Positions 1-44,253 of a stretch of DNA of 44,253 bases are shown in pieces (the first letter of the stretch is position 1; every line of letters begins with the position of its first letter). Source of the DNA: Bacteroidales bacterium (GTDB taxonomy: Bacteria; Bacteroidota; Bacteroidia; Bacteroidales; 4484-276). The stretch is from positions 1-44,253 of the forward strand of contig JAIOZV010000001.1 of NCBI GenBank assembly GCA_021740425.1, in the 5' to 3' direction. The position numbers and the translations under genes are program-made. The notes below the pieces were generated by a model. The model searched no databases. It saw only the letters and a list, made by a program, of their open reading frames with translations, and was not told the origin of the DNA.

Positions 1-592
1 AAGCATCTTTTCGCATGGCTGTGTCGCCCAAAGCAAGGGTATAAACCGGAAACCTAACCTGATCGGAGGTGTAAAGGGGATTAAGCCCACGATTGAAAAC
101 CCCGTCGCTGGCCAGCACCAAAGCACCTACATTCCGGTTGGAATAACGAATGGCCAATTCATCGAAAAGGGAGGAAATATCTGTTTGCTTATCTCTGAAC
201 GTAAAATCAATTCCTTCGGCTACTTTTTCGCCAAAGGTGTAGGACTTAACTTCGTAATCCTGGCTCAAACCTTCGATGAGGAGGCGCATTTGGTCAGCAT
301 ATCCATTTTTATAATATCCGGAGTCCTCCCCTATCACAAGCGATTCGGAATTGTCCTGGGCAAAGATGATCATTGGTTTTTCTGTTTTTCTAAAAACAGT
401 TTTAACCAAAGGGGATAGCAATAAAAAGGAAATGACAAATACGGCAAGAAATCTGATTGCTGCCAGCCAGCGGTTGGTAGTTTGCGAAAATTCTTCTTTA
501 CGATTCTTAAAATATAAGATGCCGGCATACAGCAATCCCAGGGCGATGCAAAAAATTACAAACCAAGCCGGGTATTCAGTTATCAAACTCAA
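1..592 (-). CDS. vWA-domain membrane protein, N-terminal ~197 codons (gene continues past the left window edge)
   Basis: Absent from the supplied ORF track because it has no in-window stop. My manual minus-strand translation from 592 to 1 is uninterrupted. It reads (L)SLITEYPAWFVIFCIALGLLYAGILYF..RWLAAIRFLAVFVISFLLL (two TM helices), KPMIIFAQDNSESL (DxSxS MIDAS-like motif), NVGALVLASDGVFNRG and FPVYTLALGDT. The start is uncertain (TTG at 592 or 586, no ATG). The + strand ORFs 185..418 and 351..659 are shadows of this gene. Confidence 0.55.
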   Translation of the reverse strand, partial: MSLITEYPAWFVIFCIALGLLYAGILYFKNRKEEFSQTTNRWLAAIRFLAVFVISFLLLSPLVKTVFRKTEKPMIIFAQDNSESLVIGEDSGYYKNGYADQMRLLIEGLSQDYEVKSYTFGEKVAEGIDFTFRDKQTDISSLFDELAIRYSNRNVGALVLASDGVFNRGLNPLYTSDQVRFPVYTLALGDTAMRKDA

Positions 593-630
593 ATCAACCT
601 CCTCTAAAGTGCAATTGTGGGAATTAAAAA

Positions 631-1377
631 TTACATGTGCATACCACCGTCAACGCTGATTACCTGACCGGTAACATAGGATGACAGTTCGGAGCCCAGG
701 AAAATGCAGATATTTGCAACATCTTCAGGCTTGCCCGATCTCCGTAAGGGGATGGTTTGTACCCATGCATCACGCTGTTCATCGGTGAGTTTTCCTGTCA
801 TGGCGGTTTCGATGTAACCCGGGGCAATGGCATTACAGCGGATATTTCTGGAACCAAACTCCTTGGCAATTGATTTGGTAAAACCAATCAATCCGGCTTT
901 GGAAGCCGAATAATTACTTTGCCCTGCATTGCCCGACAAACCTACCACTGAACTCATATTGATAATGGAACCGCTACGCTGTTTGAGCATGCTGCGCTGT
1001 ATGGCTTTGGTCATGTTGAAAATGGATTTCAGGTTTACCTTAATAATAAGATCCCAATCCTCTTCGGTCATGCGCATCAGCAAATTATCGCGGGTAATCC
1101 CTGCATTATTTACAAGAATGTCGATACCTCCAAAATCTTTCAACACATCAGCAACAAGTTTTTCACCTGCTTCAAGCGAACTGGCATCTGAAGCATAGGC
1201 TTTTGCTTTCACACCATAGCTTTCAAGTTCAAGAACAAGCGCTTCGGCTTCTTCATCAATTTTCAGGTCACTGATTGCTACATCTGCTCCATTTTTTGCA
1301 TAAGCAATTGCGATGGCTTTTCCGATACCACGCGCTGCCCCGGTTATCAGGGCTTTTTTATTTTCAAGTAGTTTCAT
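631..1377 (-). CDS. fabG: 3-oxoacyl-[acyl-carrier-protein] reductase (SDR family)
   Basis: 248 aa with an ATG start. Contains the Rossmann motif TGAARGIGKAIA, NNAGITRDNLLMRMTEEDW and the catalytic YSASKAG, a typical FabG pattern. Confidence 0.9.
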   Translation of the reverse strand: MKLLENKKALITGAARGIGKAIAIAYAKNGADVAISDLKIDEEAEALVLELESYGVKAKAYASDASSLEAGEKLVADVLKDFGGIDILVNNAGITRDNLLMRMTEEDWDLIIKVNLKSIFNMTKAIQRSMLKQRSGSIINMSSVVGLSGNAGQSNYSASKAGLIGFTKSIAKEFGSRNIRCNAIAPGYIETAMTGKLTDEQRDAWVQTIPLRRSGKPEDVANICIFLGSELSSYVTGQVISVDGGMHM

Positions 1378-1447
1378 TGTAATAATTTTTCAAAAAAATT
1401 TTGCCAAAGATAGCTAATTTGATACTTCCGTTTTATCAGGTCATTCA

Positions 1448-1486
1448 AACAAAAAAGCCCTGATCAATGGCAATATCGATCGGGCC
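1448..1486 (-). terminator. Rho-independent terminator after the S41 peptidase gene
   Basis: The minus strand reads GCCCGATC-(12-nt loop)-GATC(A)GGGC, an 8-bp stem with one bulge, followed by TTTTTTGTTTG. It lies ~20 nt past the stop at 1509. Confidence 0.6.
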
Positions 1487-1508
1487 TCTTTGAAATCGAA
1501 TGCTTTAT

Positions 1509-3137
1509 TTATTCAATGTTTAATTCCGAAAACATGGTGCCTTCCTCAAGCAGATCAATAGCAGTTGACAGCTCTTTATCCAATGCGCTGATTACTCGAA
1601 AATAAGCATTGGTGTCCCATAGATTTCTTGCGATAAGTGCCTTGATTTGTATTTTTATGTGCTCATCGGGATAATAAAATTTGTCGTCTTCGCTGCGTAA
1701 AACTTTCGACTTTGCAGCTTGTTCGTTGAATTCTGCAAATATCCCGTCGGAAACACTAAAACTATTGAGGAATTCATCAAACCCGGGATATTTTTTCAAC
1801 AAAGTGCTTCTGTTTTTATCCAGGTAACTCATTGTAAATTCGTTGAAAACACCCTTTCTGACGAGGTCGGTATAATAGTCAGAAAATCTTGTGGAATCGA
1901 TGGGGATAAACACATCGGGCATCACCCCACCGCCACCATAAACGAGTCGTCCTCCCGGAGTGTAATATTTTAAAGAATCAGGAAAAACAATGCTGTCGGC
2001 GCTTACCAGCTCGCCATGGTCAAGACGGTTTTTAAAATCTTTGTAATACTCGTCCACTCCATCTTCATAAGGTTTCTGAATGCATCTTCCTGTGGGGGTG
2101 TGGTATCGTGCGGTTGTCAACCTTATAACTGAGCCATCGGGCAGCCTGAACGGGCGCTGAACCAAGCCTTTTCCAAAAGAGCGGCGACCGACCACCAGGC
2201 CACGATCCCAATCCTGAACTGCTCCCGAAACAATTTCGCTGGCAGAGGCCGAACCCTCATTGATCAGCACAATCACTTTTCCCTCTTTGTCGAAGTTACC
2301 GGCTTTTGTGGCCAAAAAATCTTCCTTGGGACTTCTTAAACCTTCTGTGTAAACAATTAATTTTCCGTCCGACAAAAACTCATCTCCCAGCTCAACGGCT
2401 ATATTGAGGTAACCTCCGGAATTGCCTCTTAAATCCAGGATCATATCTTTCATGCCTTCGCTCCTGAGCGTTTCCACCGACTCGCGGAACTCATCCATGG
2501 AGGTTTTCGAAAAACGGGTAAGTTTGATATATCCTACCTCCGGGGCAGCCATGTAAGTAGCATCAATGCTGTTGAGCGGAATTTTATCTCTTACGATGTC
2601 AAAGTCGATAAGTTTTTTCCTGCCCGCCCTTTTTACAGATACATTCACCACAGTACCTTTTTCTCCCCTCAGCCTGTCCATCACATACTGGTTATCGATT
2701 TTTTCGCCGGTGGCCACTTCTCCGTTTATCAATACAATTTTGTCACCTGCAATAATTCCCAGCTTGTCGGATGGCCCGTCGGGCACCGGTGCAACCACCA
2801 AAATAGTATCGTTAAACAACTGAAATGTAACCCCAATTCCTTCAAAACTGCCTTCGAGCGGTTCATTCACACGTTCAACTTCCTCTTTGGAAATATAGGC
2901 TGAATGTGGGTCAAGATCCTTGAGCATGGCAATAATTGCATCCTCAACTAAATCTGGAGAATCAACACTGTCCACATAGGCAAAATTGATAATTTGAAGG
3001 GCAGTGCCAAATTTTTGGATGGTTTCTTTTTGATCCTCCTTCTGAGCCAGGGTATTTTTGGCTGTTAAACTAAAAGCCAGAATTGCTGTTATTATTAAAA
3101 CTTTTCTGAGCATTGAGGAAATAGATAATTTGATCAT
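1509..3137 (-). CDS. S41 family C-terminal processing (tail-specific) peptidase with PDZ domain
   Basis: Signal/TM segment MIKLSISSMLRKVLIITAILAFSL, a PDZ-like region (GIIAGDKIVLINGE), and the catalytic region NEGSASASEIVSGA..RRSFGKGLVQ. The ORF is open to 3188, but the ATG at 3137 directly precedes the signal peptide. Confidence 0.85.
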   Translation of the reverse strand: MIKLSISSMLRKVLIITAILAFSLTAKNTLAQKEDQKETIQKFGTALQIINFAYVDSVDSPDLVEDAIIAMLKDLDPHSAYISKEEVERVNEPLEGSFEGIGVTFQLFNDTILVVAPVPDGPSDKLGIIAGDKIVLINGEVATGEKIDNQYVMDRLRGEKGTVVNVSVKRAGRKKLIDFDIVRDKIPLNSIDATYMAAPEVGYIKLTRFSKTSMDEFRESVETLRSEGMKDMILDLRGNSGGYLNIAVELGDEFLSDGKLIVYTEGLRSPKEDFLATKAGNFDKEGKVIVLINEGSASASEIVSGAVQDWDRGLVVGRRSFGKGLVQRPFRLPDGSVIRLTTARYHTPTGRCIQKPYEDGVDEYYKDFKNRLDHGELVSADSIVFPDSLKYYTPGGRLVYGGGGVMPDVFIPIDSTRFSDYYTDLVRKGVFNEFTMSYLDKNRSTLLKKYPGFDEFLNSFSVSDGIFAEFNEQAAKSKVLRSEDDKFYYPDEHIKIQIKALIARNLWDTNAYFRVISALDKELSTAIDLLEEGTMFSELNIE

Positions 3138-3301
3138 TTTGTGTATATTTAGCCGGAAATATTTTGTTATCGACCAAACGAAGGTCATCTTAAAATATTT
3201 TCAGACCTTTGATGATTAACACTTTTTTTGATAGATGCCATCTACATTTGGATCAGTTATTGGCTGAAGAAATATCTATTTTTAGCTACAAAGAAATATT
3301 T

Positions 3302-4066
3302 ATGAATAAAACTGAACGCATAAAGATAATTTACAGCCTGTTATACCCTACCTTGTTTGTGCTGATGATCTGGCTGGTCAAATCAACAGAACTTGTTTTT
3401 AATTTACATTTAAGCAATTTTGGCATTATGCCTCTCAAAATAGAAGGATTGGCAGGAATTATTACTGCGCCATTTGTGCATGGCGATATGGCTCATTTAA
3501 GTGCAAACACCCTCCCAATCTGGGTTTTGGGGACTTTGCTTTTTTATGTGTACCGAAAAATTGCCTGGAAAGTATTGATCCTGATATGGCTTGCGACCGG
3601 ATTGTGGGTTTGGGTTTTGGGTCGGGAAGCCTACCACATTGGGGCAAGCGGCGTTATTTACGGACTGGCTTCTTTTCTGTTTTTCAGCGGGATTTTCAGG
3701 CGCGACGGGAGATTGCTTTCCATTACTTTTTTGGTGGCTTTTTTATATGGAAGCATGATTTGGGGCGTATTTCCGGATTTGTTTCCCGAAAAAAATATTT
3801 CTTGGGAATCGCACCTGATGGGCTTACTTGCAGGACTTGTTCTGGCAGTATTTTTCAGAAATGAAGGAGGGCCAATAAAGAAAAAATACAGTTGGGATAT
3901 TGAAGAAGATGACGGCATTGATGAAAAGGATCCTGATGCGTACTGGAATAAACCCATCGAAAAAAAGAAGAAAGCAGAGAAAAAGACACCAGAGCAAATA
4001 AATGTTTCTGAGCCGGTAACAATCAACTATGTTTTTAAAAAGAAGGAAGATAAATCTGATAATTAA
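3302..4066 (+). CDS. Rhomboid family intramembrane serine protease
   Basis: Multi-TM protein with FVHGDMAHLSANT, the GASGVIYGL serine motif and a downstream H in ESHLMGLLAG. It has a K/E-rich C-terminal tail. The ORF opens at 3209, but the ATG at 3302 (MNKTERIK) precedes TM1. Confidence 0.8.
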   Translation: MNKTERIKIIYSLLYPTLFVLMIWLVKSTELVFNLHLSNFGIMPLKIEGLAGIITAPFVHGDMAHLSANTLPIWVLGTLLFYVYRKIAWKVLILIWLATGLWVWVLGREAYHIGASGVIYGLASFLFFSGIFRRDGRLLSITFLVAFLYGSMIWGVFPDLFPEKNISWESHLMGLLAGLVLAVFFRNEGGPIKKKYSWDIEEDDGIDEKDPDAYWNKPIEKKKKAEKKTPEQINVSEPVTINYVFKKKEDKSDN

Positions 4067-4130
4067 AAATGCCCAACCAATAGCAGTTACCATGCAATGT
4101 AAATTTATCCGCCGGGGTTTTGACATTCAT

Positions 4131-4205
4131 AATAACGAATAAATTATTAACGAATAACTTATTAACAAATAACTTAATAACGAATAACTTAATAACGAAT
4201 AACTT
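4131..4205. repeat. Five tandem copies of a 15-bp unit A(A/T)TAAC(G/A)AATAA(C/A)TT directly upstream of the thiolase start
   Basis: Read directly. The units occupy 4131-4145, 4146-4160, 4161-4175, 4176-4190 and 4191-4205, and the last two are identical (AATAACGAATAACTT). Each unit is itself a 7+8 nt AATAAC sub-repeat. Confidence 0.9.
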
Positions 4206-4212
4206 TTCACAG

Positions 4213-5394
4213 ATGAAAGAAGTTTATATCATTTCAGCAGTTCGCACGCCAATCGGGAGTTTTGGCGGTTCATTATCAGGACTAACAGCCACCCAACTTG
4301 GGGCCGAGGCCATCAAAGGAGCACTAAGCAAAGCAGGTGTGGAAGCCACACAAGTTGACGAAGTTTTTATGGGCAATGTACTATCAGCCAACCTGGGGCA
4401 GGCTCCGGCCAGGCAGGCAGCGCTTTTTGCAGGATTGCCAAATTCGGTGCCATGCACAACCATCAATAAAGTATGCTCATCCGGATTGAAATCCGTTATG
4501 CTTGGAGCACAATCCATCATGCTTGGAGATGCTGATGTTGTTGTTGCCGGCGGCATGGAAAGCATGTCGAACGTGCCTCACTACATCGAGAATGTGCGCA
4601 AAGGCATGAAACTGGGCCACGGAAAGCTTGTGGATGGCATGATTAAAGACGGCCTGTGGGATGTTTACAACGATTATCACATGGGCAATGCCGCCGACAA
4701 CACCGCCAAAGTCAGAAACATCAGCCGCGAAGCGCAGGATGAATTGGCTGTAGAATCATACAAACGTGCTGCACAAGCCACCGAAGCCGGTCATTTTAGG
4801 GCGGAAATTGTTCCCGTTGAAATTAAAACGCGCAAAGGAACTGTTATTGTTGATCAGGACGAAGAATATAAAAACGTGAGATTCGAAAAAATCCCTGAAC
4901 TCAGGCCTGTTTTTAACAAAGATGGAACCGTTACTGCGGCCAATGCATCCACCATCAATGACGGCGCTGCCGCTCTAGTACTCATGAGCAAAGAAAAAGC
5001 TGAAGCGCTGGGCTTAAAACCCCTTGCAAAAATTATTGGCTACGGTGATGCAGCCCGGGAACCTGAATGGTTTACCACAGCGCCTTCGCTGGCTATTCCC
5101 AAAGCCATCGCCAAAGCAGGATTAAAGATTGATGACATCGATTATTTTGAAGTCAACGAAGCCTTTGCGGTTGTTTCACTTGCCGTAATGAACGATCTGA
5201 ATTTAAACAAAGACAAAGTAAATATCTGGGGTAGTGGGGTTTCGCTGGGACATCCGCTGGGTGCAACCGGTGCCAGAATACTGGTAACTCTGGTAAATGT
5301 TCTGATGCAAAAAAACGCCAGATACGGGGTTGCGGGCTTATGCAACGGTGGTGGAGGCGCCTCCTCAGTTGTTATCGAAAATATGATTTTTTAG
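4213..5394 (+). CDS. Acetyl-CoA C-acetyltransferase (thiolase II)
   Basis: MKEVYIISAVRTPIGSFGG, the active-site Cys in NKVCSSGLK, GHPLGATGARIL and the C-terminal GLCNGGGGAS. ATG at 4213. The TTG-initiated extension from 4120 only translates the tandem repeat. Confidence 0.9.
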   Translation: MKEVYIISAVRTPIGSFGGSLSGLTATQLGAEAIKGALSKAGVEATQVDEVFMGNVLSANLGQAPARQAALFAGLPNSVPCTTINKVCSSGLKSVMLGAQSIMLGDADVVVAGGMESMSNVPHYIENVRKGMKLGHGKLVDGMIKDGLWDVYNDYHMGNAADNTAKVRNISREAQDELAVESYKRAAQATEAGHFRAEIVPVEIKTRKGTVIVDQDEEYKNVRFEKIPELRPVFNKDGTVTAANASTINDGAAALVLMSKEKAEALGLKPLAKIIGYGDAAREPEWFTTAPSLAIPKAIAKAGLKIDDIDYFEVNEAFAVVSLAVMNDLNLNKDKVNIWGSGVSLGHPLGATGARILVTLVNVLMQKNARYGVAGLCNGGGGASSVVIENMIF

Positions 5395-5414
5395 CAAATA
5401 TTTATTTAATGTTA

Positions 5415-5458
5415 AATTCCTGCCTGTTTCTTAAGAAAACAGGCAGGAATTTTTATTT
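5415..5458 (+). terminator. Rho-independent terminator of the thiolase gene
   Basis: A perfect 15-bp stem, AATTCCTGCCTGTTT (5415-5429) paired with AAACAGGCAGGAATT (5437-5451), with a 7-nt loop and then TTTTATTTG. Confidence 0.8.
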
Positions 5459-5614
5459 GTGGCGATAATTCCCTGCGTAAGTTTATATTTTCCAAACATG
5501 TTCATAACTTTATCTCACTCCTAAAGTCAAACATATTAATCACTTACAGAAATTTCAATGTTAACTTTAGATTATTAAACTTTGACATCCTTGCATCGGT
5601 GTCGGGTTGTAGCT

Positions 5615-5622
5615 TAGTTTTG
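5615..5622 (+). promoter_or_regulatory. Candidate Bacteroidota -7 promoter box (TAGTTTTG matches TAnnTTTG)
   Basis: Exact match to the TAnnTTTG consensus, 45 nt upstream of the ATG at 5667. There is only a partial -33-like CTTG 21 nt upstream. Confidence 0.3.
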
Positions 5623-5666
5623 TTGCTACCTGATTAATTTATTTACTTACAAATTATACAAAGATT

Positions 5667-5936
5667 ATGATGAAGGATTTGACCAATACTACAATCAGCT
5701 GCCCTTTGTTCAAAAAACATCAGGAGGGACTTATATCCAAAAAGAACAGCATAAACAATTCTGTGCGCCCCATAGAGAAATCAATATTTGCAGAAGAAAT
5801 ATCCGAAATTGCCGACAAGATGCTGGATTGCTCCATATTTAACCATTTAAAACTCGATTGCAATACCTGCCACACCATCGCCAACGCACACAAAAAAATT
5901 GCTGAAACCCATACCGGCATAAGGAAGAGTGCCTGA
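5667..5936 (+). CDS. Hypothetical small protein (89 aa, four Cys: CPLF..DCSIF..DCNTCH)
   Basis: The only sizeable ORF in a 580-bp gap, with an ATG start and a candidate -7 box upstream. I recognise no family, and the antisense ORF 5720..5920 looks less protein-like. Confidence 0.35.
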   Translation: MMKDLTNTTISCPLFKKHQEGLISKKNSINNSVRPIEKSIFAEEISEIADKMLDCSIFNHLKLDCNTCHTIANAHKKIAETHTGIRKSA

Positions 5937-5973
5937 GTTTCTGTCCTTATTTCCTTTTTTTATGGGATCATTT

Positions 5974-7248
5974 TCAGGGAACAAACTCCGGTTTTACGAT
6001 TAACTGTACCCAGACCCAGTTTGAAATCGCTGAGGCTTTTTGTTGTACGCCCTGAATTATTTCAAGGGTTTGATTGGGAAGTAAGATGGCCACTCCCCCG
6101 TTAAGGTTTACCACCTTTGTAAACGTAATCAAAAAACCCAAATCAAATTCTGAAGCAAGAGACCTGTCAAGCTTTTCGGCATTTGTACCATTCAGGATAT
6201 TGTATTGATTGGCAAAATAATGATACCCCAGGTAAGTATTCATTTTAGCTGAAATATTGTAATCGATTATGGCAAAAACATCTATCAATCCTGCTCCGCC
6301 GGTTGAACCCGGAACATTGTTGAAATAATCCATTTCACCATAATACCTGTGACGGGCACCGTAAAGAAGGTCAAATTGCCGATCACTTTCAGAACCTGCA
6401 GATCCTGATAAGGAGGGTTTGTTTCCTGAAATCATCGAAAATCCTGTGCTTACTCTTAGTTTTGACCTAATGTATGTTCCTGATGCATTGATATTGTAGG
6501 CATGTACCTTGTTTCCTTCGCCGTTTTTTCCACATTGATAGTAAACACTTGCATAAGCATTTAATGGATTTGATTTGTAGTTCAGGTTCATCCCAAACGA
6601 CCCTTTTACATACAATGTTTCGCTTGTATCATTTTTGGTAACCCCTGTCATAAGCGCCAATCCTGAAACCTTAAAATCCCCGAAAGTTTTTTGCAGATGC
6701 AGAAAATCAAGTGTTTTAAATTTTCCTGAGGGATATTCCTGCCCGAATTTATTATCCTTGTTATTGTTCAGACTAAAAGCAGCATCAAAAGCCCAGCCCT
6801 GCTTGTTGTATTTGTACAAAAGCCCGTCATAGCTGATAGAGTTTTGATTCCAGTTGCGTTTTGCCAGCAACCGTGCATCATCGTACTCAAAATATTGCCT
6901 TCCAACTTTGATTGCCGAATGTCCAAAAAATCTCATCTCCAGCCAGGCCTCATTCATATCCACACTTGCGTTGTCGCCAAACACACCGGTTGATGATACC
7001 AGGGTTTCATCACCCCAGAGCCTCACATCCTGAAAACTCACCCCGGTTGCCAGCCAGTCTTTGGTATAAAAAAATGCAAGCCTCGTTCGCTGACCAATTA
7101 ACAAAGCAGGTGCATTCTGATCGGTATTGAGGCTTTTGTATCCGTTCCGGATTTCAGCACGGGGACGGATCTCAGCATTAATCGACAACTGCGACCACGC
7201 CGAAGTCATCAGAAAGAAAAACATCAAAAACGAGAGTAGTATTTTCAC
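5974..7248 (-). CDS. Outer-membrane beta-barrel porin (alginate-export/porin-like), downstream of pstB
   Basis: Signal peptide MKILLSFLMFFFLMTSAWSQ, an alternating beta-strand pattern, N-terminal AEIRPRAEIRNGY and a C-terminal aromatic-rich ending (KPEFVP). GTG start. The family name comes from my recollection of the motif only. Confidence 0.6.
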   Translation of the reverse strand: MKILLSFLMFFFLMTSAWSQLSINAEIRPRAEIRNGYKSLNTDQNAPALLIGQRTRLAFFYTKDWLATGVSFQDVRLWGDETLVSSTGVFGDNASVDMNEAWLEMRFFGHSAIKVGRQYFEYDDARLLAKRNWNQNSISYDGLLYKYNKQGWAFDAAFSLNNNKDNKFGQEYPSGKFKTLDFLHLQKTFGDFKVSGLALMTGVTKNDTSETLYVKGSFGMNLNYKSNPLNAYASVYYQCGKNGEGNKVHAYNINASGTYIRSKLRVSTGFSMISGNKPSLSGSAGSESDRQFDLLYGARHRYYGEMDYFNNVPGSTGGAGLIDVFAIIDYNISAKMNTYLGYHYFANQYNILNGTNAEKLDRSLASEFDLGFLITFTKVVNLNGGVAILLPNQTLEIIQGVQQKASAISNWVWVQLIVKPEFVP

Positions 7249-7311
7249 TTTGAATGTATTTTTATGATTAGAAAAGAACTGAATAGCTTGGTATTTATAA
7301 ATTAATCATGA

Positions 7312-7321
7312 TTTTTTTTTT
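7312..7321. repeat. T10 (A10 on the coding strand) homopolymer between pstB and the porin gene
   Basis: Read directly. It lies 64-73 nt upstream of the porin start codon. Confidence 0.9.
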
Positions 7322-7357
7322 GAGTGATGGAGCATTGAAATTGCTCATTGGTTGATG

Positions 7358-8119
7358 CTAATAAAAGATTCCATTCAGGTAGGATTTTGTCATTTCCTGC
7401 CGGGGATTCCCGAATATTTCGCTAGCAGGGCCCTGTTCAACTACTTCTCCCATGTACATAAATATTACATGATCGGCAAGGCGTTTGGCCTGCCTTAGGA
7501 TATGGGTAACCAAAACGATGGTATAATTTTTTTTCAACTCATTAAACTTGCCTTCGATGGCTTGGCTTGAAATCGGATCAAGGGCAGATGTAGGCTCATC
7601 GGCAAGTATAATATCAGGGCCAACCGCCAACCCGCGTGCAAGACAAAGACGCTGTTGCTGCCCGATAGATAACCTTCCTGCCGGCTCTTTTAAGCGATCC
7701 TTTACTTCATCCCACAAGCTAACCTGACGCAGATAATGCTCAACGCGCTTATCGAGGTAGCGTTTTTTCCGCCTTCCACTTATCCTGAGGCCATAGGCAA
7801 TATTGTTATAAATATTCATGGGAAGCGGATAGGGTCTTTGGGCTAACAAACCCATTTTTTTTCTTATCAGGGTGATGTTTTCGCTGGTATGCAAAATGTC
7901 CTGCCCGTCAATAAAAATACTGCCTGTAACCTTGGCGTCCGGATTTAAGTCTGTAAGCCGATTGAGGCTTTTCATCAGGGTGGTTTTGCCGCACCCCGAA
8001 GGCCCCATGATTACCGTAATTTTATTTTCCGGAATCGAAGCACAAATATTTTTCAGGATAGGCTGATTTCCGAATTGCAGGTTCAGATTCTCTATCACTA
8101 TTTTAAATTTATCCATCAT
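7358..8119 (-). CDS. pstB: Phosphate ABC transporter ATP-binding protein
   Basis: Walker A GPSGCGKTT, signature LSIGQQQRLCLARGL, Walker B ILADEPTSALD. It follows pstA with a TAATG overlap. Confidence 0.93.
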   Translation of the reverse strand: MMDKFKIVIENLNLQFGNQPILKNICASIPENKITVIMGPSGCGKTTLMKSLNRLTDLNPDAKVTGSIFIDGQDILHTSENITLIRKKMGLLAQRPYPLPMNIYNNIAYGLRISGRRKKRYLDKRVEHYLRQVSLWDEVKDRLKEPAGRLSIGQQQRLCLARGLAVGPDIILADEPTSALDPISSQAIEGKFNELKKNYTIVLVTHILRQAKRLADHVIFMYMGEVVEQGPASEIFGNPRQEMTKSYLNGIFY

Positions 8120-8976
8120 TAAAAATTGATTTTGTTTTTTTGATACCTGTGGCTGAACATCCTCGACAGGATACTGGTTACCAATATGATAATAACAAGC
8201 ACCACTGCCGAAGCATAAGCCCGTTCCTGCACCTGAGGAATGGGTGAACTCAACTGGAAAAAAATTGAAAGTGGAAGTGTTGCCACTGGCTGATCCGGGG
8301 ATGTAGGAATATAATCAGTAAATCCCGCAGTAAAAAGAATGGAGGCTGCATCGCCAATGGCACGGCCAAACGATAGCAGTACTGCTGTTGACAGCCCGGG
8401 CAGGCATTGCCTGAAAAAAACCTTGTAGGCTGTTTCTGCCCTCGTGGAGCCCAGCGAAAGCGATGACTCCAGCAGTCCCACAGGTACCGATTTCAGAATT
8501 TCATCCATTGCCCGCACCATTATGGGAATAACAAAAAGTGTTACTGTGATGGTGCCCGCCAACAGCGAAACCCTGATTCCAAAATATGTCATCACGGCAA
8601 AGCCAAACGCTCCATACACAATGGACGGAACACCCCAAAGCAAATCCAGAATAAAACGGATCGTATTTACAAGCTTGCCATATCGTACAAGATGCACGTT
8701 CATGTATAAAGCCAGCGGCAAACCTACCAGAAATGACATGACGGTGGCTCCCGTAGAAAGGTACAACGAACCCACAATGGCATTGAGGATGCCACCTTCA
8801 CGGCCAAAGTAAAAGCCCCCCTCAGGAACCTGGGTCAGCATTTCCCAACTTATCGAGGGGAGGCCTTTGTAAAGCACGCTAAAAATTATAAATATCAGAG
8901 CAGCGGCAATAATTAGCGTTGAGAAAAACATCAACACCCTGAAGAATTTCTCCTCAAATTCCTTCTTTTGTATCAT
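8119..8976 (-). CDS. pstA: Phosphate ABC transporter permease
   Basis: 285-aa six-TM permease whose start overlaps the pstC stop (ATGA). Its position in the pstSCAB order supports the call. Confidence 0.88.
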   Translation of the reverse strand: MIQKKEFEEKFFRVLMFFSTLIIAAALIFIIFSVLYKGLPSISWEMLTQVPEGGFYFGREGGILNAIVGSLYLSTGATVMSFLVGLPLALYMNVHLVRYGKLVNTIRFILDLLWGVPSIVYGAFGFAVMTYFGIRVSLLAGTITVTLFVIPIMVRAMDEILKSVPVGLLESSLSLGSTRAETAYKVFFRQCLPGLSTAVLLSFGRAIGDAASILFTAGFTDYIPTSPDQPVATLPLSIFFQLSSPIPQVQERAYASAVVLVIIILVTSILSRMFSHRYQKNKINF

Positions 8977-9899
8977 GCCAATTGCTTTTCTGATTTGACA
9001 ATTATTAGCCTGGATGCAAAATTAAAAATCAACACCACCACAAACAGAATCAATGCAGCAAGCATTAATGCCGAATCATACATGGGTATCGAAAGCATCT
9101 CACCATAATTGTTTGCAATAAGAGCCGGTAAAGGGTAGCCGGGTTGAAATAATCCTTTTGGAATTTGGGCAACATTTCCAACCACCATGAGTACAGCAAT
9201 GGTTTCGCCAAATGCACGCGACATACCCAGGCCAAAGGCAGAGACAATGCCGGGAAGTGCTTTTTTAACCTGTACCAGCTTTATGGTTTGCCATTTGCCT
9301 GCACCCAACGACATGGAGGCTTCGGAAAGTTCGGGTGGAATATTTTTAAATATTTCGATTAGAATATTCAATATGAAGGGGATGATCATAATGGCCAACA
9401 CGATAGCACCTGCCAGGATGGAATAACCTGAAACACTTTTTCCAAAAAAAGGGCCGAGATAATTACCAATGAAGGGCACAACAACCAGAATGCCCCAAAC
9501 ACCATAAATTACAGATGGTATTCCTGCAAGAATATCAATGATCGGGTGCATCACTCTGAGCACCCACCTTTTAGCATATTGAGTAAGATGAATGGCGGTA
9601 AGCAGACAAATGGGGCCGGCAATTAATAAGGCCAGGATGGTGACCCAAACAGAACTTATAATAAATGTGTAAAAACCGAACCTGCCGGCCATGGGTTTCC
9701 AGGTCTTCGAAAAAAGCAACTCAGTCAAAGGCTGTGCTTCGATGAGCAACAAGGATTTATAGAGCATGCCTGCAACAAGTATAAAAGGTAAAATAAAAAC
9801 CAGCACCAAACAAATCTGCATCCAGAATACATGGAGTTTGTCCTGCAACAACCTGCCCACGCGGATTCGGCTGACCCGCATTACCGCTCTATTCATCAT
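8973..9899 (-). CDS. pstC: Phosphate ABC transporter permease
   Basis: Multi-TM permease located between pstS and pstA. The ORF is open to 9923, but the ATGATG at 9899/9896 overlaps the pstS stop (ATGATGAATAG), which suggests translational coupling. Confidence 0.88.
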   Translation of the reverse strand: MMNRAVMRVSRIRVGRLLQDKLHVFWMQICLVLVFILPFILVAGMLYKSLLLIEAQPLTELLFSKTWKPMAGRFGFYTFIISSVWVTILALLIAGPICLLTAIHLTQYAKRWVLRVMHPIIDILAGIPSVIYGVWGILVVVPFIGNYLGPFFGKSVSGYSILAGAIVLAIMIIPFILNILIEIFKNIPPELSEASMSLGAGKWQTIKLVQVKKALPGIVSAFGLGMSRAFGETIAVLMVVGNVAQIPKGLFQPGYPLPALIANNYGEMLSIPMYDSALMLAALILFVVVLIFNFASRLIIVKSEKQLA

Positions 9900-10896
9900 C
9901 GAGTTTATTAATACCCCGGGCAATCACTGTATCTGAAAGTTTTACATAACCTGCCTCATGTACAAATTGCTGCCCTTCGGTAAGTATCCATTTCAGAAAA
10001 GCCTTCACAGCCGGGCTATTTGGTTTTTTTGCAGCCACAAAATACAAATCCCTCGCAGGTGGCGATGGATATTTGTTTTCCGCAATGGCACCCATGACCA
10101 AATCGAGGCTTTCATAAAAATCTTCCTCCTGATCAATACGACCGTTGGCATTGATATCAATGGGGATGACTTCCAGCCCCGGATATTTAAGCCGTGTATT
10201 GATGTCATAAACATAAACCACATTGTTGTAGCCCATACCCAAAGGATCTCCCTTCACCGCATCGGCCATGCCCGGATCGCCAAATACGCCGATCCCTGCA
10301 AGGCTTTCCTGATTGGTACCTAAAAACTCAGCCCACATTTGTGCTGCTCCGCAGGCATCAGACCGTGTAAAAATATTGATGTTTTTTTGCAGACCCTGCA
10401 ATCCCGGGCATTGATCCCAGCTTTTAATACTTTGTTCAAAATAAATTCCCTGAAATACTTTTGGACTTATTCCGGTCTCCAGCAATTGAGCAATAAGCGG
10501 ATTTTTTGCATTGACGGTGGGCAACACAGCATCCCTGGTTACGGCAAGCCACCATACCCCCTTTTCTTTTTCGGATGGACTAATACCCCGGGAAAACATA
10601 CCCAGATCCACCATCCCCGAAAGTGCATCGGCCATGCCTTTTCCTGCACCTCCTGCACTGATATCAATTCGCAAGTCAGGATTTATTTTCCTGAATTCCT
10701 CAGCCCAGCGAGCAGTGATCGGGTAAAGCGCAAATGCACCCGAAATGGAAATATTTCCCTGCACATGAGGGTTGCTGTCATTTGTTGCACTTTGCCGGTT
10801 CCTGCATCCGCAACTCACGAGCAGGAGCAGCATAGCAGCGGCCAGTACAATTTTTTGAACATTGATTTTGTGTAACATAGACTTTCCCTTTCTCAT
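9889..10896 (-). CDS. pstS: Phosphate-binding lipoprotein of the Pst system
   Basis: Lipoprotein signal ..IVLAAAMLLLLVSCG, a periplasmic-binding-protein fold, and first position in the pst operon. Start candidates are 10935, 10896 (A-rich upstream context) and 10878. Confidence 0.85.
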   Translation of the reverse strand: MRKGKSMLHKINVQKIVLAAAMLLLLVSCGCRNRQSATNDSNPHVQGNISISGAFALYPITARWAEEFRKINPDLRIDISAGGAGKGMADALSGMVDLGMFSRGISPSEKEKGVWWLAVTRDAVLPTVNAKNPLIAQLLETGISPKVFQGIYFEQSIKSWDQCPGLQGLQKNINIFTRSDACGAAQMWAEFLGTNQESLAGIGVFGDPGMADAVKGDPLGMGYNNVVYVYDINTRLKYPGLEVIPIDINANGRIDQEEDFYESLDLVMGAIAENKYPSPPARDLYFVAAKKPNSPAVKAFLKWILTEGQQFVHEAGYVKLSDTVIARGINKLDDE

Positions 10897-10944
10897 TTTT
10901 TTTTGCAGAATCTCATGATCAAATGCAAGATTCATTTAAGCATA

Positions 10945-10952
10945 CAAAATTA
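10945..10952 (-). promoter_or_regulatory. Candidate -7 promoter box for the pst operon (TAATTTTG on the minus strand)
   Basis: Exact TAnnTTTG match immediately upstream of the pstS ORF. No clean -33 TTTG was seen. Confidence 0.3.
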
Positions 10953-11212
10953 CTTGACGGAAAGGGGAACGAAAACCCGATTAATACCTGTTTTGAGGTG
11001 ATACATTATGGTATTTTGCTGATAAGTATAAATGCTTAGCTTGCTGGAAAAATTACAGTTGAAAGGCAGAAGATTTTTTTGAAGGATTATACTTTATGCG
11101 CATATTGAGCTCTTGCGCAGTAAGAATCATCGGCACTATATTTTGGTTCTACTACCAATTGAATGGGTAAAAAAAATAAATGAAACTTGGAATACAATAA
11201 AAAATTAGTCAG

Positions 11213-11251
11213 CAGTCGCCAGTACGCAGTTTCCAGTCAGTATAAACCAGT
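11213..11251. repeat. CAGT-phased heptamer repeat patch (CAGTCGC CAGTACG CAGTTTC CAGT CAGT..CAGT)
   Basis: CAGT occurs at 11213, 11220, 11227, 11234, 11238 and 11248, with the first four exactly 7 nt apart. It is a GC-richer patch inside an AT-rich 423-nt spacer. Confidence 0.6.
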
Positions 11252-11358
11252 GCGCTGCCGTTGTTAAACTGTCTAAAGCAATCATGAGATCAACTGTGGA
11301 CTGTCTGCTTTAATGGTGAATTATTTTAAAAATGTTTCCACAAAAATTGAAGTAGTGC

Positions 11359-12003
11359 CTATATTTTAATCCAATGGTTACTTATGGCATTCATCACCAG
11401 ATGGGCGGTGTTGCGGGAGTTGGTTTTAAACAGGACATTGGCCCGGTGCTTGTCAACAGTTCGTTTACTGATAAACAATTTTTCGGATATTTCCTGATTG
11501 GAAAAACCCTTACAAATCAATTGAAGGATTTCCATTTCCCTGCCGGTAATATCCAGGTTTTTCTTGTCGGAAATCGCTGCAACCTTAAAGCTCTTTACAA
11601 CTTTGTAAAGCAACTCACGTGAAAAATAATTTCCACCCTCCATCACTGTTTTAATAGCCTCCTTTACCTCTGCAATTTCCGAGTCCTTCAATACAAAGCC
11701 CATTACTCCCGCATCTATCATTTTATAATAATACAGCTCATCACCAAACATCGATAAAGCGATAATCCTGAGGCCTGGCTTTAATTGCATTGCCAGGCGG
11801 GTAGCTTCGGCACCATCCATTTCCGGCATATTGATATCCATCAAAACGATATCCGGTTCAATTTCAGGAAGCATGTCGAGAAAATCCTTCCCGTTTACTG
11901 CCTCCAAAATTTCAATGCCCGTAAAGTCAAGTGCAAGAATCATTTTCAAACCCCCTCTGAAAAGGGCGTGATCGTCAACAATAACAAGGGTTTTGGGAAT
12001 CAT
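11359..12003 (-). CDS. NarL/LuxR-family response regulator (REC + LuxR HTH)
   Basis: REC motifs VDDH..LMDINMPEMDG and a C-terminal HTH GFSNQEISEKLFISKRTVDKHRANV. Confidence 0.9.
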   Translation of the reverse strand: MIPKTLVIVDDHALFRGGLKMILALDFTGIEILEAVNGKDFLDMLPEIEPDIVLMDINMPEMDGAEATRLAMQLKPGLRIIALSMFGDELYYYKMIDAGVMGFVLKDSEIAEVKEAIKTVMEGGNYFSRELLYKVVKSFKVAAISDKKNLDITGREMEILQLICKGFSNQEISEKLFISKRTVDKHRANVLFKTNSRNTAHLVMNAISNHWIKI

Positions 12004-12007
12004 AATT

Positions 12008-12955
12008 TTATACTTTTATACAAATGGTAACAATAATACCTTCGTTGGGCCAGCTATCCATCTCAAAACTACCTTTGAGTGATGCAATTCTTGAACGAAT
12101 ATTGCTCAGGCCCATTCCTGTAGTTTTTCCATCCAACACTTCTTTGAACCTGAATCCTTTACCATCGTCAAGATAATTGAGTTTCAAGGTGCTGCCTTCC
12201 AAATCAAGACCAATGAGTATTTTATGTGCTTTGGCGTGATTCACTGTATTTACAATCAGCTCACAAATGCTTCTGTACAGAATTACTTCCACATTAGTTT
12301 CAAAACGTTTATCATCCAGGTTGCTGCTAAAATCAATACTGATTTTTCCGGTTTGTTCTATTTTTTCGGCAAAAGACCTCACCGCTTTGCAAAGCCCGAA
12401 ATTATTGAGAATATGCGGACTAAGGTTATTGGAAATTTCCTTCAGGCTGCTGATTGACTCCTCGATGGCCAGAATTGCATTTTTATAAATTACCCTGTGT
12501 GGCTCGTCCATTTCAGAGCTTCTTATTGCCGAAACCGACATTTTTGCTGTAGAGAGCAGAGGGCCGAGTCCATCATGAAGATCCTTGGCGAGTCGTTTAC
12601 GCTCATTTTCTTCCGTAAAGATAATTGCATTCAAAACACGCTGTTCGGCCTGATGCCTCATCTTTTCCATATTTTTAAGGTGCTGAAAAATTTTGCGGAT
12701 GTAAAAAATACCCACCACCATCAGCAGGGACACAAGCACACCGAGCCAGTTATTCAGTGCCGACAATTGTGATGAAAGTTCAAAGCCGACAAATGGCAGA
12801 AACTCTAACAGGCGTCGCCCTGCCATAATCATCAATCCGATGGAAAGCAATATCCAACTTGAATTGTACCTGGTACTCCTGATGAGGCTGATGGCAAAAG
12901 ACATGGCCACAAACTGAAGGATAATGGAGGCCAAAAGGGCGATCGTGGTTAACAT
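12008..12955 (-). CDS. Membrane sensor histidine kinase, HisKA_3 type (NarX/DegS-like)
   Basis: Four N-terminal TM helices, H-box LAKDLHDGLGPLLS, and HATPase motifs DDGKGF and GMGLSNIRSR. It ends 4 nt upstream of the response-regulator gene. Confidence 0.88.
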   Translation of the reverse strand: MLTTIALLASIILQFVAMSFAISLIRSTRYNSSWILLSIGLMIMAGRRLLEFLPFVGFELSSQLSALNNWLGVLVSLLMVVGIFYIRKIFQHLKNMEKMRHQAEQRVLNAIIFTEENERKRLAKDLHDGLGPLLSTAKMSVSAIRSSEMDEPHRVIYKNAILAIEESISSLKEISNNLSPHILNNFGLCKAVRSFAEKIEQTGKISIDFSSNLDDKRFETNVEVILYRSICELIVNTVNHAKAHKILIGLDLEGSTLKLNYLDDGKGFRFKEVLDGKTTGMGLSNIRSRIASLKGSFEMDSWPNEGIIVTICIKV

Positions 12956-13036
12956 GGTCAGCAGATTTAAGTGAATATATCCGGCAAATGAATCACAAAA
13001 AGCATCTTACAAAAACAGGTAATTATCAACCTGCTT

Positions 13037-13075
13037 AAAAGAGGCTGCCTGCAAATTTAAGAATAATGCAGGCTG
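13037..13075 (-). terminator. Probable terminator after the acetyl-CoA synthetase gene
   Basis: The minus strand reads CAGCCTGCA-(13 nt)-TGCAGGCAG (7 perfect bp plus flanking pairs), followed by CCTCTTTTAAG. The U-tract is short. Confidence 0.45.
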
Positions 13076-13078
13076 TAA

Positions 13079-15136
13079 TTATTTTACAATGCGAATTCTT
13101 GCATCCACGGCAGTCACACTTTTCTCGTTGCCTAACAAGGGGTTCAGGTCGAGTTCGATGATTTCAGGGGCGGCAGAAACCAGAGCAGATAAGCTAACAA
13201 TAATCTCAGCAAACTTCTGCTCGTTTATCCCTTTCTGACCGCGAACACCCTGGATAATTTTGTAACTTTTCAAACTTCTGATCATTTTCAGAGCCTCATC
13301 CATCGACAACGGGGAAAGGAACGCGCTGACATCTTTGAGGACTTCGATAAAAATACCACCCAGGCCGCACAGAATCATGTGCCCGAATTTGGGTTCATAT
13401 TTAGCACCTGCAAACAATTCGGTACCTGAAAGCATGGGTTGAATCAAAACAGCCGAAGTTTCCGGTATTTTAATCATACGCTCAAACTCAATACGCACAC
13501 CGCTTTCTTTTTTCACATTTAAAACCACGCCTCCGACATCAGATTTATGAACCGGGCCCACGACCTTCATCACCACAGGAAAACCCAGTCGGGAAGCCTC
13601 TTTTACTGCATCCTCCACAGTATCCGTTACTGCTTCACCGGCTCTTGAAATTCCCGCAGCATCCAGAAGGGCAGCCACAGCCTCAGGCAGCAAATAACCA
13701 TCGTTGTTTTTGCTGATGATTTCCCGAATTTTTTCATGATCAACCTCCGGAAGCCTTGTATTTTCAGCATCTGGGGCTGCCGTATGATAAACCCTGCACA
13801 GGGCATCTCCAAGTATGGCCTCATCCGGAAAGTTGATCCTGCCTTTCGACAAAAAATCTGCCACCTCAGCATGAGCAGTAAGGATGGAAGGTAAAACTGG
13901 GTAGATGGGTTTATTGCAGGTTTTCATTTTTTCATCGAGTACATTGTAGGCATCAAAAACCTTTACCAGGCCGGGAGTGCCGAAAATCACCACCATGCCA
14001 TCTATTTCCTCAAATTTCTGATCTGCATAATCGATGATCGTACCCAATTGCTTGGCAGTTCCTGTGGCAAGGAAGTCGATGGGGTTGGCAACCGATGATC
14101 CGGGATATAGTTTCTGAAGCAGTTCTGCGGCATCAGCACTTTGAATGTGAGGAACTTTCAATCCTCCGTTTGAAAGGGCATCGGTGAGCATAACTGCAGG
14201 GCCGCCGGCATGTGTTATGATTGCAATGTTTTTTCCCTGTAAGGGCGGATGCATAAAAACCGATGCAATTGCGATTAAATCTTCGCGGCCATGGCACCTG
14301 ACAATACCTGCTTTGCGGAAAAGTGCATCCACGGCTACATCCGGGCTGGCCAAAGCTCCTGTGTGTGACGAAGCGGCGCGGCTTCCGGCTTCAGAGGAAC
14401 CAGCCTTAATTGCTGCAATACGGCACCCTTTTCTAATCAGAGATGAGGCGTGTTTGAGAAGTTTTTTTGGATTATTTACGGTTTCGATGTACAATAGCTT
14501 AACCCGCGAACTTTTTTCAGGATCGTAAGTTTCGTCGAAATATTGGAGCACTTCCTCCACGCCCATTTGTGCGCTGTTGCCCACCGAGAAAACGCTGTTA
14601 AAAGTCAGCCCTTTTGGGATAGCCGATTCCATAATAAAAACGGCGGTGGCTCCTGAACCTGAAATAAAATCGATGCCATTGGGATTGAGTTTGGGAATCG
14701 GTTCGGTGAAAATACTGGCATGGTTTGGTGTAAGTACACCAATGCAATTGGGGCCTATCAGGCTCCCTCCTACCCTGTTGACAGTTGCTACGATTGCTGC
14801 CTCAAGGCTTTTACCCTCTTCACTTTCCTCGCTAAAACCTGCCGACAGGATGATGAAAGCCCGGGTATGTTTTTCCTCCGCCAACTCCTCCACTACCCGG
14901 GGCACATATTTGGCAGCTATGGCAATGACAGCCAAATCGACAAGGGGAAGTTTGCCCGGATCCGGGTAGCTTCTTATGCCCTGTACCAAAGTTTCCTTTG
15001 GATTGGTAACATACAGGTTTCCCTGAAAATTGTTATCGATGAGATTCTTAAGAATTTTCCCGCCGGGTTTGGAGATATCGTTGGAACCGCCAACTACCAC
15101 AATGCTTTTTGGATTGATTAATGCGCTATTTACCAT
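13079..15136 (-). CDS. ADP-forming acetyl-CoA synthetase / acetate--CoA ligase family protein (fused CoA-binding + ATP-grasp)
   Basis: 685 aa. N-terminal CoA-binding region (PKSIVVVGGSND..GPNCIGV), a succinyl-CoA-synthetase-like middle, and a C-terminal ATP-grasp (GFPVVMKVVGPVHKSDVGGV). Confidence 0.85.
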   Translation of the reverse strand: MVNSALINPKSIVVVGGSNDISKPGGKILKNLIDNNFQGNLYVTNPKETLVQGIRSYPDPGKLPLVDLAVIAIAAKYVPRVVEELAEEKHTRAFIILSAGFSEESEEGKSLEAAIVATVNRVGGSLIGPNCIGVLTPNHASIFTEPIPKLNPNGIDFISGSGATAVFIMESAIPKGLTFNSVFSVGNSAQMGVEEVLQYFDETYDPEKSSRVKLLYIETVNNPKKLLKHASSLIRKGCRIAAIKAGSSEAGSRAASSHTGALASPDVAVDALFRKAGIVRCHGREDLIAIASVFMHPPLQGKNIAIITHAGGPAVMLTDALSNGGLKVPHIQSADAAELLQKLYPGSSVANPIDFLATGTAKQLGTIIDYADQKFEEIDGMVVIFGTPGLVKVFDAYNVLDEKMKTCNKPIYPVLPSILTAHAEVADFLSKGRINFPDEAILGDALCRVYHTAAPDAENTRLPEVDHEKIREIISKNNDGYLLPEAVAALLDAAGISRAGEAVTDTVEDAVKEASRLGFPVVMKVVGPVHKSDVGGVVLNVKKESGVRIEFERMIKIPETSAVLIQPMLSGTELFAGAKYEPKFGHMILCGLGGIFIEVLKDVSAFLSPLSMDEALKMIRSLKSYKIIQGVRGQKGINEQKFAEIIVSLSALVSAAPEIIELDLNPLLGNEKSVTAVDARIRIVK

Positions 15137-15166
15137 TTTAATCTCTATTTATAATCTTTTGAATCA

Positions 15167-15174
15167 TATTTTTG
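15167..15174 (+). promoter_or_regulatory. Candidate -7 promoter box (TATTTTTG) for the methyltransferase gene
   Basis: Exact TAnnTTTG match. The same 12-mer TATTTTTGCGGC recurs upstream of argS (23343). Its position argues against the TTG start at 15172. Confidence 0.35.
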
Positions 15175-15225
15175 CGGCGAAAGTACAAATTTTCAAATGC
15201 TGTGAATCCTTTAACAAAATCAGAT

Positions 15226-15948
15226 ATGCCTCACAAATTCCAACCCGACCTCGTGGGAAAAGCGCTGCTCGATTATCTGTCGGGAGCGAAAAATGCAAAG
15301 CTGGATGTTTTTTCAGATATTTCCGAACCTGACGAAATTCCGGTCAGCCACTTTTTCAGGTCGTGGGATGAAATGCCTGAAATTGAACAAAAAGCAATAG
15401 AGTTATGCCGCGGGAAAGTACTGGATGTGGGCGCAGCGGCAGGATGTCATTCGTTGATTTTGCAGGAAAGAGGCCATGAAACCACAGCTATCGACATTTC
15501 GGCAGGTGCCGTGGAGGTGATGAAGAAAAGGGAAATCATAAATGCAAGGCAACAGGATTTTTTTACCCTTGGCAGCGAAAAATTCGACACCATCATGATG
15601 CTGATGAACGGAATCGGTATTTGCGGTAAGCTTGAAAACCTGGACAGATTTTTTGAACATGCAAAATCATTACTCAATCCCGGCGGACAAATCCTGCTCG
15701 ATTCTTCCGACATTCTTTTCATGTTTGAAGAAGAGGACGGATCGGTTATGATAGATCTGAACAGCAATTATTATGGCGAGGTAAAATACCGGTTTGCTTA
15801 CCAGGGCTTGGAATCAGAACCTTTCGACTGGCTTTTTCTGGATTTTGATTTACTGAACGATTATGCCGAAAAAAATGGCTTCAGGTGCGAACTCATCATG
15901 GAAGGGAATCATTTTGATTACCTTGCAAGGATAAGCCCCAACGCATAG
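15226..15948 (+). CDS. Class I SAM-dependent methyltransferase
   Basis: Motif I VLDVGAAAGCHS, with post-I AIDIS. ATG at 15226 (MPHKFQPD); the ORF is open from 15172. Confidence 0.8.
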   Translation: MPHKFQPDLVGKALLDYLSGAKNAKLDVFSDISEPDEIPVSHFFRSWDEMPEIEQKAIELCRGKVLDVGAAAGCHSLILQERGHETTAIDISAGAVEVMKKREIINARQQDFFTLGSEKFDTIMMLMNGIGICGKLENLDRFFEHAKSLLNPGGQILLDSSDILFMFEEEDGSVMIDLNSNYYGEVKYRFAYQGLESEPFDWLFLDFDLLNDYAEKNGFRCELIMEGNHFDYLARISPNA

Positions 15949-16128
15949 ATATCATTCCGTTGTAAGCAATCCTCAAGAACTACCGTACTCCGAGAAAACA
16001 GATATTTGAAAATCGAACTTTATCATCTTATCATAAACTTACAGACTAACTTCAGGGACACACAGACCGAACCGATTGTTTTAAAAATTTTCCCACTGAC
16101 CATTTTAGAAAATAATTTTAGCCATCCG

Positions 16129-16200
16129 CACATTGGCACATGTGCAAAACCGCACAAGCCGACACACAACCCAAGTTTTGCAAAAGAGCCAATTTTGCCA
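16129..16200 (+). repeat. Left flanking direct repeat of the R-M cassette
   Basis: The core 16151-16190 (CGCACAAGCCGACACACAACCCAAGTTTTGCAAAAGAGCC) matches 21441-21480 at 31/40 positions by my manual alignment. Flanking CACATTGGCA and TTTTGCCA also match. A partial third copy (ACACACAGACC) lies at 16058-16068. Confidence 0.75.
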
Positions 16201-16232
16201 AATCTGTTAGTAACTTTTTTTCAGATTTTACT

Positions 16233-16307
16233 TGTCCATTTCAAAAAACATTCATAAATTTGGACATTATTTGTCAAGATATTATTTTTCTATGCAAAAT
16301 TTGGACA
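16233..16307 (+). promoter_or_regulatory. Candidate operator/promoter region of the HTH-methyltransferase operon
   Basis: Inverted TGTCCA (16233-38) and TGGACA (16261-66). A perfect 11-bp direct repeat AAATTTGGACA at 16256-66 and 16297-16307, the second copy overlapping the start codon. A GTCAA half-site at 16273. Confidence 0.35.
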
Positions 16308-16612
16308 GTATCGGAACACAAATCAGAAAGTTACGAGAAGAAACAGAAATGCCTTTGCGTAAACTTGCTGCATTACTTGACATTGACCAATCTACTTTGA
16401 GTAAAATTGAGCGTGATGAACGCAGAGCAAACACTCAAATAATTGATCAAATTGCCAAAATTTTTAAAGCAGATAAAGAAATGTTACTTATCGCATTTTA
16501 TAGTGATGTTGTTGCTTATGAAATTCGGGAGGAAAAAACATTTTCTGAAATTCTGCAAGTAGCCGAAGCGAAAATTGAATATCAAAGGACCATTAAAAAG
16601 AATGTAAAATGA
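16292..16612 (+). CDS. XRE-family HTH transcriptional regulator (controller candidate for the methyltransferase operon)
   Basis: IGTQIRKLREETEMPLRKLAALLDIDQSTLSKIERDERRAN is a classic HTH_3 pattern, with a ~50-aa C-terminal extension. Its stop overlaps the MTase ATG (ATGA). ATG at 16292; the ORF is open from 16232. Confidence 0.8.
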   Translation: MQNLDSIGTQIRKLREETEMPLRKLAALLDIDQSTLSKIERDERRANTQIIDQIAKIFKADKEMLLIAFYSDVVAYEIREEKTFSEILQVAEAKIEYQRTIKKNVK

Positions 16613-18591
16613 ACAGTGTAATCAACTATTTTCTAGTCAAAGAAGAACAACTAATTTTACTTGAAATTCAGCGGAATTTACTGTCAGGTAGAGATGAAAT
16701 GAAACCTGTTTCGTTAGAAGATATTCATTCGATAAATGCTAATTTGCTTTTGACTGATGAAACGAATATTGCTTTTAAAGTTCATAAACAACTTATCAAT
16801 TCGTTAAATAGTTTTTATGTAACTACAAAATTTCCATATCAAACAAACGAATTAAAATCCGTTTTTCCATTTGAGGAAATCGAAATTATTGAGGATTTTA
16901 CACAAAAACACATTTCGGTAATTCCTACTATCGTTGAAGAATTGCACATAGCTTTTTTGAACTCCGAATTTTCAATAAACAACGGCAAACTGACAAGAAA
17001 AAAATCAAAACATCATTTAAGAGAAAGCGGTGCAGTTTATACGCTGAAAGAAATTACAAACGAAATGGTTGAAAACACCATTGACAAAGCTATTCAACAA
17101 AATGCAAAACCAAAAGAAATTACTTGTCTTGATTTTGCAAGCGGAACAGGTCGTTTTTATTTTGAAGCAATTAAAGTTTTAAAAGAAAAATATAACTTGA
17201 CTTTGCAACAGATTGTTTACAACAATCTGTTCGCTATTGACATTGACGAAACTGCTTTATCTGTTTTGCGTTGCAAAGTAATTTCTTTGCTTGATGAAAT
17301 TAATGTTGAAATTATTAGTGCTCTTTCAAGCAACATTATCAACCGAAATGCACTTATACCAAAAGCAACATTGCTTTCAGAAGATGAAAATAGTATTGAC
17401 CTTTCCAACGACTTTAAAAGCGTTTTTGCAAAAGGTGGTTTTGACGTTGTGTTTTCAAATCCTCCATACTATCTACTTAAAGTAAACAAGAAAGCAGACG
17501 AACAACAAAAATTAAATGGTTATTATGTGAACTTACAAAGCAAAGTTCAGAATGAAATCAACTTTTTTAGGACATCGGGAGTTTATCAGTATTCTATTGA
17601 AGGAATGTTGAATTACTATCAACTTTCCATCGAAATGATTTTGCGTTTAACTAAAGCAAACGGACAAATCGGGATAATTTGTCCTTCGTCTTTGTTTGCC
17701 GATTTGACTTCTGCAAAACTTCGAAAGCACATATTGACTTCAGACAAATTACATTTCATTCGCTATTATCCCGAATCAGCACGATTGTTTGAAAATGTTT
17801 CGCAATCAACAGTGATTTTCTATTTGCAGAAAAACGGAAAAACGGAAAAAATCGGAATTGAAATGTTGGATAATTCTTTTGAAATTGATTTTGAAACAAT
17901 CAAAAATGTTTTTCCGAGCAACTTTGAAATTCCTTTGATTGATAAAACAGGTTGGAGCATACTTTCAAAAATTTCAAAACAGAAAAAGGTCAAAGAAATT
18001 CCTTTTATCCGCAATCGCAGAGGTGAGTTAGATTTAACCTTATACAAACCGTATATCACGACAAAAAATACAGGTTGGCGATTAGTTCGTGGTAATATGA
18101 TTAGTGAAAATGGAGTTATTGACAAGAACCGAGAGTTTGTTGAAATTGAGAATTTTCTTAACAAGAAGTCAGACGACTTTAAAACAAACGATTATAACAA
18201 GGAGCGTTTAATTTGTCAGCAAATTTCAAATGTAGATATGCATAAACGCTTGAAATTTGTATTTTGCGAAAATACGGACATTCTCGGAAACTCCTGCAAT
18301 TACATTGTTTCCACGCGCAAAGAAGAAGATTTGAAAAAGCTGTTTTTTATCCTTAACAGTGAATTATTGAATTGGCGTTTCAAAATAACGAGCAGTAACA
18401 ATCACATCAATAATTATGAATTAGATGAATTGCCAATTGTTGATTTGGATAATTTTGAATTAAGCGATTTTTCAAGCAATGAAACAATCTGTAAATTATA
18501 TGGCTTGTCAGAAGAGGAAACCAATTACATTTTAGGAAATAAGAAAAAGAAAGCAGAAACAGTATTTGAATATGAGCACGAAACTATATAA
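16609..18591 (+). CDS. N6-adenine DNA methyltransferase, gamma class (Eco57I/TaqI-like), probable type IIS modification subunit A
   Basis: Motif X GAVYTLKEITNEMV, motif I CLDFASGTGRFYF (about 17121-17157), motif IV FSNPPYY (NPPY at 17458-17469), then a ~370-aa C-terminal specificity region. No nuclease motif was recognised. Confidence 0.85.
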   Translation: MNSVINYFLVKEEQLILLEIQRNLLSGRDEMKPVSLEDIHSINANLLLTDETNIAFKVHKQLINSLNSFYVTTKFPYQTNELKSVFPFEEIEIIEDFTQKHISVIPTIVEELHIAFLNSEFSINNGKLTRKKSKHHLRESGAVYTLKEITNEMVENTIDKAIQQNAKPKEITCLDFASGTGRFYFEAIKVLKEKYNLTLQQIVYNNLFAIDIDETALSVLRCKVISLLDEINVEIISALSSNIINRNALIPKATLLSEDENSIDLSNDFKSVFAKGGFDVVFSNPPYYLLKVNKKADEQQKLNGYYVNLQSKVQNEINFFRTSGVYQYSIEGMLNYYQLSIEMILRLTKANGQIGIICPSSLFADLTSAKLRKHILTSDKLHFIRYYPESARLFENVSQSTVIFYLQKNGKTEKIGIEMLDNSFEIDFETIKNVFPSNFEIPLIDKTGWSILSKISKQKKVKEIPFIRNRRGELDLTLYKPYITTKNTGWRLVRGNMISENGVIDKNREFVEIENFLNKKSDDFKTNDYNKERLICQQISNVDMHKRLKFVFCENTDILGNSCNYIVSTRKEEDLKKLFFILNSELLNWRFKITSSNNHINNYELDELPIVDLDNFELSDFSSNETICKLYGLSEEETNYILGNKKKKAETVFEYEHETI

Positions 18592-19753
18592 TCATATTGC
18601 ACCGGGATTGAGCAAATTGGAGTGGGAAATGGTGCAACACATTCCAGAAGGCGGAAATTGGCAAAATATTCCCGATACAATTCCCTCTCAACGTTTAGAG
18701 CAAATCAGACGTTCAGGCGGAAGAACGACTTATTACGGCAGACTTGAATATAACAAACCAAGCTACACTATTACAACGTATTTTAATCGTTTGGGCAATG
18801 GTTGTAATTTACACCCGAAGCAAAACCGCATAATTTCCACACGAGAAGGAGCAAGATTGCAATCTTTCAGAGATAGTTTTGTTTTTTATGGAAGTAAAAC
18901 ATCGCAATACAAACAAATCGGAAATGCTGTTCCGCCTTTATTGACAAGAGCTATTGCAGAAACATTGAAACCGCATTTGAAAAATCTAACTTTCCTTGAT
19001 TTGTTTGCAGGTGCAGGTGGTATGTCAGAAGGGTTTATTTCCGAAGGGTTTAAACTGATAGCTGCTAACGAAATTGAAAAAAACTATTTTGAAACGTACA
19101 AACAAAATCATTTAGAGTTTGATAATGGAGATAATTTAATTTTAGGAGATATTACTTTACCTGAAATAAAACAACAAATTGTTTCTGTTGCTTCCAAGCA
19201 AAAGAAAATCGGGGTTGTAATAGGAGGTCCACCTTGCCAAGGATTTTCAAATGCAGGTTGGCGAAATCCTAATGATAAACGCAATCAATTATTTAAAGAA
19301 TTTGTTCATATTGTTGATGAATTACAACCCGAAATATTTGTAATGGAAAACGTTCCTGGGATTCTAACTATGCGAAAAGGCGAAGCCATTAAAGAAATTA
19401 TTTCATCGTTTGAAGCAGTCGGCTACAATGTAAATGCTCCATTCAAATTAAATGCAGAAGATTTTGGCGTTCCACAAAAACGCAGAAGAGTTGTAATTGT
19501 CGGAACTCTGAAAAAAGAGAAAATCGATCAGCCGAAAAGCTTATTTTCATCAACCAATGAAAATTTAGCCAACCCGATAACCGTAAAACAAGCAATCGGA
19601 AGTTTACCCGAGTTAAAAACAGGTGAAGGCGAATTTGAAATGATTTGTAATTACAGACCTGTTTCGGCTTATGAAAAACTAATGTCAAGCGAAATTGATT
19701 TTACTGAATTTTATGAAAGTTGTTTGGAGAAATTACCAGTTGCTTTCGGCTAA
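18572..19753 (+). CDS. DNA cytosine-5 methyltransferase with circularly permuted motif order (TRD part-IX-X-I-IV-VI-VIII)
   Basis: The N-terminal part carries PEGGNW..YGRLEYNKPSYTITT, REGARLQSFRDSF (IX) and QIGNAVPPLL (X). These are followed by FLDLFAGAGGMSEGF (I), GGPPCQGFSNAG (IV), ENVPGIL (VI) and QKRRRVVIVG (VIII). ATG at 18572 (a TTG lies at 18566). The gene overlaps the upstream MTase gene. Confidence 0.88.
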   Translation: MSTKLYNHIAPGLSKLEWEMVQHIPEGGNWQNIPDTIPSQRLEQIRRSGGRTTYYGRLEYNKPSYTITTYFNRLGNGCNLHPKQNRIISTREGARLQSFRDSFVFYGSKTSQYKQIGNAVPPLLTRAIAETLKPHLKNLTFLDLFAGAGGMSEGFISEGFKLIAANEIEKNYFETYKQNHLEFDNGDNLILGDITLPEIKQQIVSVASKQKKIGVVIGGPPCQGFSNAGWRNPNDKRNQLFKEFVHIVDELQPEIFVMENVPGILTMRKGEAIKEIISSFEAVGYNVNAPFKLNAEDFGVPQKRRRVVIVGTLKKEKIDQPKSLFSSTNENLANPITVKQAIGSLPELKTGEGEFEMICNYRPVSAYEKLMSSEIDFTEFYESCLEKLPVAFG

Positions 19754-21148
19754 ATCAGCCAATTTTTGAAACACAAATTCAAGTTGGTTTTTTGCATCTT
19801 CGTTTTTCCTTGATTTCAGTAATTCAAACATTTTTTCAAGAGCTGTATCTACTTCTTTGTGGTTCCAAATTTTGTTTTTGCGGTTTTCTTTCTCTTTGTA
19901 TTCCTTTAATACATCAAACGAAATTCTATAATAACGTTTGATATTGTTTTGTTGATTTTTACCAGTTTTCTTGATTTGTTGAACCGATTTGTAAGTTCCT
20001 GTTGTCGGGTCAAAACCTTCAAATTTATAATCAAAGAAAGAATATTCGGGATTTAAAAACTGTTCCAAAAATTCGCCAAATCCTTTTTCTTCAATCATTG
20101 AAAAAATGATAAGAACGTGGTGTAAATTTTTCCGCATTAAGTCGCTCAATTTTACGGCTTCGATGACATTTGAAACTTTGTTTTTCAGTTTGTCCCAAAT
20201 AAATTTGGAGTGCCACGAAACAACTTGTTCGGTTTTTTCATCAGTCAGTAAAAGCTTAACATCACTCAAACTCATTCGGTTATTCTTCGCAGAATTTTCC
20301 GCTTTTGTAAGTGGGTGGAATTTTGGACGATGACAAAAAGCAAGTGAAATTGGTCCGATATGGTCGGCACTCAAATTCTGTTTACGAAACAACGACATTA
20401 AACGGTCTGCCATTTTCCAATCTCCGTCTGCCCAATTTTCGTAAACTCTTCGGTCTTGTCCGTATCGTTGCAAATTAGATTTGTGGCGACCTTTGTCGCT
20501 TTCGTGTCGGCAACAAGCACCATCAGAATGAAAACCGTCAAACCTATCAGGTGAATTACTCATTACTCCCGGAGAAAGCAAACCTTTTGCGTAGCAATCA
20601 ACAAAATATTTTTGCAAATACTCATTGAGATTTTGCATTGTAATTTTTTCGGACGTTCTTATTCTGAAAATACGTTTTACTTTTTCAATATCGTTCTCAG
20701 ACTTCACAAGTTCATTCATGATTTGAAAAATATCTTTTGAAAACGGAACAATCCTAACTCCAAATTCTTTTAAGAATGCGGTAACTGTTCTTTTGTTTGG
20801 ATAAATGTATTCAACACTCAATTCTTTACCACAAATCTGACAAGTATGTTTCTTTGTCGGGTGTATTTTCGCTGCAATTTTTGCGTAAGCCCCAGCTTCT
20901 ATTTTTATTCCGTACTTTTTACATTGTTCGTCCCACCATTTTCTACGTTCCTGACCTTTATCGGACTTTCCAGTAACAACCCATTTTATTTTTCCGTCAT
21001 TACCTCGTTCATAAAACAATCCTTTATAATTGGGGTGTGCAACAATAAACTCCGTGTATTTGATAAAATTGAAGTTCCATTGCCGCTTATTATCAGCAGC
21101 TTCTTTTAATTCTTTCATTTTAAGATTATTCATTTTCAATTTACTCAT
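19733..21148 (-). CDS. Type II(S) restriction endonuclease with HNH-like active site; likely Alw26I/Eco31I/Esp3I-family
   Basis: 471 aa, convergent to the MTases. HNH-like segment LSADHIGPISLAFCH..LTKAENSAKNNR (aa 259-291, about 20279-20368). Cys clusters CQICGK and ACCRH. Its start overlaps the stop of the upstream C-protein gene. The family assignment rests on gene context plus memory, not on a search. Confidence 0.6.
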   Translation of the reverse strand: MSKLKMNNLKMKELKEAADNKRQWNFNFIKYTEFIVAHPNYKGLFYERGNDGKIKWVVTGKSDKGQERRKWWDEQCKKYGIKIEAGAYAKIAAKIHPTKKHTCQICGKELSVEYIYPNKRTVTAFLKEFGVRIVPFSKDIFQIMNELVKSENDIEKVKRIFRIRTSEKITMQNLNEYLQKYFVDCYAKGLLSPGVMSNSPDRFDGFHSDGACCRHESDKGRHKSNLQRYGQDRRVYENWADGDWKMADRLMSLFRKQNLSADHIGPISLAFCHRPKFHPLTKAENSAKNNRMSLSDVKLLLTDEKTEQVVSWHSKFIWDKLKNKVSNVIEAVKLSDLMRKNLHHVLIIFSMIEEKGFGEFLEQFLNPEYSFFDYKFEGFDPTTGTYKSVQQIKKTGKNQQNNIKRYYRISFDVLKEYKEKENRKNKIWNHKEVDTALEKMFELLKSRKNEDAKNQLEFVFQKLADLAESNW

Positions 21149-21347
21149 TAAACAGGACAGATATTTTGATTTTTAGTGCTTTTGCAATTTTCTCAATGAC
21201 AGTGATAGACACATTCCTTTCACCTTTCTCAATGCTTGGAATGTAAGTTCTGTCAAGATCGGCTTCATACGCAAGTTTTTCCTGCGACAAACCTTTTTCA
21301 AGACGTAGCTTTTTGACCTGTTTACCGAATTTTTTCTTTATATCCAT
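21141..21347 (-). CDS. Controller (C) protein, XRE-family HTH, upstream of and overlapping the endonuclease gene
   Basis: LRLEKGLSQEKLAYEADLDRTYIPSIEKGERNVSITVIEKIAKAL closely follows the R-M C-protein consensus. It has an 8-nt overlap with the endonuclease start. ATG at 21347 (a GTG lies at 21356). Confidence 0.85.
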   Translation of the reverse strand: MDIKKKFGKQVKKLRLEKGLSQEKLAYEADLDRTYIPSIEKGERNVSITVIEKIAKALKIKISVLFNE

Positions 21348-21370
21348 AATCGGCACAAAGGTCTAAAAAT

Positions 21371-21401
21371 GTTGACGATTATACAACGGACAACAGTCAA
21401 C
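21371..21401. promoter_or_regulatory. Candidate C-box operator upstream of the C-protein gene
   Basis: GTTGAC (21371-76) and GTCAAC (21396-401) form an inverted repeat separated by 19 nt containing the direct repeat ACAACGG/ACAACAG. It lies 24-54 nt upstream of the ATG at 21347. Confidence 0.4.
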
Positions 21402-21427
21402 TAAAAGAAGCTACCCACAGATGTAAT

Positions 21428-21493
21428 CACATTTGCAATTCGCACAAGCCAACACACAGACCAAAAATTGAACAAGAGCTTCCACCTTTGCCA
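21428..21493 (+). repeat. Right flanking direct repeat of the R-M cassette
   Basis: CACATTTGCA..CGCACAAGCCAACACACAGACCAAAAATTGAACAAGAGCT..CTTTGCCA, in the same orientation as 16129-16200 (core 31/40 identical). Confidence 0.75.
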
Positions 21494-21811
21494 CCCGAAA
21501 GAAAAATTATTTTTTAAAATCTCTTCGCTATAAAAATTTTAAAACAGCTATTACTCAAGCCAGACAGGCAGAAGAAGTAACAAAAAATGACAAAAAAGCA
21601 CATAAAAACAACAACTTAACAATGACGGTGGTCAGAAGGCCAGCTTACAACATCACTTTTACACAAGCAGAGGTTTCACGCTTCGTCAGAGAGAAAAGTG
21701 CTTTATTTGAAGCTCATTTATTCGTAGGGAGTTCAGTGGTTAAAATCCTTGCCTATGTAAAATTGAGAACCCCAAATTATAGATTTCCGGCTTTCCGGTG
21801 TTGCTGGATTT

Positions 21812-23071
21812 CTAACGAAATCCAAAAATAAAGGGCATTACAAATACCATAAAAACAGTCCATAAGGCATAAACCGGCAAGTAAGTTGCGATGGTCATCT
21901 CAACTTTTTGAATGTCCTGATTTTTAAAATTCACCTTGAACAAATCGAGCATGATCAAAACCAGATTACCAAAAATCAGCAGGTTTGAACCAAGCACCGC
22001 AATCCTGTTTGGGGTAAACCCATATTCGCCCAGCCTGTATAGAATCGCCGAAAGCGCTACCACATCAATAATCAGAGTGATCACCGACAAGGCAAAAAGT
22101 ATGGCTAAATTAAAAGCCTGTTTTTTATAAAAGGAAGTTTCGGAAACTGAAAACACGATGATCCCCATAACGCCCAAAAGCATTAAATTGAAAACGATTA
22201 AAAAATCCCTGTCATCGTAAGGATTTTTGCCTGTAAGTACAATACTCACAAGATAAACAACCAGGGTAAGCAAAACAAGGGGGCTGAAAATACTTGCTAT
22301 GATCGGGGCTATTTTATTGGCCACAACAGGTAAAAAACGAATGATGAAAGTGGCTACAATAGGCACAGAAACCAATCCGCTAAAAATAACATAATCAAGG
22401 TAAAATTTTTCGATATCCAGATCTATTGCCGAAAACAGGCCAAATGTTACACCGGTGAGCACTCCTCCGGCAATTAAAATAACCGCCATCAGCACCGCTA
22501 AATCGCCATTGTATTTAATATAATCAATGCGTTTCAATTTGTCTTTTGTATTGAAATCGATAAAAATCAGCCCATATAAACACCAGAGCATCAAGGGAAG
22601 ATGAAGGTAAGCAAGATTTACCGACTGCCTGTCATCGCCCGCAGGCAACAGATTGATAAACACTGCTGAAACAACAAATACCAAAACAGCCATCAACAAG
22701 TGGCCTGGTTTAATGGATTGCCTGGCAAAAAAAGCATAAACCGACAATCCAAAAAGCACAATCAGTCCGGCATTTCTTTGATAAAACATATAATCCTCAG
22801 ACACAAAACTAAAAAAGCGTGGAATTTCGATCAGTAAAGCCGCAACCAAACATGAAACAATCAAAAACAGAACATCCCTCATTTTAATTTTTGCCGCATC
22901 CTGATTGGAGATGCCAAATTCCAACCTTGTCTTCCAGAAATCAGCGATACTAAAATCTGAAATTTCAGGATAAACATCAAAGAAGGCTTTTTCGAAAGTC
23001 TTTTTATCGGTAGCGTACATTTTTTCGAGTTGCTCAAAATTTTCGAGATTTTCTTTAATTCTGTTTTTCAT
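21812..23071 (-). CDS. Polytopic inner-membrane protein of unknown function (about 10-12 TM helices after an ~80-aa soluble N-terminus)
   Basis: Long hydrophobic helices throughout, and no catalytic motif recognised. ATG at 23071 (MKNRIK); a TTG opens the ORF at 23095. A hairpin GGATTTC-TAAC-GAAATCC (21806-21823) spans the stop codon. Confidence 0.7.
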   Translation of the reverse strand: MKNRIKENLENFEQLEKMYATDKKTFEKAFFDVYPEISDFSIADFWKTRLEFGISNQDAAKIKMRDVLFLIVSCLVAALLIEIPRFFSFVSEDYMFYQRNAGLIVLFGLSVYAFFARQSIKPGHLLMAVLVFVVSAVFINLLPAGDDRQSVNLAYLHLPLMLWCLYGLIFIDFNTKDKLKRIDYIKYNGDLAVLMAVILIAGGVLTGVTFGLFSAIDLDIEKFYLDYVIFSGLVSVPIVATFIIRFLPVVANKIAPIIASIFSPLVLLTLVVYLVSIVLTGKNPYDDRDFLIVFNLMLLGVMGIIVFSVSETSFYKKQAFNLAILFALSVITLIIDVVALSAILYRLGEYGFTPNRIAVLGSNLLIFGNLVLIMLDLFKVNFKNQDIQKVEMTIATYLPVYALWTVFMVFVMPFIFGFR

Positions 23072-23342
23072 AATACTTGCAATTTCATTTCTCAAATTAT
23101 CACAATTAATAATATTCCTAAATTATATCCCAATGTAGCAGTTTGTTGATTTGGAAATTTCAGGATTTTAAAACGTGTGTTCAGGTTTTAGATTATCAAA
23201 ATGAAAATTTTATGGAAAAACATTTTGCAAAATGGCAGATTAAAGCAGGATTAAAAGGAATTTTAATTCATAAATGCATGCCGGCACTTTTTTAACAATA
23301 CAGGCCACAGGAATTTTTAGAGAATTATTGGGGTCAAAATCC

Positions 23343-23350
23343 TATTTTTG
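23343..23350 (+). promoter_or_regulatory. Candidate -7 promoter box (TATTTTTG) for argS
   Basis: Exact TAnnTTTG match, 27 nt upstream of the ATG at 23377. Confidence 0.35.
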
Positions 23351-23376
23351 CGGCTGCTTGATAAAACGATAAAATT

Positions 23377-25161
23377 ATGATCGAAAACATATTGGCGGAA
23401 AAAACCATCGAGGCTGTCCGTGAACTTTACGGACAAATTTTAGAAAAAAAGGATGTCCCGGTGCAAAAAACCAGAAAAGATTTTGAAGGAGATTACACCA
23501 TTGTGGTTTTCCCCTTTCTGAGGTTTTCCAAAAAATCACCTGATGCAACTGCCGAACAAATCGGGCAATATCTCACAGCTAACCTTGATGAGGTTGATAC
23601 TTTTAATGTAATCAGGGGATTTCTGAATTTGGTGATTTCCGACAGGTACTGGCTTGATTTTTATCACCACGAAAAAGAAAATTCAAATTTCGGGATGCAT
23701 GAGAAAAACCATGAAAAGCCGGTTGTTGTTGAGTATTCATCGCCAAACACCAACAAGCCGCTTCATCTAGGCCATATCCGAAATATTTTGTTGGGATATT
23801 CGGTTTCGAAAATTCTGGCTGCCGCCGGAAAAAATGTAGTAAAGGTAAATCTTGTAAACGACCGTGGCATTCATATTTGCAAGTCGATGCTGGCATGGAA
23901 CAAATGGGGCAATGGCGAAACACCTGAATCTTCGGGCATGAAAGGCGACCACCTGGTTGGGAAATATTATGTGCTTTTCGACAGATTTTACAAAGCCGAA
24001 ATCAAAGAGCTGATAAAAAATGGCATGGAAGAAGAATTGGCCGAAAAGGAAGCCTCGCTGCTTATGGAAGCCCAGGAAATGTTGCGCCGCTGGGAGGAGC
24101 AAAATCCGGAAATCAAGGCCTTGTGGCAAATGATGAACGGATGGGTTTACGAAGGCTTCGACGAAACTTACAGGAATTTGGGTGTTGATTTTGACAAAAT
24201 ATATTACGAATCCGATACCTATCTTTTGGGGCGCGAAATTGTTTTCGAAGGCCTCGAAAAGGGCGTCTTTTATAAAAAGGAAAACGACGCTGTCTGGTGC
24301 GATCTTACTTCCGAAGGCCTCGACGAAAAATTACTGCTGCGGGCTGACGGCACTTCTGTTTACATGACCCAGGACCTTGGCACAGCACAACTACGCCACG
24401 ATGATTTTGAGCCTGAAAAACTTGTTTACGTGGTTGGCAACGAGCAAAACTACCATTTTGATGTACTTAAAAAAATCCTGAAAAAGCTTGGCCGCAATTG
24501 GGCCGATGGAATTATGCACCTTTCTTATGGCATGGTGGAACTGCCGCATGGCCGGATGAAATCGCGCGAAGGAACCGTGGTGGATGCCGATGACCTGATG
24601 GAAGAAATGTTTAGCACTGCCAGGAAAACTACGGAAGAATTAGGGAAAACCGATGATTTTTCGGATGAAGAAAAAAACGAGTTATTCAGGATGATCAGCC
24701 TCGGCGCACTCAAATATTTTATCCTGAAAGTTGACCCGAAAAAAACAATGCTTTTCAATCCTGAGGAATCCATCGATTTCAACGGAAACACCGGCCCCTT
24801 CGTGCAATACACGCATGCCCGCATCAGGTCACTCTTCCGCAAGGCCGGAGAAAAAGGTATTGTATTGGACAAAAACTTTATCCCTGAGGCACTGCATCCC
24901 AAAGAAAAAGAAATCATCAGGCTGGCTTATGATTTTCCACTCATCATCAAAGAAGCAGCCGAAAACTTCAGTCCGGCTCTCGTTGCCAATTATGTATTTG
25001 ACCTGTCAAAAGAATTTAATCAAATTTACCAAACGCTCCCCATATTAAAGGATACGGATGAACAAACCGTCTCCTTCAGATTGGGCATGGCCGCTATGGT
25101 GGGAAACATCCTGAAAACGGGAATGGATTTGCTTGGTGTGGAAGTGCCTGAGAGGATGTAG
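23377..25161 (+). CDS. argS: Arginine--tRNA ligase
   Basis: 594 aa. SSPNTNKPLHLGHIRN (HIGH region), GRMKSREGTVV (KMSK-like), and a C-terminal anticodon-binding DALR-type region. Confidence 0.93.
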   Translation: MIENILAEKTIEAVRELYGQILEKKDVPVQKTRKDFEGDYTIVVFPFLRFSKKSPDATAEQIGQYLTANLDEVDTFNVIRGFLNLVISDRYWLDFYHHEKENSNFGMHEKNHEKPVVVEYSSPNTNKPLHLGHIRNILLGYSVSKILAAAGKNVVKVNLVNDRGIHICKSMLAWNKWGNGETPESSGMKGDHLVGKYYVLFDRFYKAEIKELIKNGMEEELAEKEASLLMEAQEMLRRWEEQNPEIKALWQMMNGWVYEGFDETYRNLGVDFDKIYYESDTYLLGREIVFEGLEKGVFYKKENDAVWCDLTSEGLDEKLLLRADGTSVYMTQDLGTAQLRHDDFEPEKLVYVVGNEQNYHFDVLKKILKKLGRNWADGIMHLSYGMVELPHGRMKSREGTVVDADDLMEEMFSTARKTTEELGKTDDFSDEEKNELFRMISLGALKYFILKVDPKKTMLFNPEESIDFNGNTGPFVQYTHARIRSLFRKAGEKGIVLDKNFIPEALHPKEKEIIRLAYDFPLIIKEAAENFSPALVANYVFDLSKEFNQIYQTLPILKDTDEQTVSFRLGMAAMVGNILKTGMDLLGVEVPERM

Positions 25162-25335
25162 TTGAGAGGAAGTCAAAGGTTTGAATGTTCAGGGGTAAAA
25201 AATTAAAAGTTTCTCCGCAGGAATCATTAGGATTGTCATTACTTCACCAGCTCGCATCGATAGCCAATTTCTCTCAAGTCGCTCAAGACAATTGATCAAC
25301 TTATGTCCCTTCTTTTTTCTCCAGAACATAAAGCA

Positions 25336-25896
25336 TTAAACATTCACTATGTCGCCTGTGGTATCTTTCACCCTGTTCTTAAAATCTTCCCAGGAAGGAT
25401 CGTCCAGATTGATGCTTTCGAGATTTAAAATTATAAAGGGAACAACGCTTTCCACAGGTTCGTAGAGCAATGATCCCTGTTTAACGTCGGGTTTCAAAAT
25501 GGATGCCTTGCTGTCAATCATCTCAAAAAGCATAATGAGGGCACTCATTACCACAACACCTTTAAGGATGCCGAAGAGCATACCTATAAACCTGTTCAAA
25601 AAACCAAGGGCTGCAAGCGCAGCAATTTTGCTCAGCAAATTCCCGATGAGCGATACCACCAGCACAACCACTACAAAAGTGAGAATAAAGGCTACAATAA
25701 AAAGCCACCGATGGCCGATGTCGAAATATTTGAGCAGCCAGTCAGCCACGAGGTCGGAAAAATAGATGGCAAAATAAAGCCCCAGCACCAATGCAGCCAG
25801 GGAGGCCAATTCTTTGATAAACCCGTTGCGAAAGCCTGAAATAGCCATCAGCAAGACAGGCACGCCAATAATCAGATCGAGAAAGTTTAAGTCCAT
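25336..25896 (-). CDS. cvpA: CvpA-family membrane protein
   Basis: The N-terminus MDLNFLDLIIGVPVLLMAISGFRNGFIKEL and four TM helices are typical of CvpA. It overlaps the upstream ATPase gene by 10 nt. Confidence 0.75.
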   Translation of the reverse strand: MDLNFLDLIIGVPVLLMAISGFRNGFIKELASLAALVLGLYFAIYFSDLVADWLLKYFDIGHRWLFIVAFILTFVVVVLVVSLIGNLLSKIAALAALGFLNRFIGMLFGILKGVVVMSALIMLFEMIDSKASILKPDVKQGSLLYEPVESVVPFIILNLESINLDDPSWEDFKNRVKDTTGDIVNV

Positions 25897-26636
25897 TTCA
25901 ATTTTCGTGTTAATTCGGATGAGAAAACAAATTCATCAATTTCTTTATTTCCGGTTTTCATAATTTCTTCTTTACTTCCTTCCCACCAAAGCTGACCCTT
26001 ATAGATAAAAGATATGCTGTCGCCGATTTCCATCACCGAATTCATGTCGTGGGTATTTACCACCGTTGTAATTTTGTATTCTTTGGTGATTTCACTGATA
26101 AGGTTGTCGATCACGTTGGAAGTTTGTGGATCGAGGCCCGAGTTGGGTTCATCACAAAAGAGGTATTTCGGGTTGAGTGCAATGGCACGGGCAATGGCCA
26201 CACGCTTTATCATTCCACCGCTCAGCTCCGAGGGCATAAGTTTGTTAGCCTTCGGAAGATTCACCCGATCGAGGCAAAAGTTAACCCGTTTGAGCCTTTC
26301 GGCTAAGGTATCTTCCGAAAACATATTTAATGGAAACATAACGTTTTGCTCCACATTCATGTAATCGAAAAGGGCTCCCCCCTGAAAAAGCATGCCTATC
26401 TCTTTTCTGATGCTTTTTTTCTTTCGGAATGACATGTCGGAGAAAACCCTGTCGTTGTAAAGAATTTCACCGCTGTCGATTTCATGAAGTCCCACAAGGC
26501 ATTTTATCAAAACCGTTTTACCTGATCCGCTTTGCCCGATCACGAGGTTTGTTTGGCCGGGATGAAATTTCACGCAAACATCTTTCAATACGTGATTTTC
26601 GCCAAAACTCTTATTGATATTTCTTGCTTCGATCAT
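25887..26636 (-). CDS. ABC transporter ATP-binding protein, MlaF-like
   Basis: Walker A GQSGSGKTV, signature LSGGMIKRVAIARA, Walker B LFCDEPNSGLD. ATGA overlap with the MlaE-like permease gene. Confidence 0.85.
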   Translation of the reverse strand: MIEARNINKSFGENHVLKDVCVKFHPGQTNLVIGQSGSGKTVLIKCLVGLHEIDSGEILYNDRVFSDMSFRKKKSIRKEIGMLFQGGALFDYMNVEQNVMFPLNMFSEDTLAERLKRVNFCLDRVNLPKANKLMPSELSGGMIKRVAIARAIALNPKYLFCDEPNSGLDPQTSNVIDNLISEITKEYKITTVVNTHDMNSVMEIGDSISFIYKGQLWWEGSKEEIMKTGNKEIDEFVFSSELTRKLKWT

Positions 26637-27373
26637 GCCAAAAGTAATTGGGTTAAAATTAAATTAGACGTGATAATTAAAATACTGCTGTAAACAACAG
26701 CCCGGGTGCTTGCCGAACCAACCTCAAGCGCCCCCCCGCGGGTATAATATCCCTGAAATCCCGACACGGAAGCAATGATAAAAGCAAACACGGCAGTTTT
26801 TATCAGCGCATAACTTACGGTGTAGGGCACAAACCAGCTTTGCAGTCCTACAATGTAATCGTTTGAAGTAACTATTCCCGTTGAAACACAGGCAAGCCAG
26901 CCACCAAAAAGTGCAAACGCAATACTAAAAACAATCAAAACAGGATTGATGATGACTGAAGCAAAAACCTTGGGTTGAATTAAAAAATTGGCAGGATTAA
27001 TTCCCATTATTTCAAGGGCATCAATTTGCTCGGTTACCCGCATGGTGCCAATTTCTGATGCAATTCTGGATCCTACTTTTCCGGCAAGCACAAGGCTCAG
27101 CATGGTAGGCGAAAATTCCAGGATAATACTTTGACGGGCTGTAAACCCTACCATGGTCATCGGGATGAGCGGCGAATCAATATTATAGGCAGTTTGTATG
27201 GCCACAACGGCACCCACAAAAACAGAAATGATCACCACAATGCCCAGTGAATCAATACCCAGACTTTGTATTTCGATGATTATCTGACGAAAAAAAGTTT
27301 TTACCTTGTCAGGCTTCACAAAAACCTCCTTCATCAAAAGCAAATATCTCCCAAGATCGCTAATCAGTTTCAT
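26633..27373 (-). CDS. MlaE-family ABC transporter permease
   Basis: 246-aa five-TM permease with MRVTEQIDALEIMGINP, the characteristic MlaE/YrbE motif. Confidence 0.85.
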   Translation of the reverse strand: MKLISDLGRYLLLMKEVFVKPDKVKTFFRQIIIEIQSLGIDSLGIVVIISVFVGAVVAIQTAYNIDSPLIPMTMVGFTARQSIILEFSPTMLSLVLAGKVGSRIASEIGTMRVTEQIDALEIMGINPANFLIQPKVFASVIINPVLIVFSIAFALFGGWLACVSTGIVTSNDYIVGLQSWFVPYTVSYALIKTAVFAFIIASVSGFQGYYTRGGALEVGSASTRAVVYSSILIITSNLILTQLLLA

Positions 27374-27762
27374 GGTTCTAAAATTATTTTGGTAAAAATA
27401 TAGATAATTTAAAACCTAACGCTAATGATCAAAAAGTTGTATGCAAATAACATTTGTATTCAACGACAATAGCTTAATTTTGATCAACATATTACTAAGG
27501 GCACAGCACCAGAAAAAGGGATTTTTGGCATCATTGCCGTCAACGCGTTCATGAACATCTGAAAAAATGAGGCGACCAAACCGGAGTTTTGGAATTGAGC
27601 AAATACTCCAAATTTTAGCAATATCTTTACAAAAAGATTTATATTGCATCCCGGTTTCGGAAATGCAGTAATTTTATTGGATTATTCTTTCTTTTTTTTT
27701 ACAGGTACCATCACCTGAAATTAAAACCAAAAACGGATTTTGAATTTAAATTTTGAGCTGAG

Positions 27763-28080
27763 ATGAAAAATACTGAATTGAATTTTATTGAAGACAAACA
27801 AGACCCGAAAGCTGTTTCGGTGGTCTTTAGAGGAAATCTTTCTGTTGAAAACGCAAACGAATTCAGAGATCACCTGCTTGGAAAAATTGATTCGTTCGAA
27901 ATTTTCAATTTTGAAATCAACCATGTCGAAACAATCGACCTGTCATTTTATCAGCTTTTGCTGGCAACAAAAAAGTCCATCGAAGCAAAGAACAAGCAAT
28001 TCAATTTGATGATGATGCTTGCGCAGGAAAAGCTGGATCTATTGACACAGGCCGGTTTCGATACTGATTTACAACAATAA
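27763..28080 (+). CDS. STAS-domain protein (anti-sigma-factor-antagonist-like), first gene of the che cluster
   Basis: 105 aa. It has the pattern of a beta-strand start, NANEFRDHLL helix, HVETIDLSFYQLLLA (the SpoIIAA-like DxS..L motif with a candidate phospho-Ser) and a C-terminal helix. Confidence 0.7.
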   Translation: MKNTELNFIEDKQDPKAVSVVFRGNLSVENANEFRDHLLGKIDSFEIFNFEINHVETIDLSFYQLLLATKKSIEAKNKQFNLMMMLAQEKLDLLTQAGFDTDLQQ

Positions 28081-28093
28081 AACAATATAACCT

Positions 28094-28465
28094 ATGGATA
28101 AAACAAAAACAATTCTTGTTGTGGACGATTCGGAACCCATCAGGCAAGCTGTTTCGTATATGCTGCGTAGCAAAGGCATAAATGTGCTGCAGGGCGAAGA
28201 CGGAAATGATGCCCTCAGGCATTTCAACGGCACACCCATTCACCTTTTGATTACAGACTTACACATGCCAAATATGGACGGTATCGGCCTGATTAAAGAA
28301 GTGCGCAAAATGGAAGATTACAGCAGGATACCCATACTGGTATTGACCACCGAATCGCAGGTGTCGATGAAAATGGAGGCCAGGCAGGCCGGGGCAACGG
28401 GCTGGATTGTGAAGCCTTTTGAATCAGAAAAATTAATAGCCATCATCAGGAAGGTATTAAGGTAA
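28094..28465 (+). CDS. cheY: CheY-like single-domain response regulator
   Basis: ILVVDDSEPIR, ITDLHMPNMDG, LVLTTES and IVKPF carry all conserved REC residues. Confidence 0.9.
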   Translation: MDKTKTILVVDDSEPIRQAVSYMLRSKGINVLQGEDGNDALRHFNGTPIHLLITDLHMPNMDGIGLIKEVRKMEDYSRIPILVLTTESQVSMKMEARQAGATGWIVKPFESEKLIAIIRKVLR

Positions 28466-28496
28466 GATATTGAACAAACAGCAAAATACAGCCACT

Positions 28497-30704
28497 ATGA
28501 ACGAATCAGATGCGCAGTTTGCTTTAGAAATGCAGGAACTCAGAGAGAAGTTTGCAATTGAGGCAATCGAAAAAATTGCAGACCTCGAAACGGCCATACT
28601 TGTCCTCGAAAACAACCCAAATGATAAAGAAAAAATAAACTCACTTTTTGGTGCCATGCATAGCCTGAAAGGAAGCGGCGGAATGTTTGGCTACAATAAA
28701 ATCAGCGAATTTACCCACGACCTCGAAACCATTTACGATTACGTTAGAAAAGACAGAATTAAAATAAATACTGAGCTGCTCGATATTTCGCTTGAGGCCA
28801 TCGACCACCTGAAATTTTTACTCAGAATGGGCGACACCCTCGACACACAATCAGAAACAAAGCATCAGTCGAAAACTGCCAAGGTAAAGGAATGGGCTGG
28901 CAAAAAACTTGCAGATGCCCAAATTGAACATCCAATAGCCGAACCTGTTCACAAGTCAGAAGAACCCAATACGAACCAACTTTCAACCTCCACCTACTTC
29001 ATCTCATTTAAACCCCACGAAAACATTTTCGACAACGGGACCAAAGCCCTGTATCTCATCGATGAATTGTTTGCTCTCGGCGAAGCTTTTGCCATTCCTC
29101 ATTTCGAAAACATCCCTGCACTCGAAAAAATCAACCCCCAGCTTTGCTACACATGGTGGGAAATATTTCTTGCCACCGATGAAAGTCAGGGAACAATTGC
29201 CGATGTTTTTATTTTTGTTGAAGATGAATCAAAAATATACATCCATAAAATAGCTGACGACAATCTTTTGGAGTACGATGCATTTGCCCACTACCTCAAA
29301 CAATTGCGTGAAGCCAATGAATTGGCCGACCTCAAAGATTTAAAGAAAATTATTGATGCACTGCCTGTGAAGGAAATTCCTGCTATCCCTGAAATTGCTG
29401 CCACAGTGAAAATTGAACATGATTTAACAGAGGATGAAATCATAATTACTCCAACAACCGAACCCACGGTTTCGGGAAACATACAGGCCGAAGCCGGTAA
29501 AATGAAATTGCCTGCCACTGCAGCCGAAACAACAATTGCAAGCATCAGGGTTTCGTCCGAAAAAATTGACATACTGATGAATCTGGTGAGCGAAATGGTT
29601 ACCATTCAGGCCCGGTTGTGGATGTACGCAGAAAAGAAAAACGATCTGGAGTTGATTGCCATTTCAGAAAATGTTCAAAAACTCTCCAAACAACTTCGCG
29701 ACAATGCCTTCAGCATTTCCCTGATTCCGATCAGCAGCATTCTCACAAGATTTCAACGCCTGGTGCGCGATCTGTCGGCAACGCTTGGTAAAAAAGTAAA
29801 ATTTGTGATCGAAGGGCAGGGAACCGAACTCGACAAAACCATCATCGAGCGCATCACCGACCCCCTGCTCCACATCATACGCAACAGCCTCGATCATGGC
29901 ATTGAATCGCCGGAACTTCGAAAACAAATTGGCAAACCCGAAGAGGGAACCATTCTTTTCCGTGCTTATTACTCAGGCAGCAACATCCACATCGAAGTAA
30001 AAGATGATGGCGCAGGGATTGATAAAAACAGAATATTGAAAAAAGCCATCCAAAACAAACTCATCAACGAAGATGATAAATTGTCGGAAGCTCAGATTTT
30101 GAATCTGATTTTTGCTCCCGGTTTTTCAACAGCGGTGCAGGTTTCTGATGTTTCGGGAAGGGGTGTGGGAATGGACGTGGTAAACAAAAAAATATCAGAA
30201 ATCAGGGGCGAAGTGGTGATCAGGTCAGAGCTTGGTAAAGGCACGTCCATCACCATCATCCTCCCGTTAACGCTTTCAATTATCGATGGGATGCAGGTAA
30301 TGATCGGGAAAACCTGCTACATTATTCCCACATCGGCCGTACATAAAATTTATTCGATCAAACATATTCAGATTCAGAAAGCTTTCGACAATGTAATCGT
30401 TATCGATGGAAGGCAAATCCCCTATATTTATTTGCGCGAGCAATTCAACGATCACCAGGCCATCCCTGAAAAACAGGAAGTGCTGGTGGTAAAATACGAA
30501 AACCGTGAGGTAGGGCTGATCATCGACAAAGTAATCGGCGAATTTCAAACTGTGCTCAAACCCCTCGGACAGCATTACAAAAATCAGGAGTTTGTTTCGG
30601 GAGGAACCATTCTTGGCGATGGGTCGGTGGCATTGGTTCTCGATACCAACAAAATAATTTCCAGATTCTCAAAAGAAAACAAAAGCAAGGAGGAAAATAT
30701 ATGA
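28497..30704 (+). CDS. cheA: Chemotaxis histidine kinase CheA (Hpt-linker-dimerisation-HATPase-CheW-like)
   Basis: Hpt AMHSLKGSGGMFG, dimerisation IRVSSEKIDILMNLVSEMV, HATPase HIIRNSLDHGIE..DDGAGID..GRGVGMDVV, and a C-terminal CheW-like domain. An alternative TTG start lies at 28470. Confidence 0.92.
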   Translation: MNESDAQFALEMQELREKFAIEAIEKIADLETAILVLENNPNDKEKINSLFGAMHSLKGSGGMFGYNKISEFTHDLETIYDYVRKDRIKINTELLDISLEAIDHLKFLLRMGDTLDTQSETKHQSKTAKVKEWAGKKLADAQIEHPIAEPVHKSEEPNTNQLSTSTYFISFKPHENIFDNGTKALYLIDELFALGEAFAIPHFENIPALEKINPQLCYTWWEIFLATDESQGTIADVFIFVEDESKIYIHKIADDNLLEYDAFAHYLKQLREANELADLKDLKKIIDALPVKEIPAIPEIAATVKIEHDLTEDEIIITPTTEPTVSGNIQAEAGKMKLPATAAETTIASIRVSSEKIDILMNLVSEMVTIQARLWMYAEKKNDLELIAISENVQKLSKQLRDNAFSISLIPISSILTRFQRLVRDLSATLGKKVKFVIEGQGTELDKTIIERITDPLLHIIRNSLDHGIESPELRKQIGKPEEGTILFRAYYSGSNIHIEVKDDGAGIDKNRILKKAIQNKLINEDDKLSEAQILNLIFAPGFSTAVQVSDVSGRGVGMDVVNKKISEIRGEVVIRSELGKGTSITIILPLTLSIIDGMQVMIGKTCYIIPTSAVHKIYSIKHIQIQKAFDNVIVIDGRQIPYIYLREQFNDHQAIPEKQEVLVVKYENREVGLIIDKVIGEFQTVLKPLGQHYKNQEFVSGGTILGDGSVALVLDTNKIISRFSKENKSKEENI

Positions 30705-31231
30705 ACGAAAACGATGAAAATCAAATCAACCATTACCTGACTTTTAAATTGGGCGATGAAACGTTTGCATCTCATGTAAATAATATCCTGAAAATACTTG
30801 AAATGCAAAAAATCACGGAAGTGCCCAAATCTCCCGAATTTATGAAAGGAGTGATCAACCTGCGGGGTAATGTACTTCCAATTATTGATGCACGGCTGAA
30901 ATTCGGCATCAAACCCATGCCATATACCGACAAAACCTGCATTCTGGTGCTTTCGATAATCATCGAAAAAGAAAGCGTTGAAGTAGGAGCTATTGTGGAT
31001 GCCGTGATGGATGTTATCGAATTTCAAAGAGACAACATCAAACCTTCGCCCAGCCTGGGAAGTAAATACAAATCCGATTTTATTGACGGGGTGATGAAAA
31101 TAGATGATAAATTCATCATGGTGCTCAATATGGATTCTGTTTTTTCGACAAATGAAATCATCGATTTGAAAGACACCGCTAACATCCCTGAAAACAAAAA
31201 TGGCTTACAAAACAACGACATTGAAAATTAA
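30701..31231 (+). CDS. cheW: Chemotaxis coupling protein CheW
   Basis: 176 aa. [30 protein letters not shown] is typical of CheW. It has a 4-nt overlap with cheA. Confidence 0.9.
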
Positions 31232-31251
31232 TGCTATCGGAGGGAAAAACA

Positions 31252-33279
31252 ATGAATTGGAAAAATCTTAAAATAAAGACAAAGCTTGGAATTGGATTTG
31301 GCATCATCATTTTGATTTTGGTAATGATAGGCACACTATCCATTTTGGAATTAAAAAATATAGAGTCGAACATCCATACCATTGCAGATCATAACCTTCC
31401 TGAATTACAAATTTCAAATCACCTCGAAAGTAATGCCCTGCAAATAATAAATCATCTGGATGTATTTTCGTTGAACTTTGAGAAACAGGAAATGAGCGAT
31501 GCCCTGACATATCTTAAAGACCTGGAAAACTATTTGGAAAATGTTACAGAAAGTAACCTGACTTTGGGCGATGCAATGAGAGGTAACATTGCTAACGCAA
31601 AAAAAACTTTGCGCGAACATAAGACCTTAATGGACGACATCAGCAACCTCACCAAACTTATGATCAACAACAGAGGAATAATGGATGAGGCTGCAGGAAG
31701 TTTTATGGACAACTGTTACGATTACCTGAAAGGTCAGGAATCCTCTCTGGCCTACGAGATAGATGCCCGCACGGCCAAAAGAAACACACTTGAAAAAGTT
31801 ACGCTCATCAACAATGTGATTGATATTGGCAATATCATCCGAATTGAAAACTTTAAAGCACAGGCACTGCTCAACTACTCCGGCGACATAGATATTAACA
31901 GGCAATTTTCGGCAATTGATCAGTACCTCACAAACCTTGAATCCATCGACAATAGCGGAGAAGATATTTTATACCTGAGCAACATCAGGAGATCTGCCGA
32001 AATCTATAATCAGGCGGTTGAAGAATTTGGAAATAACAGTGCAGTACTGAAAATGAATAATCAGCAAATAAATGAAAGTACCGGGCGAATGATTGCCTCA
32101 TTTCACAGCCTTGCCGAACAAAGCAATAAAAATGCTGCCGCATTTGCCTTACAATCCATACAAGACATGCAGTATTCGCGCAGTATTCTTATCATCGGAC
32201 TTTTAATTTCCATTCTTGGAAGCATCATGCTGGGCTGGCAAATTTCCAAATCAATTACCAGACCCATTAAAAAAGGTGTTGCTTTCGCAAAAGAAATAGC
32301 CGAAGGAAACCTTGAAACAAGTATCGAAATTGATCAGAATGATGAAATTGGCGAACTGGCCGCTATGCTTACCCTGATGAAAAACAAACTTCACAAAACC
32401 ATTTCATCCATTCAAGCGGCTGCCCAACACATTGCAGAAGCAAGTTCACAGATGAGTCAAACCTCTCAAAGTATTTCGCAAGGCAGCACAGAACAGGCAT
32501 CGGCTGCTGAAGAAATATCTGCTTCCATCGAGGAAATGTCGGCGGCAATAGCCCAAAATACTTCCAATGCACAGCGTACCGAAGAAATTGCCCGTCAGGC
32601 CTCTTCTCAAATGAATACAGGAAGCAAAAATGTGATTGATGTAACTTCGGCCATTAAAGAGATAGCTGAAAAAATTACCATCATTGGCGACATCGCCTAC
32701 CAAACCAATATTCTCTCGCTGAATGCCGCGGTGGAGGCCGCCCGCGCCGGAGAGTACGGAAAAGGATTTGCTGTTGTGGCCGATGAAGTAAAAAAACTTG
32801 CCGAAAGAAGTCAGGACGCTGCCACCGAAATTGATAAAGTATCTGGTAACGGTGTAAGTTTAGCCGAAGAATCCAGACATCTTTTCAATGCCATTGTACC
32901 ACAAATCGAGCTAACACTCAAGCTTGTGCAGGAAATCACCGCCTCGAGCCTTGAACAAAACTCAGGAGCTGAACAGGTAAACGACTCCATACAACAGTTC
33001 AATAATGTGATTCAGCAAAACGCTGCTGCCGCCGAAGAAATGGCTACCAATGCCGAAGAACTGGCCAACCAGGCCGAATATCTCACCGAAATGACCAGCT
33101 ATTTTCAAACCGGTGAAAAATCAGGGATAACACGTGCTAAAAAATACGAGCAGAAAAAATACAAAAAAGCCGAATTGCCAGCAGCAAATAAATCGCTTCA
33201 AATAAAAAGCAACATGCGCAAAGGTGTTAACCTGAGGCTCGGAGGCGATATACTCGATCAGGAATTCGAAAAATTTTAA
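31252..33279 (+). CDS. Methyl-accepting chemotaxis protein (TM-helical periplasmic sensor-TM-HAMP-signalling domain)
   Basis: TM1 [16 protein letters not shown], a ~290-aa helical ectodomain, TM2 [22 protein letters not shown], and the hairpin tip [40 protein letters not shown]. An alternative ATG at 31231 overlaps the cheW stop. Confidence 0.9.
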
Positions 33280-33357
33280 AATAAAGCTTCCGCTTCGTTC
33301 TGTAATATTGGCGGAAGGATCAATCAAAACAAAGGTCACAAATATTAACTGATAAAA

Positions 33358-34218
33358 GTGCCGGTAAATACGCTTCATAAAATTTATAGTGCTGAATTGT
33401 CGGAAAAAGACTTTGCCCGACTCAGCGAATTTATTTTTCGGGAATACGGTATTAAACTACCTCAGCACAAAAAGTTGATGCTCCAGGGAAGACTGCGGAC
33501 ACGTTTAAAAGAAAGACAACTCACTTCCTTCGACAAGTATATCGACTTTTTGTTCAGCAACGAAGGGCAGCAGATCGAACTCATTCACATGATCGATGTT
33601 GTAACTACAAACAAAACTGATTTCTTCCGCGAACCCGATCATTTCGATTTTCTTTTCACCAAAGTTCTCGAGGAGTTTAAAAGAAAATCCTTTGCGGGAA
33701 AACCTTTCAGCATTTGGAGTGCAGGATGTTCAAGCGGCGAAGAACCTTACACCATGGCCATAATTTTAAACGAATTTAAAGCGCTGAATCCGGGATTTAA
33801 TTTCAACATTCTGGCAACCGACCTTTCGTCGAGAGCACTGGAACATGCACAAACTGCCGTTTATCCCGAAAACAAGGTTGATGTAATACCGCTAAGCCTC
33901 AAGAAAAATTATTTACTCAAAAGCAAAGATCAGACTAAGAAGGAAGTAAGGATTGTAGCATCATTAAGAAACAATGTAACCTTCGAAAGGCAAAACCTGA
34001 TGCAACTTGATAAATATGACAAATTTGGCTTCGACTCAATTTTTTGCAGAAACACACTGATATATTTCGACAGGCCAACTCAAATAAAAGTTGTTACAGG
34101 ATTGGTAAATAAGCTCAATAACAGTGGCTATTTATTCATAGGGCATTCCGAATCGCTGCTCAACGAAAACACTTTACCCATCGAAAGAATTGCCCCTACA
34201 ATTTACAGGAAAAAATAA
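33358..34218 (+). CDS. cheR: Chemotaxis protein methyltransferase CheR
   Basis: TTNKTDFFREPDHF and SAGCSSGEEPYTMAI (SAM site). GTG start. Confidence 0.9.
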   Translation: MPVNTLHKIYSAELSEKDFARLSEFIFREYGIKLPQHKKLMLQGRLRTRLKERQLTSFDKYIDFLFSNEGQQIELIHMIDVVTTNKTDFFREPDHFDFLFTKVLEEFKRKSFAGKPFSIWSAGCSSGEEPYTMAIILNEFKALNPGFNFNILATDLSSRALEHAQTAVYPENKVDVIPLSLKKNYLLKSKDQTKKEVRIVASLRNNVTFERQNLMQLDKYDKFGFDSIFCRNTLIYFDRPTQIKVVTGLVNKLNNSGYLFIGHSESLLNENTLPIERIAPTIYRKK

Positions 34219-34230
34219 TTTGAAACAATT

Positions 34231-35787
34231 ATGGACAAAAAACCCGTAAAGCTGATAATAGTTGACGACAACGAGCTAAACTTAGAGCGCTTAAGGTTAT
34301 TGCTCAACGATCAGGATTATGACCTCACCACCATTAACGATGGCCGGCAGGCTTTGAAGCTTGCATCAAAAGAGTATTTCGACCTGATGCTCCTCGATGT
34401 AATTATGCCGGGCATGGATGGTTTTGAAGTGTGCTCAAAAATGAAAAAAAATTCTAAAACAGCACAAATCCCGGTCATTTTCCTAACCGGACAAACTGAT
34501 CCCAACAGCATACAAAAAGGATTTCAGGCCGGAGCTGTGGATTATGTAGCAAAACCATTCAACAAAACTGAACTTTTAGCCAGAGTAAAAAGTCATCTTG
34601 AATTAAAACAATCGCGCGAAGAACTTGAAATTGCAAAACAGGCTGCCGAAGATGCCCTAAAATACAAAAGCGAATTTTTGGCTAATATGAGTCACGAAAT
34701 CAGAACTCCCATCAATGGCATCATCGGAATGTCGGAATTTCTGGAAAACACAAAATTGGATCAAAAACAGGCCGAATATGTAAGGATTGTAAGATCATCG
34801 GCCAATTCGCTGCTCAATCTGATTAACGACATCCTGGATTTCTCAAAACTTGAAGCAGGTAAAATTGAACTCGAAAAACTTGATTTCGACCTCTATGAAC
34901 ACATCCAGGATACCGTAAAATCGATGATTTTTAAAGCTGATGAAAAAGGCCTGCAATTAAATTATGTCATTGCCTCGGATGTACCGCGAGCACTTAGTGG
35001 TGACCCTACAAGGCTAAGGCAGGTTTTACTCAACTTAATTTCAAATGCCCTTAAGTTTACCGAAAAAGGAGGTGTAACGGTAAAAACAACTCTTCTTGAA
35101 AAACGGGACAAGGAATCCATTGTAAAATTTGAGGTCATCGACACCGGTATCGGCATCAATGAAGAAGGCATGCAAAGGCTGTTCAAATCATTTTCGCAGG
35201 TTGATGCTTCCACAACCCGAAACTATGGTGGAACAGGGCTGGGTCTGGTAATTTCCAAAAGTCTGTCGGAAATGATGGGTGGTAGAATCAGTGTGGAAAG
35301 CCGGCTAAATGTGGGGTCAAATTTCTGGTTCACCGTTAAAATGGGGAACTCTGACATAAAACAAGTCGAAAGAATGAGTATTGTTGAAACCGAAACCGAA
35401 GACCATTCCATGAAAAAATTAAACATCCTGCTTGCCGAAGACAACCTGGTAAATCAAAAAGTAGCAAGCCTGCATCTCGAAAAACTTGGGCATACCGTTA
35501 AGCTTGCCAACAACGGCATATCCGCTTTTGAGGCCTATAAATCCGGTGACTTCGACCTGATATTTATGGATGTTCAAATGCCCGAAGCCGATGGCTACGA
35601 AGCCACAGGGCTTATCAGAAACCACGAAAAACAAAACAACATCGCACAGCGAATCCCGATTATTGCCATGACTGCAAACGCCATGAAAGGTGATAAGGAA
35701 AAATGCATCAATGCAGGAATGGATGACTACATTTCAAAGCCATTTACAGCCAAAGCACTCAAAGAAACATTAAGCAAATACGCCTAA
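34231..35787 (+). CDS. Hybrid histidine kinase: REC-coiled coil-HisKA-HATPase-REC
   Basis: REC1 IVDDNE..LLDVIMPGMDG..VAKPF. H-box KSEFLANMSHEIRTPINGI. N/G boxes NLISNALKFT, DTGIGI and GTGLGLVISK. REC2 LAEDN..FMDVQMPEADG..ISKPF. No TM and no Hpt domain. Confidence 0.9.
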   Translation: MDKKPVKLIIVDDNELNLERLRLLLNDQDYDLTTINDGRQALKLASKEYFDLMLLDVIMPGMDGFEVCSKMKKNSKTAQIPVIFLTGQTDPNSIQKGFQAGAVDYVAKPFNKTELLARVKSHLELKQSREELEIAKQAAEDALKYKSEFLANMSHEIRTPINGIIGMSEFLENTKLDQKQAEYVRIVRSSANSLLNLINDILDFSKLEAGKIELEKLDFDLYEHIQDTVKSMIFKADEKGLQLNYVIASDVPRALSGDPTRLRQVLLNLISNALKFTEKGGVTVKTTLLEKRDKESIVKFEVIDTGIGINEEGMQRLFKSFSQVDASTTRNYGGTGLGLVISKSLSEMMGGRISVESRLNVGSNFWFTVKMGNSDIKQVERMSIVETETEDHSMKKLNILLAEDNLVNQKVASLHLEKLGHTVKLANNGISAFEAYKSGDFDLIFMDVQMPEADGYEATGLIRNHEKQNNIAQRIPIIAMTANAMKGDKEKCINAGMDDYISKPFTAKALKETLSKYA

Positions 35788-35793
35788 GCAATT

Positions 35794-36690
35794 ATGAAAC
35801 CGTTATCAGATGAACAATTACTGTCAGAGTTAAAAAAGCGATTTGAAGAAAACCGTCAATCATACCAAAAATTGGAGGAACTAAACAATGAACTTTCAAA
35901 AGCCAACAAAAAGCTTATCGAATCGGAACAACTTAAATCAAATTTCCTTTCGAACGCCCGCAATGAAATCATCAATCCGCTGTCATCCATTTTAAGCCTT
36001 GCTCAGGCCATCGCCTTTTCGGAAAGTGATGATGCCGAACAAACAAAATCATTGGCAACCATTATTTACAACGAAGCATTTGATCTTAATTTTCAGATGA
36101 ATAATATTTTCGCATCAGCCGAGATAGAAGCCGGAGAAGCAATCTGCGAAAACTACACCATTGATTTGATTGATCTTATCGAAAAAATAATCGATAAATT
36201 CAAAACTTTTGCACTTGATAAAGGCCACAATCTTATTTTTCACAACACAATAAATAATAGCCATTGCTATATGAAAAGCGACCCGGCTAAAATTCAGATA
36301 ATCATCAGCAACCTTATTGTCAATGCAGTTAATTGGTCGGGAAATACCGAAATAGTTGAAATAAGCCTCAAAGAAGATGACTCAAAAAAAATAATCAGTG
36401 TTTCAGACAACGGACCGGGCATTGCCGAAGGTGACCAAAAAATTATTTTCGACAGGTTTAAATCGCTCGATCCCGCTGTTCACACAAAAAATAAAGGCCA
36501 CGGGCTTGGGCTTTCGATAGCCAGGGCACATGCTGAGCTGCTTGGTGGCGAAATTACAATTGAAAGTCAGCCCGGCCATGGCAGCACCTTCAGCCTGATA
36601 CTACCTAATTCTACCACTAATGAAGAAACTATGGGATTTTCGGAAAGCGGCCAGGATTTTATCTTTGACAACGACACAGAACTATTCTAA
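35794..36690 (+). CDS. Soluble HisKA/HATPase kinase paralogue lacking the phospho-acceptor histidine (H to N)
   Basis: The H-box-equivalent KSNFLSNARNEIINPLSSI has Asn57 (AAT at 35962-35964) where the neighbouring kinase has His. The N box NLIVNAVNWS, G1 SDNGPGI and G2 GHGLGLSIA look intact. N-terminal coiled coil only. Confidence 0.85.
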   Translation: MKPLSDEQLLSELKKRFEENRQSYQKLEELNNELSKANKKLIESEQLKSNFLSNARNEIINPLSSILSLAQAIAFSESDDAEQTKSLATIIYNEAFDLNFQMNNIFASAEIEAGEAICENYTIDLIDLIEKIIDKFKTFALDKGHNLIFHNTINNSHCYMKSDPAKIQIIISNLIVNAVNWSGNTEIVEISLKEDDSKKIISVSDNGPGIAEGDQKIIFDRFKSLDPAVHTKNKGHGLGLSIARAHAELLGGEITIESQPGHGSTFSLILPNSTTNEETMGFSESGQDFIFDNDTELF

Positions 36691-36696
36691 AACGGG

Positions 36697-37152
36697 ATGG
36701 AAGTAATCAACACCACATATATTTATTCATCGGGTTTAATTGTTTCATCTAAACCGCTTATTTTAAGCACGGTGCTGGGTTCGTGTATTTCGATCTGTTT
36801 ATGGGACATGAAAAACAAAATTGGGGGCATGAATCATTATATGCTGCCCTATTGGAATGGTTCAGGCCTGGCTTCCCCAAAATACGGTAACATTGCCATT
36901 CCTCAATTGTTAAAAAAAATGAAAGCCACACAACACGATCCTGGTAACATAATCGCAAAAGTTTTTGGAGGAGCCAGGATGCTGAAAGACCAGTCAGCAA
37001 TTTTTGACATTGGTCATAGAAATACTCAACTGGCTTACGAGATGTTAGCGGCTGAAAGCATAAAAATCATAGCAGAAAGTACGGGGGGTGAAAAGGGCAG
37101 AAAAATTTTTTTTAACACCGAAACAGGTGAGGTCTATCTGAAATTTCTCTAA
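36697..37152 (+). CDS. cheD: Chemoreceptor glutamine deamidase CheD
   Basis: VLGSCISICLWD (catalytic Cys), GGMNHYMLP, DIGHRN and TGGEKGRKIFF. Confidence 0.88.
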   Translation: MEVINTTYIYSSGLIVSSKPLILSTVLGSCISICLWDMKNKIGGMNHYMLPYWNGSGLASPKYGNIAIPQLLKKMKATQHDPGNIIAKVFGGARMLKDQSAIFDIGHRNTQLAYEMLAAESIKIIAESTGGEKGRKIFFNTETGEVYLKFL

Positions 37153-37173
37153 AAAATGAACAACGTATAATCA

Positions 37174-38244
37174 ATGGATATGAATAAAATTCGTGTATTA
37201 ATCGTAGATGATTCTGCTGTGGTAAGACAATCACTTGCAGGAATCCTTGAATCATCGGGAATAATCGAGGTCATGGGCACTGCCGCCGACCCATTCATTG
37301 CTGCAAAAAAAATCAGCAAGGAAGTTCCTGATGTAATTACACTTGATGTGGATATGCCTCGGATGGATGGGCTCACTTTCCTGAAACGAATTATGTCGCA
37401 GCACCCAATACCTGTTGTAATGATCTCCAGCCTGACCCACGAAGGATCCATCGAAGCACTCAAGGCCATGGATTATGGAGCCATCGAAATTATCTCAAAA
37501 CCAAACCTGGTAACGCGCGATTTCTTCGAAGAGGCCAGAATACAAATCATTGATGCGGTAAAAGCTGCCGCCATGTCGAAACTTACAAGACGAAAAATTA
37601 ATCCCGCTGCTATTTCGGTGCCTGAGAAACATAGTGCTGATGCGATTATTCCTACAAATTATCAGAAAAGCATTTCACCCCATACCGACAGAATTATTGC
37701 AGTTGGAGCCTCAACAGGTGGCACCGAAGCCATCAAAACCTTTCTTGAAGGCCTCCCCGAAAACAGCCCCGGAGTTGTGATTGTGCAACACATGCCCGAA
37801 ATTTTTACAAAAGCCTATGCAAACCGCCTCAACGGAATACTACCCCACGACATCAAAGAAGCTGAAAATGGAGATATTGTTACCAGAGGAAGGGTACTCA
37901 TCGCCCCCGGAAATCAGCACATGCTGCTCAAAAGACGTGGCAAAGAATACAGTGTGGAAGTTAAGGGAGGGCCGCTTGTAAATCGCCACAGGCCATCGGT
38001 CGATGTTCTTTTTCGTTCGGTTGCAAGAGCCGCAGGAAACAATGCAATAGGTGTTCTGCTTACCGGCATGGGCGACGACGGAGCAGCCGGATTGCTGGAA
38101 ATGAAAGAAACCAAAGCAAAAACCATTGTTCAGGACGAGGCAACATGCGTTGTGTTTGGCATGCCCAAGGAAGCTATAAAATTAGGAGCTGCCGACCATA
38201 TTTTACCCATACACATGATTGCCCGTGAAATCGGAAATTATTAG
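37174..38244 (+). CDS. cheB: Chemotaxis response regulator protein-glutamate methylesterase CheB
   Basis: [25 protein letters not shown]. Esterase triad context [14 protein letters not shown] and TGMGDDGA. Confidence 0.92.
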
Positions 38245-38318
38245 ACCTGGATTTTGTGCCCGGGTCTGGTAAACCATTCATCAGATAAAGTGTTTACTTA
38301 CCATACGATTTTACATAA

Positions 38319-40286
38319 ATGAGCAAAGCATATATTTTCTTTCTATTGGTTTTATTCCCCTCTCAATTTGTGGCAGCACAAAATGAATTTGATCACCTCG
38401 ACAGTTTATTGACTCGCGCACAAGTGAAGCCTGATGACACAGCCCTGCTCAGGATAATCTCTCATGAAACCATCAACATTCCTGACACTCAACAGGACAC
38501 AGCATATTATTACGCTTCTGAACTTTACCGTTTGGCCGACAAGATAAATTACAGGTACGGAATCGCCGTAGCACTCAATTTTCAGGGCCGATTGCTCGAA
38601 CAACAGGATTTTAAACGATCTATCGAAAAATATGAGCAAAGCCTTGCCATTTCACAACTTGAAGGTTTTAAAAAACTCCAGTCGAAAACCCTGAATAATC
38701 TGAGTATTGTTTGTGCATTTATGGGCGAATACAACAAATCGATAGATTACCTCCTGCAGTTGCTCAAGCTGGCCGAAAGCATGAACGATAATATGCGAAA
38801 AGCTGTAGCGCTCAATAATATCGGGTTAAGATACCATGACATGGGCAACCCTGAATTGGCTTTGGGATATTACGATAAAGCCATGACGCTGAACCTTAAA
38901 ACCGGAGATTTGGATCGCTATGCTACAAACCTTTCCAATATCAGTAACGCCTACCAGGTATTATGGATCAATAATCCCGAAGCCGAATATTACTATGATT
39001 CAGCTCTTTTCTTTCAAATCAATGCCATAAAACTTCAACGAAAAAATGGAGACAACTACAAATTGCAATATGCATTTCAATCACTGGTTCATCTTTATTA
39101 TAATAAAGGCCTGAATGATAAGGCATGGATGGCGCTTGATTCAGCCATTTATTTTGCAAATCTTGCCGACGACAGCTATGGAATTATCAACCTGATGAGT
39201 GCTAAAGCTGATCTTCTTAATGATGAAGACCGCTTTACAGAGGCCGGCGAAATACTCAAAAATGCAATTGGCATGGCAAAGGAATTAAATTTCAGGAGCC
39301 TGCTTGTTGACCTCTACGAGGAAATGAGCGAAAGCTATCATGGCCGGAAAAACTATTTGAAAGCCTACGAGTACAACGAAAAATTTAAACAGTTGGAAGA
39401 TTCGCTGCAGAATATTGAAAAAAGTAAGGCCTTTGCCAAAATAAATAAATACGAAAAAGAAAAAGAACAACATCAACGGGAGATACAGGAACAAAAAATT
39501 GAAAATCAAAGACTGATTCGTAACTCGGTGATAATTGTCGGGGGATTGATCTTTTTGATGCTGCTTGGCCTTTGGCAAAGGTACAGATTCATACGGCGAA
39601 CAAAAGATGAACTGGAAGACAAAAACCGCATTATTGAAGTTGAAAAGGGGAAATCTGATAAGCTGCTATTAAATATTTTACCCGAAGAAACTGCCGGTGA
39701 GTTGAAGGCTTTTGGGAAATCCAAAGCCAAGTTGTTTGAAATGGTAACTGTTATGTTTGCTGATTTTAAAGGATTCACCATGATGGCCGAAAAAATGTCG
39801 CCCCAGGAATTGGTTGACGAAATTGATTTCTATTACCAAAAATTCGATGAAATTATCACCAACAACAACATCGAAAAAATCAAAACCATAGGTGATGCCT
39901 ATATGTGTGCAGGAGGCCTTCCGACGGCCAACACCACCAATCCCGAAGATGTGGTGATGGCTGCCTGCCAAATCAGGGATTTCATGCAAAAACAAAAACA
40001 GATAAAACTATCAGAGGGAAAACCATTTTTTGAAGCCCGTATCGGAATTCACACAGGACCAGTGGTTGCAGGCATTGTAGGCTCACGCAAATTTGCCTAC
40101 GACATCTGGGGCGACACTGTAAACATTGCCTCGCGAATGGAATCGAGCGGGGAAGTCGGGAAAATAAATGTATCAGAATTTACCTGCGCATATATCAAAG
40201 AAAAATTTATTACTACCCCGCGCGGAAAAATTAACACAAAAAACAAGGGCATGATGGAAATGTACTTTGTTGAATGCACGAAATGA
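38319..40286 (+). CDS. Signal peptide-TPR repeats-TM-class III adenylate cyclase
   Basis: Signal peptide MSKAYIFFLLVLFPSQFVAAQ, a ~370-aa TPR ectodomain, a coiled coil, and TM VIIVGGLIFLMLLGLW. The cyclase domain has FADFKGFT and KTIGDAYM (metal-binding Asp residues plus the specificity Lys), RIGIHTGPVVAGIVG and YDIWGDTVNIASRME (specificity Asp, Asn and Arg). Confidence 0.88.
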   Translation: MSKAYIFFLLVLFPSQFVAAQNEFDHLDSLLTRAQVKPDDTALLRIISHETINIPDTQQDTAYYYASELYRLADKINYRYGIAVALNFQGRLLEQQDFKRSIEKYEQSLAISQLEGFKKLQSKTLNNLSIVCAFMGEYNKSIDYLLQLLKLAESMNDNMRKAVALNNIGLRYHDMGNPELALGYYDKAMTLNLKTGDLDRYATNLSNISNAYQVLWINNPEAEYYYDSALFFQINAIKLQRKNGDNYKLQYAFQSLVHLYYNKGLNDKAWMALDSAIYFANLADDSYGIINLMSAKADLLNDEDRFTEAGEILKNAIGMAKELNFRSLLVDLYEEMSESYHGRKNYLKAYEYNEKFKQLEDSLQNIEKSKAFAKINKYEKEKEQHQREIQEQKIENQRLIRNSVIIVGGLIFLMLLGLWQRYRFIRRTKDELEDKNRIIEVEKGKSDKLLLNILPEETAGELKAFGKSKAKLFEMVTVMFADFKGFTMMAEKMSPQELVDEIDFYYQKFDEIITNNNIEKIKTIGDAYMCAGGLPTANTTNPEDVVMAACQIRDFMQKQKQIKLSEGKPFFEARIGIHTGPVVAGIVGSRKFAYDIWGDTVNIASRMESSGEVGKINVSEFTCAYIKEKFITTPRGKINTKNKGMMEMYFVECTK

Positions 40287-40333
40287 CAATGCCTTATCAT
40301 GATTTGCAAGAAAGCTGCCTGCTTATAATCCAC

Positions 40334-40370
40334 AAAAAAACCTCCGCCCGGGCTGCCCCAAACGAAGGTT
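40334..40370 (-). terminator. Terminator of sppA (possibly bidirectional, between convergent genes)
   Basis: The minus strand reads AACCTTCG-(16 nt, GC-rich)-CGGAGGTT (7 of 8 pairs), followed by TTTTTTTGTGG. On the plus strand the same hairpin is followed only by CTTT. Confidence 0.55.
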
Positions 40371-40395
40371 CTTTAGATTTCTGAATCTGCTTTTT

Positions 40396-42171
40396 CTAAT
40401 TGATATAAATATCGAAAGGTAAACGAGCCTGAACTCCTTTGGCATTCTGCCAGTATTTCATGTATTGGTATAAGCGGTAATTGTCGCCCAGCTCGGCTTT
40501 AATTTTTGCTTCTACACTGGCCTGTCCGAATATTTCATTAAAAATTTCTTCGATTGGGTCTTTTTGTTCGGGATATTCTTTGATCGACCAGGTATCCAGA
40601 GCGGCTTCTTCAACAGCAGCAGCAATGGCTTCATCCAGTCCTCCAAGTTCATCAATCAGGCCTATTTCTTTTGCATCACTGCCTACCCAAACCCGACCCT
40701 GTCCAATGGCATCAACTGCTTCATAAGTCATCTTGCGCCCTTCGGCCACATGATTCACAAAAGTTGCATAAATATCCTCGATGGACTCCATGATAACATC
40801 TTTCTGGTATTGCGTCAAGGGGCGGTTGGTGGTCATCATGCTGGCGTTTTCGTTGGTTCTTACATAATCGAAAGTTACCCCCAGCTTGTTTTTCATGGTT
40901 TGCTCAAGGTTTGGAACAAGGCCAAGAACACCAATCGACCCGGTGATGGTGGTGGGGTCAGCATAAATTTTATCAGCAGCACACGAAATATAATACCCTC
41001 CTGAAGCAGCCACATTTCCCATCGATACAATAAATGGTTTTTCGGCAGCAGCAAGTTTTACTTCACGCAAAATAATGTCGGAAGCCAGGGCACTCCCACC
41101 CGGAGAGTTTACACGCATCACGATGGCTTTCACTTTATCATCTTCGCGTGCCTGGCGGATAGCTTTTGAAATACGTGAAGAACCAATAATCTGGTCGCTG
41201 CCTTCACCTGTTATAATTTCACCAACAGCATAAACAACGGCAATGCGGTTTTTACGATCGGGAGTCAGTTCTGAAGGATCAGGGGCATTGGTATATTTTG
41301 CCAGCGAAACGGATTCGATATCTTCGCCTTCCTCAACGCCAAGTTTGGTTTTAAGATCGGCCAAAATTTCATCGTAGTATTTCAAGCCATCAACAAAGCC
41401 AAATTCAAGGGCATCATCTGCGGTATTTAAAGCCAGCTCATCAGCAAATTTGTTGAGATCATCAACCGGAATATTGCGCGAAGCAGATATTGCAGCAGTA
41501 ATTCTTACCCAAAGCCCATCAACGATGGCCATCATTTGTTCGCGGTTTTCCTCGCTCATTTTATCAAGCATGAAAGGCTCCACGGCACTTTTATATTTTC
41601 CGTGCCTGATAATTTGCATCTCGGCATCCAGCTTTTCGAGGGTTCCTTTAAAAAACATAAGTTCGGCCGAAAGTCCTCTGAAATCAACACCACCTTCGGG
41701 GTTAACATAAATTTCATCGGCTGTGGTGGCAAGATAATATGCTGCCTGAGAATAATAATCGCTGTAAGCAAAAATAAATTTACCTGATTCCTTAAAATCC
41801 GTCAGTGCTTTGCGGATTTCCTCGATGGTAGCCATTCCCGACTGGATGGAGGTAAGATTAAGATAAACTCCTTTGATTTTCGGATCGCGGGCAGCCTTAT
41901 CAAGGTTATCGAGGATATCGTTGAGGCCGATGGATTTTTTAGTTTCCATAGAGGCGAAATCAAAATCCGAAAACGGATCCGGTGAGGTGCGATCGATGAT
42001 AGCATTGGTAAAATCGATTTTTAGCAGGGTGTTTTCAGCTACTTCAGCTTCTTTTTGTTCCATCATATTGGCAACCGAAGTAATTATTCCAATAAAAATG
42101 AAAAAGAGAATTACCGACATAATTAATAACCCCAGCATGGAGGCAAACATAAATTTAAAAAAGTCTTTCAT
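40396..42171 (-). CDS. sppA: Signal peptide peptidase SppA, 67K type (tandem S49 domains)
   Basis: 591 aa. N-terminal TM, two ClpP/S49-like halves, VNSPGGSALASD and MGNVAASGGYYIS. Confidence 0.88.
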   Translation of the reverse strand: MKDFFKFMFASMLGLLIMSVILFFIFIGIITSVANMMEQKEAEVAENTLLKIDFTNAIIDRTSPDPFSDFDFASMETKKSIGLNDILDNLDKAARDPKIKGVYLNLTSIQSGMATIEEIRKALTDFKESGKFIFAYSDYYSQAAYYLATTADEIYVNPEGGVDFRGLSAELMFFKGTLEKLDAEMQIIRHGKYKSAVEPFMLDKMSEENREQMMAIVDGLWVRITAAISASRNIPVDDLNKFADELALNTADDALEFGFVDGLKYYDEILADLKTKLGVEEGEDIESVSLAKYTNAPDPSELTPDRKNRIAVVYAVGEIITGEGSDQIIGSSRISKAIRQAREDDKVKAIVMRVNSPGGSALASDIILREVKLAAAEKPFIVSMGNVAASGGYYISCAADKIYADPTTITGSIGVLGLVPNLEQTMKNKLGVTFDYVRTNENASMMTTNRPLTQYQKDVIMESIEDIYATFVNHVAEGRKMTYEAVDAIGQGRVWVGSDAKEIGLIDELGGLDEAIAAAVEEAALDTWSIKEYPEQKDPIEEIFNEIFGQASVEAKIKAELGDNYRLYQYMKYWQNAKGVQARLPFDIYIN

Positions 42172-42239
42172 AATGAACTGTTTTTTAGTGAGTACTCAGT
42201 ATTTCTGCAAAAATGCAAAATTTTTCCTTTAAGATGTTG

Positions 42240-42247
42240 TAATTTTG
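42240..42247 (+). promoter_or_regulatory. Candidate -7 promoter box (TAATTTTG) for folK
   Basis: Exact TAnnTTTG match, 25 nt upstream of the ATG at 42272. Confidence 0.35.
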
Positions 42248-42271
42248 ACACGACATTTTTAAACACACGAT

Positions 42272-42793
42272 ATGCATAAATGTTTTCTGTTGCTTGGCAG
42301 CAATACGGGAGAAAAAAGAAAAACCATCGAATCGGCTTTGAAGGCCATCGGCGGCACTGTTGGCGAGATAAAAAAAAAATCATCCTATTATCATTCACAA
42401 CCCTGGGGCTTCAACTCAGATGAAGATTTTCTAAATGTTGTTGTAATTGTTGAAACCGAAAAATCGCCCGATGAAATATTACAATTGATATTGGAAATTG
42501 AAACTGCACTTGGCAGGAAAAGAACCGGAAAACCAGGATACCAATCGAGGACTTTAGATATCGACATTTTGTTTTATAACGATGAAATCATTAACCGGGA
42601 AAATCTTTACATACCTCACCCCAGGATGCACCTGCGCAGGTTTACCCTGGAGCCCGTAAATGAGCTTGAGCCTGATTTTGTACATCCGGTTATCAAAAAA
42701 AGCATTGCCGAGTTGTTAATTATATGTCCTGATAAATTATTGGTTTCAAAAGATTCCTTTTTAAAAAACGAAAAACCATCCTTGTGTTTATGA
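42272..42793 (+). CDS. folK: 2-amino-4-hydroxy-6-hydroxymethyldihydropteridine diphosphokinase (HPPK)
   Basis: FLLLGSN, QPWGF, FLNVVV, RTLDIDIL and IPHPRMHLRRFTLEP are hallmark HPPK motifs. Confidence 0.88.
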   Translation: MHKCFLLLGSNTGEKRKTIESALKAIGGTVGEIKKKSSYYHSQPWGFNSDEDFLNVVVIVETEKSPDEILQLILEIETALGRKRTGKPGYQSRTLDIDILFYNDEIINRENLYIPHPRMHLRRFTLEPVNELEPDFVHPVIKKSIAELLIICPDKLLVSKDSFLKNEKPSLCL

Positions 42794-43431
42794 ATCTCAA
42801 TCATTACAATTTTATTTCGATAGAAGGAAATATTGGAGCAGGAAAAACTACCCTTGCCACAAAAATTGCTGGCGATTTCAATGCAAAATTGATTCTTGAG
42901 CAGTTTGAAGAAAATTCGTTTTTGCCAAAATTTTACAAGGAACCCGACAAATACGCTTTCCCGCTGGAACTTTCGTTTTTGGCAGAGCGTTACGAGCAAC
43001 TCAAACATCAGCTCACAAGCCGCGACTTGTTTAAAACCTTCACCATCTCTGATTATTTCATCAACAAGTCCTTCATCTTTGCCCGTAAAAATCTCCCGGA
43101 AGATACTTTTGGGCTGTATAAAAAACTTTTTGAAATCATCAGCGAATCGCTGCCCAAACCCGATCTGCTGGTTTACCTATACATGAATATCGACAATCTG
43201 ATCAGAAATATCCGCAACCGTGGCCGCGATTACGAGCAGGATATCAAACCTGAATATCTTTATAAAATACAGGAAAGTTATCTGGATTTTATCCGGCATA
43301 AACCGAACATGCGCATCCTGATTATCGATACCAACGAAATAGATTTTGTTAACAGGCCTGAGGATTATCAAACCATTCTGAAAATCTTAGCCCGCGAATA
43401 TCCATTGGGAATTCACCGGATTACCCCATAA
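42790..43431 (+). CDS. Deoxynucleoside kinase
   Basis: P-loop IEGNIGAGKTTLA, ELSFLAERY and NIRNRGRDYEQ (LID-like). The ATG at 42790 overlaps the folK stop (ATGA); a GTG lies at 42784. Confidence 0.85.
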   Translation: MNLNHYNFISIEGNIGAGKTTLATKIAGDFNAKLILEQFEENSFLPKFYKEPDKYAFPLELSFLAERYEQLKHQLTSRDLFKTFTISDYFINKSFIFARKNLPEDTFGLYKKLFEIISESLPKPDLLVYLYMNIDNLIRNIRNRGRDYEQDIKPEYLYKIQESYLDFIRHKPNMRILIIDTNEIDFVNRPEDYQTILKILAREYPLGIHRITP

Positions 43432-43459
43432 AAAAAGCCCTGCAATTGCAAGGCTTTTT
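43431..43459. terminator. Possible bidirectional terminator between the dNK and EF-G genes
   Basis: AAAAAAGCC(C)TGC-AATT-GCA(A)GGCTTTTT is a short interrupted stem flanked by an A-run and a T-run, so it could serve either strand. Confidence 0.45.
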
Positions 43460-43474
43460 ATATTGGTGGTTACT

Positions 43475-44253
43475 TTATGCATTTTGTTCCAGGCGCTTTT
43501 TCTCAGCAAGCTTTTTAAGGATTTCATCCTGCACAGCTTTGGTAACGGGCAAATACTTCGAAAACTCCATTGAGTAATTGGCTCTGCCACTCGAAATATT
43601 TCGAAGGGTAGTGGCATATCCAAACATTTCCATCAGCGGCACGGTGCCATTCACTTTTTGGGAACCTTTGCGATGACGGCGCATGGATTCGATTTTGCCA
43701 CGACGCTTATTCAAATCTCCAACAATATTTCCAATGTAATCGTCGGGAACATTGATTTCAATTTTCATTACCGGCTCGAGAAGTACAGGATCGGCTTTCA
43801 TAAAGCCCTGCCTGAAAGCAATCGAAGCACAGGTTTGGAAGGCCATATCCGAGGAATCCACAGGGTGGAAACTTCCATCGAGCAACACCACTTTAACATC
43901 CAAAATTGGATATCCCGCAAGCACTCCACGTTCAAGGGTTTTCTTGATACCTTTGTTTACGGATGGGATAAATTCGTTGGGAATCACGCCGCCTTTGATG
44001 TGGTCAACAAACTCGTAGCCTTTGTCTTCGTTGGGTTCCAGGCGAATTACAGTATGCGCAAACTGGCCTTTACCGCCGGTTTGCTTGGAGTGTTTGTAAT
44101 TACCCACCGCCTCGCTTGTAATGGTTTCGCGATAAGCAACCGCCGGTTCACCCACGGTAACAGGAACGCCAAATTCATCCTTTATGCGATCAACAATAAT
44201 TTCCAGGTGCAATTCGCCCATTCCTGAAATAATAGTTTCCTCGGTTTCGTCAT
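43475..44253 (-). CDS. Elongation factor G family GTPase, C-terminal domains III-V (5' part beyond the right edge)
   Basis: ..DETEETIISGMGELHLEIIVDRIKDEFGVPVTVGEPAVAYRETI..GGKGQFAH..LAGYPILDVKVVLLDGSFHPVDSS..MFGYATTLRNISSGRANYSMEF. I confirmed that the frame stays open from 44221 to 44253. Confidence 0.88.
   Translation of the reverse strand, partial: DETEETIISGMGELHLEIIVDRIKDEFGVPVTVGEPAVAYRETITSEAVGNYKHSKQTGGKGQFAHTVIRLEPNEDKGYEFVDHIKGGVIPNEFIPSVNKGIKKTLERGVLAGYPILDVKVVLLDGSFHPVDSSDMAFQTCASIAFRQGFMKADPVLLEPVMKIEINVPDDYIGNIVGDLNKRRGKIESMRRHRKGSQKVNGTVPLMEMFGYATTLRNISSGRANYSMEFSKYLPVTKAVQDEILKKLAEKKRLEQNA

Follow-up and report, generated by a model that had tools for sequence, protein, structure and literature searches.

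We found that an operon of eleven genes encoding a chemotaxis-type signalling system in a Bacteroidales contig is real and conserved, and that one of its products, a HisKA/HATPase protein without a phospho-acceptor His, belongs to a conserved Bacteroidota family that is a core component of these systems. Taken as a whole, the operon is best explained as an F8-like system in which the His-less protein would serve as a phospho-receiver phosphatase and the readout would be non-flagellar, a reading to which we assign a probability of about 0.5. No description of the His-less family was found in the searchable literature, and it appears to be undescribed; the F8-like backbone is already known.

Organization and conservation of the operon

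The window analysed here is an entire MAG contig of 44,253 bp, labelled 'Bacteroidales bacterium'. Between positions 27763 and 40286, ORF calling recovered eleven plus-strand ORFs at the coordinates given by an earlier sequence-only reading of the same DNA, and Pfam agreed with that reading on domains and order, namely STAS, CheY, CheA, CheW, MCP, CheR, a REC-HisKA-HATPase-REC hybrid kinase, the His-less HisKA/HATPase protein, CheD, CheB and a TPR-TM class III adenylate cyclase (Table 1). The tightest junction is a 4-nt overlap (cheA/cheW) and the widest a gap of 78 nt (MCP/cheR); cheB and the cyclase gene are 74 nt apart. The CheA start may lie at 28497, as NCBI places it 9 codons later (735 aa). 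One 427-aa ORF elsewhere in the window has no Pfam match.

Table 1. Genes of the chemosensory operon, with positions in the window
Product	Position	Strand	Features	Support
STAS-domain protein	27763..28080	+	105 aa	Pfam STAS 4.1e-5, just above cut-off
CheY	28094..28465	+	Single-domain receiver, 123 aa	Pfam Response_reg 3.6e-27
CheA	28470..30704	+	Hpt/P1, dimerisation, HATPase, CheW-like P5; no receiver	Pfam; NCBIfam CheA 1.7e-122
CheW	30701..31231	+		Pfam CheW 1.5e-33
MCP	31231..33279	+	Transmembrane chemoreceptor: periplasmic four-helix bundle, HAMP, 34H signalling domain, C-terminal EFEKF	Pfam 4HB_MCP, HAMP, MCPsignal
CheR	33358..34218	+	Methyltransferase, CheR_N and CheR	Pfam CheR 4.5e-57
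Hybrid kinase	34231..35787	+	REC-HisKA-HATPase-REC, intact H-box SHEIRTP	Pfam
His-less protein	35794..36690	+	HisKA/HATPase, 298 aa	Pfam, weak HisKA and HATPase_c
CheD	36697..37152	+	Receptor deamidase, active-site Cys and His present	Pfam CheD 2.2e-27
CheB	37174..38244	+	Methylesterase with receiver (REC, CheB_methylest)	Pfam; NCBIfam CheB subfamily above cut-off
Adenylate cyclase	38319..40286	+	Class III: signal peptide/anchor, periplasmic TPR region, one TM helix, cytoplasmic cyclase	Pfam Guanylate_cyc 2.2e-52, TPR

The earlier description of a complete Che-type system held, with excitation and CheR/B/D adaptation genes all present, four REC domains and a single receptor, and Pfam likewise found no fli, flg, mot, cheZ, cheC or cheX domain among the major ORFs of the window. 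The full eleven-gene order recurs in five independent contigs (L088, L089, L090, L092 and L093), some with different flanks, and the core with the His-less gene is present in Agaribacillus, Alkaliflexus, Ohtaekwangia, Salinivirgaceae and many MAGs. Downstream of cheB, or of the His-less/cheD pair, the genes vary by lineage and encode signalling enzymes (cyclase, GAF-PAS, HDOD and GGDEF).

The receptor and CheA point to a probable F8-like class

The receptor has two TM helices and the C-terminal pentapeptide EFEKF, and its signalling domain is 34H, with symmetric 7-residue deletions on both arms compared with the 36H E. coli Tar. A 34H receptor with a pentapeptide is the hallmark of the F8 class (PMC11253619, PMC7184735). 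Wherever the cluster receptors of related Bacteroidota loci and of the CheA sister clade could be assessed, they show the same combination, the tail following [DE][FY]E[KR]F; in F7 loci the receptors are 36H and carry xWxEF. When aligned with E. coli CheR and with CheRs that have no insertion, CheR proved to carry the beta-subdomain insertion typical of pentapeptide-tethered CheRs. CheY is 56-64% identical to its counterparts in related Bacteroidota clusters. By Pfam, CheA comprises Hpt, H-kinase_dim, HATPase_c and CheW domains without REC, and it clusters with other 34H-associated CheAs, not with receiver-fused ones. The alignment also revealed a conserved block without domain assignment between P1 and P3. 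In a neighbour-joining CheA tree, bootstrap values were 90 for the Bacteroidota clade, 79 for a multi-phylum 34H clade that includes the Azospirillum B510 34H cluster, 68 for the two together and 86 for the F7 clade. Because of the 34H receptor with EFEKF and the grouping of CheA with 34H-associated CheAs, we classify the system, as part of the reading given above, as probably F8-like (the 34H-receptor lineage, sister to F7) and not demonstrably ACF; the class of the receptor, the order of the genes and a moderately supported distance tree (68% for the union) serve here as proxies for class-specific HMMs.

The F8 examples, Pseudomonas syringae cluster II, Methylomicrobium alcaliphilum and presumably the Azospirillum sp. 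B510 pAB510a cluster, share with this operon the two-TM 34H receptor with its pentapeptide, the CheR insertion and a receiver-less CheA, and the CheA here groups with the clade that holds the Azospirillum cluster. They differ in that the CheA here falls in a clade of its own within Bacteroidota, a gene for a His-less HisKA/HATPase protein precedes cheD, this subclade has added a hybrid kinase and a TPR adenylate cyclase, and the host phylum is one in which flagella are unusual. With its backbone STAS-cheY-cheA-cheW-MCP-cheR-cheD-cheB the operon follows the published stage-1 F7 order (PMC7184735), known from gammaproteobacteria such as Vibrio cholerae cluster III and M. alcaliphilum (Ortega et al. 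2020), so that the system is less singular than the sequence-only reading, which could match it to nothing characterised, had supposed. The stage-1 F7 cluster also has no cheZ, and its function is non-flagellar and otherwise not known. However, its receptor is the 36H cytoplasmic Aer2 rather than a 34H transmembrane protein, it has two cheW genes rather than one, its mcpA, second STAS and Ser phosphatase are missing here, and the extra kinases and cyclase occur only here.

The sequence-only reading had placed the operon in the ACF ('alternative cellular function') class, with a phosphorelay as output, possibly together with STAS partner switching and/or cAMP. This is consistent with the window having no flagellar genes, with the extra kinases and cyclase in the operon, and with the partner-switch pair CrsR/CrsA of the related Shewanella F7 che1 cluster (PMC9855816), but the receptor class and the CheA tree point to the F7/F8 lineage instead. 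Partner switching is moreover unsupported, because the STAS protein (motif I-D-L-S-F) has no phosphorylatable Ser following its conserved Asp, and neither a PP2C nor an anti-sigma kinase is encoded in the window. A STAS gene upstream of cheY is in any case widespread in F7/F8 clusters, including that of the rhizobial CheS, which acts on CheA/CheY, and many related loci have a STAS ORF immediately before cheY. We consider the ACF explanation improbable.

The STAS protein here is the positional equivalent of CheS of Sinorhizobium meliloti and Agrobacterium, a single-domain STAS protein likewise encoded directly upstream of cheY-cheA, which binds CheA and is reported to speed CheY1~P dephosphorylation (PMC12654446). 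Sequence similarity between the two is very low, and the equivalence is one of gene position.

A His-less HisKA/HATPase family is encoded next to cheD

The second kinase of the operon carries Asn57 at the phospho-acceptor His position (FLSNARNEIINP, compared with FLANMSHEIRTP in the hybrid kinase), confirming the earlier observation that the His is missing. It had also been taken for a paralogue of the hybrid kinase, yet the two share only 25% identity and the His-less protein forms a separate conserved family. Its layout consists of a coiled coil, a DHp domain with N-E-I-I-N-P and Asn61 at H+4, intact N/G1/F/G2 boxes and an acidic-aromatic tail ending in E-L-F; the AF2 model has a DHp plus CA fold and a disordered tail. 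Asn replaces His in 119/119 full-length family members, Phe is C-terminal in all 120 members listed, the motif N-E-I-[IV]-N-P is kept, and the ATP-binding boxes and the H+4 Asn are invariant.

The gene is tightly associated with cheD, which lies immediately downstream in 63/64 loci with a median gap of about 9 nt; cheR is upstream in 44/53. The His-less/cheD pair is tandemly duplicated in one locus (L152) and stands alone in two others (L145/L146), clusters that lack the His-less gene (L011 and the Chondrinema plasmid) also lack cheD, and where the cluster is split, the gene is found with cheR-cheD-cheB rather than with STAS-cheY-cheA. In Bacillus subtilis and Thermotoga maritima, CheC and CheD work as a coupled pair. 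Here too, a protein with an E-x-x-N motif has its gene beside cheD, and by analogy the His-less protein may be functionally coupled to CheD, the basis being gene adjacency. However, it has no homology to CheC/CheX/FliY, its fold is a DHp plus GHKL ATPase, and its activity is predicted.

In HisKA proteins, the H+4 Thr/Asn is needed only for phosphatase activity, and His-to-Ala variants retain most of that activity (PMC3510030). PleC H610A, however, loses phosphatase activity (cited in PMC3510030), so the function does not always survive replacement of the His. We propose that the His-less protein would not autophosphorylate and would act as a dedicated CheY~P or CheB~P phosphatase through the retained Glu58/Asn61 (ExxN), probably switching the signal off, with its flexible C-terminal tail as a putative docking peptide. 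A pure phosphatase does not strictly require the fully conserved ATP-binding boxes, which could equally belong to a kinase with a different substrate or to a scaffold that depends on nucleotide.

Two other roles were weighed. DivL has Tyr in place of the catalytic His, and DivL and RetS, histidine-kinase-like proteins whose signalling does not depend on autophosphorylation and which are both among the PDB sequence matches, resemble the His-less protein in having a HisKA-type fold with a dispensable or replaced His; the replacement here is Asn, in a small, soluble protein of a che operon. The protein could thus be a DivL-like pseudokinase, an output adaptor rather than a terminator, whose DHp binds CheY~P and passes its state allosterically to the hybrid kinase or cyclase here and to GAF-PAS or GGDEF/HDOD proteins elsewhere. 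The strongly conserved DHp surface despite the lost His, the lineage-variable enzymes encoded nearby and the conserved tail, which could dock a partner, would suit such a role; nevertheless, the tightest genomic partner is cheD and not an output enzyme, the phosphatase-specific H+4 Asn is invariant, and no single output partner co-occurs across the whole family, so we regard it as unlikely. Far less credible is a GHKL Ser/Thr kinase of the RsbW/SpoIIAB type phosphorylating the STAS protein in a Che-controlled partner switch. Invariant ATP-binding boxes, matches of some members to the anti-sigma kinase family HATPase_c_2 and a STAS gene in the same operon speak for it, but alignment showed the canonical STAS Ser/Thr to be missing in most Bacteroidota clusters, the His-less gene parts from STAS-cheY-cheA in split clusters, and the complete DHp domain of the protein has no counterpart in RsbW-type kinases.

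Signal flow and output

In the proposed F8-like system with a His-less phosphatase, the two-TM 34H receptor, CheW and CheA would form the sensing core, and adaptation would involve CheR, whose insertion is associated with tethering, and the receptor pentapeptide, together with CheB and CheD. CheA-P1 would phosphorylate CheY, CheB and, by analogy with Rhodospirillum centenum, one or both receivers of the hybrid kinase. The readout may be cAMP and phosphorelay-controlled physiology, and/or gliding.

Bacteroidetes seldom have flagella, and Alkaliflexus imshenetskii, which carries the same core, is described as a gliding bacterium; a non-flagellar output, as suggested earlier, is therefore likely for this operon from Bacteroidales, a group normally without flagella. 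True taxis, in which CheY~P steers gliding (T9SS/Gld) or, if the MAG has them, flagella, with the kinases and cyclase as modulators, is possible but doubtful. Full sets of excitation and adaptation genes, a CheY made of a single domain, the nominally flagellar 'F' class of the lineage and the gliding bacteria among its carriers agree with taxis. On the other hand, none of the loci examined has a motility gene close to the cluster, the gliding machinery has no known CheY target, and in P. syringae the F8 CheA1 is dispensable for chemotaxis and CheY1 lacks a motility phenotype (PMC11253619).

The hybrid kinase and the cyclase as further additions

Bacteroidota have added the soluble Asn-for-His protein to the core, and this subclade has gained the hybrid kinase and the TPR-sensor adenylate cyclase as well. 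The sequence-only reading had treated the two kinases as equivalent; the His-less one is part of the Bacteroidota-wide core next to cheD, whereas the hybrid kinase is a lineage-specific add-on of this subclade, present in the five contigs named above and missing from other Bacteroidota clusters. Within the subclade the hybrid kinase and cyclase accompany the che core and the full set is syntenic; elsewhere the hybrid kinase is missing and the cyclase occurs in only one related subclade.

The model for the hybrid kinase is the ACF-class Che3 system of R. centenum (CheA3/CheS3/CheY3), where a receiver-containing HisKA kinase is likewise encoded within the che cluster and CheA3 phosphorylates a receiver of this embedded kinase, CheS3 (PMC3868531). 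Che3 belongs to another chemosensory class, its CheA3 is a receiver-bearing hybrid too, and it has no His-less protein, CheD pairing or cyclase.

The cyclase retains both metal-binding Asp residues, the Lys/Asp pair that specifies ATP and the Asn/Arg residues, and its best PDB matches are adenylate cyclases. It follows cheB in L004/5, L088-L090 and L092-L094. With its own periplasmic sensor, it may simply be co-expressed. It belongs to a large TPR-cyclase family of which only the closest branch (at least 50% identity) is che-linked, homologues at 42-47% identity being found outside che clusters.

The chemosensory operon and its surroundings

ORF listing together with Pfam scans confirmed eleven consecutive plus-strand genes at 27763–40286. 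As the sequence-only reading had described, their junctions range from a 4-nt overlap to 78 nt, and its observation that motility genes are lacking also held, with no flagellar, motor, CheZ, CheC or CheX domains found by Pfam scans of the window ORFs. The window is one complete MAG contig (44,253 bp, labelled Bacteroidales bacterium). Housekeeping genes flank the operon; besides metabolic genes, the remaining window carries a Pst transporter, a two-component pair of NarL type and a low-GC island of restriction-modification genes. An NCBIfam search returned an equivalog above cut-off for no operon component except CheB (subfamily).

Genes of the chemosensory operon and its flanks
Feature	Position	Strand	Evidence
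Upstream flank: CvpA, MlaF, MlaE		−	Pfam
STAS	27763–28080	+	ORF listing, Pfam
CheY	28094–28465	+	ORF listing, Pfam
CheA: Hpt, dimerisation, HATPase, CheW-like, without receiver	28470–30704	+	ORF listing, Pfam
CheW	30701–31231	+	ORF listing, Pfam
MCP: 4HB, HAMP, MCPsignal	31231–33279	+	ORF listing, Pfam
CheR	33358–34218	+	ORF listing, Pfam
REC-HisKA-HATPase-REC kinase (hybrid kinase)	34231–35787	+	ORF listing, Pfam
HisKA-like/HATPase protein (His-less protein)	35794–36690	+	ORF listing, Pfam
CheD	36697–37152	+	ORF listing, Pfam
CheB	37174–38244	+	ORF listing, Pfam
TPR-TM-class III cyclase	38319–40286	+	ORF listing, Pfam
Downstream flank: SppA, HPPK, deoxynucleoside kinase, EF-G			Pfam

A promoter and terminator scan of the two longer intergenic gaps, using models not made for Bacteroidetes promoters, gave nothing above chance. 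One inverted repeat (CTTCCGC/GCGGAAG, 7 bp with a 17-nt loop, 33287–33317) lies 3' of the MCP gene, and another (AGACCTGG/CCGGGTCT, 38243–38267, 8 pairs including one G-U, with a 9-nt loop) overlaps the stop codon of cheB. Both lack the T-run of a typical terminator. The start of CheA is ambiguous, since the longest ORF begins at TTG 28470 (744 aa) and the NCBI record uses an ATG nine codons downstream at 28497 (735 aa). Between the P1 and dimerisation domains, CheA residues ~175–255 (28990–29230) form a strongly conserved block without a Pfam match (TYxIxFKP...NPLYLIDEL...CYTWWEIFLAT...VFIFVED). This block could represent a divergent P2 or a docking domain, perhaps the binding site of the STAS protein or CheY.

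The core of the operon is probably F8-like

The order STAS-cheY-cheA-cheW-MCP-cheR-cheD-cheB is that of the published 'stage 1' F7 clusters of gammaproteobacteria, which are non-flagellar and of unknown function (PMC7184735), and the window shares it apart from the two inserted kinase genes. However, stage-1 F7 clusters have a 36H cytoplasmic Aer2-like (PAS-HAMP) receptor and carry mcpA, a second STAS and a Ser phosphatase downstream, whereas the window receptor is a transmembrane 34H protein with a 4HB domain and its cheB is followed by the cyclase gene instead. The 34H assignment follows from comparison with the 36H receptor Tar of E. coli, relative to which the window receptor has one 7-residue (heptad) deletion in each hairpin arm, symmetrically placed. 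Two hydrophobic segments flank its 4HB domain, and its C-terminus is EFEKF.

We scored receptor class in the same way for every cluster receptor in 80 CheA-anchored genome loci, among which 36H and 34H receptors split cleanly. F7-clade loci (enterics, Halomonas, beta- and gammaproteobacteria) had 36H receptors ending in xWxEF, while the assessable cluster receptors of Bacteroidota were 34H and ended in [DE][FY]E[KR]F, as did those of a multi-phylum group (Nitrospirota, Desulfobulbaceae, other 'delta' lineages, Ignavibacteria and Magnetococcales) and of an Oleispira/Sulfuriferula/Limnobacter group. In published work, 34H receptors with two TM helices belong to F8; in the F8 cluster of P. syringae a receptor pentapeptide occurs together with a 'GXX' insertion in CheR (PMC11253619, PMC7184735). 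The window likewise combines a pentapeptide tail with a CheR of GXX-type insertion length: its beta-subdomain is as long as that of E. coli CheR, where pentapeptide-independent CheRs have a gap of 3–4 residues.

A neighbour-joining tree of CheA placed the Bacteroidota sequences in one clade (bootstrap 90) adjoining a multi-phylum 34H clade (bootstrap 79), the two being united in 68% of replicates, with a separate F7 clade (bootstrap 86). The multi-phylum clade includes the 34H cluster of Azospirillum sp. B510 pAB510a; that genome reportedly encodes a single F8 pathway, and we counted this anchor as F8 by its 34H receptor only. F7 as the exact class, hinted at by gene order, was ruled out because the receptor is 34H and CheA lies outside the F7 clade. 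As for the ACF class proposed in the sequence-only reading, receptor class and CheA tree point rather to F7/F8. Typically, CheA of ACF systems is fused to a receiver and their output response regulator is enzymatic or DNA-binding; the window CheA is unfused and the sole stand-alone regulator is a single-domain CheY (Pfam). Judging by receptor class, CheR and the CheA tree rather than by class HMMs, and using class definitions from papers later than Wuichet and Zhulin 2010, we place the system in the F7/F8 lineage and regard it as F8-like. By these tests the backbone belongs to the F8-like lineage and is not new.

The 'F' denotes flagellar, a meaning weakened here because the F8 kinase of P. 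syringae is dispensable for chemotaxis and its CheY is without a motility phenotype (PMC11253619), and because flagella are unusual in Bacteroidetes, where Alkaliflexus is a glider. A rival explanation, which the gliding of Alkaliflexus would suit and the P. syringae data would not, is that the whole system is a true gliding-taxis pathway.

A His-less kinase family tied to CheD

The H-box of the hybrid kinase is intact (FLANMSHEIRTP), whereas the corresponding segment of the next gene product reads FLSNARNEIINP, which places Asn57 at the phospho-acceptor position of this His-less protein. Its family consists of soluble proteins of ~298 residues, so far from Bacteroidota contigs. Asn replaces His in 119/119 listed full-length members (one further listed sequence is N-terminally truncated), within a family motif N-E-I-[IV]-N-P in which Asn61 (H+4) is invariant. 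The N, G1, F and G2 boxes are invariant as well (N173/N177, D205-G207-G209, F219/F222 and G235-G239), and all listed members end in Phe, mostly as E-[ILVT]-F after an acidic-aromatic stretch. An AlphaFold2 model (pLDDT 77.7) shows a long coiled coil that runs on into the first DHp helix, followed by the second and by a GHKL domain, with the ATP lid and the last ~19 residues disordered. The protein thus has the DHp hairpin and GHKL ATP-binding domain of HisKA sensor kinases but not their phospho-acceptor His, a nature hidden by the PGAP label of the family, 'HAMP domain-containing histidine kinase'.

We counted gene context in 80 further metagenome loci. cheD lies immediately 3' of the His-less gene in 63/64 assessable loci, at a median gap of ~9 nt, and cheR lies 5' of it in 44/53. 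cheD is also missing from the Bacteroidota clusters that have no His-less gene (L011 and a Chondrinema litorale plasmid). Family conservation and gene context together mark the His-less protein as a core Che component that is specific to the lineage and tied to CheD. A general role as partner of the hybrid kinase was ruled out, because most loci with the His-less gene have no hybrid kinase.

Some loci depart from this arrangement. At L152 (~7000–10900) the His-less-cheD pair is duplicated in tandem (cheR-HK-cheD-HK-cheD-cheB) in an otherwise standard cluster. At L145 (9980–13567), and also at L146, the pair stands alone, with no other che genes within 10 kb, and is followed by genes for an HDOD and a GGDEF protein, which hints at a link to c-di-GMP signalling. 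L172, the cluster on the C. litorale plasmid (NZ_CP111061.1, 121 kb, from a cultured Cytophagales), is a 34H-type che cluster lacking both genes of the pair and has a TPR sensor kinase upstream.

The closest solved relatives of the His-less protein in a PDB sequence search were ordinary HisKA kinases (HK853 and others). DivL and RetS matched too, the DivL match being in keeping with a rival explanation in which the protein is a DivL-like pseudokinase sensing CheY~P; the retained Asn at H+4 favours a phosphatase, as set out below. With the CheC/CheX/FliY phosphatases it shares only E-x-x-N chemistry and cheD adjacency: these have a fold with D/S-x3-E-x2-N-x22-P motifs, in contrast to the DHp and GHKL domains of the AlphaFold2 model, and no CheC Pfam match was obtained. 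The C-terminal tail resembles the CheZ C-terminal peptide in general character only, and we do not claim it as a copy of the receptor pentapeptide, since it has the E-[ILV]-F end but no aromatic residue at position 2.

Conservation of the operon, the hybrid kinase and the cyclase

We assessed conservation through contigs encoding homologues of the His-less protein. All eleven genes occur in the same order, hybrid kinase and cyclase included, in L088, L089, L090 and the metagenome loci L092 and L093, where the His-less protein is 52–66% identical to that of the window. The flanks differ in some of these loci. The operon is thus a real, inherited unit of one Bacteroidales subclade, in which hybrid kinase and cyclase travel with the che core. 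Outside the subclade the common order is STAS-CheY-CheA-CheW-(MCP)-CheR-His-less protein-CheD-CheB. This order, without the hybrid kinase, was seen in L002/3 and L006 and in Agaribacillus aureus, Alkaliflexus imshenetskii DSM 15055, Ohtaekwangia, Salinivirgaceae and several Bacteroidales MAGs. A TPR-cyclase gene directly follows cheB in a second subclade as well (L004/5, L094); there the segment cheR-His-less gene-cheD-cheB-cyclase lies apart from cheA, and the start of the cyclase gene overlaps the end of cheB.

The cyclase has the class III motifs F-A-D-F-K-G-F-T, K-T-I-G-D-A-Y-M and Y-D-I-W-G-D-T-V-N-I-A-S-R, with both metal-binding Asp residues, the Lys/Asp substrate pair and the Asn/Arg transition-state pair. 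It matched Pfam at 2.2e-52, and its top PDB matches are adenylate cyclases aligned through the catalytic motifs, from which we infer a bona fide adenylate cyclase. Homologues at 42–47% identity lie in unrelated gene contexts; within what is a large family of TPR-cyclases in Bacteroidota, only the nearest branch is linked to che genes. Related clusters without the cyclase often carry a divergent Crp-family cNMP-binding regulator.

Many related clusters have further genes (L002/L003 at 2314–5771 and 12573–14852, and likewise L006 and L014). 5' of the che genes they carry a receiver gene and a gene for a 584–603-aa protein without a Pfam domain, together with a divergent Crp-family cNMP-binding regulator and a receiver, and 3' of cheB they encode a GAF-PAS protein of 759 aa that lacks any recognised output domain. 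L006 comes from an assembly labelled Thiohalospira sp. (GCA_046538755.1), yet its CheA and its His-less protein cluster closely with those of Bacteroidota (L014), and the gammaproteobacterial label is probably a binning error.

The STAS protein

In SpoIIAA/RsbV-type antagonists a phosphorylatable Ser directly follows the conserved Asp, whereas the window STAS protein and most of its Bacteroidota homologues have Leu there (I-D-L-S-F). Pfam scans found no SpoIIE/PP2C or anti-sigma kinase domain in the window. Classical partner switching, which the sequence-only reading had entertained, is therefore unsupported. The same two findings, and gene linkage as well, disfavour the rival explanation that the His-less protein is a Ser-kinase of the STAS protein. 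A small STAS ORF directly 5' of cheY is common in F7 and F8-like loci, including those of alphaproteobacteria, in which the counterpart CheS binds CheA and speeds CheY1~P turnover (PMC12654446). The window protein is likewise small, STAS-only and encoded directly 5' of cheY-cheA, and a CheS-like role at CheA appears the better reading. An MlaB function with the divergent MlaE/MlaF genes was ruled out by the conservation of STAS-cheY-cheA in loci without Mla genes.

A proposed signalling scheme

Receptor, CheW and CheA would form an array in which the pentapeptide tethers CheR, and perhaps CheB, and CheD deamidates the receptor, while CheA-P1 would pass phosphate to CheY and CheB. The His-less protein would not autophosphorylate, but it keeps the H+1 Glu and, most importantly, the H+4 Asn. 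Work on CrdS and HK853 showed that H+4 is needed only for phosphatase activity and that a His-to-Ala change keeps most of that activity (PMC3510030). Taken with the retained Asn, these data lead us to favour a dedicated phospho-receiver phosphatase, whose substrate would be CheY~P or CheB~P. Its gene being next to cheD is reminiscent of CheC-CheD in Bacillus and Thermotoga, where the ExxN phosphatase and CheD regulate each other. Known Che phosphatases are of the kinds CheZ, CheC/X/FliY and CheT. A more far-reaching reading, to which we give a probability of roughly 0.3, is that the His-less protein and CheD may form an unrecognised signal-termination/adaptation module, with a new histidine-kinase-derived Che phosphatase family, in arrays of non-flagellated Bacteroidota whose output is gliding and/or cAMP.

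The hybrid kinase would add a second phosphoryl route in this subclade only. Kinases embedded in che clusters have precedents in CheS3 and CrdS, and in R. centenum CheA3 phosphorylates the REC domain of CheS3 (PMC3868531); by analogy, CheA probably phosphorylates REC1 of the hybrid kinase. The operon has no Hpt domain other than CheA-P1, which could thus exchange phosphate with REC2 as well. The cyclase, with its putative periplasmic TPR sensor, is inherited together with the operon and may be transcribed with it, which makes cAMP a likely parallel or downstream signal.

Literature searches on a His-less kinase in che clusters or on Bacteroidetes 34H/F8 systems found nothing relevant, and in the literature searched we could not find a description of the Bacteroidota branch, of the His-less HisKA/HATPase family welded to cheD, or of the union with hybrid kinase and TPR adenylate cyclase in one subclade. 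Chemosensory systems of Bacteroidota have hardly been studied, the phylum being without flagella and its model gliding bacterium having, to our knowledge, no che genes. The locus reveals that the F8-type lineage, itself poorly understood, has a widespread branch in Bacteroidota. This branch recruited a conserved, unnamed kinase-derived protein, no usual kinase and genetically welded to cheD, and one of its subclades couples a hybrid kinase and a cAMP synthase to the array. If true, the phosphatase-CheD model would add a new kind of Che phosphatase and explain how feedback is closed in CheD systems without CheC; if CheY~P steers gliding, chemotaxis in gliding Bacteroidota becomes open to experiment. 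The new component is testable in cultured carriers of the core, A. imshenetskii DSM 15055 and A. aureus.

Other features of the window

The low-GC island at 16232–21148 (GC 0.32–0.36 versus ~0.42) is probably a type IIS restriction-modification system gained by horizontal transfer; its genes are for an HTH protein, an Eco57I-type and a C5 cytosine methylase, and a restriction endonuclease of Alw26I type. Between it and argS lies a 427-aa minus-strand ORF (21812–23095) with no Pfam match at E<=1e-4. A NarL/LuxR-type response regulator and a HisKA_3 kinase adjoin a PstSCAB-like phosphate transporter and an outer-membrane porin of the 'alginate export' family (11359–12955, minus strand, and 7358–10935); these genes appear unrelated to the che operon.
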